Positions 1 to 56,774 of a stretch of DNA of 56,774 nt are shown here, piece after piece. The stretch lies in IMG/VR virus record IMGVR_UViG_3300048998_000127, positions 1 through 56,774 of that record. The stretch is one strand, 5' to 3'. Under the pieces are notes generated by a model. That model was not told the DNA's origin. It was given only the letters and a program-made list of their open reading frames with translations, and searched no databases. This DNA comes from a virus. Lineage: Duplodnaviria > Caudoviricetes. The stretch's first letter is position 1. Every line of letters starts with the position of its first letter. The translations under genes and the position numbers were made by a program.

Positions 1-127
1 TGTTGTTGGCCACCGTCACGAAGTCGTAGGTGGCGATGCTGGCCAGCCGCACCTGTACCGGCGCGGTGGCGTACATCCACACCTGACCGGGCGTGGCCGC
101 AGCGTTCGCCGGCCCAGAGCCGTCATA
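1..127. repeat. Terminal direct repeat (circular assembly overlap), left copy
   Basis: 1-127 is identical to 56648-56774; 127 nt is a common assembler k-mer and the repeat falls inside a CDS. Confidence 0.95.
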
Positions 128-751
128 GCCGGCGTCGGCAATGACCTTGGCCCCGGACTGGGTGAACAGGGTGCCGTTGCGCTCGGTCAGGATCTGGCCG
201 TACTGAGGCAGCATGACCAGCGGCATGTGGATGTTGACCTGCTGGCCGAGCAGCGCGGCGCGCGCCTGCTCCTCCAGCAGACCCAACGCCTCCAGCGGGT
301 CGAACAGGCCCGTGATGACGTTGGCGTTGCCGTCGGCCAGGTAGCCGTTGACGGCCCCGCCGGTCTGCGGAGTGTCGTACGGCGCGTCCTGGGTGGCGGT
401 GCCCAGCCACAGCTCACTGGCGAGCAGGTAGGAAGTCGCGGCCTCCAGCTGCCGCTGGCTGCGAGCCAGCTCCTCCAGCACGTTCAGGCCGTAGCGACTG
501 CCGCAGGTGAACTCCGTGCGGAGTCCGGTGGGCACGTAGTAGGACAGGCCGCCGTCCGTGCCACCGACAGGCGTGCCGCCGGTGGTCGCGCACAGGGCCC
601 ACGTCTGGCCCTGGAAGCACTCCTCCGGCCGCCAGACCATGCCATTGACCCAGCGGGTATCCGCCTCCGGGGTTACGCCCACGGAGGCCAGCAGGCTACC
701 GACGCGCGGCGGTGCCGCCGCTACCGGCGTGACCTCGGTAAAGGTCGTCAC
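1..751 (-). CDS. Major capsid pentamer-type protein, N-terminal part (continues across origin at 56647..56544; 284 aa total)
   Basis: GGAGG RBS then GTG at 751; translates MTTFTEVTPVAAAPPRVGSLL...RWVNG...AKVIADAGYDGSGP...WMYATAPVQV; lies between major capsid and major tail genes; missed by the ORF track because it spans the origin. Confidence 0.8.
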   Translation of the reverse strand, partial: MTTFTEVTPVAAAPPRVGSLLASVGVTPEADTRWVNGMVWRPEECFQGQTWALCATTGGTPVGGTDGGLSYYVPTGLRTEFTCGSRYGLNVLEELARSQRQLEAATSYLLASELWLGTATQDAPYDTPQTGGAVNGYLADGNANVITGLFDPLEALGLLEEQARAALLGQQVNIHMPLVMLPQYGQILTERNGTLFTQSGAKVIADAGYDGSGPANAAATPGQVWMYATAPVQVRLASIATYDFVTVANN

Positions 752-791
752 GTTGAATCACCTCCCTGTTCCGGCTGGGACCAACCAGAGC

Positions 792-823
792 CGGCCCGGC
801 CCCCTGCGCGCGGGGCCGGGCCG
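792..823 (-). terminator. 12-bp GC hairpin between the two capsid genes (partial terminator or mRNA stabiliser)
   Basis: CGGCCCGGCCCC-N8-GGGGCCGGGCCG, weak U tract. Confidence 0.6.
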
Positions 824-831
824 ACGTCCGG

Positions 832-2643
832 TCAGTCGCCCGCCGTGCCGCCAGCGGCGACGGTGGTGGCGATGGTCTCCGTGGCGACCGTGGCCGCGCT
901 GGCACCGGTCGGGTTGAGCGCCATGGCGATGTGCAGCGACTCGATGCCCCGGAAGGCCGCGTACTCGAACGACTCGCTGAAGGTCTCGTACTGGTTGAGC
1001 CCCACGAGGGTGGAGTCACGCACGATGCCCAGGTCCAGCGTGCCGCCGTCCAGCAGCAGCCAGTCGCCCTCCGCGAACAGCAGGGCCGACACGACGTCCG
1101 GGAACGGGTAGATGATCTGGTCGGCCACCACCGGGGAGTACACCTGCGGCGGGATGACCAGCGCAGGGGTGGTGATGTCGGCCGGGTCGATGCCGTCCAG
1201 GTGCCAGGTGATGGCCACGTTCCGGGTGGCGAACCACGCCTGAACCTGCTCCATCGAGATCTGGAAGACCTGGAGGCCGTCGCCCACCATCTGGCGGGCC
1301 AGGTCGGTGGCCAGCATGTAGAACATCCACTGCGGCAGGATCATCCGCAGGCGGGCCTCCGCGTTGAGGCGGTGCACCGACCGGTAGTAGGCCACCACGT
1401 GGTCCACCGTGGCCAGCGAGTCGCGGACCGCGCCCAGCAGCTGCTTCGACTGCACGCGCGTGGAGGCCGTGGTCAGCCGGGTCAGGAGCCGGTTCTCCGC
1501 GAAGCGAGCGTGCGCGATGGCCTGGGCCCGCACAACGCTGTCCGCGTACTCCGGGTCGAAGCGTGCCGCCATGTTGGTGAACTTGAGGCACTGGTAGATG
1601 GCCTCCACCTGGGCCGTCACGACACCGGGGCAGTCGATGATCGCGCAGGACTTCGGGGTGGGCGACGCGTTGACGTCGTCCGCCGCCGTCCACACGCCGA
1701 TGCCGCCAGTCTGCGCGACGCCGGACACGGCCGGGCGGTACTGGATGCCGCCCCGGTCGGCCTGGAAGCGCGCCAGGGCGTCCCGAACCGGTCGATCGGT
1801 GTCACCGATCACCGGGATGTCGTACAGGGTCTGGAGGGGCGAGCAGAAGCCGCCAGCCGCCACCAGGCTCTCCCGGGTGCCGCGCTTCGCGGAGTCGATG
1901 ACCGACTCCATGCGCAGCATGTTGTCCCAGCTGTCGGTGCCGGAGAGCTGCCGCGAGTCGGGCAGCTTCGTGGCGAGCCGCACGAGCGGGACGCGGATGG
2001 AGTCGCCGGGCACGCGCCCAACCTGCTCCAGCGCCTGGGAGAACGACTGGGCGACGCCACGGCGGTCGAGCTCCGCGCCCTCCTGCACACCGAAGGAGCG
2101 GTGCAGGGAGACCACCTTGCCGGTGATGCCCTCGCCAGCGCCGGGCTGCACGCCGTACGCGAGGTTGCCCAGCTGGCGACGCCGGGAGCCGGCCGCCGCC
2201 TGCACGCCGTCGCCGCCCTCGCTGCCCTCGCCGTTGCCGGCGTTGGGGTCAGCGTTCGGGTCGGTGGCGGGCGGCTGCTCGCCGTCCTCCGGATTCTCCG
2301 GCGCGTCCTCCTGGGACGGGTTGGCCGGACGCAGGGGCTGGCCGGTCGGGTCGCTGCCCAGGTTGGCCAGCTCCGCCAGCTTGGCCTGGTCGGCGGCGTA
2401 CTTGTCGGCCGTCGCCTTGTTGGCGGTCTCCTGCGCGTCGATGGCCTCGATGCCCGCGATGTGCGCGCCCAGCGCGCTCACGTTCTCCGGGGTGGCACCC
2501 TTGAAGCTGCCAGCCGCCTTGACGATCTCAGCGCGCGCTTCGGCCAGCTGCTCGCCGGTCGCTGCGGCCAGGAGCTCGGAAGCCTTGGCCTTGCCCGCGT
2601 CGTCGGTGGCGGTCAGGGCAGCGACGATATCCGCAGTCTTCAC
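832..2643 (-). CDS. Major capsid (hexamer-type) protein with N-terminal scaffold-like region
   Basis: GGAAGGA RBS before GTG 2643 (VKTADIVAAL); coiled-coil plus acidic linker, then LVAAGGFCSPLQTLYD...RGGIQY, resembling cluster-B-like actinophage capsids. Confidence 0.88.
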   Translation of the reverse strand: MKTADIVAALTATDDAGKAKASELLAAATGEQLAEARAEIVKAAGSFKGATPENVSALGAHIAGIEAIDAQETANKATADKYAADQAKLAELANLGSDPTGQPLRPANPSQEDAPENPEDGEQPPATDPNADPNAGNGEGSEGGDGVQAAAGSRRRQLGNLAYGVQPGAGEGITGKVVSLHRSFGVQEGAELDRRGVAQSFSQALEQVGRVPGDSIRVPLVRLATKLPDSRQLSGTDSWDNMLRMESVIDSAKRGTRESLVAAGGFCSPLQTLYDIPVIGDTDRPVRDALARFQADRGGIQYRPAVSGVAQTGGIGVWTAADDVNASPTPKSCAIIDCPGVVTAQVEAIYQCLKFTNMAARFDPEYADSVVRAQAIAHARFAENRLLTRLTTASTRVQSKQLLGAVRDSLATVDHVVAYYRSVHRLNAEARLRMILPQWMFYMLATDLARQMVGDGLQVFQISMEQVQAWFATRNVAITWHLDGIDPADITTPALVIPPQVYSPVVADQIIYPFPDVVSALLFAEGDWLLLDGGTLDLGIVRDSTLVGLNQYETFSESFEYAAFRGIESLHIAMALNPTGASAATVATETIATTVAAGGTAGD

Positions 2644-2665
2644 GGCGTCGTGTCCTTCCACTCGT

Positions 2666-2780
2666 TCGTGTCGTCCAGAGGGGCAGCTGGCTATGCCTGC
2701 GGACCGGAGAGGGCTAGGCCATCCGGGCTGTGCACCCTTGTTCGTCACGACAGAGAGTAGGCGAACTGACGCCGTGTCAA
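2666..2780 (-). promoter_or_regulatory. Capsid promoter and structured 5' leader
   Basis: TTGACA (2775-2780) and TACTCT with short 15-bp spacer; nested stems with twin GGC(C/A)TAGCC hairpins. Confidence 0.5.
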
Positions 2781-2805
2781 CGGCTCGTATCGATACGGTG
2801 GGTTG

Positions 2806-3198
2806 CTACTCGGGATCGACCACCGAGGACGTGTTGATGGTGGGCTCCGGGTGAACGATGGGCGGTGCGCCCATCGGCGGATTGCGGGGGTTGTCGTCGG
2901 TCGTCGTGATCACCACATCCGTGGTGGTGGGCGTGGCCGGCGGCGTGTCCACGGTGGTGTCCGTGGGGGTCGGGCCCTCGGTCGTCGTCACGGGCTGCTC
3001 CGGGGTTGTGGTCGGGGCCGGGTCGTCGGTGGTGGTGTCGACCGGGGTGTCCAGCGCGCGAACCACGGCGGCCGGCTGGCTGTGCACCACGGGCGTGGTG
3101 GGCGGGGAGCCGACCATCAGGATGCCGGCGGCGACACCGGTCACCGCGAAGATGCCGGCCCAGACGGCCGCCCAGGTAACGGTCTCTCGTGCGTTCAT
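2806..3198 (-). CDS. Membrane-anchored Thr/Pro-rich protein
   Basis: GGAGG RBS, N-terminal TM (WAAVWAGIFAVTGVAAGILMV), then TTT/PT-rich stalk. Confidence 0.7.
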   Translation of the reverse strand: MNARETVTWAAVWAGIFAVTGVAAGILMVGSPPTTPVVHSQPAAVVRALDTPVDTTTDDPAPTTTPEQPVTTTEGPTPTDTTVDTPPATPTTTDVVITTTDDNPRNPPMGAPPIVHPEPTINTSSVVDPE

Positions 3199-3202
3199 GG
3201 CT

Positions 3203-3520
3203 CTACCATCCTCCGATGTTGTGCCAGGTGTTGCGCGTCCACCGGACGGCGGGCGTGAGGTCGTTCGCGGTGCGCTTGCCCCACGCGACGGGGCCGGGGA
3301 AGTCGCGCTCCGGGTGATCCGGGCAGTGCCGCTCGTGCCACCAGCCGATGGAGTACAGCACCGCGTAGAGGCCCAGCAGCACGATGCCGAAGATGGCGAG
3401 CGCGTTGGAGAACCAGTTCGGGCTGGCCAGCAGGTGCGGTGCAAAGAGGGCAACCGCCGTGAGGTTGGACAACAGCCACAGCTGGTAGGCCCCGCGCTTC
3501 AGTCGCTCACGCTCGGTCAC
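3203..3520 (-). CDS. Two-TM membrane protein
   Basis: Two hydrophobic stretches; start overlaps upstream stop. Confidence 0.7.
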   Translation of the reverse strand: MTERERLKRGAYQLWLLSNLTAVALFAPHLLASPNWFSNALAIFGIVLLGLYAVLYSIGWWHERHCPDHPERDFPGPVAWGKRTANDLTPAVRWTRNTWHNIGGW

Positions 3521-3648
3521 GACTTCTTCCCCTTGCCGGTCATCTGCCGCTTGGCCGCGCGCACGAGGTCCCGCGTGGTGTGCACGGTCACGCGAACGAT
3601 GCCACGGGGGATGGACGTGAAGGGCGTGCCGTCGGGGTTGGTCTTCAT
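3517..3648 (-). CDS. Hypothetical small basic protein
   Basis: AGGAG RBS, MKTNPDGTPF..., overlaps neighbours. Confidence 0.55.
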   Translation of the reverse strand: MKTNPDGTPFTSIPRGIVRVTVHTTRDLVRAAKRQMTGKGKKS

Positions 3649-3944
3649 CGGGTGCTCCTGTGGCTCGTGCCGTGCTTGACGCACGTCGTGGTGTGATCGG
3701 TGTAGAGCGGGACGCCGTGCGCCTTCGCTCCGGCTAGTTGGCCCTTGGTGCATTCGTTGCCGCTGTACTTGCCTTGGGACGTGAGGGTGCAGGTGTAGGT
3801 TCCCGCGACGTCGGGCACGGGGTCGACGAGCACCGTGCGGCGTTGGCCCCTGCTGATCTTGCTGGTGACGATCTCCGCCAGCGGGGCGTCACAGTGCTTG
3901 CACTCCTGGGTGGGGACCAGGCTGTTGGCCGCCTCGGCCGTCAC
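3645..3944 (-). CDS. Hypothetical Zn-binding protein
   Basis: CKHC...VDPVP...HTTTC pattern; GTGA overlap. Confidence 0.65.
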   Translation of the reverse strand: MTAEAANSLVPTQECKHCDAPLAEIVTSKISRGQRRTVLVDPVPDVAGTYTCTLTSQGKYSGNECTKGQLAGAKAHGVPLYTDHTTTCVKHGTSHRSTR

Positions 3945-4222
3945 AACGCCTCCACGGGGTTGATGGTCACGGTGCCGCTCCCAGCCTCCAGCGTCACGGT
4001 GCAGGCCCAGGGGAGCAAGTCGCACAGGCCGGCGAAGTAGGCCGTGGCCCGGTCCTTGTCGATGACGGAAGCGAAGACCTTCACCCCACTGCCGGCGGGC
4101 CGGACGTTGAACTGGTGCCCGGGCGATTCGACGGCGGCGTCCAGGAGGAGCAGCTGCACCGGCTTGATGGCATTGCGCGGCTGCGGGAAGGCCCGGGTGC
4201 GGGTGGTGGTGTAGGTCTGCAT
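3941..4222 (-). CDS. Hypothetical protein (likely leaderless)
   Basis: MQTYTTTRTR...; ATG 7 nt after TACTGT -10. Confidence 0.65.
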   Translation of the reverse strand: MQTYTTTRTRAFPQPRNAIKPVQLLLLDAAVESPGHQFNVRPAGSGVKVFASVIDKDRATAYFAGLCDLLPWACTVTLEAGSGTVTINPVEAL

Positions 4223-4229
4223 GTCAACC

Positions 4230-4257
4230 ACAGTACACTGCCACGGTGGGTTGTCAA
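4230..4257 (-). promoter_or_regulatory. SigA-type promoter with CCCACCG motif
   Basis: TTGACA-N16-TACTGT. Confidence 0.6.
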
Positions 4258-4321
4258 CTCGGCGTACCGTGGCAATCGGCCCGTGACGGGCTGCCGCGAT
4301 GGCTGACCGAAGGAGGCATCC

Positions 4322-4666
4322 ATGCCTAAGGAGCACATGCAGGCCCAGAGCCTGCACGTTCCGTCCCCGGACGGTGACGGAGTCCGGACGCACACCCGCA
4401 CCATCGAAGTCACCTGGTACAAAGACGGCGGTGCGGTCACGCTCAGCCCCGGCTGGTACCAGAGCAACTACCCCGACGACCAGGCCGTCCATCCGGACGT
4501 CGCCCTCCTGCCTGAAGCGCAGGACTCGGACACTGCGCAGCAGCGCGTCCGCGAGGGGTGGCACGCCTTCGAGGAGGCCGGCCGCACCTTGGGGTGGCGC
4601 GAGGTGAACGATCTGATCAAACAGCTGAAGCGGGCCCGCGACGACGCTTTCGGCCGTCCCGAGTAG
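4322..4666 (+). CDS. Hypothetical actinophage protein
   Basis: AAGGAGG RBS; C-terminal VNDLIKQLKRARDDAFGRPE motif that I recognise from actinophage small proteins. Confidence 0.8.
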   Translation: MPKEHMQAQSLHVPSPDGDGVRTHTRTIEVTWYKDGGAVTLSPGWYQSNYPDDQAVHPDVALLPEAQDSDTAQQRVREGWHAFEEAGRTLGWREVNDLIKQLKRARDDAFGRPE

Positions 4667-4725
4667 GCTCGCCGCTGGTCCGTCGGGGACCTGGGCGGCC
4701 GTGATTCCGGTGCGCGGTCCGGCCG

Positions 4726-4766
4726 CTCCGAACGCCCTCACCCTTTCTCGCTGGGTGGGGGCGTTC
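4726..4766 (+). terminator. Intrinsic terminator
   Basis: GAACGCCCTCACCC...GGGTGGGGGCGTTC hairpin after a stop codon. Confidence 0.65.
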
Positions 4767-4768
4767 GT

Positions 4769-4865
4769 CTATCTGGGTGATACGGTGGGTTTCTATTGAC
4801 ACCGGGGGGACGACCCCCGTAGCGTGGTTCTCGTCAGCACGAACCGAGACCACTTGGAGCACCAG
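4769..4865 (+). promoter_or_regulatory. Repeated promoter cassette C1
   Basis: CTATCTGGGTG..CGGTGGGT, TTGACA 4796-N18-TAGCGT, CGTCAGCA, CACTTGGAG. Confidence 0.8.
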
Positions 4866-5432
4866 ATGGCACACACCAGCGAGACTCGCGGCCACATCAC
4901 CGTCCAGTCCACGGAGCGCTACGGCCGCACGGACTACCCGGTGTGGTACTCCACCCGCATCACCCGCGTCACCTTCGACGACGGCCACGCCCGGGCCGAC
5001 GTGATGGCCTTCCGGAGCACGACAAAGCCGGTCGGCTCGTACCTGGGCGACGTGGCCGGCCACTTCTCGGAGCCGTGGCAGCGCTACATGGACACCCAAC
5101 ACGTCCAGGCCCTGGAGGTCGAGCGGGTGCAGGCGCACGAGCGCGCCCTTCGGGACCACGCGGCCGACAAGAACGCGCAGCGCTGCTACCGAGTGGCCAC
5201 CATGCAGGACCTGCGGACGTGGCTCTCTCCGGTGCCGAACTGCCACCCGATCCTGGACACCTGGACCGTGCAGCGCCGGGTAGACCTCATGCGCCGCGCA
5301 TTGGCCGTCAAGGAAGCCGAACTGTGCATGTCGGCCGATCACGACCGATTCAGCGACGCCACGGTGAGCGGCACCGCCAGTCACGTCGCCGCTCACCTGG
5401 CCAAGCTGCGCGGACAGCAGGTCACGAGCTGA
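4866..5432 (+). CDS. Hypothetical protein
   Basis: ATG after CACTTGGAG; high-GC3 codon usage. Confidence 0.75.
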   Translation: MAHTSETRGHITVQSTERYGRTDYPVWYSTRITRVTFDDGHARADVMAFRSTTKPVGSYLGDVAGHFSEPWQRYMDTQHVQALEVERVQAHERALRDHAADKNAQRCYRVATMQDLRTWLSPVPNCHPILDTWTVQRRVDLMRRALAVKEAELCMSADHDRFSDATVSGTASHVAAHLAKLRGQQVTS

Positions 5433-5440
5433 CGCGGAAT

Positions 5441-5481
5441 AGACCACTGCCCCGACTCACCAGGAGCCGGGGCAGTGGTCT
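5441..5481. terminator. Intrinsic terminator
   Basis: AGACCACTGCCCCG...CGGGGCAGTGGTCT 14-bp stem. Confidence 0.75.
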
Positions 5482-5573
5482 ATCTGGGTGATGTGATGGG
5501 TAGCTATTGACACGCACCGCCACGTGGGGTTGAATGGTTCTTGTCAGCAAGAACCGCACCGCTGGAGGACGAA
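5480..5573 (+). promoter_or_regulatory. Repeated promoter cassette C2
   Basis: TTGACA 5507-N17-TTGAAT, hairpin GGTTCTTG-TCAG-CAAGAACC, GCTGGAGG RBS. Confidence 0.8.
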
Positions 5574-5738
5574 ATGGCCGCCACCCCGCTCGCCACCTGG
5601 ATGAAGGCCAAGAGCGACCGCGACCTTCTGGCGTTCAAGCGGACCGCTGTCAAGGCGGCGGCCAAGGCCCCGAACAACAAGTTCGCCCAGCAGACCCTGG
5701 CCGACGTGCTCGCCGAACTGGCGATGCGCGGCCTCTGA
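5574..5738 (+). CDS. Hypothetical protein
   Basis: MAATPLATW..., GGAGG RBS. Confidence 0.7.
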   Translation: MAATPLATWMKAKSDRDLLAFKRTAVKAAAKAPNNKFAQQTLADVLAELAMRGL

Positions 5739-5762
5739 CCATCCATCCCGAACGGAGGGGCT

Positions 5763-6014
5763 TTGACCCCGCAGGAAGTCACCGACGCCATCAAGGCGAA
5801 GCTGCGCCGACATGCCGACTTCACCCACCTGTCCGTCCACACCCAGGCGGCGATGGGCGGCCGATTCAACGTCTGCACGGTCATCATCCCCGGCGACCAC
5901 CGGGAGCGGCTTCGCGTGGCCAACATCGTCGGCGAGCACATGATGGCGTCCTGGATCCACAACACCAGAGGTGCCGTGGTGTTGACCATCCCGAAGGAGT
6001 ATGTGATCCGATGA
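5763..6014 (+). CDS. Hypothetical protein
   Basis: GGAGG RBS, TTG start. Confidence 0.7.
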   Translation: MTPQEVTDAIKAKLRRHADFTHLSVHTQAAMGGRFNVCTVIIPGDHRERLRVANIVGEHMMASWIHNTRGAVVLTIPKEYVIR

Positions 6015-6238
6015 CCAAGGAACGCGCGATGCGGGCACGCATGACGTGCCCGGTGTGCGGGAAGCGCAACGTGCGCGTGACCATCAAGGCCGGCCACAAC
6101 CTGCGCAGCGTGACCGGAACGCTGTCGGTGCACGGCGGCCTGTTCAACAACCCAGCCACCGGCAAGGCGGCCGACTGCGGTGGGAGCAACCGCACCATCC
6201 CCTCCAGAGACCTGCCGCCCGAAAGCACGTGGTCATGA
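6011..6238 (+). CDS. Small CxxC-H-C zinc-finger-like protein
   Basis: CPVCG...H...CGGS; ATGA overlap. Confidence 0.7.
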   Translation: MTKERAMRARMTCPVCGKRNVRVTIKAGHNLRSVTGTLSVHGGLFNNPATGKAADCGGSNRTIPSRDLPPESTWS

Positions 6239-6501
6239 TGGGCGGGACCTCGCCGATACGGCGACTGATGGCATGCCCGCACTGCGGAAACCGCGCTGTC
6301 CTCGCGATCATGCGGCACGGTGACGGCCGAACGAAGCCACCGAAGCCGGCCAGCCTGGTCATGGACAACCACTTCCCACCCGGCAAGCGGGACCTGTGCG
6401 CGACGTCGGAGAAGCGACTGGGCGACGCGCTCTGGCCGCAGTGGGCGAAGACGGCCCTGGCCAATCACCAGGAGAAGCAACGAGAGAAGGGGAAGCCGTG
6501 A
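6235..6501 (+). CDS. Small CxxC-H-C zinc-finger-like protein
   Basis: CPHCG...H...CATS; ATGA overlap. Confidence 0.65.
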   Translation: MMGGTSPIRRLMACPHCGNRAVLAIMRHGDGRTKPPKPASLVMDNHFPPGKRDLCATSEKRLGDALWPQWAKTALANHQEKQREKGKP

Positions 6502-6689
6502 CGGGTAAGAAGCGCGGCGTCCGGCTGCACATCGAGTACACGAAGCGCGACGGCAAGCGCGCCTCGTTCTGGGCGGACGCGCCGATGGACTGGGACGCGC
6601 CACGCGGACCGCGCCGAGGCTGGGCGGAGACGGCGGCGGCCAAGCACCACCCGGGAGCGACCGAAGCTTCCGTGATCGGCAGGGAGTGA
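6498..6689 (+). CDS. Hypothetical protein
   Basis: GTGA overlap, VTGKKRGVRLHIEY. Confidence 0.65.
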   Translation: MTGKKRGVRLHIEYTKRDGKRASFWADAPMDWDAPRGPRRGWAETAAAKHHPGATEASVIGRE

Positions 6690-6856
6690 TCATGTTCATG
6701 ACCAGGAGGCAGCGCGCGGTTCAGACGGCCGCGCGCCGGGCGTACGACAATCGCAACCAGCCGGTGCCGCTGCGGCCGGCGAACGACCGCGACGCGCTGG
6801 ACCAGGAGGCGCTTCGCCGGGCGGCTGCCCGCAAGCCGGGGTGGTGGGCGCGATGA
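6686..6856 (+). CDS. Hypothetical small protein (below ORF-track cutoff)
   Basis: Hand-translated (V)IMFMTRRQRAVQTAARRAYDN...WWAR; overlaps both neighbours by 4 nt. Confidence 0.6.
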   Translation: MIMFMTRRQRAVQTAARRAYDNRNQPVPLRPANDRDALDQEALRRAAARKPGWWAR

Positions 6857-7098
6857 TGGGGGCGAGACACCCGTATGGGCGGACGACCCGGTATCGCTGG
6901 GTGCCCCTGACGGCGGAGGATCTGGTCAGCGCGGAGAGCATGGCTGTGCAGGTGTTGCCGCCGGCCATCGCCGTGGCCGTGCTGGCGTTGCTGCGGCTGC
7001 ACGGCAAGGACCCGGCTCAGTTCGCGGATCGGCGTTCGGAGTTGGCGCGGCTGGTGCGTGACATCCGCTGGCTGGCGAAGGGCGACCTGCCCGCCTAG
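6853..7098 (+). CDS. Hypothetical protein with one hydrophobic segment
   Basis: ATGA overlap; VLPPAIAVAVLALL. Confidence 0.6.
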   Translation: MMGARHPYGRTTRYRWVPLTAEDLVSAESMAVQVLPPAIAVAVLALLRLHGKDPAQFADRRSELARLVRDIRWLAKGDLPA

Positions 7099-7194
7099 TC
7101 CATTCGAGTGATCCGGTGCGTAGCTGTTGACACCCCCTGTCGCGTGGGGTTGAATGGTCCTTGTCAGCAGCACACCGGACCACTTGGAGTCGAC
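7099..7194 (+). promoter_or_regulatory. Repeated promoter cassette C3
   Basis: CCATTCGAGTG, TTGACA 7127-N17-TTGAAT, TGTCAGCA, CACTTGGAG. Confidence 0.85.
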
Positions 7195-7593
7195 ATGAAC
7201 GTCCTGGGCTACAGCAACCAGCAGTTCAACCAGCGCATGCTGGCCACCCCGGAGGGCAAGTGCCACACCTGCGGCGCGGCCACCCTATGGGACACCGACG
7301 GCTACACGTCCACGTGCGGCGACTGCTTCGACCGTTTCCATCAGGGCAAGGCCATCGAGCACAGCCACATGTTCACCTACCCGGAGGGCTACGTGCAGGC
7401 GTCGGGTGTGGAGCGGCTGGCATGGCCAACCACGGTCGATATGCGTCCGGCGTTCGTGTCCGGCGAGCAGGTGGGGTGGTTCTGCGCTGGCGGCCACGGG
7501 TCTGAGCCGTGCGGCTGGCAGCTCACGGTTGCGGAGGCGCAGCCGCTGTTGGACAAGGTGGCCCAGCGCGTGCTGGCCAGGGCTTGGGCCTAG
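7195..7593 (+). CDS. Hypothetical Zn-binding protein
   Basis: CHTC...CGDC and C..H..C motifs. Confidence 0.75.
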   Translation: MNVLGYSNQQFNQRMLATPEGKCHTCGAATLWDTDGYTSTCGDCFDRFHQGKAIEHSHMFTYPEGYVQASGVERLAWPTTVDMRPAFVSGEQVGWFCAGGHGSEPCGWQLTVAEAQPLLDKVAQRVLARAWA

Positions 7594-7686
7594 CCTGTTC
7601 GGATGAATCGGTGGGTGGCTGTTGACATCGCAGCCACCCACCGCGTAGGTTGGTTGTCAACAGCAACGCCGGACGACTTGGAGAGC
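7594..7686 (+). promoter_or_regulatory. Repeated promoter cassette C4
   Basis: Perfect 13-bp inverted repeat 7609-7643 around TTGACA; TAGGTT; GACTTGGAG. Confidence 0.85.
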
Positions 7687-8259
7687 ATGATGAGCACCTA
7701 CGCCAGCACCGCCGGAGGCTACAACTTCCACCGCGCCAACTGCGGCAACGACGGCGAGGGCTGCCCCACCGCCGAACACGGCGAGTCCCGCAACCCTGTC
7801 GACCACGACCACGCGCTTGCCCTGAAGGAGCACCGGCTGCGCGGCTTCGAGACGCCGGCCCAGACCGTGATCCGCATCGAGGCCATGCGCCTGGCCCGGC
7901 TGGAGGGGGTGGCGGACATGGCCTTCACGGTGGCCACGAAGCGCGGCAAGACCCTGCCCGGTGGTGACTACCTGGTACAGCTGCTGGTACGCGTGGACCA
8001 TGAGGCCGCGCTGCGGATGAACGAGGCACCGGACGACACCTCGAAGCGCCGACGGCTGACGCAGCCGCAGGAGCGGGCCCTGACGTTCTTCGGCCGTCTC
8101 GCGCAGGACCAGGACGCGGTGCTGGCGACGGCGTTTGACAGGCCGCCCACGGGCACGATCTGCGCCCTGATCACCCGGGGTCTGTTGACGACGGCCCCAT
8201 CGGGCCGGCTGGTGGATCACGTGCCGACCAAGGCGGGTTGGGCCCATCTGGGACTGTAG
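7687..8259 (+). CDS. Hypothetical protein with C-terminal winged-helix-like domain
   Basis: LTQPQERAL...TICALITRGLL...PTKAG pattern. Confidence 0.7.
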   Translation: MMSTYASTAGGYNFHRANCGNDGEGCPTAEHGESRNPVDHDHALALKEHRLRGFETPAQTVIRIEAMRLARLEGVADMAFTVATKRGKTLPGGDYLVQLLVRVDHEAALRMNEAPDDTSKRRRLTQPQERALTFFGRLAQDQDAVLATAFDRPPTGTICALITRGLLTTAPSGRLVDHVPTKAGWAHLGL

Positions 8260-8351
8260 TCCATTCGAGTGGTGCGGTGGGTAGCTGTTGACACCCACCG
8301 CACCAGGGCGTAACTTTGTTCTCAGCACCCCACCAACAAAGGAGCCCCCAA
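8260..8351 (+). promoter_or_regulatory. Repeated promoter cassette C5
   Basis: CCATTCGAGTG; 13-bp inverted repeat 8270-8305 around TTGACA; TAACTT at 8311. Confidence 0.85.
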
Positions 8352-8648
8352 ATGATCCAGCCCACCGCTATCGCCCAGATGGAGATCCGCAGCTCCTTCG
8401 AGTTCATCACCGACGGCCTGCCCGTCCAGGCCAAGCGGATCTCCACCGACCGGTGGATCATCTCCGGCCGCTCGGTCGCGCTTGGCGAGTGTGTGCGCGG
8501 CGTCGTGATCTGGGCCGGCATGTCCGAGGACTTCGACCGCGAGTGGTCGGTAGTCGAGTTCGACGCCGAGGCCAACTCCCGCGTGGTGTCCAGCACGCGG
8601 ACGATCGAGGCGGCCATCAGCGACGCCGTGACCTACGTCGCGGCCTGA
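8352..8648 (+). CDS. Hypothetical protein
   Basis: AAAGGAG RBS; MIQPTAIAQ. Confidence 0.75.
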   Translation: MIQPTAIAQMEIRSSFEFITDGLPVQAKRISTDRWIISGRSVALGECVRGVVIWAGMSEDFDREWSVVEFDAEANSRVVSSTRTIEAAISDAVTYVAA

Positions 8649-8657
8649 TCGCACAAC

Positions 8658-8694
8658 ACCTCGCCGGGCCGCGATGAGTGCGGCCCGGCGAGGT
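8658..8694 (+). terminator. Hairpin terminator
   Basis: ACCTCGCCGGGCCGC...GCGGCCCGGCGAGGT 15-bp stem. Confidence 0.7.
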
Positions 8695-8711
8695 CGACCG
8701 ACAGGAGAGAG

Positions 8712-9230
8712 ATGAGCCACACAGAGTCGGACCTGATTGAGGCCGCCCGGGGACTACGTGAGCTGATCGACGCGGACACCTTCCCGCAGGTGACCATCGA
8801 GAAGAGACGGGCGGGCAGGCTGCGCGATCTGCTGCACCAGGCCGCCAACACGATCGCCAGCATGACCGAGGTCACCCGGCAGCGCGACGGGCGTATCAGC
8901 CGGCTGGAGTCCGCTAACGGTGCCCTCATGGTCGATCGGGACGACACCCGCACCAGGGCGGCGATCGACGTTGCCGCTGCCCGTGATCTGGTCGTGCGGC
9001 ACCTCGGTATCGACTCGCCGGAGCTGGACAAGCGACTGCGCGAACAGGCCGAATACAGTCGCCGCGTCCTGACGCTGGTCGACTCCGAGCGGACCGCGTA
9101 CGACCAGTTCCGCATGACCGTGGTCGGCCTGATGCAGGAGATCGGGGATCGCGAGTCGCTGGATGGCGAGCAGCTGGCCAAGGTGCGCGGCGTCATCAGC
9201 CGTGCCAACAAGCGAGCGATGGGCTACTAG
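8712..9230 (+). CDS. Hypothetical coiled-coil protein
   Basis: AGGAGA RBS; helical heptads. Confidence 0.75.
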   Translation: MSHTESDLIEAARGLRELIDADTFPQVTIEKRRAGRLRDLLHQAANTIASMTEVTRQRDGRISRLESANGALMVDRDDTRTRAAIDVAAARDLVVRHLGIDSPELDKRLREQAEYSRRVLTLVDSERTAYDQFRMTVVGLMQEIGDRESLDGEQLAKVRGVISRANKRAMGY

Positions 9231-9261
9231 CCCATACGAGTGACGCGGAGGTTCAGGGCTG

Positions 9262-9375
9262 ATGACCAAGCACAAGTGCGAGCACTGCGGTAGGGCGTTC
9301 CACACTCGGGCCGCGCGCACCATCCATGAGGCGTCCAGCTGCCCCGAGCGGCCCGGCACGACGAAGGCAGGGTGA
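9262..9375 (+). CDS. 37-aa C2HC zinc-finger microprotein
   Basis: GGAGG RBS; MTKHKCEHCGRAFHTRAARTIHEASSCPERP (hand-translated). Confidence 0.7.
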   Translation: MTKHKCEHCGRAFHTRAARTIHEASSCPERPGTTKAG

Positions 9376-9427
9376 GGGAGACCGTGAGCAGCGATACGCG
9401 CCCCTACGGCGGCTTCAGCGGCCGTAG

Positions 9428-9526
9428 GCCATTCGAGTGAAACGGTGGGTTGGTGTTGACACGCACCGCCCCACCGACTAACGTTCTCCATGTCAGCAAA
9501 ACCCACCGCAAACGGGAGTGATCAGG
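9428..9526 (+). promoter_or_regulatory. Repeated promoter cassette C6
   Basis: CCATTCGAGTG, TTGACA 9456-N17-TAACGT, TGTCAGCA. Confidence 0.85.
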
Positions 9527-9730
9527 ATGAGCGCCAAGGTCAGCACCAGCATCACCCGCACCGGCCTCTTCGGCAGCATGCGTCTCGTCTCGGTCACCGT
9601 CACCGACGACGGCGGCTTCGACTTCGCAGCGGAGCAGGTCGTGCCGCCCAAGGCCGTGGACGCCACGCTGGCCGGCATCCTGGCCACCGCCCGCAGCGCC
9701 TGGGACGCCATGGGCGACCTGGACGCCTGA
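9527..9730 (+). CDS. Hypothetical protein
   Basis: GGGAG RBS; MSAKVSTSIT. Confidence 0.7.
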   Translation: MSAKVSTSITRTGLFGSMRLVSVTVTDDGGFDFAAEQVVPPKAVDATLAGILATARSAWDAMGDLDA

Positions 9731-9738
9731 CGGCAGAC

Positions 9739-9773
9739 CGAAGGCCCCCGCCATCCAGTGGTGGGGGCCTTCG
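9739..9773. terminator. Bidirectional terminator between convergent units
   Basis: CGAAGGCCCCCGCCA...TGGTGGGGGCCTTCG. Confidence 0.75.
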
Positions 9774-9783
9774 CGCGTCACGC

Positions 9784-10050
9784 CTACTGCTGGGACGCGG
9801 AGCCCTGACCGCCGTCCTCGCCCTGCTCCTGGTCGGCCTGCTCGTCCATCTCGAAGGTGAGCGTGCCGGTCGCGCCCATCGGGAACTGGTCGGCCACCGC
9901 GCCCTTCACGGTCATGGACAGCGACAGCGCCGGGGTGGCCGCCGCCCACTCCTTGTTGCGGTCGTCCTGGTAGTCAGGCGCGAACCGTAGGGCCACCTCA
10001 TCCCCGTTGCGCCGCCGGTCCTCCACCCGCACCTTGGCCGTCACAGCCAT
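9784..10050 (-). CDS. Hypothetical beta-rich protein
   Basis: AAGGAG RBS; MAVTAKVRV...FAPDY..RNKEWAAATP...LTFE. Confidence 0.75.
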   Translation of the reverse strand: MAVTAKVRVEDRRRNGDEVALRFAPDYQDDRNKEWAAATPALSLSMTVKGAVADQFPMGATGTLTFEMDEQADQEQGEDGGQGSASQQ

Positions 10051-10063
10051 GCCGCACGCTCCT

Positions 10064-10264
10064 TCACTCGTCTGCCGCTTCACGTTCCGCCCGGGTGCCC
10101 TGCCACGCCCCCACGTGCAGCCACGCGTTCGCGTACAGCGAGCACAGAGCCACCCACAGGACCGAGTCCTTCCACCACAGCGCGGTCGGCACGGCCAGCA
10201 CCACCCAGATGCCGGCCAACGCCAGGTGCAGGTTACCCAGCTTGCGGGCGGTCCGCTTGCTCAC
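10064..10264 (-). CDS. Small two-TM membrane protein
   Basis: GTGA overlap with protease stop; WWKDSVLWVALCSLYAN. Confidence 0.7.
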   Translation of the reverse strand: MSKRTARKLGNLHLALAGIWVVLAVPTALWWKDSVLWVALCSLYANAWLHVGAWQGTRAEREAADE

Positions 10265-13047
10265 GACGCGTGGCTCTTGGCCCGCTTCGCGTTCCAGTCC
10301 GCGACCGCAGAGCACGCCTCGGCCCGGCTGCCCGGGTTGACCTTCTGGAGGCCCGGGAAGTTCAGGTCGCCGGTGGCGCACATCTTCTTCGCCACGTTCA
10401 CGGCCGTCGCGATGGCCCGGCTCGTGTCCATGGCCTTCTTCTCCAGGTGCTTGCGGATGCGGTCGATGTACTTGGGCAGGCCGCCGGCCTTCTGCACCCA
10501 GTTCTGGGCGAAGGCGATGTCCGCGTCGGTCACCTCCCCGAAGTGCTCGCACAGCGCGGTGAACCAGGCGTCTGGGCCGGCGACATCCAGGAGGCGTTCG
10601 TGCAGCTCCTCCACGGTGGGGCCTTCGACTGCGACCGGCATGAGCGTCTCGCCGGTCAGCTGGGCGAACTGGACGGACAGCTTGCCGTACTCGGCCTGCA
10701 CGTAGTCATCGAGCACGGCCGACAGCCGGTCCATGTCGGCGGCCACCTGCCGGTGGTACTCCTGCCGCTCCAGCACCGCGTCCGCCAGGGCGGCCATGTC
10801 GAGCTTGCCGGACGCGGCCAGCTGCACCACCGGCTCCTCCCGCAGCACGCCACCGGCAACCAGCGCCATGGGCATACCGGAGGCGACGCGGGCACGCGGC
10901 ACCGGGAAGCCAGGCGTGTTCACGGACAGGACGGCCACCAGCTCCAGGTTGCCGCCGATGTTCCGCCAGTCGCCCGACGGCGGGGCCGCGACGAACTCGC
11001 GCAGCTGGGCCGGGGTGAGGTGGTCGCGCACCACGCCGGACACCCAGATGCCGAAGGCATCCTCGCCGCACACCACGTCCGCGCCGACGGTGCCGGTGTG
11101 GTCGTAGTGGGCGACGGCAGGCCTGGCCGCGAGTCGGTCGCTGGCGTGGCCGGTGCCGAAGGTGATGTGGCCGGTTCCGATGGGGCCGGCGTCGGTGAGC
11201 ACCTGGCCGGTGTGGAAGTAGGCGTACTTCGAGGCGCTGCGCGGGGCGGTGACACACTGGCCGCCGAAGCCGATGTGGCAGGTGCCCCAGGTGGCGATGT
11301 GGCCGAAGACGCGGCGCAGCGCCGGGCCGCCGGCCACGTCGGTGAAGGTGAGCGGCGTGGGGCTGGTCAGGTTGGGGTTGGCGAAGGCGGACGCCGGCAG
11401 CTTCGGGTAGGCGGCGGCGGTGACGCTGGGTGCGGTGCCGTCCAGTGGGTAGTCCGTGTGCTTGTTGCCGATGGCCACGCGCGCCTTGCTGAAGTTGACG
11501 GGGCCCATGCGGGTCAGCTTGCTCTGGGCGACGTTGTAGCCGGCGGTGATGTGCGGCTTGTACGGGCCGTGGCTGGGCGGCAGCTGCTTACCGACGGCCG
11601 CCAGCTTGGCATGCAGGTGGCCGGTGAGGTTGCTGTGCAGGGAGTGCAGCGCGCTGGAGTCGCCCAGGTCGTAGACGGTGGCCGGCTTCATGGTGCCTGT
11701 GGGGCCGCCGTCGGCGTTCCAGGTGGCGTGGCCCATGACGCGGGCCTTGATGCTGCGGCCCTGGCCGGGCGGCAGTGGATTGTCCGGCGCAGCCCCGCCA
11801 GCGGCCCGGACAGATGTGGGGTCTGCGCCGCCTTCTACCGTGGAATCGTCGGCGGACTGCTCGTCGACGGGGTCGCCACCGTGGTTGTGGCCGGCGAGCG
11901 CGGCCGTCACCGCCTCGTGCACGGCATCCACCTGCTGCGGCGACCACTGGTCCAGGTCGTCGCCCAGGTAGGCCAGGGTGCAGTGCATCTCATCGGCCGG
12001 GTCACCGCCGTCCACGGCGAACGACTCCGGGTCATCGGGCACCAGCGCGATCATGCCGCTGTTGTCGTAGGCCGGGTTGCCGGCGGCCTTCAGGTCCTGC
12101 TCCCACGGTGCGACCTCACCGATCCGGCGGGCCAGGGCGGCGGCCACGGCCATGGTGGCGGAGTCGGCCACGGGCGTCTTCTCGGCGGCGGCGTCGGCCA
12201 GGCGGGTCACGTTGCGGCGCACCAGGTCGGGCACCAGGTGGTACTGGCCTTCGGCGTCGACACGAGCCATGCGCATGGCGTGGTAGTTCTCGCCGTCGAT
12301 GTCGTGCAGCAGCCAGCCGCGCGGGTCGTGGTCGGGACCGTCGGCCAGCTCCGCCCCGGGGTCGGCCACGGGCAGCCCGATCAGCTCACGCAGGGCTGGC
12401 GCGGCCTTGCCGGCGAGGCACGGCGAGCACGCGTCGCCCAGGTCGCTGGAGCGCCACATGGGCGTCATCGAGGCGGTCAGGCCGACAGCGGGTGCGATCG
12501 ACTCGCCATCGAGCACGACGTACGCATCCGGGAAGGCGGGCAGGCCTACCAGCGTGGTGGCCCCGATGACGCCGGAGGTCATGCGCATCTGGCCGGGGTC
12601 GTCAGGGTTGTCGTCGGCCATCACCACCTGGGCGTCGACGGCGGACAGGTCCACGCTGTTGCCGGACAGCGCCCCGTCCTTGACCATGCGGTAGGCGGGC
12701 ACGTCGGTGTACATCCAGCCCTTGCCGGACCAGACGGCCACGTCGTCGGGGAACGGCTGGCCGGTGGACTTGGAGGTGACCTCGCTGCCCGGCCGTCGGG
12801 TGAGCTCGGTGAGCGCCCCGACGATGTCCGCACCATCGTGGCCTTGGCCGCCTTCGGGGGTGCGGGTCTGGGCGTAGATGGTGAGCGGCACGGCCCGGTG
12901 GGTGAGCGCGCCCTGTTCGATGAAGCGGCGGTCGGCGGTCTCCATGCCTTCGAGGGCGAGGACGGGGAACTCGATGGGGACCGCGTTCTCCGGGATGGAG
13001 GTGTCGGCCGGCTGCCCGGTGATGGGGTTGAGCGTCGGGGCGGTCAT
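10261..13047 (-). CDS. Capsid maturation protease, multidomain, with embedded 2H phosphoesterase
   Basis: Follows portal; N-terminal protease-like domain (EGMETADRR...GHDGADIVG); second protease-like domain (GHIATWGTCH...SGDWR..LELVAVLSVNTPGFP); HCT and HIT motifs in between. Confidence 0.85.
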   Translation of the reverse strand: MTAPTLNPITGQPADTSIPENAVPIEFPVLALEGMETADRRFIEQGALTHRAVPLTIYAQTRTPEGGQGHDGADIVGALTELTRRPGSEVTSKSTGQPFPDDVAVWSGKGWMYTDVPAYRMVKDGALSGNSVDLSAVDAQVVMADDNPDDPGQMRMTSGVIGATTLVGLPAFPDAYVVLDGESIAPAVGLTASMTPMWRSSDLGDACSPCLAGKAAPALRELIGLPVADPGAELADGPDHDPRGWLLHDIDGENYHAMRMARVDAEGQYHLVPDLVRRNVTRLADAAAEKTPVADSATMAVAAALARRIGEVAPWEQDLKAAGNPAYDNSGMIALVPDDPESFAVDGGDPADEMHCTLAYLGDDLDQWSPQQVDAVHEAVTAALAGHNHGGDPVDEQSADDSTVEGGADPTSVRAAGGAAPDNPLPPGQGRSIKARVMGHATWNADGGPTGTMKPATVYDLGDSSALHSLHSNLTGHLHAKLAAVGKQLPPSHGPYKPHITAGYNVAQSKLTRMGPVNFSKARVAIGNKHTDYPLDGTAPSVTAAAYPKLPASAFANPNLTSPTPLTFTDVAGGPALRRVFGHIATWGTCHIGFGGQCVTAPRSASKYAYFHTGQVLTDAGPIGTGHITFGTGHASDRLAARPAVAHYDHTGTVGADVVCGEDAFGIWVSGVVRDHLTPAQLREFVAAPPSGDWRNIGGNLELVAVLSVNTPGFPVPRARVASGMPMALVAGGVLREEPVVQLAASGKLDMAALADAVLERQEYHRQVAADMDRLSAVLDDYVQAEYGKLSVQFAQLTGETLMPVAVEGPTVEELHERLLDVAGPDAWFTALCEHFGEVTDADIAFAQNWVQKAGGLPKYIDRIRKHLEKKAMDTSRAIATAVNVAKKMCATGDLNFPGLQKVNPGSRAEACSAVADWNAKRAKSHAS

Positions 13048-15782
13048 GCCGTCACCTTCCCTGAGATGAAGCGCTGCTGGAGTCGCTGTATGTGGTCGTG
13101 GCGGTCACGGAGTGTTTGCGCGGTGGTGCCGTTGCGGCCGGCGGCGTCATCGAGGTCGGCCAGCCGGATGATGTTGGTCATGTCGGTGCCGGGGGTGGCG
13201 AGCGCTTCGCGGACGGTCTGGCTGTAGCGGGGCACGGCGTAGGCGGGGACGGTGTCGCACATGCAGCCGTGGTGGTCGCCGGGGTGCATGTGGTCTCCGA
13301 GCCATTCGTAGCCGGGTGGCGGGTTGAGCTGGGCGTCTGACCAGTTGGCGAAGCGGATGCCTTCGATGTGCCGGTGGGGCTCGAACTGGTCGGGGGCGAG
13401 GGTGACGCCGTACACCCACAGGTGGCCGAGTTCGACGGCACCGGCGGTGTCGAGCTCCTGTTGCACGGTGTGGCCGTTGGCGAGGCCGGTGGCGTTGCTG
13501 GTGGCCTTGCCGTTGGTGTTGACGTGCGTTCCGGGCTGGGTGCCGCCGATGTCGGCGAGGACCGCGCGGATGGTGCCGGGTTGCACGGTGGTGTCCGCGA
13601 GGTCCGAGGGGCTGGGCTTGTGTTCCCCGTACAGGACCTTGTCCGCCAGGTCGTGCAGGGTGCCTTCCAGTCGGTCCCAGCCGTCATCGACGCGGGCGGC
13701 CATGGTGCGGCGGACGCGTTCGGTGAGGTCTCGGTGTTCGCGGGTGCCGCTGCGGAGTCCGAGCATGGTGGCGAGCTTGCTGACGATGGCGTCGACGGCG
13801 GCGAGGGTCCACTTGGTGAACTTGACCTGGAGGCCGGCGAAGGCACCGGCGAGCAGGAAGTCCGTGGTGGCCCCGGCGGTGAGCGCACGGTCTCGGCCGA
13901 TGACCTGGCCGAACTGGTGGGGTCCGCACTGGCGGAGCTGGCCGATGAGCTGGTTGTCTCCGGACAGCTTGGCGCGCAGTCGGCTGGACGCCTTGGCCAC
14001 GGCCTGCTGGAGCGCGGCATCGGCGGCGGTGACGAGGCGGTCACGCAGGGTGCGCTCGATCTCCACCATGTCGCGCATCTCGGCGAAGGTGAGCCGGTAC
14101 TCCTCGTCGCCGTCGACGGTGGCGGCGGCCATGAGGGCGAAGCGCTGGTACAGCTCGTGGAGTCCGCCGTCGGCGCTCACGCCGGTGGGCGGGGCGGGTG
14201 CGCTGCCACCCTCCTTCGGCGTGCCGGGCGACAGGGCGGGCGGCGTGCTGGTGCTCCCAGCGGGCAGAGCCGGCGCTCCGGGCGTTCCCGGCTTCTCGGT
14301 GATGGTCTCGCGCTCTGGGATGACCGGCGTCTCGCCAGGGACCAGGAGGCGCTGGATGAGCTGGCCGGCGGTGATCGGGTCCAGGCCGATCTTGAACAGG
14401 GCCATGAGAAGCATCTCGTGCTCCTCCGGCTTGTCGGTGTCGGAGAAGCCCAGCGCCTCGCGGAACGCGTCCCAGCCGATGCCGCCCCGGTCGAAGGCGT
14501 CGATGGCGTCCTGTCGCCGGTTGGTGTTCTCCGTGATGTTGGCGGCGTCGTACCAGACGCGGATCTTGCGCACCTCGGCCGGGTCGTAGCCCATGTCGAT
14601 CAGGGTCGTGCGCAGGAAGGCCACGGTGAGGCTGTCGACCATGCGCCGGACGCTGGGCTCGATGTGGTAGCGGAAGGTGCTGGCGTCGATCTGCCATGCC
14701 GACCAGTGGTTGGCGTCGCCCACGCCGGACACGACCTCCGGCGGCAGATCGAGGCCGCGCGCCATGCGGGTGAGCTCCCGGTCCACCTTGCCGCCGAGGT
14801 CGGCCGACGACTCGCGCTCGAAGGTGATGTGCCGGATGGCCTTGATGTCCTCTTCGCTACCGGTGAGGACGGCGGGGGCAACGGCTCCGGCGTCACCCTC
14901 GTTGGTGATGGGGGCGAGCAGGACGGCGGTCAGGTCGGCCATGAAGTTGTTGGACTGCGCGGCCGTGACCCCGTCGTCCCCATCCTCGCGGATGTTGCGC
15001 ATGAGGGTCATGGTGTTGGGGATGGCCAGGATGCCGTTGGTGGCCGACCGGGATCGGCTCACGGCGCGCAGCTCACGCCCGAACAGGACGATGTTCTCGA
15101 ACGTGTCCAGGGTGGCCTGGCAGGGCGAGTCGGCCAGGTAGCCTTCCCGGGGGTGCTGCACCCACAGGCGGAACAGCTCCTCCGTTTTCCAGTCCACGTC
15201 ACGGTCGGTGCCCGGGTTGACGTCGGACTGGACCTTCACGGTGCGGCCGTCGGGCGAGACTTTGACGCCGTCGATGGAACGGATGCGCCAGGTCTCCTCG
15301 CCCGTGTCCGGGTCCGTGAAGCCGTGCAGCCAGCAGTCCCCGGCGATGTCGAAGTTCTCCGACCAGATGCCCAGGAAGCTGAAGCCATCGTCGATCGGCA
15401 GGCGGTTGAGGTTGTCGATGGCGGCCCGGGCCAGGTCGTGGTCCACGGTGACCTGGTGCGCCTTGTCGGGGTCGTCGATGAGCGACAGCGGAACCGGCTT
15501 ATCGTCGTCGCCATCGATCTGGGCGGCGTACAGCCGCACCCGGCTGATGGCACCGGACCGGTAGCCGGTGGCGAAGCGCAGCTCCGGGATGAGATCCCGA
15601 TACTTCCACGCCAGGGACTGCCACTCGCGACGGGCGACAGCCAGCACGCGCAACGCCTGCGCGTTGGTGGCGGGCTGCACGCGCATGCCGGCGGCCCGCA
15701 GCTGGGCGACGTGATGGGACTTGCCGGGCTCCACGACTTCGTGGCGGCGGAATCCTTCAGCGGCGGAGGTGACCACGGCCAC
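13044..15782 (-). CDS. Portal protein fused to C-terminal MuF-like head morphogenesis domain
   Basis: W..Y...PELRFA, RLWVQHP...ADSP, RMARGLDLPPEVVSGVGDANHWSAWQI portal motifs; C-terminal HPGDHHGCMC. Confidence 0.88.
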   Translation of the reverse strand: MAVVTSAAEGFRRHEVVEPGKSHHVAQLRAAGMRVQPATNAQALRVLAVARREWQSLAWKYRDLIPELRFATGYRSGAISRVRLYAAQIDGDDDKPVPLSLIDDPDKAHQVTVDHDLARAAIDNLNRLPIDDGFSFLGIWSENFDIAGDCWLHGFTDPDTGEETWRIRSIDGVKVSPDGRTVKVQSDVNPGTDRDVDWKTEELFRLWVQHPREGYLADSPCQATLDTFENIVLFGRELRAVSRSRSATNGILAIPNTMTLMRNIREDGDDGVTAAQSNNFMADLTAVLLAPITNEGDAGAVAPAVLTGSEEDIKAIRHITFERESSADLGGKVDRELTRMARGLDLPPEVVSGVGDANHWSAWQIDASTFRYHIEPSVRRMVDSLTVAFLRTTLIDMGYDPAEVRKIRVWYDAANITENTNRRQDAIDAFDRGGIGWDAFREALGFSDTDKPEEHEMLLMALFKIGLDPITAGQLIQRLLVPGETPVIPERETITEKPGTPGAPALPAGSTSTPPALSPGTPKEGGSAPAPPTGVSADGGLHELYQRFALMAAATVDGDEEYRLTFAEMRDMVEIERTLRDRLVTAADAALQQAVAKASSRLRAKLSGDNQLIGQLRQCGPHQFGQVIGRDRALTAGATTDFLLAGAFAGLQVKFTKWTLAAVDAIVSKLATMLGLRSGTREHRDLTERVRRTMAARVDDGWDRLEGTLHDLADKVLYGEHKPSPSDLADTTVQPGTIRAVLADIGGTQPGTHVNTNGKATSNATGLANGHTVQQELDTAGAVELGHLWVYGVTLAPDQFEPHRHIEGIRFANWSDAQLNPPPGYEWLGDHMHPGDHHGCMCDTVPAYAVPRYSQTVREALATPGTDMTNIIRLADLDDAAGRNGTTAQTLRDRHDHIQRLQQRFISGKVTA

Positions 15783-15785
15783 GGC

Positions 15786-16082
15786 TCACCCTCCCATCGG
15801 CGTGAGGCCGACCACGGCACTGCTGGCCAGGGCGACCACGGCGGGCTCCCACAGCCGGCGGGGCAGCAACGTGGCGGCGAGCACCACGGCGACGCTCACC
15901 CAGAAGCCGAGGCACCATGGGCAGTTGACCAGCTCGCCCCACCGGTCGGCGGCGTGCTTGTCCAGGAAGCGGTCACGCGGCACGTCCAGGATGGTGTCCC
16001 GCTGGAGCAGGCGCGTAATCCGGAAAGCGGCCAGGGCTACCAGGGCGACCGCAAGTGGCTCCCGGGTCCAGGAGCGGGTCAC
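15786..16082 (-). CDS. DUF1360-like membrane protein
   Basis: RITRLLQRDTI...GELVNCPWCLGFW. Confidence 0.8.
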   Translation of the reverse strand: MTRSWTREPLAVALVALAAFRITRLLQRDTILDVPRDRFLDKHAADRWGELVNCPWCLGFWVSVAVVLAATLLPRRLWEPAVVALASSAVVGLTPMGG

Positions 16083-16243
16083 CCGGTCACCGCCGTCAGG
16101 ATGATGACCAGGACGACGATCACGAGCAGCGCGGCCACGGCGGCGAAGGCGCGCAGCGTGCGAGCATTGACCGGCACGGCCAGGCCGATGGCGATCAGGA
16201 GCAGGGCGAGCAGCGGCAGGACGGCCGCGAGGATGTCACGCAC
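16079..16243 (-). CDS. 54-aa two-TM membrane protein
   Basis: Hand-translated VRDILAAVLPLLALLLIAIGL...; GTGA overlap. Confidence 0.65.
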   Translation of the reverse strand: MRDILAAVLPLLALLLIAIGLAVPVNARTLRAFAAVAALLVIVVLVIILTAVTG

Positions 16244-16637
16244 CGTCGCCACCGCCCCAGGGCAGGCTCCGCGAGGTCCACGCCGGCACCCAGTACTTCA
16301 GGTCGGCCAGGGCGCAGCCGCAGCCCAACATCTGGGTGACGCCAACCTGGCCGGCCTCGGTCATGATCGTGAACGACACGCGGGCCGGCGGGCGCTGGTT
16401 GGTGGTCTCGCTCCACACGATCGGGGAGAAGTACAGGGCGTCGGACAGGTCGGCCAGCGGCGGACGCTTGGCGAAGACGTAGAGCCCGACATCGGTCAGC
16501 TGCACGCGTGCGTTGTGGGCGAGCCCATCGACGCCGGGCAGGCGGACGCTGGCCGGGAAGAAGTCTGCGATAATCCGGGTAGGCACCGGGCGTTCCTGCT
16601 GGGCAGGAGCGGTGTCCTTGAGCAGCTGGGCTGTCAT
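16236..16637 (-). CDS. Hypothetical protein
   Basis: GAGGGGG RBS; MTAQLLKD...GCGC. Confidence 0.7.
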   Translation of the reverse strand: MTAQLLKDTAPAQQERPVPTRIIADFFPASVRLPGVDGLAHNARVQLTDVGLYVFAKRPPLADLSDALYFSPIVWSETTNQRPPARVSFTIMTEAGQVGVTQMLGCGCALADLKYWVPAWTSRSLPWGGGDGA

Positions 16638-16718
16638 GACACCCCCTCTCGTGTGGGTGTCATCATAGCGATACGCACCCACCGTTTCGGGGCCGGTGAG
16701 TGCGTATCGATTGGGAGC

Positions 16719-16814
16719 CTACCTGCGGCGGCCGGATCGGAGCAGCGCAAGCGCGAGGATCACGGGTAGGGCGACAAGGCTCAGCGCGCATCCGCCTGGC
16801 TTTCGGTGGCTCAT
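16719..16814 (-). CDS. 31-aa hydrophobic peptide
   Basis: MSHRKPGGCALSLVALPVILALALLRSGRRR; ATGA overlap. Confidence 0.5.
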   Translation of the reverse strand: MSHRKPGGCALSLVALPVILALALLRSGRRR

Positions 16815-17215
16815 GATCCCTGGACGCGCGAGGCGTGCAGCGCGTTCAGCCGGGAGCGCAGGGCGAAGAAGCGCGGCCATCCCGACACGTCCATGCCGGC
16901 CAGCACGTCGTGGGCAAGGTCGGCGGTCCCGAGATCCTCGGCGTCAAGGGCGGTGGCCAGCTCGTCCAGCCACCAATTGATCTCCTCGATGCGCTCCCGC
17001 CGTCGGCGGGCGTCCTCCTGCCGGGCCGCCAGGGCGGCGGCGGCGGCCTTGCGCGCACGGCGAGCCTTGAAGCCCCGCCAGATCAGCCACGGCCAGGAAA
17101 GGGGCATCCAGAAGGCCAGCACGAACTGCCAGCCCTTGGCCACCCAGTCCTTGCCGGCAGGTGCGGCGTACCACGTGAGCCAGCCAACCAGCGCGAAGAA
17201 CACCAGGACGCCCAT
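16811..17215 (-). CDS. Membrane protein
   Basis: TGATG overlap; two N-terminal TM segments. Confidence 0.65.
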   Translation of the reverse strand: MGVLVFFALVGWLTWYAAPAGKDWVAKGWQFVLAFWMPLSWPWLIWRGFKARRARKAAAAALAARQEDARRRRERIEEINWWLDELATALDAEDLGTADLAHDVLAGMDVSGWPRFFALRSRLNALHASRVQGS

Positions 17216-17427
17216 CAGAGCCACGGCCTTGACTCGGGCACGCGTTGGAACTCGGAGCGGCTCAGCCATACGGCCAGCTCGCCCGCCTTTTCCGGCTTGA
17301 CCAGCCAGCGCTCCGGCGTGTGAGTGCGGTCGTCCTTGGCCTGCCAGTCGGTGATTCGGCCCAGCTTGCCCGGGACCTTGGTGGAGTGCACCCGGTCCCC
17401 GTTCTTCAGCGGTTGCGCCATGATCAT
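17215..17427 (-). CDS. Hypothetical SH3/KOW-like small protein
   Basis: LKNGDRVHSTKVPGKLGRI pattern. Confidence 0.6.
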   Translation of the reverse strand: MIMAQPLKNGDRVHSTKVPGKLGRITDWQAKDDRTHTPERWLVKPEKAGELAVWLSRSEFQRVPESRPWL

Positions 17428-17630
17428 TTCCTCTTCGGTCGGACGTACTCATGCATGAGCATGACGGCCACGGCGGCCAGGTCGTTCGGGTCGATCGTCA
17501 GGGCGTCGCCATCCTCGTTGTGCAGGGTGAGCGGCTCCCCGTCTTCGTGGTCTTCGAGGTAGTAGCCGCGCTCCTCGGCCGCCGGCCTGTACCAGTGCTG
17601 CTCGAAGTCGCGGCCCTTGGCGGACATCAC
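17424..17630 (-). CDS. Hypothetical protein
   Basis: Overlapping start/stop chain. Confidence 0.65.
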   Translation of the reverse strand: MMSAKGRDFEQHWYRPAAEERGYYLEDHEDGEPLTLHNEDGDALTIDPNDLAAVAVMLMHEYVRPKRK

Positions 17631-17725
17631 GCCCCGTCCGGGTGGGGTCGGTCGTCGTCCGGGCCGTTCATGCGGTCGTTGAGCTCGAAGGTTTCGGCCA
17701 ACTCGATGTAGTCGATGTCCGTCAT
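17627..17725 (-). CDS. 32-aa acidic peptide (likely leaderless)
   Basis: MTDIDYIELAETFELND...; ATG 6 nt after the -10. Confidence 0.55.
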   Translation of the reverse strand: MTDIDYIELAETFELNDRMNGPDDDRPHPDGA

Positions 17726-17731
17726 GTGTCT

Positions 17732-17760
17732 ATCTAACCCCACGAGACGGTGGGTGTCAA
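17732..17760 (-). promoter_or_regulatory. Promoter with palindromic spacer
   Basis: TTGACA-CCCACCGTCTCGTGGGG-TTAGAT; 25 nt identical to the 24741-24765 promoter region. Confidence 0.75.
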
Positions 17761-17772
17761 CACCTGCGGGCA

Positions 17773-17843
17773 AACGAAAGGCCCAGGGGGTCCGGTCGTC
17801 TGGACCGGTGCTCGCCGCCATGTAGCACCCCTGGGCCTTCGTT
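17773..17843 (-). terminator. Terminator-like stem enclosing two hairpins, ends the ncRNA cluster
   Basis: GGCCCAGGGG/CCCCTGGGCC followed by TTTCGTTT. Confidence 0.6.
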
Positions 17844-17975
17844 GTGCAGGTCCGCCACGCGGTGCGGATCCCTGCGAGCTCTACCCGTTCGGCGGAGGCC
17901 CGCCAGGTCCCTCCCGACTTCGATCTCTCCGGGCCTTCCTGGTGGCATATCCGCGCGTAGCGGCGCGTGTGCCCT

Positions 17976-18043
17976 GCGGGTGAGCGGGACTCGAACCCAG
18001 CACCTCCCCTACGCGGGGGCTCTGCCAATTGAGCTACCACCCT
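17976..18043 (-). tRNA. tRNA-like RNA 1 (non-canonical anticodon arm; identity not assignable)
   Basis: GGGTGG/TCACCC acceptor, TAGCTCAATTGGCAGAGC D arm, GGGTTCGAGTCCC T arm; anticodon arm CCCC-GCGTA-GGGG. Confidence 0.7.
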
Positions 18044-18047
18044 GTTC

Positions 18048-18132
18048 GGTGCCCGCCAGCCCTCTACTAGTCCCCGGTTCCCGGTTGCGAGGCCGGTACT
18101 AAGGGGAGTGTTCAAGGGCCGGTCGGGGCACC
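18048..18132 (-). ncRNA. Structured rod with two AGUA/GAA bulged-G motifs
   Basis: Four stacked helices; internal loops UAGUA/GAAC twice. Confidence 0.6.
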
Positions 18133-18178
18133 CGGCGGCTGGCTATCGTGACCCGCCGGCCACGGCTCCTACCGCCTT

Positions 18179-18250
18179 GCGTGGTGCCGGGGACGCGAAC
18201 CCCGGATCTCCCGGCCTGAACCGGATGCTCTGCCGTTGAGCTACACCACT
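18179..18250 (-). tRNA. tRNA-like RNA 2 (6-nt anticodon loop UUCAGG)
   Basis: GTGGTG/CACCAC acceptor, TAGCTCAACGGCAGAGC D arm, TCCGG-TTCAGG-CCGGG, CCGGGG-TTCGCGT-CCCCGG. Confidence 0.75.
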
Positions 18251-18354
18251 CCACCTGGTCGCCAGACGTAGCTGGCCCTGGGAGTTTGTTCCGGCCCGGT
18301 CGTTGCGAGCGAGTCACGGCATGGTTGCCGCCGGGCCGGTGGTCTTCACCTGTC

Positions 18355-18384
18355 AACCTACACACCGCCGCTACAGGCTGTCAA
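18355..18384 (-). promoter_or_regulatory. SigA-type promoter of the ncRNA cluster
   Basis: TTGACA-N18-TAGGTT. Confidence 0.7.
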
Positions 18385-18643
18385 CGCCTTCCGGCAGCAG
18401 CACCACCAGAGGGAAGGGAACATCCCACAGCTTGACCTTCAGGCCCAGCAGCAGGGCACCGTCGAAGCCGTTCGGGTAGCTCATCGGGACCAGCAGCTGC
18501 CATCGCAGGTACGGCGATACGTACGGACGTAGGTGGTAGACCTGCATGGCCGCCGTGACAGCAGCGTGCATCTCCTGCGCGTTGGCCCCGATGCCGGCCC
18601 CGCATGCCGCCCACATCTGGTCCAGGACGTCGTCCGTGCTCAC
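18371..18643 (-). CDS. Hypothetical protein
   Basis: GTGA overlap; VSTDDVLDQMW. Confidence 0.65.
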   Translation of the reverse strand: MSTDDVLDQMWAACGAGIGANAQEMHAAVTAAMQVYHLRPYVSPYLRWQLLVPMSYPNGFDGALLLGLKVKLWDVPFPLVVLLPEGVDSL

Positions 18644-19098
18644 CGGGGCCACCAGTCGGGCAGGGTGTCGAAGTCGGGCCGCCAGTCGACAGGCAGCAGC
18701 GACGGCAGGAGCACCGGCACGTACTCCGGCAGCGGCACCTTCCCGTAGTGCATGGACCACGGACGGTGGCGCACCCCCAGGTTGAGGTCATCGAAGGTGC
18801 GGTCGACGCTCTCGCTAAGGCCGCCGCCCTTGATCACCAGCTTGGTGTAGAGCGTGAGCCTGGAGAAACACCACGGGCTGCGCTCGGTCACGATCTGTCG
18901 CGGGTCGCCCCGGTGCGCCGCCCAGCGGGCCCGCAGGTGGATGGGCCGCCAGGTGCGCGGCCTCTTGCTGCTGTCCCAGTCCAGCATCGTGATGTCGGGC
19001 CGGCCGGCCAGCGAGCGCGTGACGTACAGGTTGACGGACAGCTCGGATCCGATGGTCTCGACCAGCTCTGACGGCTGGACGGTCAGGTCGTCGCTCAC
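18640..19098 (-). CDS. Hypothetical protein
   Basis: GTGA overlap; VSDDLTVQPSEL. Confidence 0.65.
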   Translation of the reverse strand: MSDDLTVQPSELVETIGSELSVNLYVTRSLAGRPDITMLDWDSSKRPRTWRPIHLRARWAAHRGDPRQIVTERSPWCFSRLTLYTKLVIKGGGLSESVDRTFDDLNLGVRHRPWSMHYGKVPLPEYVPVLLPSLLPVDWRPDFDTLPDWWPR

Positions 19099-19415
19099 TG
19101 GGCGTCCCACGTCTTGCTCGACTCCTTCGTCAGGGTGTTCCGCTCCGCGCGGGCCAAGCTGCGGACGGCGGGTCGGCTGCTGTGCAACGCGCCCTCCACC
19201 GTGCTCCACAGGCCCGCCATCGGGTGCGGCATGGTCTTGGTGCTGCCCTTGCGGGTGAAGCCGTGCCCGCCCATCCTGAAGGGCGTCGCGACCCGCTGCG
19301 ACCCGCTCACGCGTCGCATCCGGCGGCCGTCCGTGGTGGACGATGCCGTGGTCCCGATCCGTGCCATTGGTCCGATCCTTTCCGTCGGGGTGCCGGACCC
19401 GGTGAAGTCCAGCAC
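19095..19415 (-). CDS. Hypothetical basic protein
   Basis: GTG immediately after promoter 19420-19449. Confidence 0.6.
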   Translation of the reverse strand: MLDFTGSGTPTERIGPMARIGTTASSTTDGRRMRRVSGSQRVATPFRMGGHGFTRKGSTKTMPHPMAGLWSTVEGALHSSRPAVRSLARAERNTLTKESSKTWDAQ

Positions 19416-19419
19416 CCCT

Positions 19420-19449
19420 ATTCAATCCCACCGCGACGGTGGGTGTCAA
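19420..19449 (-). promoter_or_regulatory. Promoter with palindromic spacer
   Basis: TTGACA-CCCACCG-TCG-CGGTGGG-A-TTGAAT. Confidence 0.75.
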
Positions 19450-19452
19450 CCC

Positions 19453-19656
19453 CTACTTGCTGATGCCACTGTGCGTGAACCCGCAGCAACGGCAGGTGTT
19501 CGGCTTCGTGCTGGTCGGGTCACACGCGCAATCGCACTTCCAGCACACCACGAGATCCGTGCTCAGGTGCTCGCACTCGCACTTGCAGGCGATCGTGACC
19601 CCGTTGCGCTTGGTGGTCAGCGGCTGCCCGGAGCGGCCCACGTAGCGTCCGGTCAC
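19453..19656 (-). CDS. Cys-rich microprotein
   Basis: CKCEC...CWKCDCAC...CRCC (10 Cys in 67 aa). Confidence 0.65.
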   Translation of the reverse strand: MTGRYVGRSGQPLTTKRNGVTIACKCECEHLSTDLVVCWKCDCACDPTSTKPNTCRCCGFTHSGISK

Positions 19657-19844
19657 ATCGGCACCCCCGTTCGCTCCCATCGCTCACGCTGTTCGTTGGC
19701 GTACTCGTTCGCAGCACCCAGGGCATCCGTCCAGCGCCGGAAGCCCTGGGTCTTGTCCAGGTTGTGAGGCCCCGGGTCCACCCGGCCGTAACGACCGAAC
19801 ATCCAGTGCCCGGTCAGGCGGTTCTTCCACACGGCCGGCTTCAT
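19653..19844 (-). CDS. Hypothetical protein
   Basis: Overlap chain. Confidence 0.65.
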   Translation of the reverse strand: MKPAVWKNRLTGHWMFGRYGRVDPGPHNLDKTQGFRRWTDALGAANEYANEQRERWERTGVPM

Positions 19845-20095
19845 GGCCAGGTGATCTCGAACGTGCGGGGGCCGATCTTGTCCACGTCCCCGGCGTTGCT
19901 GACGACCCGCTCCAGAACCCTGCGCGCGCTCTCCATGTCGCCCTCCTTCTGGATCTTCACGCGGGTGATGATCGGCTTGCCCGGCTGCGAGTTGAGCGAC
20001 TCGATGGCCACGATGACGGCGGAGAGGGCACCGCGAACCAGCTCGTTGGCGGCCAGGGTGTGCTTGGGTGCGGTCACCTCCAGGTCACCTCCCAT
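19841..20095 (-). CDS. Hypothetical protein, 4th of tandem V/I-x-W set
   Basis: Ends FEITWP. Confidence 0.7.
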   Translation of the reverse strand: MGGDLEVTAPKHTLAANELVRGALSAVIVAIESLNSQPGKPIITRVKIQKEGDMESARRVLERVVSNAGDVDKIGPRTFEITWP

Positions 20096-20328
20096 GTGCG
20101 GGTGGACGACTTACGGACGCCGCTGGCCTTGGTGGTGAAGATGGCGAGTGCGCGGCCGGCCTGCTCCTGCTGGTTGTCGTGCGCGATGGTCACCGTGGTC
20201 ACCCACGGGTCCTCCGGCAGGCCTCGGCCGGTCCGGATGGTCATGCTGTGCACCGTGGGGATCCGAGCGTCGGACAGCACCCGCTCCACGGCGGCCGTGG
20301 CGGCCGTGAGGGTCTTCGGCTTGCTCAT
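20074..20328 (-). CDS. Hypothetical protein, 3rd of tandem V/I-x-W set
   Basis: MSKPKTLT...WEVTWR. Confidence 0.7.
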   Translation of the reverse strand: MSKPKTLTAATAAVERVLSDARIPTVHSMTIRTGRGLPEDPWVTTVTIAHDNQQEQAGRALAIFTTKASGVRKSSTRTWEVTWR

Positions 20329-20329
20329 G

Positions 20330-20578
20330 TCACCACTCCACGTCGATGAGGTTGGACGAGCCGGCTCGCTGTGCCCGCTTGCAGGCGGTGCCGGCGTTGA
20401 TGGCGTGCACCGCCTTGCCCATGGTCTTAGGGTCGTTGTCGCGGATGTACACGTCGGTGACGACCCCGGCCCGTGTCGACCTGCTTTCAACCTGTGTGTA
20501 TGCGACGCCGCTACTCCGCAGGGCGGTCTTGATGCTCTGGGTGGCCAGCGTCGGCGTGATGGGCTGTTGGCGGCTCAC
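20330..20578 (-). CDS. Hypothetical protein, 2nd of tandem V/I-x-W set
   Basis: Ends IDVEW. Confidence 0.7.
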   Translation of the reverse strand: MSRQQPITPTLATQSIKTALRSSGVAYTQVESRSTRAGVVTDVYIRDNDPKTMGKAVHAINAGTACKRAQRAGSSNLIDVEW

Positions 20579-20841
20579 CAGCGCACCATCGCGCCCAGCT
20601 TGCCGTTCTGGGTGATGGTGGCGCTGTCGCCGCCGCGCGCACGGCGCAGGGCGGTGGACAGGTCGGCGTAGTCGAAGCGCTGACCCGACCTCATGGTCAC
20701 CTCCGTGATGGTCACCAGGTTGCCGTCACCGTCTTCCCTGGCCTTGGTGCGGACGCTGCCCGTGATGCCGGCGGCGGACAGGGTTGACAGGACCTCCTGG
20801 TCGGCTCGCTGCTCGATGAGCCGCAGCTCTCCAGCCTTCAT
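20575..20841 (-). CDS. Hypothetical protein, 1st of tandem V/I-x-W set
   Basis: GGAGGG RBS; MKAGEL...AMVRW. Confidence 0.7.
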   Translation of the reverse strand: MKAGELRLIEQRADQEVLSTLSAAGITGSVRTKAREDGDGNLVTITEVTMRSGQRFDYADLSTALRRARGGDSATITQNGKLGAMVRW

Positions 20842-20931
20842 GGTTGTTCCCTCCAGATGGTTAGTTGTACGTAGCAACCTATGGCGCCGCTTGGCTTCCC
20901 CTGCTCACCGGGCGGCCTGGCTTGTGCCCCA

Positions 20932-20959
20932 CCGGGGCCGGCGGGTGGCCGGCCCCCGG
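20932..20959 (-). terminator. Hairpin terminator
   Basis: GGGGCCGGC-N5-GCCGGCCCC stem just after a stop codon. Confidence 0.55.
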
Positions 20960-20966
20960 GTCGAGC

Positions 20967-21227
20967 TCAGGAGTTGAACTCCACCTGGCGCTTGGCCAGC
21001 TCATGGGAGAAGGCGGTGAAGCCGATGCGCTCCAGCTCCTCCGGGGAGCACTTCACGGTGGCCTTCTTCAGGTCGGCCAGGCGGGCGGCCCAGTCGCTGA
21101 CCCGGGTCTTCAGGGCCGCGATACCGGCCTTGCTGGCCAGCAGTTCCGGCTCGGCCTGCTGCGCCTGCCGGCGGCCCTCCTTCTCTGCCTGGGCCATGAG
21201 CCGCTTAGCGTCGATGATCTCGACCAT
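20967..21227 (-). CDS. Hypothetical coiled-coil protein
   Basis: CACTTGGAGG RBS; MVEIIDAKRL. Confidence 0.75.
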   Translation of the reverse strand: MVEIIDAKRLMAQAEKEGRRQAQQAEPELLASKAGIAALKTRVSDWAARLADLKKATVKCSPEELERIGFTAFSHELAKRQVEFNS

Positions 21228-21325
21228 GATGTCCTCCAAGTGTTTCGGTGCCTTGCTGATATGAACTACTCTACCCCCCGGGGCGGTGGGTGTCTACCCC
21301 TCCCGCCCCGGTTCACCCGATCGGC
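21228..21325 (-). promoter_or_regulatory. Repeated promoter cassette C7
   Basis: TAGACA-N17-TAGAGT; CCGGGGCGG/CCGCCCCGG inverted repeat around the -35; TATCAGCA; CACTTGGAG. Confidence 0.8.
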
Positions 21326-21742
21326 TCAGCTGTTCAGGCTGCGGGCCTTCGTGCGGGGCATCGCCATGGCCAGGGCCCGACCGTCCTTCCCCGCCGGAGC
21401 GTCGTCGGACAGGAAGGTCACCATGGTCTTCGTCAGCTTCGTGATGGTGCCGTAGACGGTGCCGCCGATGGTGCTCACGATGATCCGGCCGCCCACCTCG
21501 AAGGTGTCCAGAGCCGGCCTGGCCGCCTTCTGGCCGGCCAGCGTCTTCGGGGCCTCGATGCCCAGGATGCGGCAGCAGTCCTTGCAGGTGACCGGGGCGT
21601 CCGTGACGGAGAAGGTGGCTTCCGCGATCTCGTAGCTGGTCCGGTGATCGCGCCGCATGTTGGAGCAGAGGACCGGGTTGCGGTCGGTGGTGCTGGGAGC
21701 GTGGACTACGGTCCCGTTCTTGGCTACCAGGTTCTTCGTCAT
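21326..21742 (-). CDS. Hypothetical protein (H...C...CxxC Zn domain plus SH3-like C-terminus)
   Basis: VVH...VLC...VTCKDC; FEVGGRII. Confidence 0.75.
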   Translation of the reverse strand: MTKNLVAKNGTVVHAPSTTDRNPVLCSNMRRDHRTSYEIAEATFSVTDAPVTCKDCCRILGIEAPKTLAGQKAARPALDTFEVGGRIIVSTIGGTVYGTITKLTKTMVTFLSDDAPAGKDGRALAMAMPRTKARSLNS

Positions 21743-21841
21743 TTCGACTCCCAAGTGGTTCGTTCTCTTGCTGACAAGAGAAACATTACCGGACGGGGCG
21801 GTGGGTGTCAACAGCTACCCACCGCCAATCCGCCGGTTCAC
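21743..21841 (-). promoter_or_regulatory. Repeated promoter cassette C8
   Basis: GGCGGTGGGT/ACCCACCGCC around TTGACA; TAATGT; TTCTCTTG-TCAG-CAAGAGAA; CACTTGGGAG. Confidence 0.85.
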
Positions 21842-22120
21842 TCAGAAGGAGTACTCCAGCTCCATCATCCAGTCCCGGGCGTCCAGCATGTTCGGGTGAC
21901 CCCCGGGGGTGGGGTACACACGACCCGTCTGGCAGTCCAGGACACCGCGCGAGGTGACGGGGATGACCGCGAACCGGCGACCCTGACGGGCCCTGTGCGC
22001 CTCGGCCATGATCACGTTGGCGTCCGCGTCGGCGGGCAGCTTGCCCAGGGTGATCATCCGGCTGACGAACTGGCGGCCGTCTTCCGAGTGAATGCCGGCC
22101 AGGTTCTGGTTCTTGCCCAT
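21842..22120 (-). CDS. Hypothetical protein
   Basis: GACTTGGGAG RBS. Confidence 0.75.
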   Translation of the reverse strand: MGKNQNLAGIHSEDGRQFVSRMITLGKLPADADANVIMAEAHRARQGRRFAVIPVTSRGVLDCQTGRVYPTPGGHPNMLDARDWMMELEYSF

Positions 22121-22221
22121 GTCGCTCTCCCAAGTCCTGCGGTGTGTTTCCCTGACATGGAGAACACTACCGGTGCGGTGGGCAGCTTGTCAATAGCTAC
22201 CCACCGCACCACCCGAACGGA
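22121..22221 (-). promoter_or_regulatory. Repeated promoter cassette C9
   Basis: 16-bp inverted repeat (one mismatch) 22172-22210 with loop ATTGACA; TAGTGT. Confidence 0.85.
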
Positions 22222-22467
22222 CTAGTACGCCTCCAGCGACTCCCAGTCCAGGCCCAGCGCCTTCGCCAGCTCCACGCCCTTGGCCGTGAAGTACGCGAAG
22301 ACGCAGCCCCGGTCCGCCTGGGTGGTGAGCAGGCCGGCCTTCTTCAGGTCGGTCAGGTTGCCCTTCTGCTCCCGGCTGACCTCCACGATGGGGGTTCCGG
22401 ACCAGTTGCCGGCGTCGTCGACCAGCGAGCGGAACAGCTTCGCGGACTCGGGCGTCAAGGTGATCAT
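22222..22467 (-). CDS. Hypothetical winged-helix-like protein
   Basis: GNLTDLKKAGLL...FTAKG. Confidence 0.75.
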   Translation of the reverse strand: MITLTPESAKLFRSLVDDAGNWSGTPIVEVSREQKGNLTDLKKAGLLTTQADRGCVFAYFTAKGVELAKALGLDWESLEAY

Positions 22468-22565
22468 CGGGGGCTCCAAGTTGTGTGGCGGGTTTTGCTG
22501 ACACCACAAACGTTAATCGGTGGGGCGGTGCGTGTCAACACCTACCCACCGGATCACTCGAATAG
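22468..22565 (-). promoter_or_regulatory. Repeated promoter cassette C10
   Basis: TTCGAGTG, TTGACA-N17-TAACGT, TGTCAGCA, AACTTGGAG; near-identical to C6. Confidence 0.85.
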
Positions 22566-22575
22566 AGCAATCCCA

Positions 22576-22604
22576 TTGACACCCACCGCGCGAGTGGGTA
22601 ACTT
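22576..22604 (+). promoter_or_regulatory. Divergent promoter facing antisense into minus-strand genes
   Basis: TTGACA-CCCAC-N7-GTGGG-TAACTT. Confidence 0.65.
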
Positions 22605-22607
22605 CAG

Positions 22608-22895
22608 TCATGGTGGAGAAGGTTCTCCGTAGGCGTCAGGTCCCTTGGTCCACACTTCCAGCACTGCCGTGCTGACACCCGGCGAGTCCGTAGGCTCCGC
22701 GAACAGTTGCAGCACCGCATCACCCGTGATCGTCACCGATGACGGCATGTACAGCGCACCGCCCACGATGCGGTACTTGCCCGCCTCGCCGTACACGGCC
22801 AGATCGACCACCGCGTCCGCAGCGTCAGGCGTCCCGTCCAGCAGCGCATTCAGATCCCGCACCAGCGCACCCAGCGTGATGGGATGGCCGATCAC
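22608..22895 (-). CDS. Hypothetical protein
   Basis: GTGA overlap; ITLGALVRDL. Confidence 0.65.
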   Translation of the reverse strand: MIGHPITLGALVRDLNALLDGTPDAADAVVDLAVYGEAGKYRIVGGALYMPSSVTITGDAVLQLFAEPTDSPGVSTAVLEVWTKGPDAYGEPSPP

Positions 22896-23296
22896 TCCGA
22901 CCCCTCGGACCACTCCTGAACGGCGGCGGCCACGATGCGGCGAGCCGCGTAGCGTTCGGCCCGGCTGGAGCTGTTGGCCTTGGCGAGCACCCCGCAGATC
23001 ACCTCGAACTTGTCGTCGTCCACAGCCTCCCACAGCTGCGCCAGGGTGATCTGATGGGACAGCGGCGGGGCCTCCGACGGCTCGCCTCCTGCGGCCTGCT
23101 CGGAGGCCCGTTCCGCCTCCACAACACGGGCGGCCAGGGGCACCACGCACAGGCCGTTGATGGTGCCCGGGCCGTGCTCCTGACAGTCGCCGTTGTGGTC
23201 GAAGCGGCACGGCTCATCGCCGCCGCAGTAGTCGACGAACATCTCCAGGCAGTCCAGCGCGGACGGCAGGGCGGCCGGCGGCAGGTCTCGGCTCAT
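22892..23296 (-). CDS. Hypothetical protein (start could extend to 23410)
   Basis: GAAGGA RBS; CRFDHNGDCQEHG...C motif. Confidence 0.7.
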   Translation of the reverse strand: MSRDLPPAALPSALDCLEMFVDYCGGDEPCRFDHNGDCQEHGPGTINGLCVVPLAARVVEAERASEQAAGGEPSEAPPLSHQITLAQLWEAVDDDKFEVICGVLAKANSSSRAERYAARRIVAAAVQEWSEGSE

Positions 23297-23406
23297 GTCC
23301 TTCTCCCTTGGGTGGTAGGCCACGGCCGGCTGGCCGGTGACCGCGAGTAGGGCGAGGTGCGCTCGCCGGGATTCATCCCAGGCGAGCACACCTCCAGCGT
23401 TGTGGA

Positions 23407-23598
23407 TCACGAACCGATGGCCTTGCGGTCCATGATGTCGTTGCCGTGCTTCGGGCACTTGCCGCCGCGCAGGGCCCGGCCGCAGCTGGCCCCCACAACC
23501 TGCTTCACGCTGGTCGTCTTGGTTGTTCCGGGCACGGCCACACGTCCACGGGCCACGACGGCCTCGCGGTAATAGCACACGGTCTGATTTGCCGGCAT
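23407..23598 (-). CDS. Small Cys/His protein
   Basis: C...CG....KCPKHG. Confidence 0.6.
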   Translation of the reverse strand: MPANQTVCYYREAVVARGRVAVPGTTKTTSVKQVVGASCGRALRGGKCPKHGNDIMDRKAIGS

Positions 23599-23599
23599 G

Positions 23600-23758
23600 T
23601 CACTGTCCCCTTCGGACTTCGATCTTGATCGGCGGGTCGCCCTTCGCTCCCGCGTTCACCCAGTCGATGACCCGCTGCGTCTCCCACGGGTCGCACCCGT
23701 GGATGGAGCAGGAGCCAGGCGCGTCGTACAGCACGACCCACTTGACTGGGTCGCCCAT
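23600..23758 (-). CDS. Hypothetical small protein
   Basis: Hand-translated MGDPVKWVVLYDAPG...; TGATG overlap. Confidence 0.55.
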   Translation of the reverse strand: MGDPVKWVVLYDAPGSCSIHGCDPWETQRVIDWVNAGAKGDPPIKIEVRRGQ

Positions 23759-23928
23759 CACACGTGCCCGTTCATGATCTTGTGCAGCAGGGCACCCTCA
23801 CAGGTCTTGCCGCAGGTGTTGGATCCTCGCCGAGCCGGCTTGCGCTTGCAGTTGGCGCACTTCTCCATCGCCTCGCGCGCAGCCTGCACCTTGGCCACGG
23901 CCTTTCTCGCTCCACCGATGATCTTCAC
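23758..23928 (-). CDS. Small C4 zinc-finger-like protein
   Basis: CANC...CGKTC. Confidence 0.6.
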   Translation of the reverse strand: MKIIGGARKAVAKVQAAREAMEKCANCKRKPARRGSNTCGKTCEGALLHKIMNGHV

Positions 23929-24512
23929 GATGTCGTCCCCTTCGCGTTTTTGATCTCCGTCCACCGCCGGGCAGCCTCGCCCAGATACCAGCGGTGGACC
24001 TTGTCTTCATCCCCGGCGGCCATCAGCTCGCCGGGCGGACGCAGGCGTTGCCGTGTCAAGTCGTACGACAGCGCCTGTTCCGTCTCGCGGTAGTTCACCG
24101 GCGCGGTCGGCAGGTCGGCCGCCGCGCACAGCCCCGGCATGTCGAAGCGTCGCCAGGGCGCTTTGCTCGTGAGGTGGTGATGGCCGTCGCGGGTGCGGGG
24201 GCAGAGGTACGGGTACTGCCGCCCTTCGCCACGTCGGTACAGCTCTTCGGCCGCCTTGGAGGCCGCAGCCCAATCGTCGTAGATGACCTTGCCGACGCTG
24301 CCCATGTCCGCCACTTCGCCGCGCACCTCCGCGTTGGACGGACGGCACACCATGATGTTGCCGTCTCGCGGCGTGCCGGTGGCCAACTTCCGGGCGTGCT
24401 TCGAGATGACCTGTCGCCGCTCGCCGGCCGCCCCTTCGCTGTGCAGGGCCTTGGCCAGCTTGGCGAACGACGCCAGGCGGCGGCCGTTGCGCTCTGGCGT
24501 TCTCCTACCCAT
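23925..24512 (-). CDS. Hypothetical protein
   Basis: GGAGGG RBS; YPYLCP...HHHLTS motif. Confidence 0.7.
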   Translation of the reverse strand: MGRRTPERNGRRLASFAKLAKALHSEGAAGERRQVISKHARKLATGTPRDGNIMVCRPSNAEVRGEVADMGSVGKVIYDDWAAASKAAEELYRRGEGRQYPYLCPRTRDGHHHLTSKAPWRRFDMPGLCAAADLPTAPVNYRETEQALSYDLTRQRLRPPGELMAAGDEDKVHRWYLGEAARRWTEIKNAKGTTS

Positions 24513-24729
24513 GATCCACATCCCTCCAGAACTCGATGTCCCGCCAGTCGTCGCCCTCGGCTCGAAGCGCGGCCTGGACCTCCTGCTCCTGCCAGAACGC
24601 GTACGCCCCGTCCTCGCAGCACAGCTCCAGCTCTGTGACGGAGAGGTGCCGGCAGGCGTCCGGGTGGTCGTACCCGTTGGCGCACGGTCCGCTGATCAGT
24701 GTGTTGGTCTCCATGAGTGGCGGCTGCAT
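24505..24729 (-). CDS. Hypothetical acidic protein (likely leaderless)
   Basis: ATG 6 nt after TTGAAT. Confidence 0.65.
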   Translation of the reverse strand: MQPPLMETNTLISGPCANGYDHPDACRHLSVTELELCCEDGAYAFWQEQEVQAALRAEGDDWRDIEFWRDVDHG

Positions 24730-24735
24730 ATGACC

Positions 24736-24764
24736 ATTCAACCCCACGAGACGGTGGGTGTCAA
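24736..24764 (-). promoter_or_regulatory. Promoter with palindromic spacer
   Basis: TTGACA-CCCACCGTCTCGTGGGG-TTGAAT. Confidence 0.75.
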
Positions 24765-24800
24765 CCCCTGCCCCGGGGAAGTGGAGCAGGGGTTGACGGT

Positions 24801-25043
24801 CTACTTCCGGACGTCGACCCTGTGAGGCACAGGGCCGATGTCCGTCAGGGAGATCTGGGCCAGCGCGATGTGGGCTTCGATCATGCGCATCGACATGCCC
24901 AGGGACTGCATCTCCAGCTCACTGGGAATGTAAGGCCCGCTGATCATTTGCCGTCGGCGCTCCAGCCATGCTTCCACCTCCTGAAGCTGGGTGTCCGCGA
25001 TGGCGTAGTTCTCCCCCGGCGTCCGCACGTCGCGCACAGTCAT
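24801..25043 (-). CDS. Hypothetical protein
   Basis: Overlap chain. Confidence 0.65.
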   Translation of the reverse strand: MTVRDVRTPGENYAIADTQLQEVEAWLERRRQMISGPYIPSELEMQSLGMSMRMIEAHIALAQISLTDIGPVPHRVDVRK

Positions 25044-25132
25044 CGGACCACCACCTGGTGCATCCAGGCGAGGCCGGTCGCCGTCAGCACGGCGGCCGAG
25101 GCGAGCAGCACCAGCCGGCGAGCCGCGCTCAC
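25040..25132 (-). CDS. 30-aa TM peptide
   Basis: VSAARRLVLLASAAVLTATGLAW; overlaps both neighbours by 4 nt. Confidence 0.5.
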   Translation of the reverse strand: MSAARRLVLLASAAVLTATGLAWMHQVVVR

Positions 25133-25533
25133 TGATCGTCGTCCGGCAGCTGGACGCCCAGGGTGTGGAGCGCCTGGGTCCAGCTGCTGATCTTGCGCTC
25201 CGCAGTGAGGCAGCGCTTCTTCCAGAAGGCCACCTGCTCCTCCAGGGCGTCCAGCCTCTTCAGCCGCTTGGACACCACCGACAAGGCGTCCTTGCCAGTG
25301 GGCGTTCGCTTCTGCTTGTCCGGATCGGCATGCACCCGCAGGTGTGGCCGGATGGCACCGACCTTCGTGGCTGTGTGGTCGCAGTGCTTGCAGCCGTAGA
25401 TGACGGAGCCGTCCTCCAGCGTGAGCGTGCGGGTCTGCTCCCACCAGATGGCCTTGCCGTTGGGCGTCCGGATCGGGGCCAGGGTGGCGGTGTCGGTCCT
25501 CACCTTGATCCCGTTCACTTCGGTGGCTGTCAC
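25129..25533 (-). CDS. C2H2 zinc-finger plus coiled-coil protein
   Basis: YGCKHCD...IRPHLRVH. Confidence 0.75.
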   Translation of the reverse strand: MTATEVNGIKVRTDTATLAPIRTPNGKAIWWEQTRTLTLEDGSVIYGCKHCDHTATKVGAIRPHLRVHADPDKQKRTPTGKDALSVVSKRLKRLDALEEQVAFWKKRCLTAERKISSWTQALHTLGVQLPDDDQ

Positions 25534-26117
25534 GATTCAGTCCCTTTCCGTTGGTTGCCCAGCTGGGCACCGTGCTTCGAATTGCAGGAGGCGCACGCGG
25601 GGCGGATGTTGCTGCGGCGGTAGGTGCCGCCCTCGCACCCGGGCACGATGCGGTCCACCGTCACCGTGTCGACGGTGAGATAGCCGGCACAACCGGGCAG
25701 AGCCAGGGCGCAATCCACCACGATGCCGTCGCCGAACGTGTCCACCAGGTACTGCCGGCGGCGAGCGCGATCGTCGGATCCGCCCCGGCTGTTGCCGTTG
25801 CTGGTGCCGCGTCGCGCCTTGGGGGTCGGTGCAGCCGCCCAGCGTCGCCCCTGCGCCGTCGACAAGACGGTCCTGGTGTGCCGGTCCCCGTGGTTCTGTC
25901 CGGCCCGCGAGAGGCGAAGCAGGCCGGCGAACCACATCTCCCGCACCGCCCTGGAGCCGGCGGCCGGCAACTTGGCGTGCATCTCCAGGTCGAACGGGTA
26001 GGTGTCGAGCCGGCGGCGGAAGTCCACGGCGGCCTTCCCCCGTCTCCAGGTGGCCACCACCTCGCCGCGCTCCACGGCCTGCATCACCAGATGCCGGTGC
26101 TCCGTCTTGGTGATCAT
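25530..26117 (-). CDS. HNH endonuclease with N-terminal extension
   Basis: VTVDRIVPGCEGGTYRRSNIRPACASCN. Confidence 0.8.
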   Translation of the reverse strand: MITKTEHRHLVMQAVERGEVVATWRRGKAAVDFRRRLDTYPFDLEMHAKLPAAGSRAVREMWFAGLLRLSRAGQNHGDRHTRTVLSTAQGRRWAAAPTPKARRGTSNGNSRGGSDDRARRRQYLVDTFGDGIVVDCALALPGCAGYLTVDTVTVDRIVPGCEGGTYRRSNIRPACASCNSKHGAQLGNQRKGTES

Positions 26118-26344
26118 GACGCCCTCCGGACACGGTAGGCCGACAGCACGACCGAGGAGTAAAGGGAGTTGCCCTTCACGAATCGCGCGGCGTGCCGGTC
26201 GCACACCAGCACACGTTCGGGCGAGCCGTGCCAGTTCTTCCATCGTCCCACCACCCGGTGCGTCACCGGCCGACCGCAGCGGGTGGGGCGGGGCCACGGA
26301 GCGCCAACCCACCACTCCAGGCAACGGGTCTGCTGCGGCTTCAC
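26114..26344 (-). CDS. Small Cys/His protein
   Basis: RC...RCGRPVTH...CDRH. Confidence 0.65.
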   Translation of the reverse strand: MKPQQTRCLEWWVGAPWPRPTRCGRPVTHRVVGRWKNWHGSPERVLVCDRHAARFVKGNSLYSSVVLSAYRVRRAS

Positions 26345-26598
26345 CGGAACCTCCGGAAGCGGTACACGGCCATAGTCATCTCCAGCTTCGGCCAGAACGG
26401 CTCAGCCTTCTGGGCCATGGACCGGCTGGCCGCCGTGTGACTAGCGCACTGGTACGTGGGCGAGCACCGCCACGGCCGGTCACCGCCGAAGCGGATCACC
26501 AGCTTGTGCGTTGCCCCTTTGTCGCAGCGGACAAGGGGGTTCCATCCGGTCGGCTTGCCCACCACGGCCGTGCAGCGGTATCGCCTCTGCGGCCTCAC
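26341..26598 (-). CDS. Small Cys/His protein
   Basis: RC...RCDKGATH...CASH. Confidence 0.65.
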   Translation of the reverse strand: MRPQRRYRCTAVVGKPTGWNPLVRCDKGATHKLVIRFGGDRPWRCSPTYQCASHTAASRSMAQKAEPFWPKLEMTMAVYRFRRFR

Positions 26599-26945
26599 CG
26601 CTTGGCCTTCAGGTTGGCCGCCCGCTCCGCGTTCATGGCATCGGCGAACACGCGCTGTTGCAGCTCGACCGACTCCAGGATGCCGCGCAGCATCTCCTCC
26701 TGGTTGGGGCGCAGGCCGCCGTTGTGGGGCTTGGTCAGCGTGTTGACGACATCCAGCAGGTTGTTGTGGACGACCGCGAACAGGCCGGAGGCAATGTGCG
26801 GCTCCAGCGTGCGCACGATGGTGTCCGCCGTGTCGAACGCCTTCGAGCGTTCCATGCCGGCCTGGACCAGCAGCTCATGCACGACCTTGATCAGCGGGGC
26901 CTGCCGCTTGCAGTCGATGTCCTGACGGGTGAGTGCGTTGGTCAT
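26595..26945 (-). CDS. Hypothetical protein
   Basis: GAGGAAAGG RBS. Confidence 0.7.
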   Translation of the reverse strand: MTNALTRQDIDCKRQAPLIKVVHELLVQAGMERSKAFDTADTIVRTLEPHIASGLFAVVHNNLLDVVNTLTKPHNGGLRPNQEEMLRGILESVELQQRVFADAMNAERAANLKAKR

Positions 26946-26974
26946 TGCCCTTTCCTCTCGCTCGCTATATGGCG

Positions 26975-27003
26975 AAGGTACCCAGCGTCTAGGTGGGTGT
27001 CAA
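26975..27003 (-). promoter_or_regulatory. Promoter
   Basis: TTGACA-CCCA..TGGG(N17)-TACCTT. Confidence 0.7.
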
Positions 27004-27054
27004 TGAGTACTGGCCGCCGCCCAGGTCTCGACTGCACCGGGCGGCGGCCAGCGG

Positions 27055-27294
27055 CTACTTCAGACCGGCGCGTCGCCGGATCGCGATGAGCGCGTCCAGC
27101 GCCTTGACAATGGACGCGCCGGTGGCGGAGTGAGCGCCGATGGTGGCGCGGAAGGTGTGCACGCGCGTGCTCCCCGAGTCTGCGGAGATGCGCACGACCT
27201 CTCCGACCTGTGTCGGCCGACAGTCCGGCTTCTGCTGCCAGATGCCGTGTACGCCAGCGGATCCGCGCTGGACCTTGTAGGTGGTGGGCCTCAC
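27055..27294 (-). CDS. Hypothetical protein
   Basis: GTGA overlap. Confidence 0.65.
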   Translation of the reverse strand: MRPTTYKVQRGSAGVHGIWQQKPDCRPTQVGEVVRISADSGSTRVHTFRATIGAHSATGASIVKALDALIAIRRRAGLK

Positions 27295-27614
27295 AGGTCA
27301 CCTCGCGTCACCAGGTCGACCAGCTGCCACTGGGCGCTGTTACAGGCCATCTCACCGTCATCCTTCGCACGGCCGCCCCAGTCGCGCACCAACTCGCGCT
27401 CCGCGTTCAGGTCGCCCGGGTCAACGTAGATCCACTTCAGCGCCATCACCTTGGGTGTGGCCATTCGAATGCCGCCAGCGCTGATCAGGCCGTATCCGAT
27501 TCCGTCCAGCCAGTCCACGAACTCACGGGCGTACTTGACCTTGTCGCGGTTCTCCAGCAAGTGCAGCAGGTTGGGAGTGTCGGGGAAGCCCTTGGGCTTG
27601 TCGTTGTCGTTCAT
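27291..27614 (-). CDS. Hypothetical protein (likely leaderless)
   Basis: Follows promoter 27621-27650. Confidence 0.7.
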   Translation of the reverse strand: MNDNDKPKGFPDTPNLLHLLENRDKVKYAREFVDWLDGIGYGLISAGGIRMATPKVMALKWIYVDPGDLNAERELVRDWGGRAKDDGEMACNSAQWQLVDLVTRGDL

Positions 27615-27620
27615 GCGTCA

Positions 27621-27650
27621 ATAGTCACCCACCAAGTGGGTGCGTGTCAA
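27621..27650 (-). promoter_or_regulatory. Promoter with palindromic spacer
   Basis: TTGACA-CG-CACCCAC-TTG-GTGGGTG-ACTAT. Confidence 0.6.
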
Positions 27651-28060
27651 GCCACTCCGGTGAGCGACTTCGCGACGATCTCCGCCCGCAGCCGGATGAC
27701 GTTCTGCACCTGCTGCGCGTCGGGCCGGAACGTGCGGCCGGACGGGCAGCGCCACCGGCCGTTGTCCAGCTGCACCCACGCCATCGGATCGTGCCGCTTC
27801 GGACGCTGTCGCAGCGGCGGCTTCGCGATCGGCGGCGTGCCGGCGGCCACCACCGCGTTCTGCAAGCCTTCCATGCGCTCCAGGTCGTAGGTCGCCCCGC
27901 GCTGGCGGGCGTATGCGGCCACCGTCACCTCCCGCGACGCCTCGGCCACCGCGCGGGCCAGCTCGTGCGGCGTGGCGACCACACGGGACCAGCCGCGTGC
28001 GAACGGTGACGCCACGCGTAGCCGGTTGCCGGGCAGCTGCTGCACGGTCAGCGTGATCAT
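27647..28060 (-). CDS. Hypothetical protein downstream of TerL
   Basis: MITLTVQQ...WVQLDNGRWRCPSGR. Confidence 0.7.
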   Translation of the reverse strand: MITLTVQQLPGNRLRVASPFARGWSRVVATPHELARAVAEASREVTVAAYARQRGATYDLERMEGLQNAVVAAGTPPIAKPPLRQRPKRHDPMAWVQLDNGRWRCPSGRTFRPDAQQVQNVIRLRAEIVAKSLTGVA

Positions 28061-28082
28061 CGTTGGCTCGTGTCCCATGGGG

Positions 28083-29630
28083 TCATCGCCTCCCGGCCGA
28101 TGCGGCGGCGTGCCGCAGGTTCGTAGCGTGGTGCCGCTGGATGACGCCCTCCGCCTTGCGCAGCCCCTCGCCGCCGGTCATCTTGACCAGGTGCTGGATG
28201 GCGTAGACGTAGGCGTCCATGCGGTCGGGGGACTGCCGCATGGCCGTGGTCCAGGTGGTGAGCTGGTCTTCCAGCTTCTCGAAGATGCCCACGTGGTGGA
28301 CCAGGTGGTGGGAGCAGATGGTGCTGATCGGCTCCGCACGGACCCGCTTGCCGTCCTTCGCCCGGATCTTCTCGATGGGGATGGGCAGCTTGCGGTGGAG
28401 CACCTTCTCCGTGGCCCTGATCAGATCCACCAGCGCCTGGCCGCCGTTGTTGACCTCGATCACCACGGCGTTGCAGTTCCACGCGTCGTAGCCGTCGACG
28501 ATGGCCTGCGCCCAGACGGCCGGCGACTCCCGCACGGTCAGGTCCGCGAGGATGTAGACGTGATCGTCATTGCCGAGGCCGGCCACGATGATGCCGGTCT
28601 CATCCGGGTCCTTGCGGGCGAAGCGGGTCGAGCCTTCCCCGGTGCGCTCCTCCACGGCAGGGTCCACGGCCATGACGGTGTAGGCGATCTCGAACGGCAC
28701 GGTGAGGCCGTTGGGCAGGTCCACCCACTCCGGCGGCCCCTGCTCGTACCGGTCGGCCGCGATCTGTGACAGCTTCCACAGCGCGCCCCGGACTTCGTCG
28801 ACCAGCTCGCCACCCAGCTCCTGGAGGCCCAGGGTGGTGCCGTCGTAGGCGGAGTGCAGGGACCGCAGCGTGGAGGCCGGCAAGTTGGCGGCGTTGTCGT
28901 CGGTGGTGCCGCGACGGACCGCGCAGTACGGGTCCTTGATCAGGGCCTTGATCTGCGCGAGGGGCAGCGGCGTGGTGGTGGCGACGATCTGCGGACGCTT
29001 GCCCAGGCGGAGGCCGAAGGTCAGCATGTCCCACGAGTCGATGGCGCGGAGCAGCACCTGGGCCAGCTCGTCCACCCAGGCGCGATGGTGCTGCGGGCCG
29101 CGCAGGCGAGCCGGCTTCTCACCCGAGAACAGCTTGTACCGGCTGCCCGTCTGTTTGATGATCAGCTCGCCGATGGAGCGATTCCAGGTGTGCGGCACCT
29201 GCATGCGGTCCAGGACGGAGATCAGGCCGGACTCACCTTCGACGCACGTGTCCCGGGCGTCGGCGTAGGTGGGGGCGACGACGGCCATGCGCCAGTTGAA
29301 GTTCAGCACGCCAGCGGCGGCCATGTCCTCCGCCGCGCTCCGGGTCTTGCCGGTGCCTCGGCCGCCCAGGTAGAGGGTGACGTCGAAGTCACGGTCGGGG
29401 GTGCGCTGCTCCGGTCGGCAGCGGGCACAGGAGTGGCAGCGCGTGCAGCTGTCGCCGTGTATCAGGCACCGGCGACTCACGCGATCCCAGTTGCTGGCCA
29501 GCTGCGACGACGGCCATGCGGCGGTGTCCTTGCTCTGGCAGTCGCTGTCCCGCCAGTCCCGGATCTCCTTCAGCCACTGGGCTTCGCTCCGGGCCTCCAT
29601 GCGTTCGGCGGACCGGAGAAGGAAGGTCAC
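28083..29630 (-). CDS. terL: Terminase large subunit
   Basis: Walker A GGRGTGKT, LRGPQHHRAWVDE (Walker B), TTTP, nuclease AVDPA...DETGII...SPDRMDA; GTGA overlap with TerS. Confidence 0.93.
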   Translation of the reverse strand: MTFLLRSAERMEARSEAQWLKEIRDWRDSDCQSKDTAAWPSSQLASNWDRVSRRCLIHGDSCTRCHSCARCRPEQRTPDRDFDVTLYLGGRGTGKTRSAAEDMAAAGVLNFNWRMAVVAPTYADARDTCVEGESGLISVLDRMQVPHTWNRSIGELIIKQTGSRYKLFSGEKPARLRGPQHHRAWVDELAQVLLRAIDSWDMLTFGLRLGKRPQIVATTTPLPLAQIKALIKDPYCAVRRGTTDDNAANLPASTLRSLHSAYDGTTLGLQELGGELVDEVRGALWKLSQIAADRYEQGPPEWVDLPNGLTVPFEIAYTVMAVDPAVEERTGEGSTRFARKDPDETGIIVAGLGNDDHVYILADLTVRESPAVWAQAIVDGYDAWNCNAVVIEVNNGGQALVDLIRATEKVLHRKLPIPIEKIRAKDGKRVRAEPISTICSHHLVHHVGIFEKLEDQLTTWTTAMRQSPDRMDAYVYAIQHLVKMTGGEGLRKAEGVIQRHHATNLRHAAASAGRR

Positions 29631-30208
29631 CCGGCCTCCGCGACCAGACGGAGCTGGCGGCCGAACTCGCGCTCCGCGTCGGCCCGGCGCTCCAGGTCCA
29701 GGTTCATCACCGACATGGCGGCGGCGAAAGCGGCCTCCACCTGTTCCGCTTGGCGCTCCTCGATGGCGGCAAGGCGGGCGTCGATGTTCAGCTTGGCCAG
29801 GGTGGCGAGGGTGGCAACGGCGCGGTCCAGGGCGCGTTCCCAAACCAGGATCTCCGCGCGCACCTGCTCGCCGGCCTCGGTCGAGTAGCCCATGCCGCTG
29901 ACTACGGAGAGGTACTGCTGACACACATCCAGCCATGCGGTGACGCGGCCGGCGACGGTCTGGAGCTCCAACAGGGGGTTCTTCACGGGCTTGATGCCCA
30001 TGGCCTCCACCGCGAGGGCGATATTGCGTTCCAGCTGGATGGTGACGGCCTTCAGCTTGGCTTGCGGCGTGGCCCCGCCGTGGACGCGGCAGCGGGTGCT
30101 GTCCTTGACCGGCCAGCGGTGGCAGCGTCCGTCCCGGGAGGTGGCTCCCTTGGTCTTGGCGTGGCAGTGCGGCTTGTCGCACAAGGTTGGTGGCGTATCC
30201 CCTGTCAC
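29627..30208 (-). CDS. terS: Terminase small subunit (HGGxxP domain)
   Basis: CHAKTK...C...CRVHGGATPQ; directly upstream of TerL. Confidence 0.75.
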   Translation of the reverse strand: MTGDTPPTLCDKPHCHAKTKGATSRDGRCHRWPVKDSTRCRVHGGATPQAKLKAVTIQLERNIALAVEAMGIKPVKNPLLELQTVAGRVTAWLDVCQQYLSVVSGMGYSTEAGEQVRAEILVWERALDRAVATLATLAKLNIDARLAAIEERQAEQVEAAFAAAMSVMNLDLERRADAEREFGRQLRLVAEAG

Positions 30209-30244
30209 AGCTGTCCCCTTCCGCCTGTCAAGCTGGGAACGATA

Positions 30245-30685
30245 CTAACTCGCTGTGACGATCTTTCCCACCTCCGCGCCCGGTTCGTAATGCGGCATGT
30301 CGTCGTGCGCGCACTCGGTCAGCACCAGGAACAGCTCCGCGATGCGCCGGCCGTATGGGTCGAGCGAGCGGGGCACGACCCGCTGACTGGTCCGGACCAC
30401 GTGATGCGGATTGTCGTCGGGCACGATGCCGCGCAGCTTCAGCGCGTCCAGGCAATGCTTCAGCGTGGGGCTGATGTTGTCGCTGTCGGCCACGCGGTCG
30501 CTGCCCGGATACCAGACCAGCTCCGCCATGAGCGGGCCGACACCGCGAGGCACGCCGGCCAGCAGCTTGGCCGTGTCGTCGCGGATCATCGTGCGGACGC
30601 GGTGCGCCTCCCATTTGCCGTACCGGTCGTTGAGCGTGTACGGGGGTCGCTGCCAGGGCAGCAACAGAACCCACTGTCTTGCCAT
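30245..30685 (-). CDS. rusA: RusA-like Holliday junction resolvase
   Basis: PPYTLN...RVADSDNISPTLKHCLDAL...GIVPDD. Confidence 0.75.
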   Translation of the reverse strand: MARQWVLLLPWQRPPYTLNDRYGKWEAHRVRTMIRDDTAKLLAGVPRGVGPLMAELVWYPGSDRVADSDNISPTLKHCLDALKLRGIVPDDNPHHVVRTSQRVVPRSLDPYGRRIAELFLVLTECAHDDMPHYEPGAEVGKIVTAS

Positions 30686-30704
30686 ACCACCATCGTAGTG
30701 GGTG

Positions 30705-32093
30705 TCAACTGCGCAGGCCGACCGGCAGCACGAAGCCAGCGCCGGAAGCCAGGTCCGTGGCCGGGGTGAGCGTCGCCGGCCACGCGGTGAAGCCGCCGGC
30801 CTTGTACTTGCCGTAGAACTGGGCGGTGTGCGAGTTGTTGCCGCCGCCGAAGTTGAAGAACGAGAAGTACGGCGGCCCGGAGTAGCCGCGCACGCTGACC
30901 AGCACCCAGTAGGCGGTCCGCACGGTCGGGGTGGGCACGCCCGTCAAGACGCGGTCGACCACGCCTTCGGCCATCCAGATGCTGTCATCGGTGCCGGCCG
31001 CCCCCGTGTCGGCCAGCTTCGCGCCCGCTGCGGTTCCGCCTGCTGCCTCGGCGAAGAGAGCGAAGCCGTTCAGGCCGCCGAGGCCCACGACCACTGCCGG
31101 CGAGCCGGACTGGTCGCCGTTGGCCGCGCGGACGGTGAACACGCCGTTGATGGGGTTGCCAGCCTCCACGATGACGCGGGCCCCCCACACCTCACCGTTG
31201 ATGGTGGACACGGTGTTGGTAACGGGGATGTTGATGCTGTGCCCGTTGGGGTGCAGCTGGGCGGCGGCCGGGTCGGCCACTGGCGGGACGGCCTGCACGG
31301 CGGTGCCGGCCAGCGTCAGCAGCGCCTGCACGGCGGCGGCCAGGTCGGTCTCCGGTATGCCGCCGCCCGGCTTCACGTACGCGGCGGCAGCGGCGGTCTG
31401 GGCGGCCGTGGCGGCCGATAGCGCGGCACCGGACTGGGTGGTGGCTGCGGCGGCCCCGGTCGCGGCGTCGGTGACGTCATCAGTCAGGGTGCCCAGGGCG
31501 CTGACGAGACCCGCCACGGACGCCTGCGGGATGCCGGTCCCCACGGCCAGGGCGGGGTTGAGCGGGTCCGTGTCGTCCACCACGATGGTGCCGTTGCCCG
31601 GCTGCACGCTGGAGATGCCGGAGCCGCCGCCACCGGGCGGCAGGAACTCCACAGGCACCTTGCCCAGCACGAGCGGCGGGACCTGCACGCCCACGGCCGA
31701 CATCGGCAGGTAGCTGGTCGCCGGCACCGGCACCGGCGACGCTGCGGCCAGCAGCTGCTCCAGCGTGGTGGAGGTGGACAGCGGGGCGAAGAACCGCCGG
31801 TAGAAGCGCGTGCCGCCGGCCAGGCTGGCGTTGATAGTCACCTCATACGACCATCCGGACGGCGTGATGCCGGCGACCACCGTGGCGGGCAGGCCGGAGA
31901 CCGCTACCGTCCCATCGGGCTGGATGGAGGCGGTCACGCTTCCGGGGGCGAGAATCACGTGGTCGGTGCCATCGCAGAGGGGGAATGGCATTCGGAAGGA
32001 GACGGTGCCTCCGGTGGCTGTGGCACCGGTGTTGTCGATCACCTTGCCGGCCACACTGACCGATGTCACGCCAGCCGGAAGCGCCATCTCCAT
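30705..32093 (-). CDS. Virion fibre / receptor-binding-like protein
   Basis: N-terminal G.V.F...DG....LPAT....P.GWSYEV virion-attachment pattern, Gly/Ala-rich shaft, beta-rich C-terminus. Confidence 0.6.
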   Translation of the reverse strand: MEMALPAGVTSVSVAGKVIDNTGATATGGTVSFRMPFPLCDGTDHVILAPGSVTASIQPDGTVAVSGLPATVVAGITPSGWSYEVTINASLAGGTRFYRRFFAPLSTSTTLEQLLAAASPVPVPATSYLPMSAVGVQVPPLVLGKVPVEFLPPGGGGSGISSVQPGNGTIVVDDTDPLNPALAVGTGIPQASVAGLVSALGTLTDDVTDAATGAAAATTQSGAALSAATAAQTAAAAAYVKPGGGIPETDLAAAVQALLTLAGTAVQAVPPVADPAAAQLHPNGHSINIPVTNTVSTINGEVWGARVIVEAGNPINGVFTVRAANGDQSGSPAVVVGLGGLNGFALFAEAAGGTAAGAKLADTGAAGTDDSIWMAEGVVDRVLTGVPTPTVRTAYWVLVSVRGYSGPPYFSFFNFGGGNNSHTAQFYGKYKAGGFTAWPATLTPATDLASGAGFVLPVGLRS

Positions 32094-32132
32094 CTCCGAT
32101 CACCCGCAGTCAGCGCGGATGATACCGGCTGG

Positions 32133-33062
32133 TCAGGGCCGGGCGGTGTCCACACCGATGCGGGAGATGCGGACGCGCTCCGACAGGGTGGCCTGCTCCA
32201 GCCAGACGGGGGTCAGCTGGTACGCCTGCTTCACGGAGTCGAACTCGCCCTGGGAAGCGAGGCCGACCCACACGCCCTGATCGTCGCGCCACACGCCGAA
32301 GGGGAACAGCGGCTGCCCGTTGTTCACGTCCGGGTGAGCGCCGGCCTGAAACAGCTGGTGCGGATAGACCTTGGTCACGTCGTCCTCCTCATCATCGGCT
32401 GGGCGCACGGTCCCCAGCGTCAGGTCCGTCAGGGTGTGGTTGAGCAACACGGACGCGTCCAGCAGGCCGACCGAGCCGGCGACGTTGGCCCCGTCCGTGT
32501 ACTGGTGCACCGCCAGTTGCGGGTGGGTGAAGCCGCCGGTGTTGCCGGGCGATGGCGGCGTGCCGTAGCGAGCGCACATCAGGTAGGTGTCCGCGTCCGC
32601 CCACCGCTCCGGATGCATGACGTTGAGCCAGTCGGAGGTGTTGGCGTACACGACGATCTTGCGCTGGCCGGTGGCCTGCCGATAGGCGGCGACGAAGCTG
32701 GCAATGAACGTGGGCGCGGTGTTCGCGGACCAGATGATGCCGTCGGCCAGGTCGTTCTCCATGTCCAGCAGCGGGGCCAGGCAGCCGTCCGCGAATCCGT
32801 TGAGCGGCTTGACCACGTTCTGGAAGTGCGCCCAGTTCGCAGCCGGGCTGACGTTCGAGTCGGCGAAGTGGTAGGCCCCGACCTTCAGTCCGGCCGATGC
32901 CGCACCCAGCGCCTGACCGTTGTAGGCCGGCGAGGTGTAGCCGCCGCCCTGGGTCGCCTTCACCCACACGGCCGACACCTGGCCGCGTACGGCGCGCCAG
33001 TCGGTGATGGTGTTGTGGCCGCTCACGTCGATGATGTCCACGCTCGTCCCCTCTCCTGTCAA
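32133..33062 (-). CDS. Endolysin, GH25 muramidase
   Basis: IDVSGHN, VKATQG, GAYHF, LDME catalytic DxE, HQYT. Confidence 0.9.
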   Translation of the reverse strand: MTGEGTSVDIIDVSGHNTITDWRAVRGQVSAVWVKATQGGGYTSPAYNGQALGAASAGLKVGAYHFADSNVSPAANWAHFQNVVKPLNGFADGCLAPLLDMENDLADGIIWSANTAPTFIASFVAAYRQATGQRKIVVYANTSDWLNVMHPERWADADTYLMCARYGTPPSPGNTGGFTHPQLAVHQYTDGANVAGSVGLLDASVLLNHTLTDLTLGTVRPADDEEDDVTKVYPHQLFQAGAHPDVNNGQPLFPFGVWRDDQGVWVGLASQGEFDSVKQAYQLTPVWLEQATLSERVRISRIGVDTARP

Positions 33063-33075
33063 CGCCTACCGTACG

Positions 33076-34416
33076 TCAAGCCGCCCGGTCGGTGATGTCG
33101 CCACGGTGCGCTCGCCAGTCCAGCTCTACGGTGCCGGTCCGGCCGTGCCGGTTCTTCGCCACGATGAAGTGCACGGTGCCCAGGTGCTGCACGATGGTCG
33201 AGCCGTCCGGCATGGTGTCGGTGCTGGTCGGCCGGAACAGCAAGATGATGCCGTCCGCGTCCTGCTCGATCGCGCCTGACTCGCGCAGGTGCTTGGCTTC
33301 CGGAGCGCCGTCGCCCTGACGGTTGAGCTGGGCGAGCACCACCACGGGGATGTGCAGCTCCTTCGCCAGCTGTTTGAGGGCATGAGACATGGCCGCAACC
33401 TGCTCCTGGCGGTTGGGCCCGGAGGTGGTCTTCAGCAGCTGGAGGTAGTCAACTACCAGGAGTTTCAGCCCGTGACGGCGGGCGAGGGCCCGCGCGTGCG
33501 AGACGATCATGGCGACGGTGATGTTGGGCGCGTCCACCACCCACAGCGGGATGTCCTGTTCCTTGATCCAGCGGCCGTACTGGGCGGCGTCGCTCAGTAC
33601 CCGGTCCGATGGTGCGAAGGAGGTGAACTCGGACAGCTCCTCGCGCAGGGAGCGCGCCATCCAGCGGTCCATCAGTTCGTTGCGGGACATCTCCGCGCTG
33701 ACGACCAGCGTGTTGTAGCCGGACTCGGCCGCCGTCCAGGCCAGGCTGCCACCGGCCAGCGTCTTGCCGTCGCCCGGTCGCGCGCCGAACACGTACAGGC
33801 CGCCAGGTCGCAGGCCGCCACCGTTGAAGATGGCGTTGACCTCGGCCCACGGGGTGGGGATCACCTCGAAGGCGGGGCCGCCAGCCAGCTCACCCAGGTA
33901 TTCGTCCACGAAGTCGGTTACCCGAACCGCGTCGCCGTCGCCCGTGGTCTGGTTCTCGATGTCCCGCCAGGTGCGGGACGCCTGCTCCATGATGTCGTCG
34001 AAGGCGTCAGCGTCGCCCATGTCGGCCAGCTGGGTGAGCCGCTGGCCGAGTGCGCCGATGCGCCGCATGCGGGCGGCCTTGGCGACACGTTCGGCGGCCA
34101 GCGGTGCCCAGCCGGCCACCGGCATGTCCACGCACTCGCGGGTGATGATGGCGTGGCACATGCGCAGCTTGGGCCCGGACGTGGCGGCGGCCAACGCGCT
34201 GTGCATCGCCCCGACGTCCAGCGTTTCGCCGTTGGCCGCGTAGGTGCCGATCACGCGCCAGATCAGCTCACGGGCCGGGTTGGTGAAGTCCTGCGGCCCC
34301 ACGGCGCGCAGGGCGTCCGCCAGGTCGTCGGCCAGCTGCGGGTACATGGCCAGGCCCATGAGGGTGGCTTCATCGTTGTCCAGCTGCTGCTGCCTGTCGG
34401 CAGCTGCCATGGTCAC
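33076..34416 (-). CDS. dnaB: DnaB-like replicative helicase
   Basis: GARPGDGKT, SAEM, VVDYLQL, LAQLNR, LRESGAIEQDAD, AKNRHG. Confidence 0.95.
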   Translation of the reverse strand: MTMAAADRQQQLDNDEATLMGLAMYPQLADDLADALRAVGPQDFTNPARELIWRVIGTYAANGETLDVGAMHSALAAATSGPKLRMCHAIITRECVDMPVAGWAPLAAERVAKAARMRRIGALGQRLTQLADMGDADAFDDIMEQASRTWRDIENQTTGDGDAVRVTDFVDEYLGELAGGPAFEVIPTPWAEVNAIFNGGGLRPGGLYVFGARPGDGKTLAGGSLAWTAAESGYNTLVVSAEMSRNELMDRWMARSLREELSEFTSFAPSDRVLSDAAQYGRWIKEQDIPLWVVDAPNITVAMIVSHARALARRHGLKLLVVDYLQLLKTTSGPNRQEQVAAMSHALKQLAKELHIPVVVLAQLNRQGDGAPEAKHLRESGAIEQDADGIILLFRPTSTDTMPDGSTIVQHLGTVHFIVAKNRHGRTGTVELDWRAHRGDITDRAA

Positions 34417-34949
34417 GACTTGGCCCGGAACAGGTCCACGTTCTCCTCGGCCCAGGTCCGCCAGGCGGATTCGGTCCGAGACGCCATGACCACGTCCTGG
34501 TACCTGTCGCGCCATAGCGGCCGGTTGTCGTCGAAGGTGCGCTCCACCTCTTCGAGGGTGTACGGCCGGTCGCCCATGGCTCGCATGACGTCAGCGGCCA
34601 CGGGGTGCAGGTGGCAGAAGGCGCGCGCCACCTTCAGCAGCTTGCGCTGGTCCTCGATGCGCTTGTGCACGTGCGCGATCTTCACGTACCCGGTCTGGTT
34701 CAGGTTGAGCCAGCGGGCGGCGTCCATGGCCTCCTGTGGCGTCCACTGCCCATCCTCGGCGGCGAGCTGCCAGCGGTGGATGGCGGTGGCGTCGACGGCG
34801 GCCCCGGTGTCCAGGGTTTCCAGCAGGGCGGCCAGAGCTTCGTTGGGGAACGCCTCGCGCTCCGGTAGGATCGGCAGCATCGGCCGTTGGCTCCTTCGGT
34901 CGGTCTTCCCCCCGGACGTGTCAGCGTCGCGGGGGGTTTCTGTTGTCAC
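34413..34949 (-). CDS. Putative helicase loader
   Basis: Between initiator and DnaB; D..AI..W.......EA..A pattern of loader/inhibitor proteins. Confidence 0.55.
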   Translation of the reverse strand: MTTETPRDADTSGGKTDRRSQRPMLPILPEREAFPNEALAALLETLDTGAAVDATAIHRWQLAAEDGQWTPQEAMDAARWLNLNQTGYVKIAHVHKRIEDQRKLLKVARAFCHLHPVAADVMRAMGDRPYTLEEVERTFDDNRPLWRDRYQDVVMASRTESAWRTWAEENVDLFRAKS

Positions 34950-34974
34950 CCTAGCATGATCCACCACAGCCCCG

Positions 34975-36180
34975 TCAAGACGTGCCCAGCAGGTCCCGGA
35001 TAGACACGGACCGCGCCATGTTCGCGGTCGCGCCCTCCGGCAGCTGGACGATGCCCTGTGAGGTGACCACCTGCCGGCCACGGCGGCCAGCCGACCAGTT
35101 GCCCGGCTGCACGTCGGCCATCGCGCGCATCACCCAGGCCCCGCGCTTGTCCGCAGCACGACGGACCGCCGCCAGGATGTGCACCGGGTTGTTGCCGGCA
35201 GCGATGAGACCCCGGCATTCCTTGCCCACCTGGCCGATCTGGCGGTTGGACGGCTCGAAGCCGTACGAGCGGCACGCTTCCACGTACAGGCCCACCAAGG
35301 TCTTCGTCCACTCCGACGGGGTGTGCTGCTCCCGGGGCATCTGCCACGCCTCGGCGTCGAAGCGGGGGGCGTCGACGGGGGCGACACGCTTGCGCTTGCC
35401 CGTCTCCTCCGGCTCCGGCAGAAGCCAGGAGCCGGAGAGGTTCGGGACGGCCGGCACCACGGTGGCACGGACGGCGGGCAGGTTGCCCGTCTCCTCGATC
35501 AGCTCCGCCTCCAGGATCTCCAGGCCGACCGGAGCGGCAGCGACGGCGGTAGAAGGTTCTTGGGTCTGTTCATCTTTTCGGGTCAAGGGAAGTTCGTCGG
35601 AAGCTGAAGCCGTGACATCGGGTCGTGTCACGCACTCAACTTCCGACCTCGATGTCGGTGTCACGCGTTCAGCTTCCGGGGTGAACGCGCTGGCCGACGG
35701 CTCCGAATCGGCTGATGTCACGCACTCAGCTTCCGGTGCCACGCGTGCGCGCTGACGACGCTTCCGCAGTCGAGCCAGCTCCCGCTTGTGCTCCTCGCGG
35801 GCGTCGATCGGCAGCCAGCCGGCGGCACAGTCGAACTGGTCGTTGAGCCGCCAGCGCAGGGTGCCGGACGGGCCGACACCGTCGTGGATGATGCGCTTGC
35901 CGTCTTCGAGGCGCTGGAGCGCGGAGCGCACGGAGCGGACGGACACGTGCGCGCGGTCAGCCAGCCACGCCTGGGAGGGGTACGCGTTGCGGCCGGTGCG
36001 GTGGTTCGCGGTGCTGGCCAGCGCGGCCAGCACGCGCTGGGCCACCTTGTCCTCCGCGCCCTTGCCGTTGAGGAGCGGCGGCAGCCGGGAGAACCAGTCC
36101 ATGGTGGACTTCCACTGCTGCCCACCGTCGGAAGGGGTAGGGATTGCGGGGCTACTGCCGTTGTCCTGGGAAGTCGTCAC
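34975..36180 (-). CDS. Replication initiator (HTH, lambda O-like organisation)
   Basis: AYPSQAWLADRAHVSVRSVRSALQRLE wHTH; internal iterons; GAGGAG RBS. Confidence 0.85.
   Translation of the reverse strand: MTTSQDNGSSPAIPTPSDGGQQWKSTMDWFSRLPPLLNGKGAEDKVAQRVLAALASTANHRTGRNAYPSQAWLADRAHVSVRSVRSALQRLEDGKRIIHDGVGPSGTLRWRLNDQFDCAAGWLPIDAREEHKRELARLRKRRQRARVAPEAECVTSADSEPSASAFTPEAERVTPTSRSEVECVTRPDVTASASDELPLTRKDEQTQEPSTAVAAAPVGLEILEAELIEETGNLPAVRATVVPAVPNLSGSWLLPEPEETGKRKRVAPVDAPRFDAEAWQMPREQHTPSEWTKTLVGLYVEACRSYGFEPSNRQIGQVGKECRGLIAAGNNPVHILAAVRRAADKRGAWVMRAMADVQPGNWSAGRRGRQVVTSQGIVQLPEGATANMARSVSIRDLLGTS
35598..35735. repeat. Four 20-bp iterons (putative origin)
   Basis: TGTCACGNNNTCARCTTCCG at 35626, 35659, 35716 and inverted at 35598-35617. 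Confidence 0.8.
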
Positions 36181-36219
36181 AGGTAGGCTCCTCTGTAGTT
36201 GGTTGGTGGTTCGTGCTTC

Positions 36220-36256
36220 GCAGCCCCGCCGGGTCGGCACCCATTGGCGGGGCTGC
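36220..36256 (-). promoter_or_regulatory. Leader hairpin upstream of the initiator
   Basis: GCAGCCCCGCC...GGCGGGGCTGC 11-bp stem. Confidence 0.45.
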
Positions 36257-36324
36257 TTCACGTTTGAGCTCAGACTAGCCGCGCTGGGCCGGCGGCGACA
36301 GGGGCTCGCCAGGCCGCGCCGACA

Positions 36325-36759
36325 TCACCAGCCGAACTCGTTCATCCCCGCCGGCACGACCCCGGTCACCTCCACGTAGCCACCTTGGTCGGTGAGCAGG
36401 ACATACCGGCGCAGGCCCGGCCCCACCCAGACGGCGGCCGGGATGGTGCTCAGCACGAAAACGCTCAGCTTGGGCACGAGCCAGCCGTTCGCCTCGGAAG
36501 CGATCCTGCGGTCGTGCACGCTGCCAGGGCCGCCGTTGTGCACGCGGGGGTGTAGGGCGAGCAGGTTCGGCAGGGTGTCGGTGTCGAGTCGGTAGGTGCC
36601 GCCCATGCCTTTGTTCCTGCGGTGGTGCGCGTCGAAGGTGTCTTGGTTGAGCGGCCAGCCGGACACCTCACAGCGACCGTGGGAACGCTCCCACAAGGCC
36701 TCCCGCAGGTTCGCCCAGTTGGGGGTGGGTCGCTTGTTGCTCACGCCGTTGACTCCCAT
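36325..36759 (-). CDS. HNH-family nuclease
   Basis: RSHGRCEVSG...HHRRNKGMGG...NLLALH...H...GWLV. Confidence 0.75.
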   Translation of the reverse strand: MGVNGVSNKRPTPNWANLREALWERSHGRCEVSGWPLNQDTFDAHHRRNKGMGGTYRLDTDTLPNLLALHPRVHNGGPGSVHDRRIASEANGWLVPKLSVFVLSTIPAAVWVGPGLRRYVLLTDQGGYVEVTGVVPAGMNEFGW

Positions 36760-36777
36760 CGTGCCGGTGTGTAGGGT
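36749..36777 (+). promoter_or_regulatory. Promoter of the recombination/early operon
   Basis: TTGACT-N17-TAGGGT. Confidence 0.6.
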
Positions 36778-36816
36778 TGACATCATGCGAGCGAGGCGGA
36801 AGGAGGTCAAGCCCAG

Positions 36817-37380
36817 ATGAGCACCGGGAGTGTGGCGGCGGAGATCGTCGCCATGCGCAACACCAGCCCCCAGCCGAGTTTCACGGAGATCGGGGAGCAC
36901 TTCAACATGAGCCGGCAGCGGGCGAACGCCCTGTACCGCCAGGCCATGAGCGGCCGACCCACGCAGGACCGGGTGGGCCGCATCGTGGAGAAGGACGACG
37001 ACGCTGTGCACATGGCCGACGTGCGCGTGGACGCCACGGTGCACGCCGCCGCCGTCGCGCGCCTGGAAGCCATGGAGCCCCAGCCGCACACGCCCAGCCG
37101 CATCCCGTTGGCGGAGCTGTGCCGGCGCATCATCGGCCAGGACCTGGACCTCAAGAGGTGGCCGCAGCTGCGGCCGTACCGGGGCACGCCGCCCGGCTCC
37201 GCCCCGGCGGAGACCCAGGTGGTGCGGTTCCGGACGGTGTGGGGCTGGTACACGGGCCGACGGGACGCCATCCACGCCCGGGGCTACTCCCTCACCGAAG
37301 TGGTGGAGAGCGGCCTTGAGGCGTTCGCCCGCTCCGGGGAGATGCCGCCGGAGCCGACCGACAGCAAGGGGACGACGTGA
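36817..37380 (+). CDS. HTH DNA-binding protein, candidate phage regulator
   Basis: SFTEIGEHFNMSRQRANALY (sigma70-r4-like HTH); RHH-like C-terminus; AAGGAGG RBS. Confidence 0.75.
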   Translation: MSTGSVAAEIVAMRNTSPQPSFTEIGEHFNMSRQRANALYRQAMSGRPTQDRVGRIVEKDDDAVHMADVRVDATVHAAAVARLEAMEPQPHTPSRIPLAELCRRIIGQDLDLKRWPQLRPYRGTPPGSAPAETQVVRFRTVWGWYTGRRDAIHARGYSLTEVVESGLEAFARSGEMPPEPTDSKGTT

Positions 37381-38681
37381 GCGACCAGGAGCCGCAGCAG
37401 CCGAGGCTGACGGCCATGCAGAAGGCGGACCAGGCGCTGGGTGGGGTGGACGAGCTGCGCGGCAATCTCGCCTACCTCACGGAGCTGCTGGCCAAGTTGC
37501 CGGACAACTCCGGGCCACTGGCGGAGAAGCTGGCCGACCTGGAGGCGCTGGTCGTCGCTGGGCAGGAACTGGGCGCGACGCCGCTGGCCATCGCCAAGGA
37601 CGGCGAGCTGATCGAGCGCGTGGCCGTCCTGGAGGAGGCGAAGGCCGACGTGGAGCACGTGACGGCCGTCGTCAACGACATGGACCAGCTCCGCCAGGGC
37701 GTCAAGAACGAGCTGGAGGTGCTACGCCCGCTGTTCGCCCGCGTGCACCAGCTGGAGGAGTGGCAGGCCGCCGCCCTGGACAAAGACGACTCCGACGGTG
37801 AAGGCCGGCTGGAGGACATGGTCAACCGGGCCCTGGCCAGGGGTCAGGCCGTCCGGGGTATCGAACACCAGCCGCGATCCGCGCCGCACGTGCTTCAGCT
37901 GATCGTGCAGCTGAAGAAGACGGTGGGCGCTATCAGCAAGGACCGCAAGGTGGATCACCGGGGCGGCAAGTACAACTTCCGGGGCGTGGACGACGCCATG
38001 GACGCTGTCGGCAACGCCTGCATCGAGGTGGGCATCGTGCCGCCCCGGGCGACCGTGGTGCACACGTCGACCAGCACCGTCACGGTTGAGGGGAAGGTCT
38101 GCAACAGCACAGTCTGCACCATGCGCTACACCTTCCAGTCCCCGGTGGACGGGTCGGAGTGGAGCACGGAGGGCATCGGCGAAGGCCGCGACTTCGCGGA
38201 CAAGTCGGTGACGAAGGCGCAGGCCGCCGCTCTCAAGTACGCCCTGTTCCACGGGCTGTGCATCCCGATCCAGGGGATGAACGTCGACGCCGAGACGGAG
38301 CATCCCGCATACGACGGCCGCCCGGTGGACCAGGGCAGCCACGAGTACCGGCAGTGGGAGAACCGCCAGGAGCAGGCGGAGCAGCGCGCATACGCGCGGC
38401 AGGCGGCCCCGATGGACGGCGAGGGTGTGCCGGACCACGATGGCGCGGCGGACGAGCGCCGGGCCCAGCAGCCGCAGCGGCAGGGCAGCCGCTTCAGCTC
38501 GAAGCTGGAGGCCGCCCAGTACTGCCTGGAGGCGGCCACCAAGTCCCCGTCGCTGGCCGCCCTGAACCAGGTGGTGGCGTACGCGAACCAGTGGGACCTG
38601 ATGGACGTTCAGCTCAACGGCACGCCCCTGGACTTCCACCTGATCGCCATCTCCAAGACGAAGCCGCCGGTGACGACGTGA
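37377..38681 (+). CDS. erf: ERF-family ssDNA-annealing protein with N-terminal coiled coil
   Basis: YNFRGVDD...GEGRDFADKSVTKAQAAALKYAL. Confidence 0.88.
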   Translation: MSDQEPQQPRLTAMQKADQALGGVDELRGNLAYLTELLAKLPDNSGPLAEKLADLEALVVAGQELGATPLAIAKDGELIERVAVLEEAKADVEHVTAVVNDMDQLRQGVKNELEVLRPLFARVHQLEEWQAAALDKDDSDGEGRLEDMVNRALARGQAVRGIEHQPRSAPHVLQLIVQLKKTVGAISKDRKVDHRGGKYNFRGVDDAMDAVGNACIEVGIVPPRATVVHTSTSTVTVEGKVCNSTVCTMRYTFQSPVDGSEWSTEGIGEGRDFADKSVTKAQAAALKYALFHGLCIPIQGMNVDAETEHPAYDGRPVDQGSHEYRQWENRQEQAEQRAYARQAAPMDGEGVPDHDGAADERRAQQPQRQGSRFSSKLEAAQYCLEAATKSPSLAALNQVVAYANQWDLMDVQLNGTPLDFHLIAISKTKPPVTT

Positions 38682-39358
38682 TCGACGCGCAGGAGATAGC
38701 CGCGCGCACCGCCGCTGCCCTGGTGCGGGCACTGGAGGAGGACGGCCACGAGTGCAGCATGGCCCACCGGGCGGAGGCGGTCGCCAACGCCGACGGTGAG
38801 CAGGTGGTGGTGTGCGGGTGCGGCTACTTCGTGGAGCTGCCCGACAACTATCTGTCGTCGGCGTTCTCGGACCTGGAGCTGGCCAACAAGCACGAGCCGG
38901 GCCAGGTCATGCCGCCCGGTTCTGACAGGCCGGCGGAGATCAGGGCGGCCGACATCGTGACGCCGGCCATCCCGCTTGTGGATCCAACCCAGATCCTGAC
39001 GCCGGACGCGCTGGCCGCCCACATCGTGGAGGCCACGAACCGGCTGGAGCGCGGAGCCGCCTTCGCCCTGGAGTGCATCCAGGTGCAGTTCGAGACGAAG
39101 CGCAAGTACACGCTGGCCAGGGCGCACGCGATCGCAGACTCGCAGGCCGGAAGCGCCGACCGCCGCGACGCCGAGGCCCTGGTCAAGTGCGAGGAGCTCT
39201 ACAACGACATGGTCCGGGCGGACATGATGGCCCGTGCGGCAAGGGAGATGCTGCACAATCTGCGGTCCATCCTGTCCGGCTACCAGTCGACTGGGCGCGC
39301 GGTCACCGCGACGTTCGAAGCCGGCGGCTCACCGTCGTCCGGCAGGCTCAACCGGTAG
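38678..39358 (+). CDS. Hypothetical protein (helical C-terminus, possibly a recombination mediator)
   Basis: GTGA overlap with ERF; CxH..CGC N-terminus. Confidence 0.65.
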   Translation: MIDAQEIAARTAAALVRALEEDGHECSMAHRAEAVANADGEQVVVCGCGYFVELPDNYLSSAFSDLELANKHEPGQVMPPGSDRPAEIRAADIVTPAIPLVDPTQILTPDALAAHIVEATNRLERGAAFALECIQVQFETKRKYTLARAHAIADSQAGSADRRDAEALVKCEELYNDMVRADMMARAAREMLHNLRSILSGYQSTGRAVTATFEAGGSPSSGRLNR

Positions 39359-39366
39359 GGGACGAG

Positions 39367-39798
39367 ATGCAGTTCAGTGTGGCCGACCTGAAGGCGGCCG
39401 TGGAAGCGGAGATCGTGGCGGGCCGTGCGGAGCACGAGCGCGCGCACGCGGAGAAGGTGGACAAGTTCCATGAGGCGGAGGCCGCCTGGGTGCAGGAGCA
39501 CGGGCAGGCGTGGCTGGACGTGCTGACGAAGCTGCGGGCCAAGCTGCGCAGCGGGAAGGCGCTGTACTGGGATGACCTGCCGGGCCGGGGCCGGTACGCC
39601 GCGCTGGCGGACCGGCGGCAGGTGCCTACCCTGGGCGAGTACCGGACGCCGTACGAGCTGGTGAACCTGCTGCACGTGCTGCGTGCGATTGGCGACGAGT
39701 TCGTCACCACGGCCGGCCTGTCGAAGGTGGGCATCACGCCGTCGGCGCTGCGGCAGGCCCTCGGTCGGCTGGGCCGGATGAACAAGGCGGTGGACTGA
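39367..39798 (+). CDS. Hypothetical protein
   Basis: MQFSVADLK. Confidence 0.7.
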   Translation: MQFSVADLKAAVEAEIVAGRAEHERAHAEKVDKFHEAEAAWVQEHGQAWLDVLTKLRAKLRSGKALYWDDLPGRGRYAALADRRQVPTLGEYRTPYELVNLLHVLRAIGDEFVTTAGLSKVGITPSALRQALGRLGRMNKAVD

Positions 39799-39800
39799 CC

Positions 39801-40202
39801 ATGGGCTGGTGCAGCGGTACGGAGATCATGGACGCGGCGCTGAAGGCCGCGCTGGCGGCGCAGAGGGCAGCGCTGGTGATCGCCCTGGACGAGGGTCACG
39901 GGTGCTGCACGGCGGAGGGCTACTACGCCGATCCGGGCAGGCAGGTACAGCTGGACAACGCGCTTCGGCCGTTCGTCTCGGCCGTGGCCGAGGTCCTGCG
40001 GGATGGGGACTGGGACTGCATCGAGGAGTCGGACTACTTCGACCGGTTCCCCCAGGAGATGCTGGGCGACGACGACCAGCAGTACGAGCAGCGGCTGATG
40101 GAGCAGTTGGCCGAAGCGGCCGAGTACGGAGACGCGGACCAGGTGCGGCGCGTGACGGAGCAGCTGGACGCGCACAAGCGGAAGGTGGAGAAGCAGGCAT
40201 GA
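39801..40202 (+). CDS. Hypothetical protein
   Basis: MGWCSGTEIMD...DWDCIEES. Confidence 0.75.
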   Translation: MGWCSGTEIMDAALKAALAAQRAALVIALDEGHGCCTAEGYYADPGRQVQLDNALRPFVSAVAEVLRDGDWDCIEESDYFDRFPQEMLGDDDQQYEQRLMEQLAEAAEYGDADQVRRVTEQLDAHKRKVEKQA

Positions 40203-40762
40203 GCGGCGGACTGAGTGTTTCGGGTGTCGGGCGGCTGGGCGGTGAGCCGGAGCTGTCCTTCACGGGGTCCGGCGCGGCTGTGGTGTCGGTGTCGGCCGCA
40301 TTCACGGTGCGCGTCCTGGACAAGGCCAGCGGGCAGTGGAAGGACAAGTCCACCACGTGGGTGCGCCTGAACATCTGGCGGCAGATGGCGGAGAACGTGG
40401 CCGCCTCGCTGTCGAAGGGCGACTCGGTTTTCGTGGAAGGCACGCTGGAGAGCCGCGAGTACGAGAAGTCCGACGGCACGAAGGGCCAGTCCTGGGAGAT
40501 CCTGGTCGACACGATCGGGCCGGACCTGCGCTTCCAGCAGGCGAAGACGGTCCGCCCGGAGCGTAACCAGGGCAGCGGCGGCTTCGACGCTCCGCCGGTC
40601 GAAGACCCGTGGACGGGGGAGCCGGCGGCGCAGCGGACGCGGCCTCCGGCCCAGCAGGGGCACGCGCGGACCGGCCAGTGGTCGAACGGCCAGCCCACCG
40701 GCCAGCAGCCGACGCCGCAGAACTACGGCGGCGGTGGCTTCGCCGATGAGCCGCCGTTCTGA
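40199..40762 (+). CDS. ssb: Single-stranded DNA-binding protein
   Basis: GRLGGEPELSFTGSG...WRQMAENVAASLSKGD; C-terminal DEPPF. Confidence 0.95.
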   Translation: MSGGLSVSGVGRLGGEPELSFTGSGAAVVSVSAAFTVRVLDKASGQWKDKSTTWVRLNIWRQMAENVAASLSKGDSVFVEGTLESREYEKSDGTKGQSWEILVDTIGPDLRFQQAKTVRPERNQGSGGFDAPPVEDPWTGEPAAQRTRPPAQQGHARTGQWSNGQPTGQQPTPQNYGGGGFADEPPF

Positions 40763-41070
40763 TGGGCGGCCACGACGAAGCGCCGGCCGAGCACGAGTTC
40801 GGCATCACGGAGGCGGAGCAGGCTGAACTGGACAACCTGTTCAGCTACCACGCTCCGCATGGCGACCAGGTGGACCGGTATGGCGTGATCCGGATGCAGG
40901 CCCGACAACTGGCCCGCGTGATCATGGCCTACTCCGTCGACAGCGAGGAGCGGCGACAGGCGCTGTTCGCTGTGCGCGCTGCGGTCATGTGGGCCAACGC
41001 GGGCATCGCCTGCAATGAGCCCCCGCCGGACGACACGATGCCGGCCGCATGGGTGGGCGGCATCCGGTGA
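40762..41070 (+). CDS. Acb2/Tad1-like helical-hairpin protein (candidate nucleotide-signal sponge)
   Basis: FSYHAP...QVDRY..IR...EERRQAL..VRAAVMWANAGIA. Confidence 0.65.
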   Translation: MGGHDEAPAEHEFGITEAEQAELDNLFSYHAPHGDQVDRYGVIRMQARQLARVIMAYSVDSEERRQALFAVRAAVMWANAGIACNEPPPDDTMPAAWVGGIR

Positions 41071-41081
41071 GCAGGCACCGT

Positions 41082-41114
41082 CGCGCTGGCCGGCATGAGG
41101 GAGTCGGCCAGCGC
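41082..41114 (+). terminator. Hairpin terminator
   Basis: CGCGCTGGCCG...CGGCCAGCGCG. Confidence 0.55.
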
Positions 41115-41202
41115 GTTCCCCGGGGCCGCCGTCATCACGGTGGCGGCCACCGGGCGGTGCCGTGGTCCCCGGTCGACGTGGTGTTGTCGCTCTTGGCCTG
41201 GC

Positions 41203-41265
41203 GGTAGACACCCACCGCGCGAGGGTGTACCGTTGACAACACAGCCCGACGACTTGGAGGCAGCA
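41203..41265 (+). promoter_or_regulatory. Partial promoter cassette C11
   Basis: TAGACA-CCCACCG..(N17)-TACCGT; GACTTGGAGG. Confidence 0.7.
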
Positions 41266-41574
41266 ATGGCCCACCACGTACAGGACCAGGCAGACATGGA
41301 TGAGGCGTACGCCAGGGAGCCGGCCGACGAAGCAGTAGTTGCCTTCGCCCAGGCACTGGCCCGGTTGGGCGTCGACCTGATTCCGGTGACCCGCGTCGAC
41401 AACCAGGGCGAGCCGTGCGAGCACTGCCAGCTCCTGGGCCGCGACATCGCCGCCACCCTCTACGGCATCCAGGACGGCCAGGAGGACAGCGCCGACTGCT
41501 GCATCCCCTGCCTGCCCGTGGTGGCCAGCGAGTTTGACCAGAACCAATCAATCCGGGTGGAGGTCGCGGCGTGA
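41266..41574 (+). CDS. Hypothetical C4 Zn-binding protein
   Basis: CEHC...CCIPC. Confidence 0.7.
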   Translation: MAHHVQDQADMDEAYAREPADEAVVAFAQALARLGVDLIPVTRVDNQGEPCEHCQLLGRDIAATLYGIQDGQEDSADCCIPCLPVVASEFDQNQSIRVEVAA

Positions 41575-41852
41575 TCACCCTGAACAGCGGCTGCATCAGC
41601 CTGGAGACCGCCCTGACCCCCGGCTTCCTTCCGGCCGCCAGGGCGGTCCACGCGCTACTGGAAGGGACGGTGTCGGCCGACGACGTGGACCACATCGTCG
41701 AACTGGCCTTGTTCGTGTCCCGCCCGTACATGCAGGCGGAGTTGCTCGCCGACCTGTCGGACAAGCTGGCCGAGGATGGCTTCGAGCAGGTATCTGCCAT
41801 CCTGGACCACACCAGCTTCGGTATGCGGGGGGCCCTCGATGGACGCGGTTGA
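41571..41852 (+). CDS. Hypothetical protein
   Basis: GTGA overlap. Confidence 0.65.
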   Translation: MITLNSGCISLETALTPGFLPAARAVHALLEGTVSADDVDHIVELALFVSRPYMQAELLADLSDKLAEDGFEQVSAILDHTSFGMRGALDGRG

Positions 41853-42786
41853 GCTGAAGCCCACCCGGCGCTGGCCAACCGAGGCCATGGCCGCCAGGTT
41901 CGAGCGCGCGGCGCAGGCGGCCAGCTTCGCCGAGTTGACCAAGGGCCTCCTGGTCAACGACGCGTTCGAGCCCCACATCGAGTTGCCGAAGTCGGGCGTG
42001 ATGGGGCCGGCACCACAGCGGCTGCTGCTTGGTGACTGGCTGGTGCGACATGGTAACGCCATGTTCGAGCGCATGACTGATGCCATCTACCGGGAGCGCT
42101 TCGAGCCGCCTGGCGACGAGCTGGTACCGCTGGCTGACATGGTCAACACACTGCCGGACCCGGTCACTTTCCGGCACCGCATCATGGCCGCCGCCCGTGA
42201 GCGCTACGCCATGCTGGTCACCAGGCAGGGCGAGGTGCGCGACGAGGCCGACACCTTCCAGGCCCAGCGCGACCTGGCCGCCGCGCGCGACACCATGAAG
42301 CAGTACGCCTCCACCTTCTCCGCTGTGCAGAAGGCCATCGGCGGCTTCCAGGCCGACCAGCTGGAGCGCCTGCCAGGCAGCGTGGAGAAGCTGACCGTGC
42401 CTGACGCCGACGGCGACATCACCGTGGCGCTGGACATGTACAACGAGCACGCCATCGATACCACGGAGTTGCAGGCCGCCGTGTGCGCGGTGGTGCTGGA
42501 TGATGTGACCCTGGACCAGATCGTCAGCGTGGTGGAGGACGCGGACAGCGAGTGCGTCCAGCGCGAATGGCTGTCCGGCATCCTGGCCCAGATGCTGATC
42601 GCAGCCCAGGCGCAGCTGGTCGCCCTGGGCAAGTTCGAACCGCAGGTGACGAAGGTCCGCGAGTTCGCGAAGGAGCAGGCCCGCACCGGTGCCGATGGAC
42701 TCGCGGCCGTGATCGTAGGCACCATCAGCACTAAGCGGAAGTCCCGTGGTGAGGCGAAGTTCAGCAGGAAGGACCCGAAGACATGA
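41839..42786 (+). CDS. Hypothetical protein
   Basis: MDAVELKPT...; high-GC3 codon usage. Confidence 0.75.
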   Translation: MDAVELKPTRRWPTEAMAARFERAAQAASFAELTKGLLVNDAFEPHIELPKSGVMGPAPQRLLLGDWLVRHGNAMFERMTDAIYRERFEPPGDELVPLADMVNTLPDPVTFRHRIMAAARERYAMLVTRQGEVRDEADTFQAQRDLAAARDTMKQYASTFSAVQKAIGGFQADQLERLPGSVEKLTVPDADGDITVALDMYNEHAIDTTELQAAVCAVVLDDVTLDQIVSVVEDADSECVQREWLSGILAQMLIAAQAQLVALGKFEPQVTKVREFAKEQARTGADGLAAVIVGTISTKRKSRGEAKFSRKDPKT

Positions 42787-43271
42787 CCGAGCAGCCTGAC
42801 TACAGCATGCCGGCGGACCTGGAGGTGCCCGACGGGCATCAGGCCACGTGGCGGCCGACCGAGGACGGCCCGGCGGTGCTCGTCGTGGAGCCGATCGACC
42901 AGGACCCGAAGCCGGACCTGAAGCACCCGGCGGTGGCGGCTGGTATCGCCGCCCACCAGGACCTCACGCACGAGCTGACCCGGGAGCAGGCCAGGGAGCT
43001 GGCGGACGAGTGGGCGGAGGCGCAGGCGCGCGCGCTGGAGGAGCTGCGGGCCCGCGAGGTGGAGGCGGCCGGCGACCCGACGAACATCGGGCCGGACGGA
43101 CGACCGCACTTCAATCGCATGATCCAGACAGCCGAGGACCCGCCCGCCTGGGCGGAGACCTGCGGCACCTGCGGCACCATCTGGCCGTGCTCCACCTACG
43201 TGGCGCAGCACATGGCCGATGACGACGTGCAGGCCGGGCAGGATGCGGCCCCGGTTGTCGGAAGCGTGTGA
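42783..43271 (+). CDS. Hypothetical protein
   Basis: H...CGTCG..WPC motif. Confidence 0.7.
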   Translation: MTEQPDYSMPADLEVPDGHQATWRPTEDGPAVLVVEPIDQDPKPDLKHPAVAAGIAAHQDLTHELTREQARELADEWAEAQARALEELRAREVEAAGDPTNIGPDGRPHFNRMIQTAEDPPAWAETCGTCGTIWPCSTYVAQHMADDDVQAGQDAAPVVGSV

Positions 43272-43272
43272 C

Positions 43273-43515
43273 GTGGACGCCGGCCGGCTCGACACCCTGG
43301 CCCGCTCGCTGCGGCGAGCACAGTGGCTTGTGGAGGAGCTGGACCACAACCGCAGCCCGGTCGCCATCGCACAGGTGGTGTCCGGGCTGCGATTGGAGCT
43401 GCTGACGTGCACGAGCGGCGTGGCGGCCGAGATGGCGGCCCAGGGGTTGGACTACCCGGCCGAGTTCCCGGAGCCGCACAGCGGCCTACCGGCGGCCCCG
43501 GAAGCCCTGTTCTAG
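43273..43515 (+). CDS. Hypothetical protein
   Basis: Last gene before convergence with the late operon. Confidence 0.55.
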   Translation: MDAGRLDTLARSLRRAQWLVEELDHNRSPVAIAQVVSGLRLELLTCTSGVAAEMAAQGLDYPAEFPEPHSGLPAAPEALF

Positions 43516-44021
43516 TCGGCCCGCCCGTCAGCCGCCGCATCCGGTCCCGTCTGTGGCGGGACGTCGACTCCCGTCAGGCCGGTCCGCCGCTGCACCGCGC
43601 GGTCCATGGCGAGCCGGGCCGCATCATCGGAGACATCGGTGACCTGCCCTGAAGCCATGCCCGCAGCCATGTCGTGGGCCGCCACCATGCCGGCGGCCAA
43701 GCCACGGACGGAAGGGCTGTTCGGGTCGACGTATGCGGGCGTCTTGTTCGAGCCCAGCACGATCACGGTCAGCCACGCGGGCAGCTTCGGCTCGATCTTG
43801 CGCATGAGGGCGTACCAGCCGGCGGCGATGGCACCAGCGATGACCGGGCCCCAGCCCAGCACGACCGGCATGGCCGGCAGAAGGGTGGGGGCGACGCCGG
43901 GCAGCAGCGACACCAGGTACGTGATGAGCAGGCCCCAGGCGAACGGCACCACCGTGCGGATGATGCTGGTCACGTAGTCGGACAGCGACTGCCCTGGCTG
44001 GTACGGCGGAATGACGGACAC
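43512..44021 (-). CDS. Holin
   Basis: SIIRTVVP..WG...WYALMRKIE...W...VLGS..TP.Y actinophage holin pattern, two TMs. Confidence 0.75.
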   Translation of the reverse strand: MSVIPPYQPGQSLSDYVTSIIRTVVPFAWGLLITYLVSLLPGVAPTLLPAMPVVLGWGPVIAGAIAAGWYALMRKIEPKLPAWLTVIVLGSNKTPAYVDPNSPSVRGLAAGMVAAHDMAAGMASGQVTDVSDDAARLAMDRAVQRRTGLTGVDVPPQTGPDAAADGRAD

Positions 44022-44034
44022 GGTGCGTCCCCTC

Positions 44035-44865
44035 TCAATGGCTGTTCGGAATGCAGGTCCAAATGGTGATCGACTTGTGGGAGCCGGGAACCGGGTTGGC
44101 CGGGTCATCGACCCGGACGCCGTCCAGCTCCTGGAAAGTCCCCTTGCCGGCACACAGGATGCTGGGATTGTTTAGGGCGGCGGTGTTGAAAGCGTCCATG
44201 ATGTCCTGCGCCGACGGCGAATCGCCCTTGTCGCCCTTCGCCCCCGCTGGCCCCTGGGCACCAGCCGGCCCGGCCGCGCCCTCGGCTCCAGCTGGCCCCT
44301 GCGGCCCCTGCGGTCCGGGCGGAGGAGGATTGGCCTGGAGGTACCCGGCGACGCCGTTGGCCACCATGGAGGGGGTCACCTGCGGCGGCGGGTTGGCAGC
44401 GAAGTAGCCGGCGACGGCGGCGGCGATGCTGGCGGCGGTCGGCGGCGTGGATGTGGTCGGCGGCAGACTGGCGAGGACCTTGGCCACAGCAGCTGCCACG
44501 ATGGTGTCCGTGCTGGACTGGTCGGTCGGCTTCGGAATCGGCACCGGCTGCTGGCCGCGCTGCGACAGCTGGTCGTTCGCCTGCTGCGCGGCGGCGTATG
44601 CCCTGTCCGCCGTGGCCTTGATTTCCGCCTGGGCCTTCTCGGCGGCGGTGACGGCCGCCCGCTGTTCGGCTACCTGGGTCACGGCCAGTGCGGACACGCC
44701 GATGGACAGGGCGCAGCCCAGCAGCGTGACCACCACCACCACCTTCCAGACATCGGCCCGATCAGCCTTGCGGCCCAGCGCGTTGCCGATGCTTTGCGCC
44801 GCCGCTTTGGCCGTGACGGCGTTGTCCTGCATGGCCGCGCTGCGGTCGTCAGGCTGCTCGCTCAT
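44035..44865 (-). CDS. Membrane-anchored collagen-like protein
   Basis: N-terminal TM, coiled coil, GPQGPQGPAGAEG repeats, C-terminal Cys pair. Confidence 0.8.
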   Translation of the reverse strand: MSEQPDDRSAAMQDNAVTAKAAAQSIGNALGRKADRADVWKVVVVVTLLGCALSIGVSALAVTQVAEQRAAVTAAEKAQAEIKATADRAYAAAQQANDQLSQRGQQPVPIPKPTDQSSTDTIVAAAVAKVLASLPPTTSTPPTAASIAAAVAGYFAANPPPQVTPSMVANGVAGYLQANPPPPGPQGPQGPAGAEGAAGPAGAQGPAGAKGDKGDSPSAQDIMDAFNTAALNNPSILCAGKGTFQELDGVRVDDPANPVPGSHKSITIWTCIPNSH

Positions 44866-45281
44866 GTCTTCATGTCCCCGTTCAACTGCCTGCGGAGCTC
44901 CAGCACATGCTGTTGGCAGGTGCCGAGGTCGGCCAGCGCCCGCTGTGCACGGCGTAGGGCGTCGTCCCGCTCCTGCACCGCTTCGCTGTGCTGACGCTGT
45001 AGTCTCCGCATCTCCGCCCTGGTCTCCGCCACTTCCTGCCGTCCGGCATCGGCGTCCCTGATGATGGCATTCACGCTGGCCTCCAGCACGCCGGCGGCTC
45101 CGGACGGCAACGACGGTACGCCGTCGCGGTGGGCTGTGACAGCCGCATCGGATTCGTCGTCATCGCGCTTGTGCTTGCGTCTGCCCAGCCAGGCGGAGCC
45201 CACTGTGCCCATGGTGAACAGCGCAACGACGACGATCACGACCCAGGCGGGCTGCCCTTCAAGGTCAGGCATTCCCTCCAC
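44862..45281 (-). CDS. Membrane protein with coiled coil (lysis region)
   Basis: WVVIVVVALF TM, basic patch, heptads. Confidence 0.7.
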   Translation of the reverse strand: MEGMPDLEGQPAWVVIVVVALFTMGTVGSAWLGRRKHKRDDDESDAAVTAHRDGVPSLPSGAAGVLEASVNAIIRDADAGRQEVAETRAEMRRLQRQHSEAVQERDDALRRAQRALADLGTCQQHVLELRRQLNGDMKT

Positions 45282-45351
45282 GGTGGCCCCGCTCTCTGTG
45301 TGTGGTCACCGCAGTGTCACATAGGTTGACCCTGTGTCAAACCTTGGTCGA

Positions 45352-46125
45352 TCAGCTGGAGTAGCAAGACGCCTTTTGCACCAGGCCATACGCATTTCCG
45401 GCACCGCCACCACCGGCCGTGATATTGCAATTCAGGTACAGTGTGATCTGCTTCTGTCCGCGCATGGATGAGATATCCAGCGTGTCCAGCCATGCATTGT
45501 TGACTCCGCCAGTGAATGAGTGCGGCGGCCCGCTGACGACATGGCCCGCACCGTCATCCGCACGCAGCGTGTATGTGGCCGAGACACCGGCATCGGTGAT
45601 GGCCCACGCCTGCACGTCGATCAGATGACCCGTGCCAGACACCTGGCCCCACGCTATATCGCGGGAGCCGGAGTTGATTTGCGGCCATGCGGGCAGGTTG
45701 TAGGAGGCACCATTCACCGGGAAGAAGACGCGCGGGAACGACCAGCCCCCCTGGTTCCGCGACTCGTCCATCATCGGCTGGCCGTCGGCCGACCCCAGGG
45801 TCAGCGTCTGCTTCAGCGGCGTGCCCGGCGACTTGTCGTACAGGTTGATGGCGGAGCTGTGTGTCGAGTCGTCCCGAACGAGGCTGAACCCCTTCTGCGG
45901 GCGGTTGCCCAGGTTGGGGTCCGACGGCAGGAACTCCCCGATCCACAGGAAGTTGACCGGCGAGCCGTCGGGATTCTGATAGTTGCCGTACCACTTCATC
46001 AGGCCCCTGGACACGACGGCGTTGACCAGCGGGTTGTTCCGCATGATCTGGTCCGCCAGGCCCTGCGCGTAGAGGATGTTGTCCATCGCGCTGAGCGGGT
46101 ATGGCGTGGACTGCGGGTAGGTCAT
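45352..46125 (-). CDS. Minor tail protein
   Basis: Position in tail-tip cluster; beta-rich. Confidence 0.7.
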   Translation of the reverse strand: MTYPQSTPYPLSAMDNILYAQGLADQIMRNNPLVNAVVSRGLMKWYGNYQNPDGSPVNFLWIGEFLPSDPNLGNRPQKGFSLVRDDSTHSSAINLYDKSPGTPLKQTLTLGSADGQPMMDESRNQGGWSFPRVFFPVNGASYNLPAWPQINSGSRDIAWGQVSGTGHLIDVQAWAITDAGVSATYTLRADDGAGHVVSGPPHSFTGGVNNAWLDTLDISSMRGQKQITLYLNCNITAGGGGAGNAYGLVQKASCYSS

Positions 46126-46135
46126 CGGGGCCCCT

Positions 46136-47404
46136 TCACGACGACGCCAGCAGGAGGTCCACCGTCTCCGACGTGTCCCCCTCCGGCGGGGTGATGGTCC
46201 AACCGTACACGCGCACCAGCGATTCGAAGTAGCCGCTGGCAGTGTAGTAGTCGGGCGGCCACGTCTGGTCGTTGGTGGCCAGGATCATCTGATCCCCGAC
46301 CACATACGAGCTGAAGTACGGCAACAGGTCGCCACGAATCTTCAGGTTCGCTATGAACGCCTGGTTGCTCAATGACTGGTACATCTGCTGGTAGCACTGG
46401 TCGTTGAGTGTGCCGACGTCCGATACTTCCGGATTGGAATAGCGTCCCTCGGTCTGCATGAAACCGAGTTGCCACTCCGGCGTGCCGTTCGGCTGATACT
46501 GGACCTGGGTCTTCACCTGAAGATCGTCATACCCATTACCGCGCCCCCATACGATATTCGTCACGCCGGACGCGTCATTCTGCGGCAGGAACGACAGCAC
46601 GTTGCCGGTGCCGTTGACGTCGTAAAGCAGCCGAGGCACCGGATATGCCTGCCCCAGCTGGCGGCCCAGCTTCGGGTAGCCCAGCACGAACTGGCAGCGG
46701 AAGCTGGTCGCAGACTCACCGTCGGTGCCCACCAGCACGCGTGTGCTCGTGGTCCACTCGTACGGGTTGGTGGCGAGCTGTGACCGGTCCTGGTGCGCGG
46801 ACAGGAGATTGGTCTCCTGGTCGTCCACGTATGTGAAGGTGCGCGCCACGCCCGTCGGGGTGGTGGGCGGGTCCACATTGATCCAACCGGTGTTCGGGTT
46901 GGATCCCAGCGCGATCTTCGACCAGATGGACGGGGTGAGCAGGTCGGAGGCCATCTGCTGCTGGTCCACGCCCGTCCAGGTGATGGCCTTGGTGATGAAC
47001 CGGCGAGCCCACAGCCCTTCGATAGTCACGGCCGTGATCTTCATGCGACCGGTGGCCGGCTCGGTCGGCGCGGCGGTCACCCAGTAGTGCTGCACCCAGG
47101 AGGTGCCCCAGACACCCGTACCCGGGTCCTGGGTGCTGCGCACGGCGACGATCCCCGTCTTGCGGGGAATCAACTTGTCCCAGGGGTACAGGGCCCGAAC
47201 GGTCGGATCGGCCAGCTGTAGCGAGCCCTTGAGCATGCCGACAGCGCGCATGCCCACCGACAGCTGGACTCCGCCGAGAGGCAGCGGCGCGTTGCCGATG
47301 ACCGTCGGATCCCCGTTGACGTAGTTGACCGGCCAGTAGGTCCAGCGGACGTTGAGCGGCTGCGCACCACCCAGCACCGTGTCCTGGAACGGGGGGTACG
47401 CCAC
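46136..47404 (-). CDS. Minor tail protein (hub/Tal-like)
   Basis: LPLGGV...GNV...NIVWGRGNG...YVVGD pattern. Confidence 0.8.
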   Translation of the reverse strand: MAYPPFQDTVLGGAQPLNVRWTYWPVNYVNGDPTVIGNAPLPLGGVQLSVGMRAVGMLKGSLQLADPTVRALYPWDKLIPRKTGIVAVRSTQDPGTGVWGTSWVQHYWVTAAPTEPATGRMKITAVTIEGLWARRFITKAITWTGVDQQQMASDLLTPSIWSKIALGSNPNTGWINVDPPTTPTGVARTFTYVDDQETNLLSAHQDRSQLATNPYEWTTSTRVLVGTDGESATSFRCQFVLGYPKLGRQLGQAYPVPRLLYDVNGTGNVLSFLPQNDASGVTNIVWGRGNGYDDLQVKTQVQYQPNGTPEWQLGFMQTEGRYSNPEVSDVGTLNDQCYQQMYQSLSNQAFIANLKIRGDLLPYFSSYVVGDQMILATNDQTWPPDYYTASGYFESLVRVYGWTITPPEGDTSETVDLLLASS

Positions 47405-47405
47405 A

Positions 47406-48593
47406 TCACACCGCCGTGAAGCGACCGGTGGGGGCCACCTTGGTCACGGACAGGAAGCTGGACGCGATATCCAGCGTGTATGTGCCGGTGCCCACGATGC
47501 GCTGCACGGTCGCCACGAAGGTCTTGGCCACAGGGCTGCCGGTGGCGTTCTGGTAGATCACCCGGGCCACGTCGCCCACCGGATAGGCGTCCTGGTTGCG
47601 CGGAATGATCTTCTCCACGAGGATGCCGCCGGAGATGTTGGTGTCGCGGATGCGCATGTCGAAGTCGTTCGCGGGGTTCGAGACCTGCGCGTGGACGTTG
47701 AACTCCAGCACGTAGGTGGAGTTGCGGTCCAGGGTGACGGTCGTCGACAGGACCAGGGTCTCCGTGCCGCCGATGGCCGCCGGCTGGGTGCTGCGGTACT
47801 GGCCGGCCACGAGCTGCCCGGGCTCGACAACCCAGGCCGCCCCGTCCCAGTAGTACGGGGTGTCGCCCACGTACATGCGCTGGCCGGTCTGCGGGCTGGT
47901 GATGGCACTGGAGGCGTCCGCCGTGGAAGAGGCGAGCAGGGGACCCACGGCGATCCAGCCGGCGGTGGCCGCGCTGTAGAACTCCGCCCACTTGCGGTCG
48001 ATGCGCCAGATGGATTGCCCGTCGTAGGGGCTGGTGATCAGCGCTCGATCGGCGGCGTTGGCCTGAGGCAGCACGATGCCGCCGGGGCCGGTGCGCGGTG
48101 CGACGGACGACAGGGTGGGCGAGGTGCTGCCGGCGGGCACGCTGGCCTGTACGAGCGGCAGGAAGCTGTTGGGCACGATCGGCGGCGACGCGGTTCCGGA
48201 CACGCTGGTGCCCTGCACGGTGGCGATTGTGGCCTGGTTGAGCCCGGAGGAGTCCAGGAAGTTGTCCTTGATCTGGACGCCGATGTAGTCGATCCGGTTG
48301 AGCGTGCCGGAGCTGGAGGCCAGGGTGACCGTGGAGTTGCTGGGATTGGCCCACTTGTAGTCACCGACCGAGGCGGCGGAGTCGTTGGTGACGATGCCGG
48401 CGCACGGGCCCACCGTGACGTTCCACCCGGACGGATTGGAGAACGCGGGCAGCCGCGCGACGAAGCAGCCTTCCCGGGCGGCGAAGGTCAGGGACTGGTT
48501 GGGCAGCGCGTCAGCGGTGACCAGGTGCAGCCGGTCCAGGGATGCGGAGTAGGTGCCGCCCTGGGTGGCGAACGGTGGGCTAGTCGCCGTCAT
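47406..48593 (-). CDS. Minor tail protein
   Basis: VTVGPC...LNRIDYI...VQGT...ADRALITSPYDGQ. Confidence 0.8.
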   Translation of the reverse strand: MTATSPPFATQGGTYSASLDRLHLVTADALPNQSLTFAAREGCFVARLPAFSNPSGWNVTVGPCAGIVTNDSAASVGDYKWANPSNSTVTLASSSGTLNRIDYIGVQIKDNFLDSSGLNQATIATVQGTSVSGTASPPIVPNSFLPLVQASVPAGSTSPTLSSVAPRTGPGGIVLPQANAADRALITSPYDGQSIWRIDRKWAEFYSAATAGWIAVGPLLASSTADASSAITSPQTGQRMYVGDTPYYWDGAAWVVEPGQLVAGQYRSTQPAAIGGTETLVLSTTVTLDRNSTYVLEFNVHAQVSNPANDFDMRIRDTNISGGILVEKIIPRNQDAYPVGDVARVIYQNATGSPVAKTFVATVQRIVGTGTYTLDIASSFLSVTKVAPTGRFTAV

Positions 48594-48605
48594 GGCGGAC
48601 TCCTC

Positions 48606-49523
48606 TCACTCGAAGGTGCTGCGCCAGTTGAGCAGCAGGGTCGCAGCCGGGTCGTAGGCGGCGAGGCTGTCTGTCCAGCGGATGGTGTTGGGACCCGGTG
48701 CGAGCGTGAACGGACGGCCGATGAGCCGAATGCTACCGGGAGTGACGGAGCCGGTGTTGGCGTCCACGATCACCTGCGAGCCGGCACCGACTACGGCGTT
48801 CACCTGGAATTGCTGGCCGGTGGTCACGTTGGTGATGGTGGGGAAGTTGACGGGCCCCACGATGGTGAACACGGGGTATGCCGGGGAGTCGCCCTGGTTG
48901 GTGGCGGTGAGCACTCCGCCGGGCGTGCTCGATGACCCGTAGGTGTAACTGTACGTCTTGTCGTAGGTGCGGCCCGTGATCAGCGCCGGGTTGACCAGGC
49001 CGACGGACGCGGACTCGCCACTGCCGGATAGGTACTTCCACGGCGACGCGGCAACCAGACTCCAGGTCATCGACACGGCCTCGCCGCCCAGCTGATGGCC
49101 CAGCGGCACCGTGGGCACCACCTTGCCGACGGAGCGGCAGATCAGCGCCAGGGTGAGGCCGCTGGCCCAGTCGTACTGCTCCCAGATCACCGGCTGCTTT
49201 GCGGCCAGGATGGCGCGGATGGAGCGGATCTTGCGCCGCATGGTCACCGGGTCCGGTGAAACGATCATGACATTGCAGTCCAGCGTCCTGGGCGCGATCG
49301 ACTGCGGCCCGACCAGCCCACCATCCCGGCCGCCGGCCTGATCGATCGGCGTGATCAGCTCCAGCCCCTCCCAGCCCGACGGCTCGCCGCACACCGCGAA
49401 GGAGCCGTCCGCGTGCTGGGTGTTGAACACGATGTCCTGTGCCGACGGAGTGAACAGAGGACCCATGCGGTACTGGGCGGTGACCGGTGGCACCGGGAAG
49501 CTGGCCCACGTCGCTACTGGCAC
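48606..49523 (-). CDS. Distal tail (Dit-like) protein
   Basis: Immediately after TMP; NQGDSPAYPVFTIVGP...LAPGPNTI. Confidence 0.8.
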   Translation of the reverse strand: MPVATWASFPVPPVTAQYRMGPLFTPSAQDIVFNTQHADGSFAVCGEPSGWEGLELITPIDQAGGRDGGLVGPQSIAPRTLDCNVMIVSPDPVTMRRKIRSIRAILAAKQPVIWEQYDWASGLTLALICRSVGKVVPTVPLGHQLGGEAVSMTWSLVAASPWKYLSGSGESASVGLVNPALITGRTYDKTYSYTYGSSSTPGGVLTATNQGDSPAYPVFTIVGPVNFPTITNVTTGQQFQVNAVVGAGSQVIVDANTGSVTPGSIRLIGRPFTLAPGPNTIRWTDSLAAYDPAATLLLNWRSTFE

Positions 49524-49524
49524 G

Positions 49525-52500
49525 TCACACCCCGCTCACGCCGACGAAGTTGGGATTGATCCCGGCGGACACGCCGTTCTGGGACACGGCGAGCAGGCTG
49601 GAGCCGTTGGCTAGCGCGGTCGCCCCGTCCTTCCACACGGTGTCAGCGAACTGCCGCACGTCGGTCCCCTGCTGCATCACGTTGGTCTGCTGGACGGTGA
49701 AGCTGGTGCCGGCCTGCGGCGTGACGGACTGGCCGGCGGTGCCGAACGCCGTCGACAGGGTGGACGTGTTGATGGACAGGTCCGGATTGAGCAGCGGGTC
49801 CAGTCCGGCCAGGCCGGCGTTGGCCAGGTCGGTGGCCGCCCTGCCGACCATCTCCCGGCTGTCCTTCAGCGCGTTGGCCAGGCCCTGGGCCACGTCCTGG
49901 CCAATGGAGTAGGTCTCGCGCGAGGGGCTGTGGCTGTCGAAGCCGGAGGTGAAGCCGTGAAGGATGTCGCCCACCAGGCCCTTCACCCAGCCCAGGATGT
50001 TGCCGGCGATGGACCGCAGACCGTTCAACAGGCCGTTGAGCGCGTCCACGCCGACCTGGTACAACCGGGAGCCCAGCGCCCCGATGGCACCGATGACCTG
50101 GCCGGGCAACTGGGTGACGAAGCTGACCACATTACTCACGCCATTGATGAATGCATTTCTGGCATTGACCCACACGCCAATAGCCCACACGTCGATAGAG
50201 GCTTGCAGTGAATTCACCGCGCCAATAACCTGGCCGGGCAACTGGGTGACGAAGCTGACCACAGAGTTGACGCCGTTGGTGAAGAACTGCACCGCGTTGT
50301 TCCACACTCCAAGCGCCCAGATTCCGATCGCGATTTGCAGATTCGTGACAGCGTCGATAACCATCTGCGGCAGGCCAGTCACGAAGGCGATGACCGCAGC
50401 GACGCCATTCACGAAGAACGTGCTGACGTTGGTCCACACGTTGACTGCCCATGCGCCGATCAGCGGAATCAGCGTCGTCACCGCGTCGACGATATTTCCG
50501 GGCAGGTCGACGAAGAAGCGCACGATGGATCCGACAATGAACCCGAATGCGAAGGCCATCTGACTGATGACCGCGCCCACCTGGGCGGGCAGGCCGACCA
50601 GGAAGCTGACGATTTGGCCTGGCAGAGCCACGAAGAAGTTGACGATAGCGCCGATGACGGTCCCGACGAATGACACGATGGCATTGAAACCGTTCACGAA
50701 GAACGACACCACGGCATTCACTGCGGTGGTGACGGCGCTGCCGATGGCCGTTCCGATGCCGACGAAGAAGGACACCACGCCATTCCAGATGCCGACCACG
50801 AACGACACGGCCGACTGGAATGCGCCAGCGATGACGCCACCCAGGAACGAGAAGAAGGCACCCACGGCGTCAAGGGCGGTGCTGATCGCTGCCTTGATCT
50901 TGTCGAAGTTGACGATCACCAGCACCACGGCGGCGATGACCGCCGCGACGATGGCGGCGACTAGGCCGACGGTGCCGGCGGCGATCAGCGCGGCCACGAC
51001 CGTCACGACCGGCACCAGCGCCTGGAGCGCCAACGCCAGCGCGCCGACGCCGATGGCGATGTTCGCCCACAGCTCCGGATCCTTGCCGATCAGCGACAGC
51101 AGCCCGGACAGCAGCGGGGCCAGGGTCTGGATGGCCGACACCAGGGCGTCCCCCACGGCGCTGGCGAAGTTCGCGATGTCCGGCGCGTTCTTGGTGAGGA
51201 TGTCACCGATGGAGGTGAGTAGCTGGAGAAAGACCTTGCCGGCCGCGCCTGCGATCTGGCGGAGGGCAGCGCCCAGCGCCTGGAGAGCTGCGGTGCCGGC
51301 GGCAGACTGAAGGAACTGGTTGAGCGAGCCGGTCAGCTGGGCGAGCAGGCCGAGCAGGCCGCCGCCGCCGATGGCGTTGGACAGCGTCAGGAAGATCGAC
51401 ACGACGTTGCCGACGATGGCGAACAGCTGCCGGAACGCGTCGATGCCGGTCTGGATGAAGTTGGCCAACGCCCCGGACTGGCGGGCCTGCTGGACGAAGT
51501 CGGCCACGCGCTGGGTGGCAGCGCCGGCCCCGCCGGTCAGCTCAGCGAACGCCTGCGAGCCGACCACACCGACGTTTTGCAGGATGGACAGCACGGCGGG
51601 CAGCGCCTGGCCGAGGTTGAACACGGACGCCTGGGCGGTGTTGAACAGGTCAGGCAGGTCGGAGCGGACGCCGGAGCCAGTCAGGAAGCTGAACACGCCC
51701 TGCGCGGTCTGGTTCAGGCTGTCCGCGAAGCCGGCCAGTCCGCTACGCAGGGTGGGCAGCAGCGTGGAGGACAGTTCCTTGATGCGCGCCCCGAAGCCCT
51801 GGAACAGCTGCTGCTGCACGTCCAGCTTCAGGCCCTCCAGCTGTGGCTTGATGCTGGCGATGGCCTGGGCGGTCTCGCGCGCCGACGGTGCCAGCTTGGC
51901 CACGTCAGCCGCAAACTTGTCCGTGCCGATGTCCTTGATGGCTGCGCCGAACCCGGATACGCCGATCTTCAGCGCGGCGACCGCGCCCACCATCGAGAAC
52001 AGCGCCCCCGGCACGAGGCCGGCCGCGCCGGACAGGGCGATAACCGAGCTCACCAGCTGACTGACGCCGACGGCTATGGTGGAGACGAGAGCCAGCTTGA
52101 ACAGGCCGGTGAAGATGGTTGAGGCCGCCCCGGCGAAGCCATTCTGGAGGTCGGACAGCTGGCCCTTCAGCTTGTCGGTGAACGTCTTGAAGTCGAGCTC
52201 CGCCGTTTTCGGGTCCACCTTCGGCTTGATCGTCGCCTCTTTGGCGGCGAGCTCCGCAGCAGCCTTGACCTTCACGGCCAGGCCCTGCACGTCGATGTTG
52301 AAGCCCAGCTTGACCGCGCGCGCGGCGGCCTGCGCCTCTGCCACGGCGGCTTTCACACCGGCCGAGAAGCCTTCGGTGTCCAGGTCCAACCGGACCTTGA
52401 TATTGCCCGCCTCGGCCTGGGCGTCCGCCAGCGCGGCCTTGATCTCACGGACCAGCTGGTCATGGTCGATGCCCAGCGGGATCTGGGCGGTGGACGCCTC

Positions 52501-52596
52501 GCGGAGAGCGGCCTGCACCTTGGCGCGGATGTCGGCGGCCAGCTCATCGGCGTCGGCGGAGATGCGGACGCCCAGCTCGCCAACGATCTTCGCCAC
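49525..52596 (-). CDS. Tape measure protein
   Basis: 1023 aa, Ala/Gly-rich helical, 11/44-aa Trp/Phe repeats, HSPS motif. Confidence 0.93.
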   Translation of the reverse strand: MAKIVGELGVRISADADELAADIRAKVQAALREASTAQIPLGIDHDQLVREIKAALADAQAEAGNIKVRLDLDTEGFSAGVKAAVAEAQAAARAVKLGFNIDVQGLAVKVKAAAELAAKEATIKPKVDPKTAELDFKTFTDKLKGQLSDLQNGFAGAASTIFTGLFKLALVSTIAVGVSQLVSSVIALSGAAGLVPGALFSMVGAVAALKIGVSGFGAAIKDIGTDKFAADVAKLAPSARETAQAIASIKPQLEGLKLDVQQQLFQGFGARIKELSSTLLPTLRSGLAGFADSLNQTAQGVFSFLTGSGVRSDLPDLFNTAQASVFNLGQALPAVLSILQNVGVVGSQAFAELTGGAGAATQRVADFVQQARQSGALANFIQTGIDAFRQLFAIVGNVVSIFLTLSNAIGGGGLLGLLAQLTGSLNQFLQSAAGTAALQALGAALRQIAGAAGKVFLQLLTSIGDILTKNAPDIANFASAVGDALVSAIQTLAPLLSGLLSLIGKDPELWANIAIGVGALALALQALVPVVTVVAALIAAGTVGLVAAIVAAVIAAVVLVIVNFDKIKAAISTALDAVGAFFSFLGGVIAGAFQSAVSFVVGIWNGVVSFFVGIGTAIGSAVTTAVNAVVSFFVNGFNAIVSFVGTVIGAIVNFFVALPGQIVSFLVGLPAQVGAVISQMAFAFGFIVGSIVRFFVDLPGNIVDAVTTLIPLIGAWAVNVWTNVSTFFVNGVAAVIAFVTGLPQMVIDAVTNLQIAIGIWALGVWNNAVQFFTNGVNSVVSFVTQLPGQVIGAVNSLQASIDVWAIGVWVNARNAFINGVSNVVSFVTQLPGQVIGAIGALGSRLYQVGVDALNGLLNGLRSIAGNILGWVKGLVGDILHGFTSGFDSHSPSRETYSIGQDVAQGLANALKDSREMVGRAATDLANAGLAGLDPLLNPDLSINTSTLSTAFGTAGQSVTPQAGTSFTVQQTNVMQQGTDVRQFADTVWKDGATALANGSSLLAVSQNGVSAGINPNFVGVSGV

Positions 52597-52610
52597 GCGT
52601 CCGCCCTCCC

Positions 52611-52919
52611 TCAGTCCCCTTGGAGCACCTGCTCAAACTTGCCCATCTGCGCCCTGTGCTCCGGCAACAGGCCCCACGTGGAGCGGTCCGGGGCGACCCG
52701 GTCGCTCTTCTTACGCAGAGCCTCGCCAGCCTTCTGTACCACCTCGTGTGGTGCGTCCAACCACATCGCGTAGACCACATCAAGCCAGGTGGACAGGTCG
52801 GCCTGCAATGCGTATCGATCGGGCAGTTGCGCGAGCCGGCCCCGGATGTATGGCCCGTAGTTCAGGTCATCGAAGGTCAGCCCGATCAGGACAGCTACCT
52901 GCCCGTACGGCCTTTTCCC
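52611..52919 (-). CDS. Tail assembly chaperone, -1 frameshift extension
   Basis: Slippery GGGAAAA at 52913-52919 shifts ...AGK into RPYGQVAVL. Confidence 0.8.
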   Translation of the reverse strand, partial: GKRPYGQVAVLIGLTFDDLNYGPYIRGRLAQLPDRYALQADLSTWLDVVYAMWLDAPHEVVQKAGEALRKKSDRVAPDRSTWGLLPEHRAQMGKFEQVLQGD

Positions 52920-53527
52920 GCCTTCGCCGTCAACCAGCGCCACACCTGGAGCAGCTGCTCCACCGGCACCAGGAGGTCATTGGAGTCGTTCATGAGCATC
53001 TTCCAGCGGCGCAGCGACGAGCCGGCCTCGAACTCCGTGAACTTCACCGACTCGCCGTATGGGCGCAGGCTGCCATCCGGCGCGATGAAGCGGGCCTCCG
53101 GTTCGTCGTCCAGCAGCTCCTGGGTGGCGTAGGCGGCCACCGGCTGCTCCGTCACGGCGAGCTGACCGGAGATCCCCGTCTCCGTATAGCCGTCCCAGGA
53201 AGTCGGGCTGTCGCCGACGGGGTAGGCCAGCGCGTCCGGCTGCGGCGGCTCCTGCGGCGCGGCGGCCGGGAACCAGTCGGCCGGCGTTCCGTCAGCGTCG
53301 TCCAGCATGCGGCGAACCGCAGACTGCACGGCCTCGATCAGATCCAGCGCACCGTCCCCGCCCTTGATGGCGGCCAGCCGGTTGATGCGCGCGATCTGCA
53401 CCGGGTCGATCACCGGGATGGCCCCGAACGTGTAGACGGTGGAGTTGTTGCTGTCGGTCCAGAAAGCGAAGTCGAATTCGACCCGCTTGCCGCCCTCTGG
53501 TGCTACTGCGAAGGTTTCCCTTGCCAT
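52895..53527 (-). CDS. Tail assembly chaperone
   Basis: Upstream of TMP, ends at the slippery site. Confidence 0.8.
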   Translation of the reverse strand: MARETFAVAPEGGKRVEFDFAFWTDSNNSTVYTFGAIPVIDPVQIARINRLAAIKGGDGALDLIEAVQSAVRRMLDDADGTPADWFPAAAPQEPPQPDALAYPVGDSPTSWDGYTETGISGQLAVTEQPVAAYATQELLDDEPEARFIAPDGSLRPYGESVKFTEFEAGSSLRRWKMLMNDSNDLLVPVEQLLQVWRWLTAKAGKGRTGR

Positions 53528-53542
53528 GTCCGTCCCCTTTGT

Positions 53543-53950
53543 TCAGCCTGCCGCGTAAATCATACTGCGCTCAATGAAGTGTGAGCCGGTGGTGCCGGGG
53601 TGGTTGACCCGCTTGGCGAACACGATCCGCCCGCCTTTGTCGACGAACCGCAGGAATTGCTTGTTGCGTGGCAGAATCACATGCGGTCGAGTGCCCTGGT
53701 CTTCGTACCACGTGTAGTCGATATTGCGCGAACCAGCGACCACAGTCACACTGGGACGCGACGTTTTGTAGCTGCGCTGCTTTCGAATGGTCGACAACAA
53801 ATAGCCGGTGCGCTTGCGCACATATGCCTGTTGCACGGTCTGCACGCGGGTGGCCCGGCGCTCGATGTCCTGCATGACGGGGCCGTTCTTGTCGGCCACC
53901 CACAGGCGCACCTCATCGTCATAGATGACCACCTCGCCCGGCGCGGTCAT
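53543..53950 (-). CDS. HK97 gp10-like neck/tail completion protein
   Basis: RTGYL..TI...GTRPHVI.P....LRF....VFAKRVNHPGT. Confidence 0.8.
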   Translation of the reverse strand: MTAPGEVVIYDDEVRLWVADKNGPVMQDIERRATRVQTVQQAYVRKRTGYLLSTIRKQRSYKTSRPSVTVVAGSRNIDYTWYEDQGTRPHVILPRNKQFLRFVDKGGRIVFAKRVNHPGTTGSHFIERSMIYAAG

Positions 53951-53954
53951 CGCG

Positions 53955-54500
53955 CTACACCAGCAGCGCGGCGGAGATCGTCACGCCACCCTCAGCCGCC
54001 ATGTAGCCGCCCTGCGGCCCGACCGGCACGACCACTCCGCCGGTGGCGAGGATGCCGCCGCCGAAGTGCAGCACGCCCGTGTTGCCCGGGGTCGTCACCG
54101 ACTGGCACCACTGGAACAGGGCCTGCGACAGGAGGCCGACGTCCCGCATGAAGACCAAGCCCTTGGCGTGGATCTCCTCCGGGTCCGGCGGCTCGCCATC
54201 CTCCTGCGACACCGCAGCGCAGCGCACGAGCTGCACCGTGAACTGGGCATGCCGCAGCGAGTTGGCCGCGAGGTGCGGCGTCTGCATGGGGCCGACGGCG
54301 CTCGCCGGCACGTCCATGTCAATGGCGGTCAGGGCCACGGTGAGCTGTTCGCAGTCCCATGCGATCAGGCGCACCTCGCCGCCCGTGATGATCTGGATCG
54401 CGGGCAGCGGCTCCGCGTCGGTGGCGTCCGCCCAGAAGTCGATGACGTACGCCAGGAGGTCGGAGGCGAGCTGCTTGACGTTGATGCCCTGGTTGGTCAC
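53955..54500 (-). CDS. Tail terminator-like protein
   Basis: AWDCEQLTV...VQLVRC...PVGPQGG. Confidence 0.75.
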   Translation of the reverse strand: MTNQGINVKQLASDLLAYVIDFWADATDAEPLPAIQIITGGEVRLIAWDCEQLTVALTAIDMDVPASAVGPMQTPHLAANSLRHAQFTVQLVRCAAVSQEDGEPPDPEEIHAKGLVFMRDVGLLSQALFQWCQSVTTPGNTGVLHFGGGILATGGVVVPVGPQGGYMAAEGGVTISAALLV

Positions 54501-55003
54501 CGCTCCTCCGCATCCAGTGCGGCGAGCGCGTCTTCCAGGTTGGGCTTGGCCTTCGCCTTGCGAGGCGTACTCGGCTTGCGGGCCGGCTTCCGTTGTGCCC
54601 CAGTTCCGGATGCCGGCTTCTTCCGCTGCGGCTCCGCCTCCACCAGTCCGGCGTCCGCCAGCGCGGTCTCCAGCTCTGCTGTGGCGCTACCCGCCGGTGC
54701 CGGTGACTCCTCCGGCTCGTCGTCAGACGGAAAGCTGTTGGCCGCACCCACGCCGATGGCCGCTTCGAACTCCTGGCCCAGATCGGCCAGCTCGGCCAGG
54801 AGCCGCGCGCGATCGGCGGCGATGGTCAGGGATTCGGCCAGCGGCGTGACGTCCACGGTCACGACGACGTTGGCGGGCAGCTCGTGGCCGGCCTCGGCGA
54901 AAGCGTCACGCGCGAGGCTGGTCAGTCGCTCCTGCATGCCGGCGAACGCGACGTTCCGGGGGTGGTGCGGCGAGTCGGCCGGAGCCTTCGGGTCAATGCG
55001 CAA
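54497..55003 (-). CDS. Hypothetical protein with Lys/Pro-rich C-terminus
   Basis: Lies in head-tail connector cluster. Confidence 0.6.
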   Translation of the reverse strand: MRIDPKAPADSPHHPRNVAFAGMQERLTSLARDAFAEAGHELPANVVVTVDVTPLAESLTIAADRARLLAELADLGQEFEAAIGVGAANSFPSDDEPEESPAPAGSATAELETALADAGLVEAEPQRKKPASGTGAQRKPARKPSTPRKAKAKPNLEDALAALDAEER

Positions 55004-55012
55004 CGTCGTCCC

Positions 55013-55807
55013 CTACGGTGCGATGGTGGTCACGGGTAGATCGGGTGACCAGATACTAGCCTGCTGCGGTCGGGACTGAGGGTTCACCGCGCCCAGCCAT
55101 AGGTCCACCAGGTACAGGCCGGTGCGCCCCTGGTTGAGGAAAGTCTGCGGATCGATGACGGTCATGGTCACGCCCTCGCGGGACACCGTCGTCACCCGGT
55201 CGGGCAGCTTGCAGCCCTTGATGTCGTTCAGGGCCTTGGCGAACTCGATGGCCATCTGCACCACGGCGGTGACCGCGCCCATGGGCGGGGCCGCGCCGAA
55301 CTGGTAGGTGACGCTGGTCGAGTCGTCGCAGACACCCCAGCCGAGGCCGTCGGTGCGCCGAAGCCAGCCGGTGCGCTCCAGCTCCCAGTCCGCGAAGGGC
55401 TCGCCGTTGATGGTCACCGACGTCACGGCGCTGATCTTGTTGCGCGGCAGGCGTACGGCGACGGGCGACATGATGTGCACGCCCAGGAACACCGACGACG
55501 GCCACAGGTAGCCGTCCATCCACGAGCCGGTCAGCCAGCACGAGCAGGAGCCCCACGTGCGGTTGTAGGGCCAGTCGCCGCGCCCCGGCGTGGCCGCCAC
55601 CGACCGCAGTACCGCCGTCTCCTCGCAGCCCTGGCCGGACCATTGGCGGCCGGACAGCATCCACAGGACCTCGGACGCGAACATCAGCGGCTTCGTCCAG
55701 GCCCCGTCGTCCTCCAGGCCCAGCTTCGCCTTCGTCGCGTCCGGCACGTCCCCCGGGGTGGCCCACGGGGAGCACAGCACCGGGGAAGTCGGTGCGGGCT
55801 CCGTCAT
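55013..55807 (-). CDS. Head-to-tail adaptor
   Basis: ASEVLWMLSGRQW...CKLPDRVTTVSREGVT...TGLYLVDLWL..VNP. Confidence 0.85.
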   Translation of the reverse strand: MTEPAPTSPVLCSPWATPGDVPDATKAKLGLEDDGAWTKPLMFASEVLWMLSGRQWSGQGCEETAVLRSVAATPGRGDWPYNRTWGSCSCWLTGSWMDGYLWPSSVFLGVHIMSPVAVRLPRNKISAVTSVTINGEPFADWELERTGWLRRTDGLGWGVCDDSTSVTYQFGAAPPMGAVTAVVQMAIEFAKALNDIKGCKLPDRVTTVSREGVTMTVIDPQTFLNQGRTGLYLVDLWLGAVNPQSRPQQASIWSPDLPVTTIAP

Positions 55808-55868
55808 GTGGACCACCTCCGGGGTTCGCGCTGGCCGGGGGACGTTCGGCCAGCTTCAGGCTACGGGG

Positions 55869-56525
55869 TCAGGCGACCGTGACGAACCCTGGCGTCAGGG
55901 TGGGGATGTCCGCCTCCCGCAGGTACTGCCAGACGCGCGAGGCGTCCCGGGTGAAGTCGGCCGCCGGGCCGGTGCCCCAGCCGCTGTTCTCCGCGCCGGT
56001 GCCCTCGAACACGGGGGTGAGCGGGTTGGACTCCTCCGCCGTGAACTCGGACGACAGCTTCAGCTGCACGCGCGGCAGGATCCAGTGGAAGTACGGCAGG
56101 CTGGCACTGATCGTGCCGTTGCCCAGCGCGTTGGTCCACAGCTCCAGCGACAGGCCGTTGGGGTTGGGGACGGATCCGACGGCCGGGGCCTGGTAGCCCA
56201 GGTCCGGAGCCGGGGTGCCGGTCCCCTCGTACACGGTGCCGCCCAGCACGAAGGACATCACGTTCGGGTCCGGCGTGCAGATGGTCAGGTCCTTGATCGT
56301 CGCCTGCTTCAGCGTCGAAGGGGCCTGGTAGTACAGGCAGATCTTGCCGGCACCGTTGTTCTGGCTGACGGCGCTCGGATCGTCGTAGTCCAGGCCGATC
56401 GACGCCTTGATCAGCGACGTGGTCACGTAGCACGTGTTCGAGCCGGTCATGACGCTACCGTCTGCGTTCAGCTTCGTCAGCCGCATGCCCAGTGCGAACA
56501 GCGAACCCTGGTTGTCGTATGCCAT
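55869..56525 (-). CDS. Major tail protein
   Basis: MRLTKLNADG...NGAGKIC...ICTPDP...LELWT...YFHWILP. Confidence 0.88.
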   Translation of the reverse strand: MAYDNQGSLFALGMRLTKLNADGSVMTGSNTCYVTTSLIKASIGLDYDDPSAVSQNNGAGKICLYYQAPSTLKQATIKDLTICTPDPNVMSFVLGGTVYEGTGTPAPDLGYQAPAVGSVPNPNGLSLELWTNALGNGTISASLPYFHWILPRVQLKLSSEFTAEESNPLTPVFEGTGAENSGWGTGPAADFTRDASRVWQYLREADIPTLTPGFVTVA

Positions 56526-56543
56526 CGGTCAGTTCACCTTCTC

Positions 56544-56774
56544 TCAGCCGGGCGGGGTCACGTCACCCGGGAGGGAGACGGCGATTGCGAAGTGTCCGCA
56601 CGGGTCGTAGGTGGCCGCTGCGGCGCGTTCCGCCACGAACGTCCGGGTGTTGTTGGCCACCGTCACGAAGTCGTAGGTGGCGATGCTGGCCAGCCGCACC
56701 TGTACCGGCGCGGTGGCGTACATCCACACCTGACCGGGCGTGGCCGCAGCGTTCGCCGGCCCAGAGCCGTCATA
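56544..56774 (-). CDS. Major capsid pentamer-type protein, C-terminal part
   Basis: In frame with 1..751 across the overlap; NNTRTFVAER..AATYDPCG. Confidence 0.8.
   Translation of the reverse strand, partial: YDGSGPANAAATPGQVWMYATAPVQVRLASIATYDFVTVANNTRTFVAERAAAATYDPCGHFAIAVSLPGDVTPPG
56648..56774. repeat. Terminal direct repeat, right copy
   Basis: Identical to 1-127. Confidence 0.95.

What the first reader, a model, noticed from the sequence alone, without database searches (positions are those of the whole stretch)
17770..18384. Dedicated ~600-nt non-coding RNA operon
Seen: own promoter (TTGACA-N18-TAGGTT) and terminator-like end, no credible RBS-led ORF, and near-continuous structure on the minus strand: a branched domain closed by CCGGCCCGG/CCGGGCCGG, tRNA-like 2, hairpins, a bulged-G rod, tRNA-like 1, further stems, and a branched terminator. 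Inference: a polycistronic RNA in which tRNA-like folds are processing signals or decoys and the intervening domains are released small RNAs. Hypothesis: an RNA-based counter-defence that mimics targets of host ribonuclease toxins. This is my best candidate for an undescribed system, alongside the cassette array.
Basis: partly seen in the sequence, partly recalled or inferred. Interest (0 to 1): 0.85.

Follow-up and report, generated by a model that had tools for sequence, protein, structure and literature searches.

The report
Phage operon of tRNA-shaped noncoding RNAs
An uncultured soil phage of high-GC bacteria carries a self-contained, evolutionarily conserved stretch of about 580 bases that encodes no protein but a chain of folded RNAs, two of them shaped like tRNAs that almost certainly cannot read codons; what these RNAs do is still unknown.

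Summary
Window 17726-18370 has no coding signal. On the minus strand it carries a promoter-like site (18384-18355), two tRNA-shaped modules (18250-18178, 18044-17975), three other folded modules and a conserved hairpin terminator (17840-17771).

The operon recurs in six related uncultured phage contigs out of 80 portal-related loci. It is better conserved than the small genes beside it. Its stems show compensatory changes.

Across 11 tRNA-shaped copies the acceptor, D and T arms covary. The anticodon arm varies freely in length, and only one copy comes near a canonical arm. ARAGORN's "tRNA-Leu(CAG)" is therefore probably not a decoding tRNA. No Rfam family other than tRNA matches.

More distant relatives have ordinary tRNA genes at the same place, so the operon probably descends from a phage tRNA cluster.

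My best reading is inferred, not shown. Host tRNA-processing enzymes cut at the tRNA shapes and release stable structured RNAs. The 135-nt rod with an invariant internal loop would then bind a protein.

No RNA data exist. This scan has noted similar tRNA-framed RNA operons in other phages. I class this as a new variant of a known kind, of moderate interest.

The parts
18355..18384 (-). Promoter-like site TTGACA-N18-TAGGTT (-35 at 18384-18379, -10 at 18360-18355). The stop codon of the upstream gene (18373-18371) lies in its spacer. The transcription start near 18349 is inferred.
   Evidence: enrichment; boxes kept in L008, L007, L012, L003; 90% identity to L008
18251..18354 (-). Leader. It holds a branched domain closed by 18339-18331 paired with 18299-18291, then a short hairpin and the conserved GGUGGA just before tRNA-like 2.
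   Evidence: fold, z -0.79, not significant alone; one compensatory change in the closing stem; 69% identity
18178..18250 (-). tRNA-like 2 (ARAGORN: tRNA-Leu CAG). The acceptor and T stems read as 6+6 pairs. The T loop has C where A58 is expected. The anticodon stem has a G-G mismatch or a 6-nt loop. There is no long variable arm.
18045..18177 (-). Rod module. It comprises hairpin H1 (18176-18134) and a long rod H2 (18132-18048). H2 has an invariant internal loop GAACAC / CUAGUAG, a second AGUA/GAA-type loop and an apical loop with invariant UCGCA.
   Evidence: z -3.63; 12 of 43 pairs with double changes; 89.5% of cells paired against 81.4% in shuffles; compensatory 18107+18071 in a soil contig
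17975..18044 (-). tRNA-like 1. It has intact acceptor, D and T arms, a 1:72 A-G mismatch and a bulged T stem. The anticodon arm is cut to about 4 pairs with a 5-nt loop, and the D-to-T interval is 18 nt instead of 22-23.
   Evidence: (contigs of other organisms match only here, with 5-7 extra letters at 17999-18013)
17841..17974 (-). Trailer module. It holds a hairpin after the tRNA-like, a 34-nt core at 17939-17906 that recurs in L008/L083, L005 and L102 (the L004 contig), and a hairpin at 17875-17846 with the conserved loop ACCGCGUG.
   Evidence: 6 of 35 pairs with double changes; 90% identity to L008
17771..17840 (-). Terminator-like hairpin, branched inside, followed by UUUCGUUUG.
   Evidence: z -3.34; stem conserved in 6 of 6 aligned sequences
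17723..17760 (-). Next transcription unit: promoter TTGACA-N18-TAGATA (17760-17731) and the leaderless ATG (17725-17723) of a 32-aa ORF. It bounds the RNA operon and is not part of it.
   Evidence: conserved in all 7 aligned sequences; 96% identical 28-nt copy at 24744-24771

Best explanation
This is a real, selectively maintained non-coding RNA operon of about 580 nt. It belongs to a lytic-looking siphovirus of soil Actinomycetota. The host phylum is inferred from the 68% GC content, the promoter type and the distant portal relatives.

The operon most likely descends from a phage tRNA gene cluster that sat between the terminase and portal genes. Host RNA polymerase would read it from a sigmaA-type promoter and stop at the conserved hairpin.

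The two tRNA-shaped modules keep the parts that tRNA-processing enzymes measure: a 12-position acceptor/T-arm stack and the D/T-loop elbow. They have lost a working anticodon arm.

I infer that host RNase P and RNase Z (or 3' exonucleases) cut at these modules. That would release and stabilise three pieces: the leader domain, the 135-nt rod, and the trailer with its terminator.

The rod and trailer, which carry invariant unpaired nucleotides, would be the active products. They most likely bind a host or phage protein.

Shown here: non-coding status, conservation, covariation and tRNA ancestry. Inferred: transcription, cleavage, and what the products bind.
For: - **No coding signal:**
- **Conservation island:** identity to L008 is 0.74-0.89 per 100 nt across 17700-18399, with one dip to 0.58 in the 18200-18299 bin that holds most of tRNA-like 2. 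The flanking small genes show 0.55-0.71. The operon is one of few segments in the 16.5-25.8 kb region that blastn still detects in L007, L003, L012 and L004.
- **Recurrence:** the operon was found in 6 of 80 portal-related loci, namely all loci with at least 56% portal identity that cover the upstream region.
- **tRNA-like arms covary:** in 11 sequences 86.4% of cells are paired against 67.3% in shuffles. There are 29 double-change cells against 10.0. The covariation score is 0.491 against 0.132 (0 of 500 shuffles). Slid controls give 35-46% paired.
- **Anticodon arm is unconstrained:** the D-to-T interval runs from 18 to 29 nt in the 10 copies my script parsed. The 11th, L003_b, has a stem of about 10 bp with a 5-nt loop in the fold. 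Only 1 of 11 copies comes near a canonical 5-bp stem and 7-nt loop with U33.
- **ARAGORN calls:** a triplet anticodon in 3 of 11 copies, an abnormal loop in 3 and no call in 5.
- **1:72 position:** unpaired in 9 of 11 copies.
- **Rod:** z -3.63, and 20 double-change cells against 8.8 (0 of 500). An independent soil contig carries the compensatory pair 18107/18071.
- **Strand:** 18 G-U cells in the rod, and the fold is more stable on the minus strand.
- **Module conservation:** the trailer is 90% and the rod 76% identical to L008, against 63% for tRNA-like 2.
- **Ancestry:** relatives with 27-30% portal identity have canonical tRNA-Met, Lys and Arg genes 0.5-1.5 kb upstream of the portal.
Against: - There are no expression data of any kind, and no listed run is RNA. 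Transcription, ends and cleavage are therefore all inferred.
- Only about seven distinct homologues exist. Covariation statistics on 4-5 related sequences are weak, and the shuffle control does not correct for relatedness.
- The leader and trailer are not more stable than shuffles (z -0.79 and -0.20).
- tRNA-like 2 passes Rfam's tRNA threshold (37.3 against 29 bits) and ARAGORN calls it tRNA-Leu(CAG), so it might still be a working tRNA.
- The 1:72 mismatch, the bulged T stem of tRNA-like 1 and the C at T-loop position 58 of tRNA-like 2 could weaken recognition by processing enzymes.
- No protein partner is indicated. None of the 10 distinct flanking ORFs scanned against PHROGs has an annotated function. 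Two had hits: the portal, and one ORF matching a family of unknown function.
- The upstream gene ends inside the promoter, so the operon may be co-transcribed with it.
Confidence: 0.5

Rival explanations
1. The transcript works as one large structured RNA or RNP scaffold and is not cut. The tRNA-shaped domains would be built-in handles that tether a tRNA-binding protein or enzyme, as in YrlA/Y RNAs or in GOLLD RNAs that carry tRNAs in their linker.
For: - All modules sit in one promoter-to-terminator unit and are co-conserved.
- GOLLD and ROOL are phage RNAs often near tRNA islands, and GOLLD sometimes has tRNAs in its linker (passages read in 10.1101/2024.12.08.627333).
- The hexamer CUCGCA occurs three times in the operon, a count reached in 2 of 2000 shuffles. 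This may mark a repeated binding site.
Against: - No Rfam family other than tRNA matches the window at gathering scores or this region at E up to 10.
- No TROVE/Ro60 domain appears among 90 ORFs.
- Module content differs between relatives. L012 lacks tRNA-like 2, L004 and L005 lack the rod, and L008 has an extra tRNA-like. That fits separable units better than one fixed fold.
- I saw no conserved long-range pairing between modules.
Confidence: 0.2
2. The tRNA-shaped RNAs and the loop-E rod would be decoys or sponges that absorb host tRNA- or rRNA-cleaving defence nucleases such as VapC, PrrC or PARIS-type systems.
For: - The operon sits among small promoter-led genes of unknown function and has a consensus host-type promoter.
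- Phage tRNAs with altered anticodon loops have been proposed to evade tRNA-targeting defences (PMC10264068; search listing and start of abstract only).
- The rod carries AGUA/GAA-type internal loops. Naming them a bulged-G or loop-E motif rests on my recall.
- The phage carries one recognisable anti-defence domain elsewhere, Acb2/Tad1 at 40843-41013.
Against: - Anticodon nucleases read the anticodon loop (my knowledge). Here that arm is the least conserved part and differs in length and sequence among orthologues.
- The inner AGUA/GAA loop is missing in L007 and L012, and no GAGA-type tetraloop is present.
- Nothing was tested that links the RNAs to any nuclease.
Confidence: 0.12
3. This is an ordinary small phage tRNA operon. 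tRNA-like 2 would be a working, slightly unusual tRNA reading CUG, tRNA-like 1 a decaying pseudogene, and the spacers ordinary precursor sequence.
For: - ARAGORN calls tRNA-Leu(CAG), and Rfam scores it at 37.3 bits, above the threshold.
- It has 4 of 5 anticodon-stem pairs and a 7-nt loop with U33 and a purine at position 37.
- Distant relatives have real tRNAs at this place.
Against: - A Leu anticodon on a 71-nt class-I body, with no long variable arm and G rather than A at the discriminator, does not fit bacterial tRNA-Leu (my knowledge).
- The T loop has C at position 58.
- The orthologues in L007, L008 and L003 have different, non-canonical loops.
- The spacers are more conserved than the tRNA-like itself and they covary.
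- tRNA-like 1 keeps compensatory changes in its stems, so it is not decaying freely.
Confidence: 0.1
4. This is a DNA-level or RNA-primed element, such as a replication origin that uses a non-coding transcript, as in some extrachromosomal mycobacterial prophages.
For: A promoter-driven non-coding RNA is required for replication of some cluster A prophages (passages read in PMC7157519).
Against: - No parABS, integrase or repressor-type family appears among the 19 Pfam families found in 90 ORFs.
- G-U pairs and the strand asymmetry of folding point to an RNA structure.
- The tRNA-like modules have no described role in such origins.
Confidence: 0.03

Closest known systems
Stable RNAs 'species 1 and 2' (rnaC, rnaD) in the tRNA gene cluster of phage T4, and RNase P-processed phage small RNAs such as the C4 RNA of P1/P7 (recalled; my search found no paper with the phrase)
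   Same: Non-coding RNAs of unknown or regulatory function are co-transcribed with, or shaped like, tRNAs in a phage. They are matured by the host's tRNA-processing enzymes.
   Different: Here no clearly functional tRNA remains in the operon. The modules share no detectable sequence or Rfam relationship with those RNAs. The host is a high-GC actinobacterium.
GOLLD and ROOL large ornate RNAs of phages and prophages (10.1101/2024.12.08.627333, passages read)
   Same: They are large, highly structured phage-borne non-coding RNAs of unknown function. They are often near tRNA islands, and GOLLD sometimes has tRNAs inside its linker.
   Different: Neither Rfam model matches. The modules here are about 135 nt each and vary in presence between relatives. 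There is no evidence of multimeric assembly.
YrlA-type bacterial and mycobacteriophage Y RNAs (PMC4201824, passages read)
   Same: The RNA has a tRNA-like domain with D and T arms but no decoding function. It is cleavable by RNase P and is a substrate of tRNA enzymes. It occurs in Actinobacteria and their phages.
   Different: No Ro60/TROVE gene is found in the phage. There is no Rfam match. In YrlA the tRNA-like domain is enclosed by the Ro-binding stem, whereas here complete cloverleaf frames lie in series with other modules.
tRNA-like processing signals: mascRNA/menRNA of MALAT1 and MEN-beta (PMC11693755, listing and start of text only), and the tRNA-miRNA units of murine gammaherpesvirus 68, plant-mitochondrial t-elements and the tRNA-punctuation model (recalled)
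   Same: tRNA-shaped folds that do not decode direct RNase P or RNase Z to cut a longer transcript and define the ends of other RNAs.
   Different: Those are eukaryotic or organellar. Cleavage has not been shown here.
Phage tRNAs with anticodon-loop changes proposed to evade tRNA-targeting defences (PMC10264068, listing and start of abstract only)
   Same: They are phage-borne tRNA genes with deviating anticodon loops.
   Different: Those remain decoding tRNAs with point changes. Here the arm is truncated, extended or replaced, and it is not conserved between orthologues.

Membership tests
Canonical tRNA (Rfam RF00005 / ARAGORN) | Cloverleaf with acceptor, D and T arms supported by pairing | tested here: met
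   16 pairs have 86.4% of cells paired in 11 sequences, with a covariation score of 0.491 against 0.132 in shuffles.
Canonical tRNA (Rfam RF00005 / ARAGORN) | Score at or above Rfam's gathering score (29 bits) | tested here: inconclusive
   tRNA-like 2 scores 37.3 bits and meets the threshold. tRNA-like 1 scores 27.6 bits and does not. ARAGORN calls only tRNA-like 2.
Canonical tRNA (Rfam RF00005 / ARAGORN) | 5-bp anticodon stem with a 7-nt loop, U33 and a purine at 37, kept among orthologues | tested here: not met
   tRNA-like 1 reaches at best 2 of 5 pairs. tRNA-like 2 has 4 of 5 pairs with loop UUCAGGC. Its orthologues have the loops GCAGGAG, an 8-nt loop and CCAAA. Only 1 of 11 copies is near-canonical.
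Bacterial tRNA-Leu (class II) | Long variable arm and A73 discriminator (features recalled) | tested here: not met
   The element is 71 nt with a 4-nt variable region, and G follows the acceptor stem.
YrlA / Y RNA | Encoded next to a Ro60 (TROVE) gene | tested here: not met
   19 Pfam families were found in 90 ORFs of the phage, and none is TROVE.
YrlA / Y RNA | Match to a curated Y RNA covariance model | tested here: not met
   cmscan of all 4227 Rfam families gave only tRNA at gathering score. In 17600-18500 at E up to 10 it added two chance-level hits (snoZ206 and SPRY4-IT1_1, E 2.9 and 5.8).
GOLLD / ROOL | Match to the Rfam covariance model | tested here: not met
   No match appeared in the window, in the region or in seven related loci at E up to 1.
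tmRNA | tRNA-like ends plus a tag-peptide reading frame | tested here: not met
   ARAGORN found no tmRNA in the window.
RNase P / RNase Z substrate (tRNA-like processing signal) | Acceptor plus T stem stack of about 12 positions, and a D/T-loop elbow (G18G19, T-loop UUCR) | tested here: met
   The stacks read 6+6 in tRNA-like 2 and 7+5 (with a 1:72 mismatch) in tRNA-like 1. GG is kept in the D loop, and GGUUCG is invariant in 11 of 11 copies.
RNase P / RNase Z substrate (tRNA-like processing signal) | Actual cleavage at the 5' and 3' borders | not testable with these tools
   No RNA run holds the stretch.

The most novel reading that the evidence does not exclude
The operon would be a phage-encoded RNA weapon. 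tRNA-shaped punctuation would recruit the host's own tRNA-processing enzymes to manufacture, early in infection, a loop-E rod RNA and a second structured RNA. These would capture a host protein of the translation or RNA-surveillance machinery, or a defence nuclease that recognises such motifs. That would make this, together with the similar operons the scan has noted in unrelated phages, a widespread and undescribed class of RNA-only host-takeover or anti-defence modules that evolved from phage tRNA arrays.
Probability: 0.12. Interest if true: 0.85.

Novelty: new variant of a known kind. Interest (0 to 1): 0.58.

Why it matters
Phage tRNA genes are usually read as codon-usage helpers or, more recently, as spares against tRNA-cutting defences. 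Here a phage lineage has kept the tRNA frame while discarding the anticodon arm, and has conserved the RNAs between the frames more strongly than the neighbouring genes.

That points to a use of tRNA shape as a processing or handling signal for other phage RNAs in bacteria. This idea is documented for eukaryotic and organellar transcripts but hardly at all for phages.

The rod and trailer are candidate new RNA families with invariant unpaired nucleotides, which gives concrete baits for finding their partners.

ARAGORN labels one module tRNA-Leu(CAG). The case also warns that automatic tRNA calls in phage genomes can hide non-decoding RNAs.

Tried and rejected
- **Cultured phages:** blastn of 17600-18500 against 50,697 phage records found no match. 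The best cultured portal relatives are at most 32.6% identical.
- **Flanking proteins:** two flanking proteins used as queries in viral contigs gave no relatives. Both used ORF boundaries that I later corrected.
- **First PHROG scan:** it used partly wrong strands or frames and gave nothing. I repeated it with GC3-based genes.
- **Generic promoter/terminator scan:** nothing in 17000-19000.
- **RNA evidence:** no RNA holder is listed among 17 runs.
- **Laid contigs:** laying contigs of X2, X3, X4 and X6 gave only DNA contigs. It served for natural variants and nothing else.
- **Antisense targets:** there are 25 reverse-complement 12-mers between the operon and the rest of the genome, against 15.6 (maximum 34) in mononucleotide shuffles. 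I see no convincing target.
- **Pattern scans:**
  - The trailer hairpin pattern returned only three known contigs.
  - The rod pattern returned 16 stretches, of which only the 2 from known contigs matched model R1.
  - The metagenome scan returned one contig 99.3% identical to L008.
  - The 34-nt trailer core has 0 matches in genome contigs and occurs only in known contigs of viral contigs.
  - The tRNA-like 1 frame pattern hit 17 CPR-bacterial contigs. The three I checked carry tRNA-Asp(GUC). This is a likeness of arms only, with no bearing on host.
- **Model R1:** it found no rod outside the five training sequences among the 63 sources I gave it (window, L003-L050, L086-L099). The two other hits had E 0.7-0.8.
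- **More homologues:** the portal search listed new relatives in Logan and ENA at 58-83% identity (P0002-P0005, P0007, P0008, P0010, P0011).
- **Supplements:** the supplements of PMC10690425, a catalogue of 8495 candidate structured RNAs from IMG/VR, are closed. I cannot say whether these modules are already listed there.
- **Readings rejected:** I rejected an attP site because no integrase was found and because the complete tRNA frames covary. I rejected tmRNA. I rejected a small ORF in the trailer because of its low GC3 and the loss of its start codon in L008.
Full report
**What the window is.** The window is a complete IMG/VR virus record of 56,774 bp with direct terminal repeats and about 68% GC. 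A GC3-based gene call gives 98 ORFs. Those from 9784 to 36810 are on the minus strand, apart from one 68-aa call at 19439-19645. They include a DnaB-like helicase (33076-34416), the large terminase (28083-29630) and the portal (13044-15782, phrog_776). Pfam found 19 families in 90 ORFs. None is an integrase, reverse transcriptase, Ro60/TROVE protein, RtcB or CCA-adding enzyme. The nearest cultured portal relatives are phages of Microbacterium, Gordonia, Mycobacterium, Arthrobacter and Streptomyces, at no more than 32.6% identity. An actinobacterial host is therefore inferred, not shown. Runs holding near-identical DNA are all labelled soil metagenome.

**The observation.** The stretch 17726-18370 lies between a 93-aa ORF (18371-18652) and a leaderless 32-aa ORF (17627-17725). 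It has no codon-position GC signal: 0.64-0.74 in all frames over about 17840-18260, against 0.86-0.98 in neighbouring genes.

On the minus strand it begins with TTGACA-N18-TAGGTT (18384-18355). The motif TTGACA-N18-TAGNT matches 3 times in the window against 0.01 expected. A looser motif gives 11 sites against 0.22 expected. The operon therefore uses the phage's common host-type promoter.

It ends with a long hairpin at 17840-17771 (z -3.34). The next promoter and a leaderless ATG follow directly, and these are conserved in all seven aligned sequences. The generic promoter and terminator scan found nothing, because the -10 box and the short U tract do not fit its E. coli-type rules.

ARAGORN finds one tRNA, Leu(CAG), at 18179-18249. 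Rfam finds it at 37.3 bits, finds a second tRNA-like at 17976-18043 at 27.6 bits (below the threshold of 29), and finds nothing else credible.

**Relatives.** The portal protein retrieved 80 loci from IMG/VR. blastn of the non-coding stretch matched six of them: L008 (80% portal identity over the part that contig covers), L003, L007 and L012 (59%), and L004 and L005 (57%). It also gave one 55-nt tRNA match in L047. A metagenome contig, L100, is 99.3% identical to L008.

The alignment with L008 covers the whole unit. Identity by module is as follows:

| Module | Identity to L008 |
|---|---|
| Promoter | 90% |
| Leader | 69% |
| tRNA-like 2 | 63% |
| Rod | 76% |
| tRNA-like 1 | 77% |
| Trailer | 90% |
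| Terminator | 72% |
| Last 36 nt of the upstream gene | 67% |

In 100-nt bins the operon stands at 0.74-0.89, with one bin (18200-18299) at 0.58. The flanking small genes stand at 0.55-0.71, and most of the portal gene at 0.68-0.88. Against L007, L003, L012 and L004, the operon is one of few segments in the 16.5-25.8 kb small-gene region that blastn still detects. The element is under purifying selection.

**The tRNA-shaped modules.** I collected 11 copies from the window and five relatives.
- With a structure of acceptor (7 pairs), D (4) and T (5) stems, 86.4% of cells pair against 67.3% in shuffles. There are 29 cells with changes on both sides against 10.0, and the covariation score is 0.491 against 0.132 (0 of 500). 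Slid controls give 35-46%. These frames are maintained as RNA.
- GGUUCG of the T arm is invariant, and the GG of the D loop is kept.
- The 1:72 position is unpaired in 9 of 11 copies.
- The interval between the D and T stems runs from 18 to 29 nt in the 10 copies my script parsed, where 22-23 is canonical. The script mis-anchored on L003_b, whose arm is a stem of about 10 bp with a 5-nt loop in the fold.
- Only the window's tRNA-like 2 approaches a canonical anticodon arm, with 4 of 5 pairs and loop UUCAGGC.
- ARAGORN gives a triplet anticodon to 3 of 11 copies, a 2- or 4-letter 'anticodon' to 3, and nothing to 5.
- The orthologues of tRNA-like 2 in L007, L008 and L003 carry different loops.
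- tRNA-like 2 itself is a 71-nt class-I body with a Leu anticodon. It has C at T-loop position 58 and a 6+6 acceptor/T arrangement. By what I know of bacterial tRNA-Leu (long variable arm, A73), it should not be charged with leucine.
- Contigs of other soil organisms align only to 17982-18038. They need 5-7 extra letters at 17999-18013, which is the missing part of the anticodon arm of tRNA-like 1.

Model R2, built from the 11 copies, also found elements just upstream of the portal in relatives with 27-30% portal identity. ARAGORN calls those canonical tRNA-Met, Lys and Arg (I gave it 5 of the 6 loci with new hits). The operon thus sits where more distant relatives keep ordinary tRNA genes. 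None of the seven loci with 36-51% portal identity and at least 4 kb of upstream sequence has an R2 match at E below 0.01.

**The modules between the tRNA shapes.** The rod (18177-18045) folds into a hairpin and a long rod, with z -3.63 on the minus strand against -1.96 on the plus strand.
- In five sequences RNAalifold predicts 43 pairs, 12 of them with compensatory changes.
- 89.5% of cells pair against 81.4% in shuffles, with 20 double-change cells against 8.8 (0 of 500). Slid controls give 30-50%.
- Eighteen cells are G-U, which would be mismatches on the other strand.
- The internal loop GAACAC opposite CUAGUAG is invariant in all five. A second AGUA/GAA-type loop is present in three. The apical loop always holds UCGCA.
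- A soil contig from another study carries 18107 and 18071 changed together (U-A to C-G) and 18114 changed from U-G to C-G.

The trailer (17974-17841) is the best-conserved part. Its 34-nt core recurs in the L004/L005 lineage, which has no rod. A four-sequence alignment gives 35 pairs, 6 with compensatory changes. The hairpin at 17875-17846 covaries in L008, L003 and L012.

The leader's closing stem has one compensatory change. By energy alone, the leader and trailer are not distinguishable from shuffles.

Module content differs between phages. L008 has a third tRNA-like. L012 lacks tRNA-like 2. L007, L012, L004 and L005 share another upstream module. The rod of L008/L100 is 91.6% identical to that of L003. 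The operon is a mosaic of separable units.

**Mechanism.** Several things are shown here:
- The unit is non-coding.
- It is conserved.
- Its RNA structure lies on the minus strand.
- The tRNA frames are kept without decoding arms.
- tRNA genes occupy the same place in distant relatives.

The rest is inferred. The parts of the tRNA shape that are kept are those measured by RNase P, RNase Z and the CCA-adding enzyme. I take the ruler idea from the title and abstract of PMC4919913 (listing only). The parts that are lost are those needed for decoding. The strongest constraint lies on the RNAs between the frames.

The simplest reading is that the frames are cutting and stabilising signals, and that the rod and trailer are the products. 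These most likely bind a protein through their invariant unpaired nucleotides. I put this at about 0.5.

The alternatives rank as follows:
- an uncut scaffold of Y RNA or GOLLD type: 0.2
- an ordinary tRNA operon: 0.1
- an RNA-primed origin: 0.03

**Comparison with what is known.** The membership tests for canonical tRNA (anticodon arm), tRNA-Leu, YrlA, GOLLD/ROOL and tmRNA were not met. The closest analogues are:
- the stable RNAs of the T4 tRNA cluster (recalled)
- GOLLD and ROOL
- YrlA
- tRNA-like processing signals of eukaryotic and organellar transcripts

I ran six searches of the held paper library. None returned a description of tRNA-framed non-coding operons in actinobacteriophages. 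A catalogue of candidate structured RNAs from IMG/VR notes 'tRNAs or tRNA-like structures' in general terms (PMC10690425, passages read). Its supplements were closed, so these modules may already be listed there.

This scan has itself noted similar operons in other phages. The kind is therefore recurrent. This case differs in being high-GC and in having no clearly functional tRNA left.

**Limits.**
- There are about seven distinct homologues and no RNA data.
- The host is unknown.
- The covariation controls do not correct for relatedness.

Noticed in passing
window 40762-41070 (+), match at 40843-41013: A small ORF carries an Acb2/Tad1 hairpin domain (44.6 bits, above the cut-off). It is a candidate sponge for cyclic-nucleotide defence signals.
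   Followed up: partly
window 10261-13047 (-): The 928-aa head-region protein downstream of the portal has a weak 2'-5' RNA ligase / 2H phosphoesterase match at residues 385-508 (E 4.9e-4, 20.6 bits, below the cut-off of 27).
   Followed up: no
window 4230-27003, both strands: Eleven sites match TTGAC[ACG]-N16-18-TAnnnT against 0.22 expected. Many have CCCACC in the spacer. The 28 nt at 17740-17767 recur 96% identical at 24744-24771.
   Followed up: partly
L025 1693-1767; L027 9142-9216 and 9401-9475; L047 1421-1494: Relatives with 27-30% portal identity carry canonical tRNA-Met, Lys and Arg genes just upstream of the portal. The window's clade has the tRNA-shaped non-coding operon at that place.
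   Followed up: partly
L100 1-131 versus L003 6834-6963: The rod modules of L008/L100 and L003 are 91.6% identical. The next-best match between the same stretches is 79%. This suggests either exchange of RNA modules between phages or very strong constraint.
   Followed up: no
window 18309, 18091, 17878 (minus strand): The hexamer CUCGCA occurs three times in the operon: in the leader hairpin, the rod apical loop and the flank of the trailer hairpin. At least three occurrences were seen in 2 of 2000 shuffles. Only the first two are kept in relatives.
   Followed up: partly
L007 about 6200-6650; L012, L004, L005 equivalent: Another conserved non-coding module lies upstream of the tRNA-like elements in L007, L012, L004 and L005. 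It is absent from the window, and Rfam has no match for it.
   Followed up: no
window 18206-18200; L007 and L008 orthologues: The 'anticodon' loops of three of the four tRNA-like 2 orthologues share the letters CAGG in different loop sizes. The meaning is unknown.
   Followed up: no

What the first reader, a model, noticed from the sequence alone, without database searches (positions are those of the whole stretch)
17976..18250. Two tRNA mimics with similar deviations: intact elbow, abnormal anticodon arm
Seen: both keep canonical D arms (TAGCTCAA..GGCAGAGC) and TTCG T loops, but have a 6-bp acceptor preceded by A and followed by GCA, no CCA, an altered T stem (6 bp in copy 2, giving a 6+6 stack; bulged in copy 1) and non-7-nt anticodon loops (UUCAGG; GCGUA). 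Shared deviations in divergent sequences argue for selection rather than decay. Established: RNase P/Z recognise the elbow and acceptor/T stack, not the anticodon. Inference: processing tags or nuclease/T-box/synthetase decoys; the UCA in copy 2 raises a weaker opal read-through idea.
Basis: partly seen in the sequence, partly recalled or inferred. Interest (0 to 1): 0.72.

Follow-up and report, generated by a model that had tools for sequence, protein, structure and literature searches.

The report
Phage RNA with tRNA-like modules
Two tRNA look-alikes that keep the upper half of a tRNA but have no usable anticodon sit inside a roughly 590-base non-coding RNA gene of an uncultivated soil phage, and related phages keep the same design, so they are selected RNA parts rather than dead tRNA genes.

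Summary
On the minus strand, 18250..18178 and 18043..17975 fold as tRNA cloverleaves. Each has a 6-bp acceptor stem, a canonical D arm and a UUCG-type T loop. Neither encodes CCA, and both have short, abnormal anticodon hairpins. They are not isolated. A model of the top half finds 12 such modules (11 distinct), all at this locus, in the window and six related records. Acceptor and T stems covary, while the anticodon region differs in length (18-32 nt), shape and sequence; none of the 11 is canonical. Between orthologues the top half is 83-94% identical and the anticodon region mostly 21-28%. The modules lie in a promoter-to-terminator non-coding unit, about 18348..17768. It also holds a conserved, covarying 129-nt spacer RNA and a leader hairpin. 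Nothing in Rfam matches beyond weak tRNA hits. Independent soil assemblies carry the same short loops, so sequencing error is excluded. Decoding, including opal read-through, and simple pseudogene decay are rejected. My best reading, which is inferred, is that the modules are tRNA-shaped processing and stability tags. Host RNase P and RNase Z would cut a multi-part phage RNA at them. A decoy role for factors that bind tRNA acceptor ends remains open. No RNA data exist.

The parts
18355..18384 (-). Promoter-like site of the non-coding unit: TTGACA (18384-18379), an 18-nt spacer, TAGGTT (18360-18355). The -35 element overlaps the end of the upstream ORF, whose stop is at 18373-18371.
   Evidence: A regex scan finds a site at the matching position in 5 of 6 units. 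About 0.006 per unit is expected from mononucleotide shuffles. The tool's stricter consensus scan found none.
18291..18339 (-). Leader hairpin: CCGGCCCGG...CUCGCUCGCAAC...CCGGGCCGG.
   Evidence: RNAalifold on 5 sequences gives 14 pairs, 4 of them with compensatory changes.
It has a 6-bp acceptor, a 6-bp T stem and a T loop UUCGCGU with C at position 58. The anticodon hairpin has a 4-6 nt loop. The 3' tail is G-C-A.
   Evidence: Model R1 scores it at 65.4 bits. A variant contig keeps the hairpin.
18048..18176 (-). Spacer RNA 'S_A', 129 nt, in two domains. The first is a hairpin with an invariant CCGGCGGG apex. The second is a long irregular hairpin with GAACAC/CUAGUAG and UUAGUA/GAA internal loops and a CUCGCAA apical loop.
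   Evidence: 41 pairs, 12 with compensatory changes. 87.5% of cells are paired, against 32-50% in the slid controls. Model R2 hits only the window, L007, L002, L093 (part), L006 and L011.
It has a 6-bp acceptor with an A x G mismatch at 1:72. The T stem has a bulged U and the T loop is UUCGAGU. A 4-bp stem with a 5-nt loop (GCGUA) stands in place of the anticodon arm. The 3' tail is G-C-A.
   Evidence: Model R1 scores it at 68.4 bits.
17843..17974 (-). 3' region of the unit. It contains a GC hairpin (CGCG..CGCG) and a block GGAAGGCCCGGAGAGAUCGAAGUCGGGAGGGACC that is conserved in L007 and L003.
   Evidence: blastn matches window 17997-17895 to L003/L004 at 75% identity and window 18161-17722 to L007 at 76%. 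The sequences were read.
17768..17842 (-). Terminator-like long hairpin: CGAAGGCCCAGGGG ... CCCCCUGGGCCUUUCG followed by UUUGCCC.
   Evidence: Read by eye. The same hairpin plus UUCG(U/C)UU tail is seen in L003, L006, L007 and L011. It forms in the minimum-energy fold. The tool's terminator rule, which requires a loop of 3-8 nt, found none.
17723..17760 (-). Next promoter-like motif and leaderless start of the downstream (portal) gene block: TTGACA, N17, TTAGAT, N6, ATG.
   Evidence: The motif is found in 6 of 6 units. The 32-aa first ORF is 77-88% identical in 3 relatives.

Best explanation
The two elements belong to a small, conserved family of non-decoding tRNA-like modules. Each module keeps what gives a tRNA its L-shaped upper half: the acceptor stem, D arm, T arm and the D/T-loop elbow nucleotides. 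The anticodon arm is replaced by an arbitrary hairpin or by unstructured sequence.

The modules are embedded in a non-coding transcription unit of about 590 nt. The unit has its own SigA-type promoter and its own terminator. It lies just upstream of the promoter of the portal/head gene block of a lytic-looking, high-GC soil actinophage.

Proposed mechanism (inferred):
1. Host RNA polymerase makes one precursor.
2. Each module folds like a pre-tRNA.
3. Host RNase P cuts at its 5' side.
4. RNase Z or 3' exonucleases cut behind the conserved purine-C at its 3' side, and CCA may be added.
5. This punctuates the precursor into stable tRNA-shaped RNAs carrying idiosyncratic hairpins, and into the structured 129-nt spacer RNA S_A, which lies between the two modules.

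The tRNA shape would therefore be used as a processing and stability tag, a natural 'tRNA scaffold', and not for translation.
For: Shown:
1. The cloverleaf top half is real and under selection. Model R1 finds 12 modules (11 distinct) with E <= 6.5e-11 in the window, L002, L003, L006, L007, L011 and L093. The next best hit is 23.4 bits at E 0.01.
2. In four whole relatives the modules occur only at this locus.
3. 90.9% of pair cells are standard pairs, against 38-48% in slid controls. 9 of 15 pairs change on both sides. 0 of 500 shuffles reach the observed values.
4. tRNA elbow nucleotides are kept across the 11 distinct modules: G18, G53, U54, U55, C56 and C61 in 11 of 11; G19 in 10; U8, A14 and A58 in 9.
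5. Among c-type orthologues the top half is 83-94% identical. The anticodon region is 21-28% identical in 4 of 5 pairs; the fifth pair, L006b-L011, is 83%.
6. Anticodon regions are 18-32 nt, with loops of 4, 4, 5, 5, 5, 6, 7 and 8 nt or no convincing hairpin in three modules.
7. The unit has a promoter-like site in 5 of 6 relatives and is followed by a conserved second promoter motif in 6 of 6.
8. The unit contains no ORF that passes a GC3 coding filter between 17712 and 18639.
9. The spacer S_A and the leader hairpin are conserved with compensatory changes.

From the literature: the tRNA-like domain of Mycobacterium smegmatis YrlA is cut by RNase P in vitro. [quoted passage not shown] Actinobacterial enzymes therefore do process non-tRNA substrates of this shape.
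Against: - There is no RNA evidence at all. No RNA run holds the sequence, so ends, cleavage and CCA addition are unobserved.
- The acceptor stem is 6 bp, mostly with a mismatch at 1:72, instead of 7 bp. The YrlA paper names a 7-bp acceptor stem as a major RNase P determinant (PMC4201824).
- Copy 2 and its orthologue L006a have C instead of A at T-loop position 58.
- In L011 the spacer S_A is not preceded by a module, so it cannot be released by two tRNA-type cuts there.
- L003 has a module but no S_A.
- Covariation between paralogous modules could partly be inherited from different ancestral tRNAs rather than maintained later.
- The promoter and terminator are read by eye and regex. The tool's consensus scan found neither.
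- The whole-unit fold is only modestly better than shuffles (z = -2.34, 3 of 100 shuffles fold as well).
- The phage encodes no CCA-adding enzyme.
Confidence: 0.45

Rival explanations
1. Top-half decoys or sponges. Once matured, the modules would titrate a host factor that recognises the tRNA acceptor end or elbow rather than the anticodon. An example is a defence toxin that modifies tRNA 3' ends: DUF1814/AbiEii-MenT nucleotidyltransferases, or toxSAS enzymes that pyrophosphorylate the CCA end. This is compatible with the processing model and may be the reason for it.
For: - Only the acceptor/T/D half is conserved.
- There is a family-wide signature at the acceptor end. Position 1 is never G, position 72 is always a purine and position 73 is always C, in 11 of 11 modules. 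This suggests selection on exactly that end.
- Acceptor-end toxins exist in actinobacteria and in phage defence. I saw titles and abstract starts only for PMC10435456, PMC11541572, PMC7450476 and PMC11559606.
Against: - No link to any particular toxin is shown.
- No CCA is encoded, and no CCA-adding enzyme is found in the phage.
- One or two copies per genome is a small dose unless they are very highly expressed.
- The conserved spacer RNAs are not explained.
Confidence: 0.2
2. Cis-acting leader of the late operon. The structured RNA would act on transcription or stability of the downstream portal/head genes, by RNA-mediated antitermination or as a 5' stabiliser. The tRNA-like folds would be only architectural.
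For: The unit sits directly upstream of a terminator-like hairpin and of the structural gene block, on the same strand.
Against: - A separate conserved promoter motif with a leaderless ATG follows the terminator in 6 of 6 units. The late genes therefore need no read-through.
- Module order and content are shuffled between relatives. This fits independent parts better than one cis-acting fold.
Confidence: 0.1
3. Y-RNA-like RNAs (YrlA type) that tether a host Ro60/Rsr protein to an exonuclease.
For: - YrlA RNAs carry a tRNA-like domain and occur in actinobacteria and mycobacteriophages (PMC4201824, passages read).
- There is a weak YrlA hit in L002: 18.3 bits, E 0.75.
Against: - There is no TROVE/Ro60 gene in the phage.
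- No YrlA hit in the window at E <= 10. The L002 hit is far below the gathering score of 69.
- The GNCGAAN0-1G motif is absent from 2 of 6 units and not positionally conserved in the others.
- The topology differs. Here the ends are at the acceptor stem; in YrlA the acceptor-like stem is a closed hairpin.
Confidence: 0.05
4. Decaying tRNA pseudogenes, or remnants of tRNA genes picked up from a host, with no function.
For: - Soil runs contain real tRNAs at least 80% like the top half of copy 1, with about seven more bases in the anticodon region. An origin from true tRNA genes is therefore likely.
- Both copies score low or below threshold on the Rfam tRNA model.
Against: - Compensatory changes within orthologous pairs, for example copy 2 against L006a in both the acceptor and T stems.
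- The top half is far more conserved than the anticodon region.
- The modules are retained in all 6 clade records held that cover the locus, at 57-80% portal identity. L004, which repeats the L003 sequence, and L005 are not counted.
- The surrounding non-coding sequence is conserved and structured.
- There is no integrase that could explain an att-site remnant.
Confidence: 0.05
5. Functional decoding tRNAs of unusual shape: an opal suppressor through UCA, or frameshift suppressors with 8-nt loops.
For: - Copy 2 has UCA in its loop.
- ARAGORN reads 4-base 'anticodons' in two L007 modules.
Against: - Loop sizes of 4-8 nt and three modules without a hairpin.
- The only 7-nt loop (L006a, GCAGGAG) sits on a 6-bp stem and has C where U33 would be.
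- UCA is UUA in a natural variant and is absent in the orthologue.
- Long ORFs are intact under the standard bacterial code.
Confidence: 0.02

Closest known systems
mascRNA / MEN-beta tRNA-like elements of MALAT1 and NEAT1 (Rfam RF01684)
   Same: A tRNA-like fold is used as an RNase P / RNase Z processing signal inside a long non-coding transcript, and it is not used for decoding (recalled; PMC8457004 was seen only as a search listing). Two L007 modules give weak hits to this model (18.7 and 17.1 bits).
   Different: The known elements are eukaryotic and nuclear, with one element at a 3' end. The scores here are far below the gathering score of 42.5, so this is not a member. Here there are one to three modules per unit, in a phage, with bacterial enzymes implied.
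TMER tRNA-like RNAs of murine gammaherpesvirus 68
   Same: A virus encodes tRNA-like modules joined to other small structured RNAs. These are separated by host tRNA-processing enzymes and are not used in translation (recalled; PMC4337559 and related papers were seen as listings only).
   Different: TMERs belong to an animal virus, use pol III promoters internal to the tRNA-like part, and have pre-miRNA hairpins as partners. Here a bacterial sigma-70-type promoter drives a multi-module precursor, and the partners are unrelated structured spacers.
Bacterial and mycobacteriophage Y RNAs of the YrlA type (Rfam RF02553)
   Same: A non-coding RNA with a tRNA-like D/T/acceptor domain, found in actinobacteria and their phages. 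The M. smegmatis RNA is cut by RNase P and receives CCA (PMC4201824, passages read).
   Different: No Ro60 gene, no significant model hit, a different topology, and no conserved Ro-binding motif.
Engineered 'tRNA scaffold' for recombinant RNA
   Same: The anticodon arm of a tRNA is replaced by an arbitrary RNA. The rest keeps the molecule processed and nuclease-resistant in bacteria (recalled; PMC3753655 and PMC3401473 were seen as listings only). The modules here have exactly that layout.
   Different: The scaffold is a laboratory design. A natural phage-encoded counterpart is not something I found in print in the searches listed under Tried and rejected.
Non-canonical tRNAs with altered acceptor/T-stem split (tRNA-Sec 8/5, allo-tRNAs 8/4 and 9/3)
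   Same: Copy 2 keeps a 12-bp acceptor/T stack with an unusual split of 6/6. The allo-tRNA paper PMC5389517 was seen as a listing and abstract start only.
   Different: Those are decoding tRNAs with proper anticodon loops. Here the anticodon loop is not conserved. The c-type modules have only 6+5 pairs plus a terminal mismatch.

Membership tests
Canonical tRNA (Rfam RF00005) | Score at or above the family's gathering score (29 bits) | tested here: inconclusive
   Copy 2 scores 37.3 bits and passes. Copy 1 scores 27.6 bits and fails.
Canonical tRNA (Rfam RF00005) | 7-bp acceptor stem with a paired 1:72 | tested here: not met
   There are six continuous pairs in both copies, and 1:72 is A x G. 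Across the 11 distinct modules, position 1 is A in 7, U in 2 and C in 2. Position 72 is G in 7 and A in 4.
Canonical tRNA (Rfam RF00005) | 5-bp anticodon stem with a 7-nt loop carrying U33 | tested here: not met
   0 of 11 distinct modules meet it. Loops are 4-8 nt or there is no hairpin. The single 7-nt loop sits on a 6-bp stem and has C at the second loop position.
Canonical tRNA (Rfam RF00005) | D/T-loop elbow nucleotides (G18, G19, U54, U55, C56, A58, G53-C61) | tested here: met
   G18, G53, U54, U55, C56 and C61 in 11 of 11; G19 in 10 of 11; A58 in 9 of 11. Copy 2 and L006a have C58.
YrlA / bacterial Y RNA (Rfam RF02553) | Match to the covariance model | tested here: not met
   No hit at E <= 10 in window 17600-18600. 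In L002 the best hit is 18.3 bits against a gathering score of 69.
YrlA / bacterial Y RNA (Rfam RF02553) | Encoded within about 4 kb of a Ro60/TROVE gene on the same strand (criterion in PMC4201824) | tested here: not met
   PF05731 has no match at E <= 1 in the whole 56.8-kb phage. The control genomes did give matches.
YrlA / bacterial Y RNA (Rfam RF02553) | GNCGAAN0-1G motif near the 5' end | tested here: not met
   Present somewhere in 4 of 6 units and absent in L007 and L006. Positions are not conserved, and the number found is close to chance expectation by my estimate.
mascRNA/menRNA (Rfam RF01684) | Match to the covariance model | tested here: not met
   18.7 and 17.1 bits in L007 against a gathering score of 42.5. 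No hit in the window.
tmRNA | tRNA-like domain formed by the 5' and 3' ends, plus a tag reading frame | tested here: not met
   ARAGORN finds no tmRNA in the window. Each module closes its own acceptor stem locally.
tRNA-Sec / opal suppressor | Conserved UCA anticodon in a 7-nt loop, a 13-bp acceptor/T stack and a long variable arm | tested here: not met
   The loop is 4-6 nt. UCA is UUA in the variant contigs and is absent in orthologue L006a. The variable region is 4 nt.
RNase P / RNase Z substrate (functional class) | Cleavage at the 5' and 3' borders of the module, and CCA addition | not testable with these tools
   No RNA run holds the sequence. This needs in vitro cleavage or end mapping.

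The most novel reading that the evidence does not exclude
A clade of soil actinophages has evolved a natural 'tRNA scaffold' operon: one precursor RNA in which tRNA top halves serve as cut-here and keep-me signals. Each top half displays a fast-changing hairpin where the anticodon arm used to be, and the modules are interleaved with structured spacer RNAs. The matured, CCA-tipped top halves would act as decoys that absorb host defence enzymes aimed at tRNA acceptor ends. The variable hairpins and spacers would be further anti-host effectors.
Probability: 0.15. Interest if true: 0.85.

Novelty: new variant of a known kind. Interest (0 to 1): 0.62.

Why it matters
- **Overlooked annotation class.** Phage genome annotation treats odd tRNA calls as either tRNAs or junk. 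This locus shows a third case: tRNA-shaped modules that are clearly selected, clearly not decoders, and part of a larger structured RNA gene with no family in Rfam.
- **A bacterial-virus counterpart of known systems.** If the modules are cut out by RNase P and RNase Z, this would parallel the herpesvirus TMERs and mascRNA. It would also be a natural precedent for the engineered tRNA scaffold.
- **A possible new counter-defence.** If the modules act as acceptor-end decoys, that would be a new kind of RNA-based counter-defence.
- **Testable with standard methods.** Either way the unit gives a compact ~590-nt object: an in vitro RNase P assay, northern blots or end mapping after expression in a laboratory actinomycete.

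Tried and rejected
- **DNA search of 17600-18700 against GenBank phages:** no match.
- **IMG/VR pattern scan for the S_A core:** 11 stretches. Four are the known relatives. Seven are unrelated matches that I judged chance after reading them.
- **IMG/VR scan for the c-type 3' half plus trailer:** only 3 known relatives.
- **More distant portal relatives (36-51% identity; L008-L020):** no module at E < 0.01 and no S_A.
- **S_A model in actinomycete genomes:** nothing in 4 plus 151 genomes. The first-look filter scored few candidates, so this is a weak negative.
- **Exact 24-base 5' half of copy 1 in species genomes:** 11 hits. In the 6 loci I scanned these were ordinary tRNA-Ala or tRNA-Lys genes, and one odd call, of Planctomycetota, Saccharibacteria and others. 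This is not informative about ancestry or host.
- **Prophage relatives in genomes:** only 24-30% portal identity, in Streptacidiphilus, Streptomyces, Rhodococcoides and others. The host is probably an actinomycete but is not identified.
- **Sequencing runs:** no RNA holder listed. Contigs cannot show RNA ends.
- **Protein partner search:** no PHROG or Pfam family for the neighbouring small ORFs. The 213-aa ORF restricted to the clade looks like a membrane protein by eye. There is no TROVE, CCA-adding enzyme, reverse transcriptase or integrase.
- **Promoter/terminator tool:** none found under its rules.
- **Literature:** searches found no description of such phage modules. Terms used included tRNA-like, bacteriophage, actinobacteriophage, phage-encoded, anticodon arm, decoy and mycobacteriophage non-canonical. 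Supplementary tables of PMC4201824, which list phage YrlA RNAs, could not be seen and might list related phages.
Full report
**What the window is**

The 56,774-bp window is a complete virus record with direct terminal repeats and 65-71% G+C.
- Gene families point to a tailed phage: terminase large subunit, portal, a MuF-like head protein, major head protein, DnaB-type helicase, RusA, an Erf-like annealing protein, endolysin and a tail fibre protein.
- The portal has only distant relatives among GenBank phages. It matched 877 records, all below 60% identity, mostly phages of Mycobacterium, Gordonia and Microbacterium.
- In bacterial genomes the portal finds only 24-30% identical prophage-like copies, in actinomycetes. 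The host is therefore probably an actinomycete but is not identified.
- No tyrosine or serine integrase was found.

**The observation**

Both elements lie on the minus strand.

Copy 2 (18250..18178):
- A 6-bp acceptor GUGGUG/CACCAC, preceded by A and followed by GCA.
- A canonical D arm.
- A 5-bp hairpin with loop UUCAGG. RNAfold closes one more pair and leaves 4 nt.
- A 6-bp T stem with loop UUCGCGU.

Copy 1 (18043..17975):
- Acceptor GGGUGG/UCACCC, preceded by A and followed by GCA.
- A canonical D arm.
- A 4-bp stem with loop GCGUA where the 17-nt anticodon arm should be.
- A T stem with one bulged U, and loop UUCGAGU.

ARAGORN reports only copy 2. The Rfam tRNA model gives 37.3 bits for copy 2 and 27.6 bits for copy 1, against a threshold of 29.

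**Not an artefact**

One soil run from another sample of the same study holds a contig identical over 17916-18400.

Contigs from a different study cover copy 2 without any gap and carry four substitutions inside its hairpin, at 18210, 18213, 18218 and 18220. These turn U.G into U-A and G-C into G.U, and change the loop from UUCAGG to CUUAGG. The stem and the short loop are therefore kept, while the 'UCA' is not.

The same call shows high-depth contigs of ordinary tRNAs from other organisms. They are at least 80% like the top half of copy 1 and have about seven more bases in the anticodon region. That fits an origin of the modules from real tRNA genes.

For copy 1, two low-depth contigs of relatives cover it. 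Their few gaps were not itemised in the output, so I cannot say where those gaps lie.

**Relatives**

The portal protein retrieved related phage contigs from IMG/VR and JGI metagenomes.
- L007 has 80% portal identity and L093 has 76%.
- L002, L003 (L004 repeats the same sequence), L006 and L011 have 57-59%.
- A further set has 36-51%.

At the same place, 2-3 kb upstream of the portal gene, ARAGORN and Rfam flag odd tRNA-like elements in L002, L006, L007 and L011. These include calls with 2- or 4-base 'anticodons'.

I aligned 11 such elements and built a covariance model of the top half only, R1. The model finds 12 modules (11 distinct, because L093 equals L007c) with E between 5e-17 and 7e-11:

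| Record | Modules |
|---|---|
| window | 2 |
| L007 | 3 |
| L002 | 2 |
| L006 | 2 |
| L011 | 1 |
| L003 | 1 |
| L093 | 1 |

The next best hit in 386 kb of relatives is 23.4 bits at E 0.01. In four whole relative genomes the modules occur only at this locus. The distant relatives have none.

**Selection on the top half, not on the anticodon arm**
- On the model alignment, 90.9% of pair cells are standard pairs, against 38-48% when partners are slid. 9 of 15 pairs show changes on both sides. No shuffle out of 500 reaches the observed values.
- This alignment is fitted to the model, and some covariation between paralogous modules may be inherited from different ancestral tRNAs.
- Orthologous pairs show the same pattern, however. 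Copy 2 and L006a differ by compensatory changes in one acceptor pair and two T-stem pairs.
- tRNA elbow nucleotides are kept. G18, G53, U54, U55, C56 and C61 are present in 11 of 11 modules; G19 in 10; U8, A14 and A58 in 9.
- The stretch between the D and T arms is 18-32 nt, where a class I tRNA has 22-23 by textbook knowledge. It folds into hairpins with 4-10 pairs and loops of 4, 4, 5, 5, 5, 6, 7 or 8 nt. In three modules it forms no convincing hairpin.
- Among the c-type orthologues (copy 1, L007c, L006b, L011) the top half is 83-94% identical. The middle region is 21-28% identical in four of five pairs and 83% in L006b-L011.
- No module has a 5-bp stem with a 7-nt loop and U33.
- There is a family signature at the acceptor end. 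Position 1 is never G, position 72 is always a purine and the next base is always C. As a result 1:72 is mismatched in most modules.

**The larger unit**

The modules lie in a 928-bp stretch (17712-18639) with no ORF that passes a GC3 coding filter on either strand.

The unit is laid out in this order:
1. **Promoter-like site** at the 5' edge: TTGACA, 18 nt, TAGGTT. A regex finds such a site at the matching position in 5 of 6 relatives' units, where about 0.006 per unit is expected.
2. **Leader hairpin** (18339..18291), conserved with compensatory changes.
3. **Module a** (copy 2).
4. **Spacer S_A** (18176..18048), 129 nt.
5. **Module c** (copy 1).
6. **Further conserved blocks.**
7. **Long GC-rich hairpin** with a short U-rich tail (17842..17768), which recurs in the relatives.
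8. **Second conserved motif** immediately after the hairpin: TTGACA, N17, TTNRAT, N6, ATG. It is present in 6 of 6 units and starts the small-ORF/portal block.

S_A has 41 predicted pairs, 12 of them with compensatory changes. 87.5% of cells are paired, against 32-50% in slid controls. Its model, R2, hits only the window, L007, L002, L093 (cut by the contig end), L006 and L011. It hits nothing in 155 actinomycete genomes, which is a weak negative.

By eye, S_A carries two AGUA/GAA internal loops of the loop-E kind. It also has CUCGCAA loops like the one in the leader hairpin.

The tool's own promoter and terminator rules found nothing here, so these signals are my reading. The whole-unit fold is only modestly better than shuffles (z = -2.34). 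Spacer modules are shuffled between relatives, which suggests a set of independent parts.

**What it is not**
- Rfam has no family for the unit. Besides the tRNA hits there are only noise-level matches. These include mascRNA-menRNA (18.7 and 17.1 bits, gathering 42.5) and YrlA (18.3 bits, gathering 69) in relatives.
- The YrlA comparison matters because YrlA RNAs have a tRNA-like domain and occur in mycobacteriophages. [quoted passage not shown]
- This phage has no Ro60/TROVE gene. The Ro-binding motif is not conserved. The topology is that of a normal tRNA, not the permuted YrlA layout.
- The phage has no reverse transcriptase and no CCA-adding enzyme.

**How it most likely works**

What is shown:
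- A selected tRNA top half with a free-running middle.
- Placement inside a self-contained non-coding unit.
- Conserved structured neighbours.

What is inferred: the enzymes that read exactly this half of a tRNA in every bacterium are RNase P, RNase Z or the 3' trimming enzymes, and the CCA-adding enzyme. I therefore favour a punctuation and scaffold role, with confidence about 0.45. Under it, the precursor is cut at the module borders. This yields stable tRNA-shaped RNAs with idiosyncratic hairpins and releases S_A, which lies between the two modules.

Points against this reading:
- The 6-bp acceptor stem.
- C58 in copy 2.
- L011, where S_A has no upstream module.
- L003, which has a module but no S_A.
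- The complete lack of RNA data.

A decoy role for factors that bind tRNA acceptor ends is compatible with it and is my second choice, at about 0.2. Such factors include the DUF1814 nucleotidyltransferase toxins and the toxSAS enzymes described in actinobacteria and in phage defence (listings only).

The remaining readings rank lower, for the reasons given under the rival explanations: a cis-acting leader of the late operon, Y-RNA-like function, plain decay, and decoding.

**Novelty**

tRNA mimicry as a processing signal is known from mascRNA, the herpesvirus TMERs and the laboratory tRNA scaffold. I know these by recall, supported only by search listings. A phage-encoded, multi-module bacterial version with conserved spacer RNAs was not found in Rfam or in five literature searches. 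I rate it a new variant of a known kind.

It is of real interest to RNA and phage biologists. It is limited by the small clade (the window plus six distinct records) and by the absence of any expression data.

Noticed in passing
window 10261-13047 (-): The 928-aa MuF-like head protein next to the portal carries an internal stretch (residues about 385-538) that matches an 'RNA ligase' PHROG (phrog_2659, E 2.3e-18). It also matches Pfam 2_5_RNA_ligase2 weakly (20.6 bits, below the cut-off of 27). This may be an RNA-end-acting or cyclic-nucleotide-acting domain packaged in the capsid.
   Followed up: no
window 17723-17760 (-), and the same place in L002, L003, L006, L007, L011: A conserved motif TTGACA-N17-TTNRAT-N6-ATG follows the non-coding unit in 6 of 6 units. 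It looks like a promoter for a leaderless mRNA. The first ORF, 32 aa (17725-17627), is 77-88% identical in three relatives.
   Followed up: partly
window 18048-18176 (-): The spacer RNA S_A has two AGUA/GAA internal loops (loop-E / S-turn-like, by eye) and an invariant CCGGCGGG hairpin apex. Its CUCGCAA apical loop recurs in the leader hairpin at 18339-18291. This hints at a shared protein-binding or kissing-loop site.
   Followed up: partly
L018 692-805: A 109-nt tRNA-like element with a perfect 7-bp acceptor and a canonical T arm but a very long, odd middle. It lies about 9 kb upstream of the portal of a more distant relative. ARAGORN does not call it, and model R1 gives 23.4 bits.
   Followed up: no
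L003 7390-7420: A solitary T-arm-like hairpin (GGGGUUCGACUCCC) downstream of the single L003 module, without a recognisable acceptor or D arm.
   Followed up: no
L007 3455-3530; L002 7030-7170; L006 6590-6650: Other spacer modules are shared but sit in a different order in different relatives. One is a hairpin followed by AAGUGGUCGG.GCAGCCUGCCGG. Another is a hairpin CUGCGUGAGG.GGGCCGCUC.CC...GGGUGACGCAG. The non-coding unit therefore looks like a shuffled set of parts.
   Followed up: partly
window 18640-28078 (-): The terminase large subunit (28083-30182) and the portal (13044-15782) are separated by about 12 kb of small ORFs. Those I searched have no family match, and most are not conserved even in the 57-59% relatives. 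The non-coding unit lies in the same stretch.
   Followed up: partly
window, both strands: The relaxed promoter pattern TTGACN-N16-19-TANNNT occurs 13 times in the genome: 6 on the plus strand and 7 on the minus strand. That is far more than the roughly 0.006 per kb seen in shuffles of the locus, so the phage seems to rely on host SigA-type promoters.
   Followed up: no
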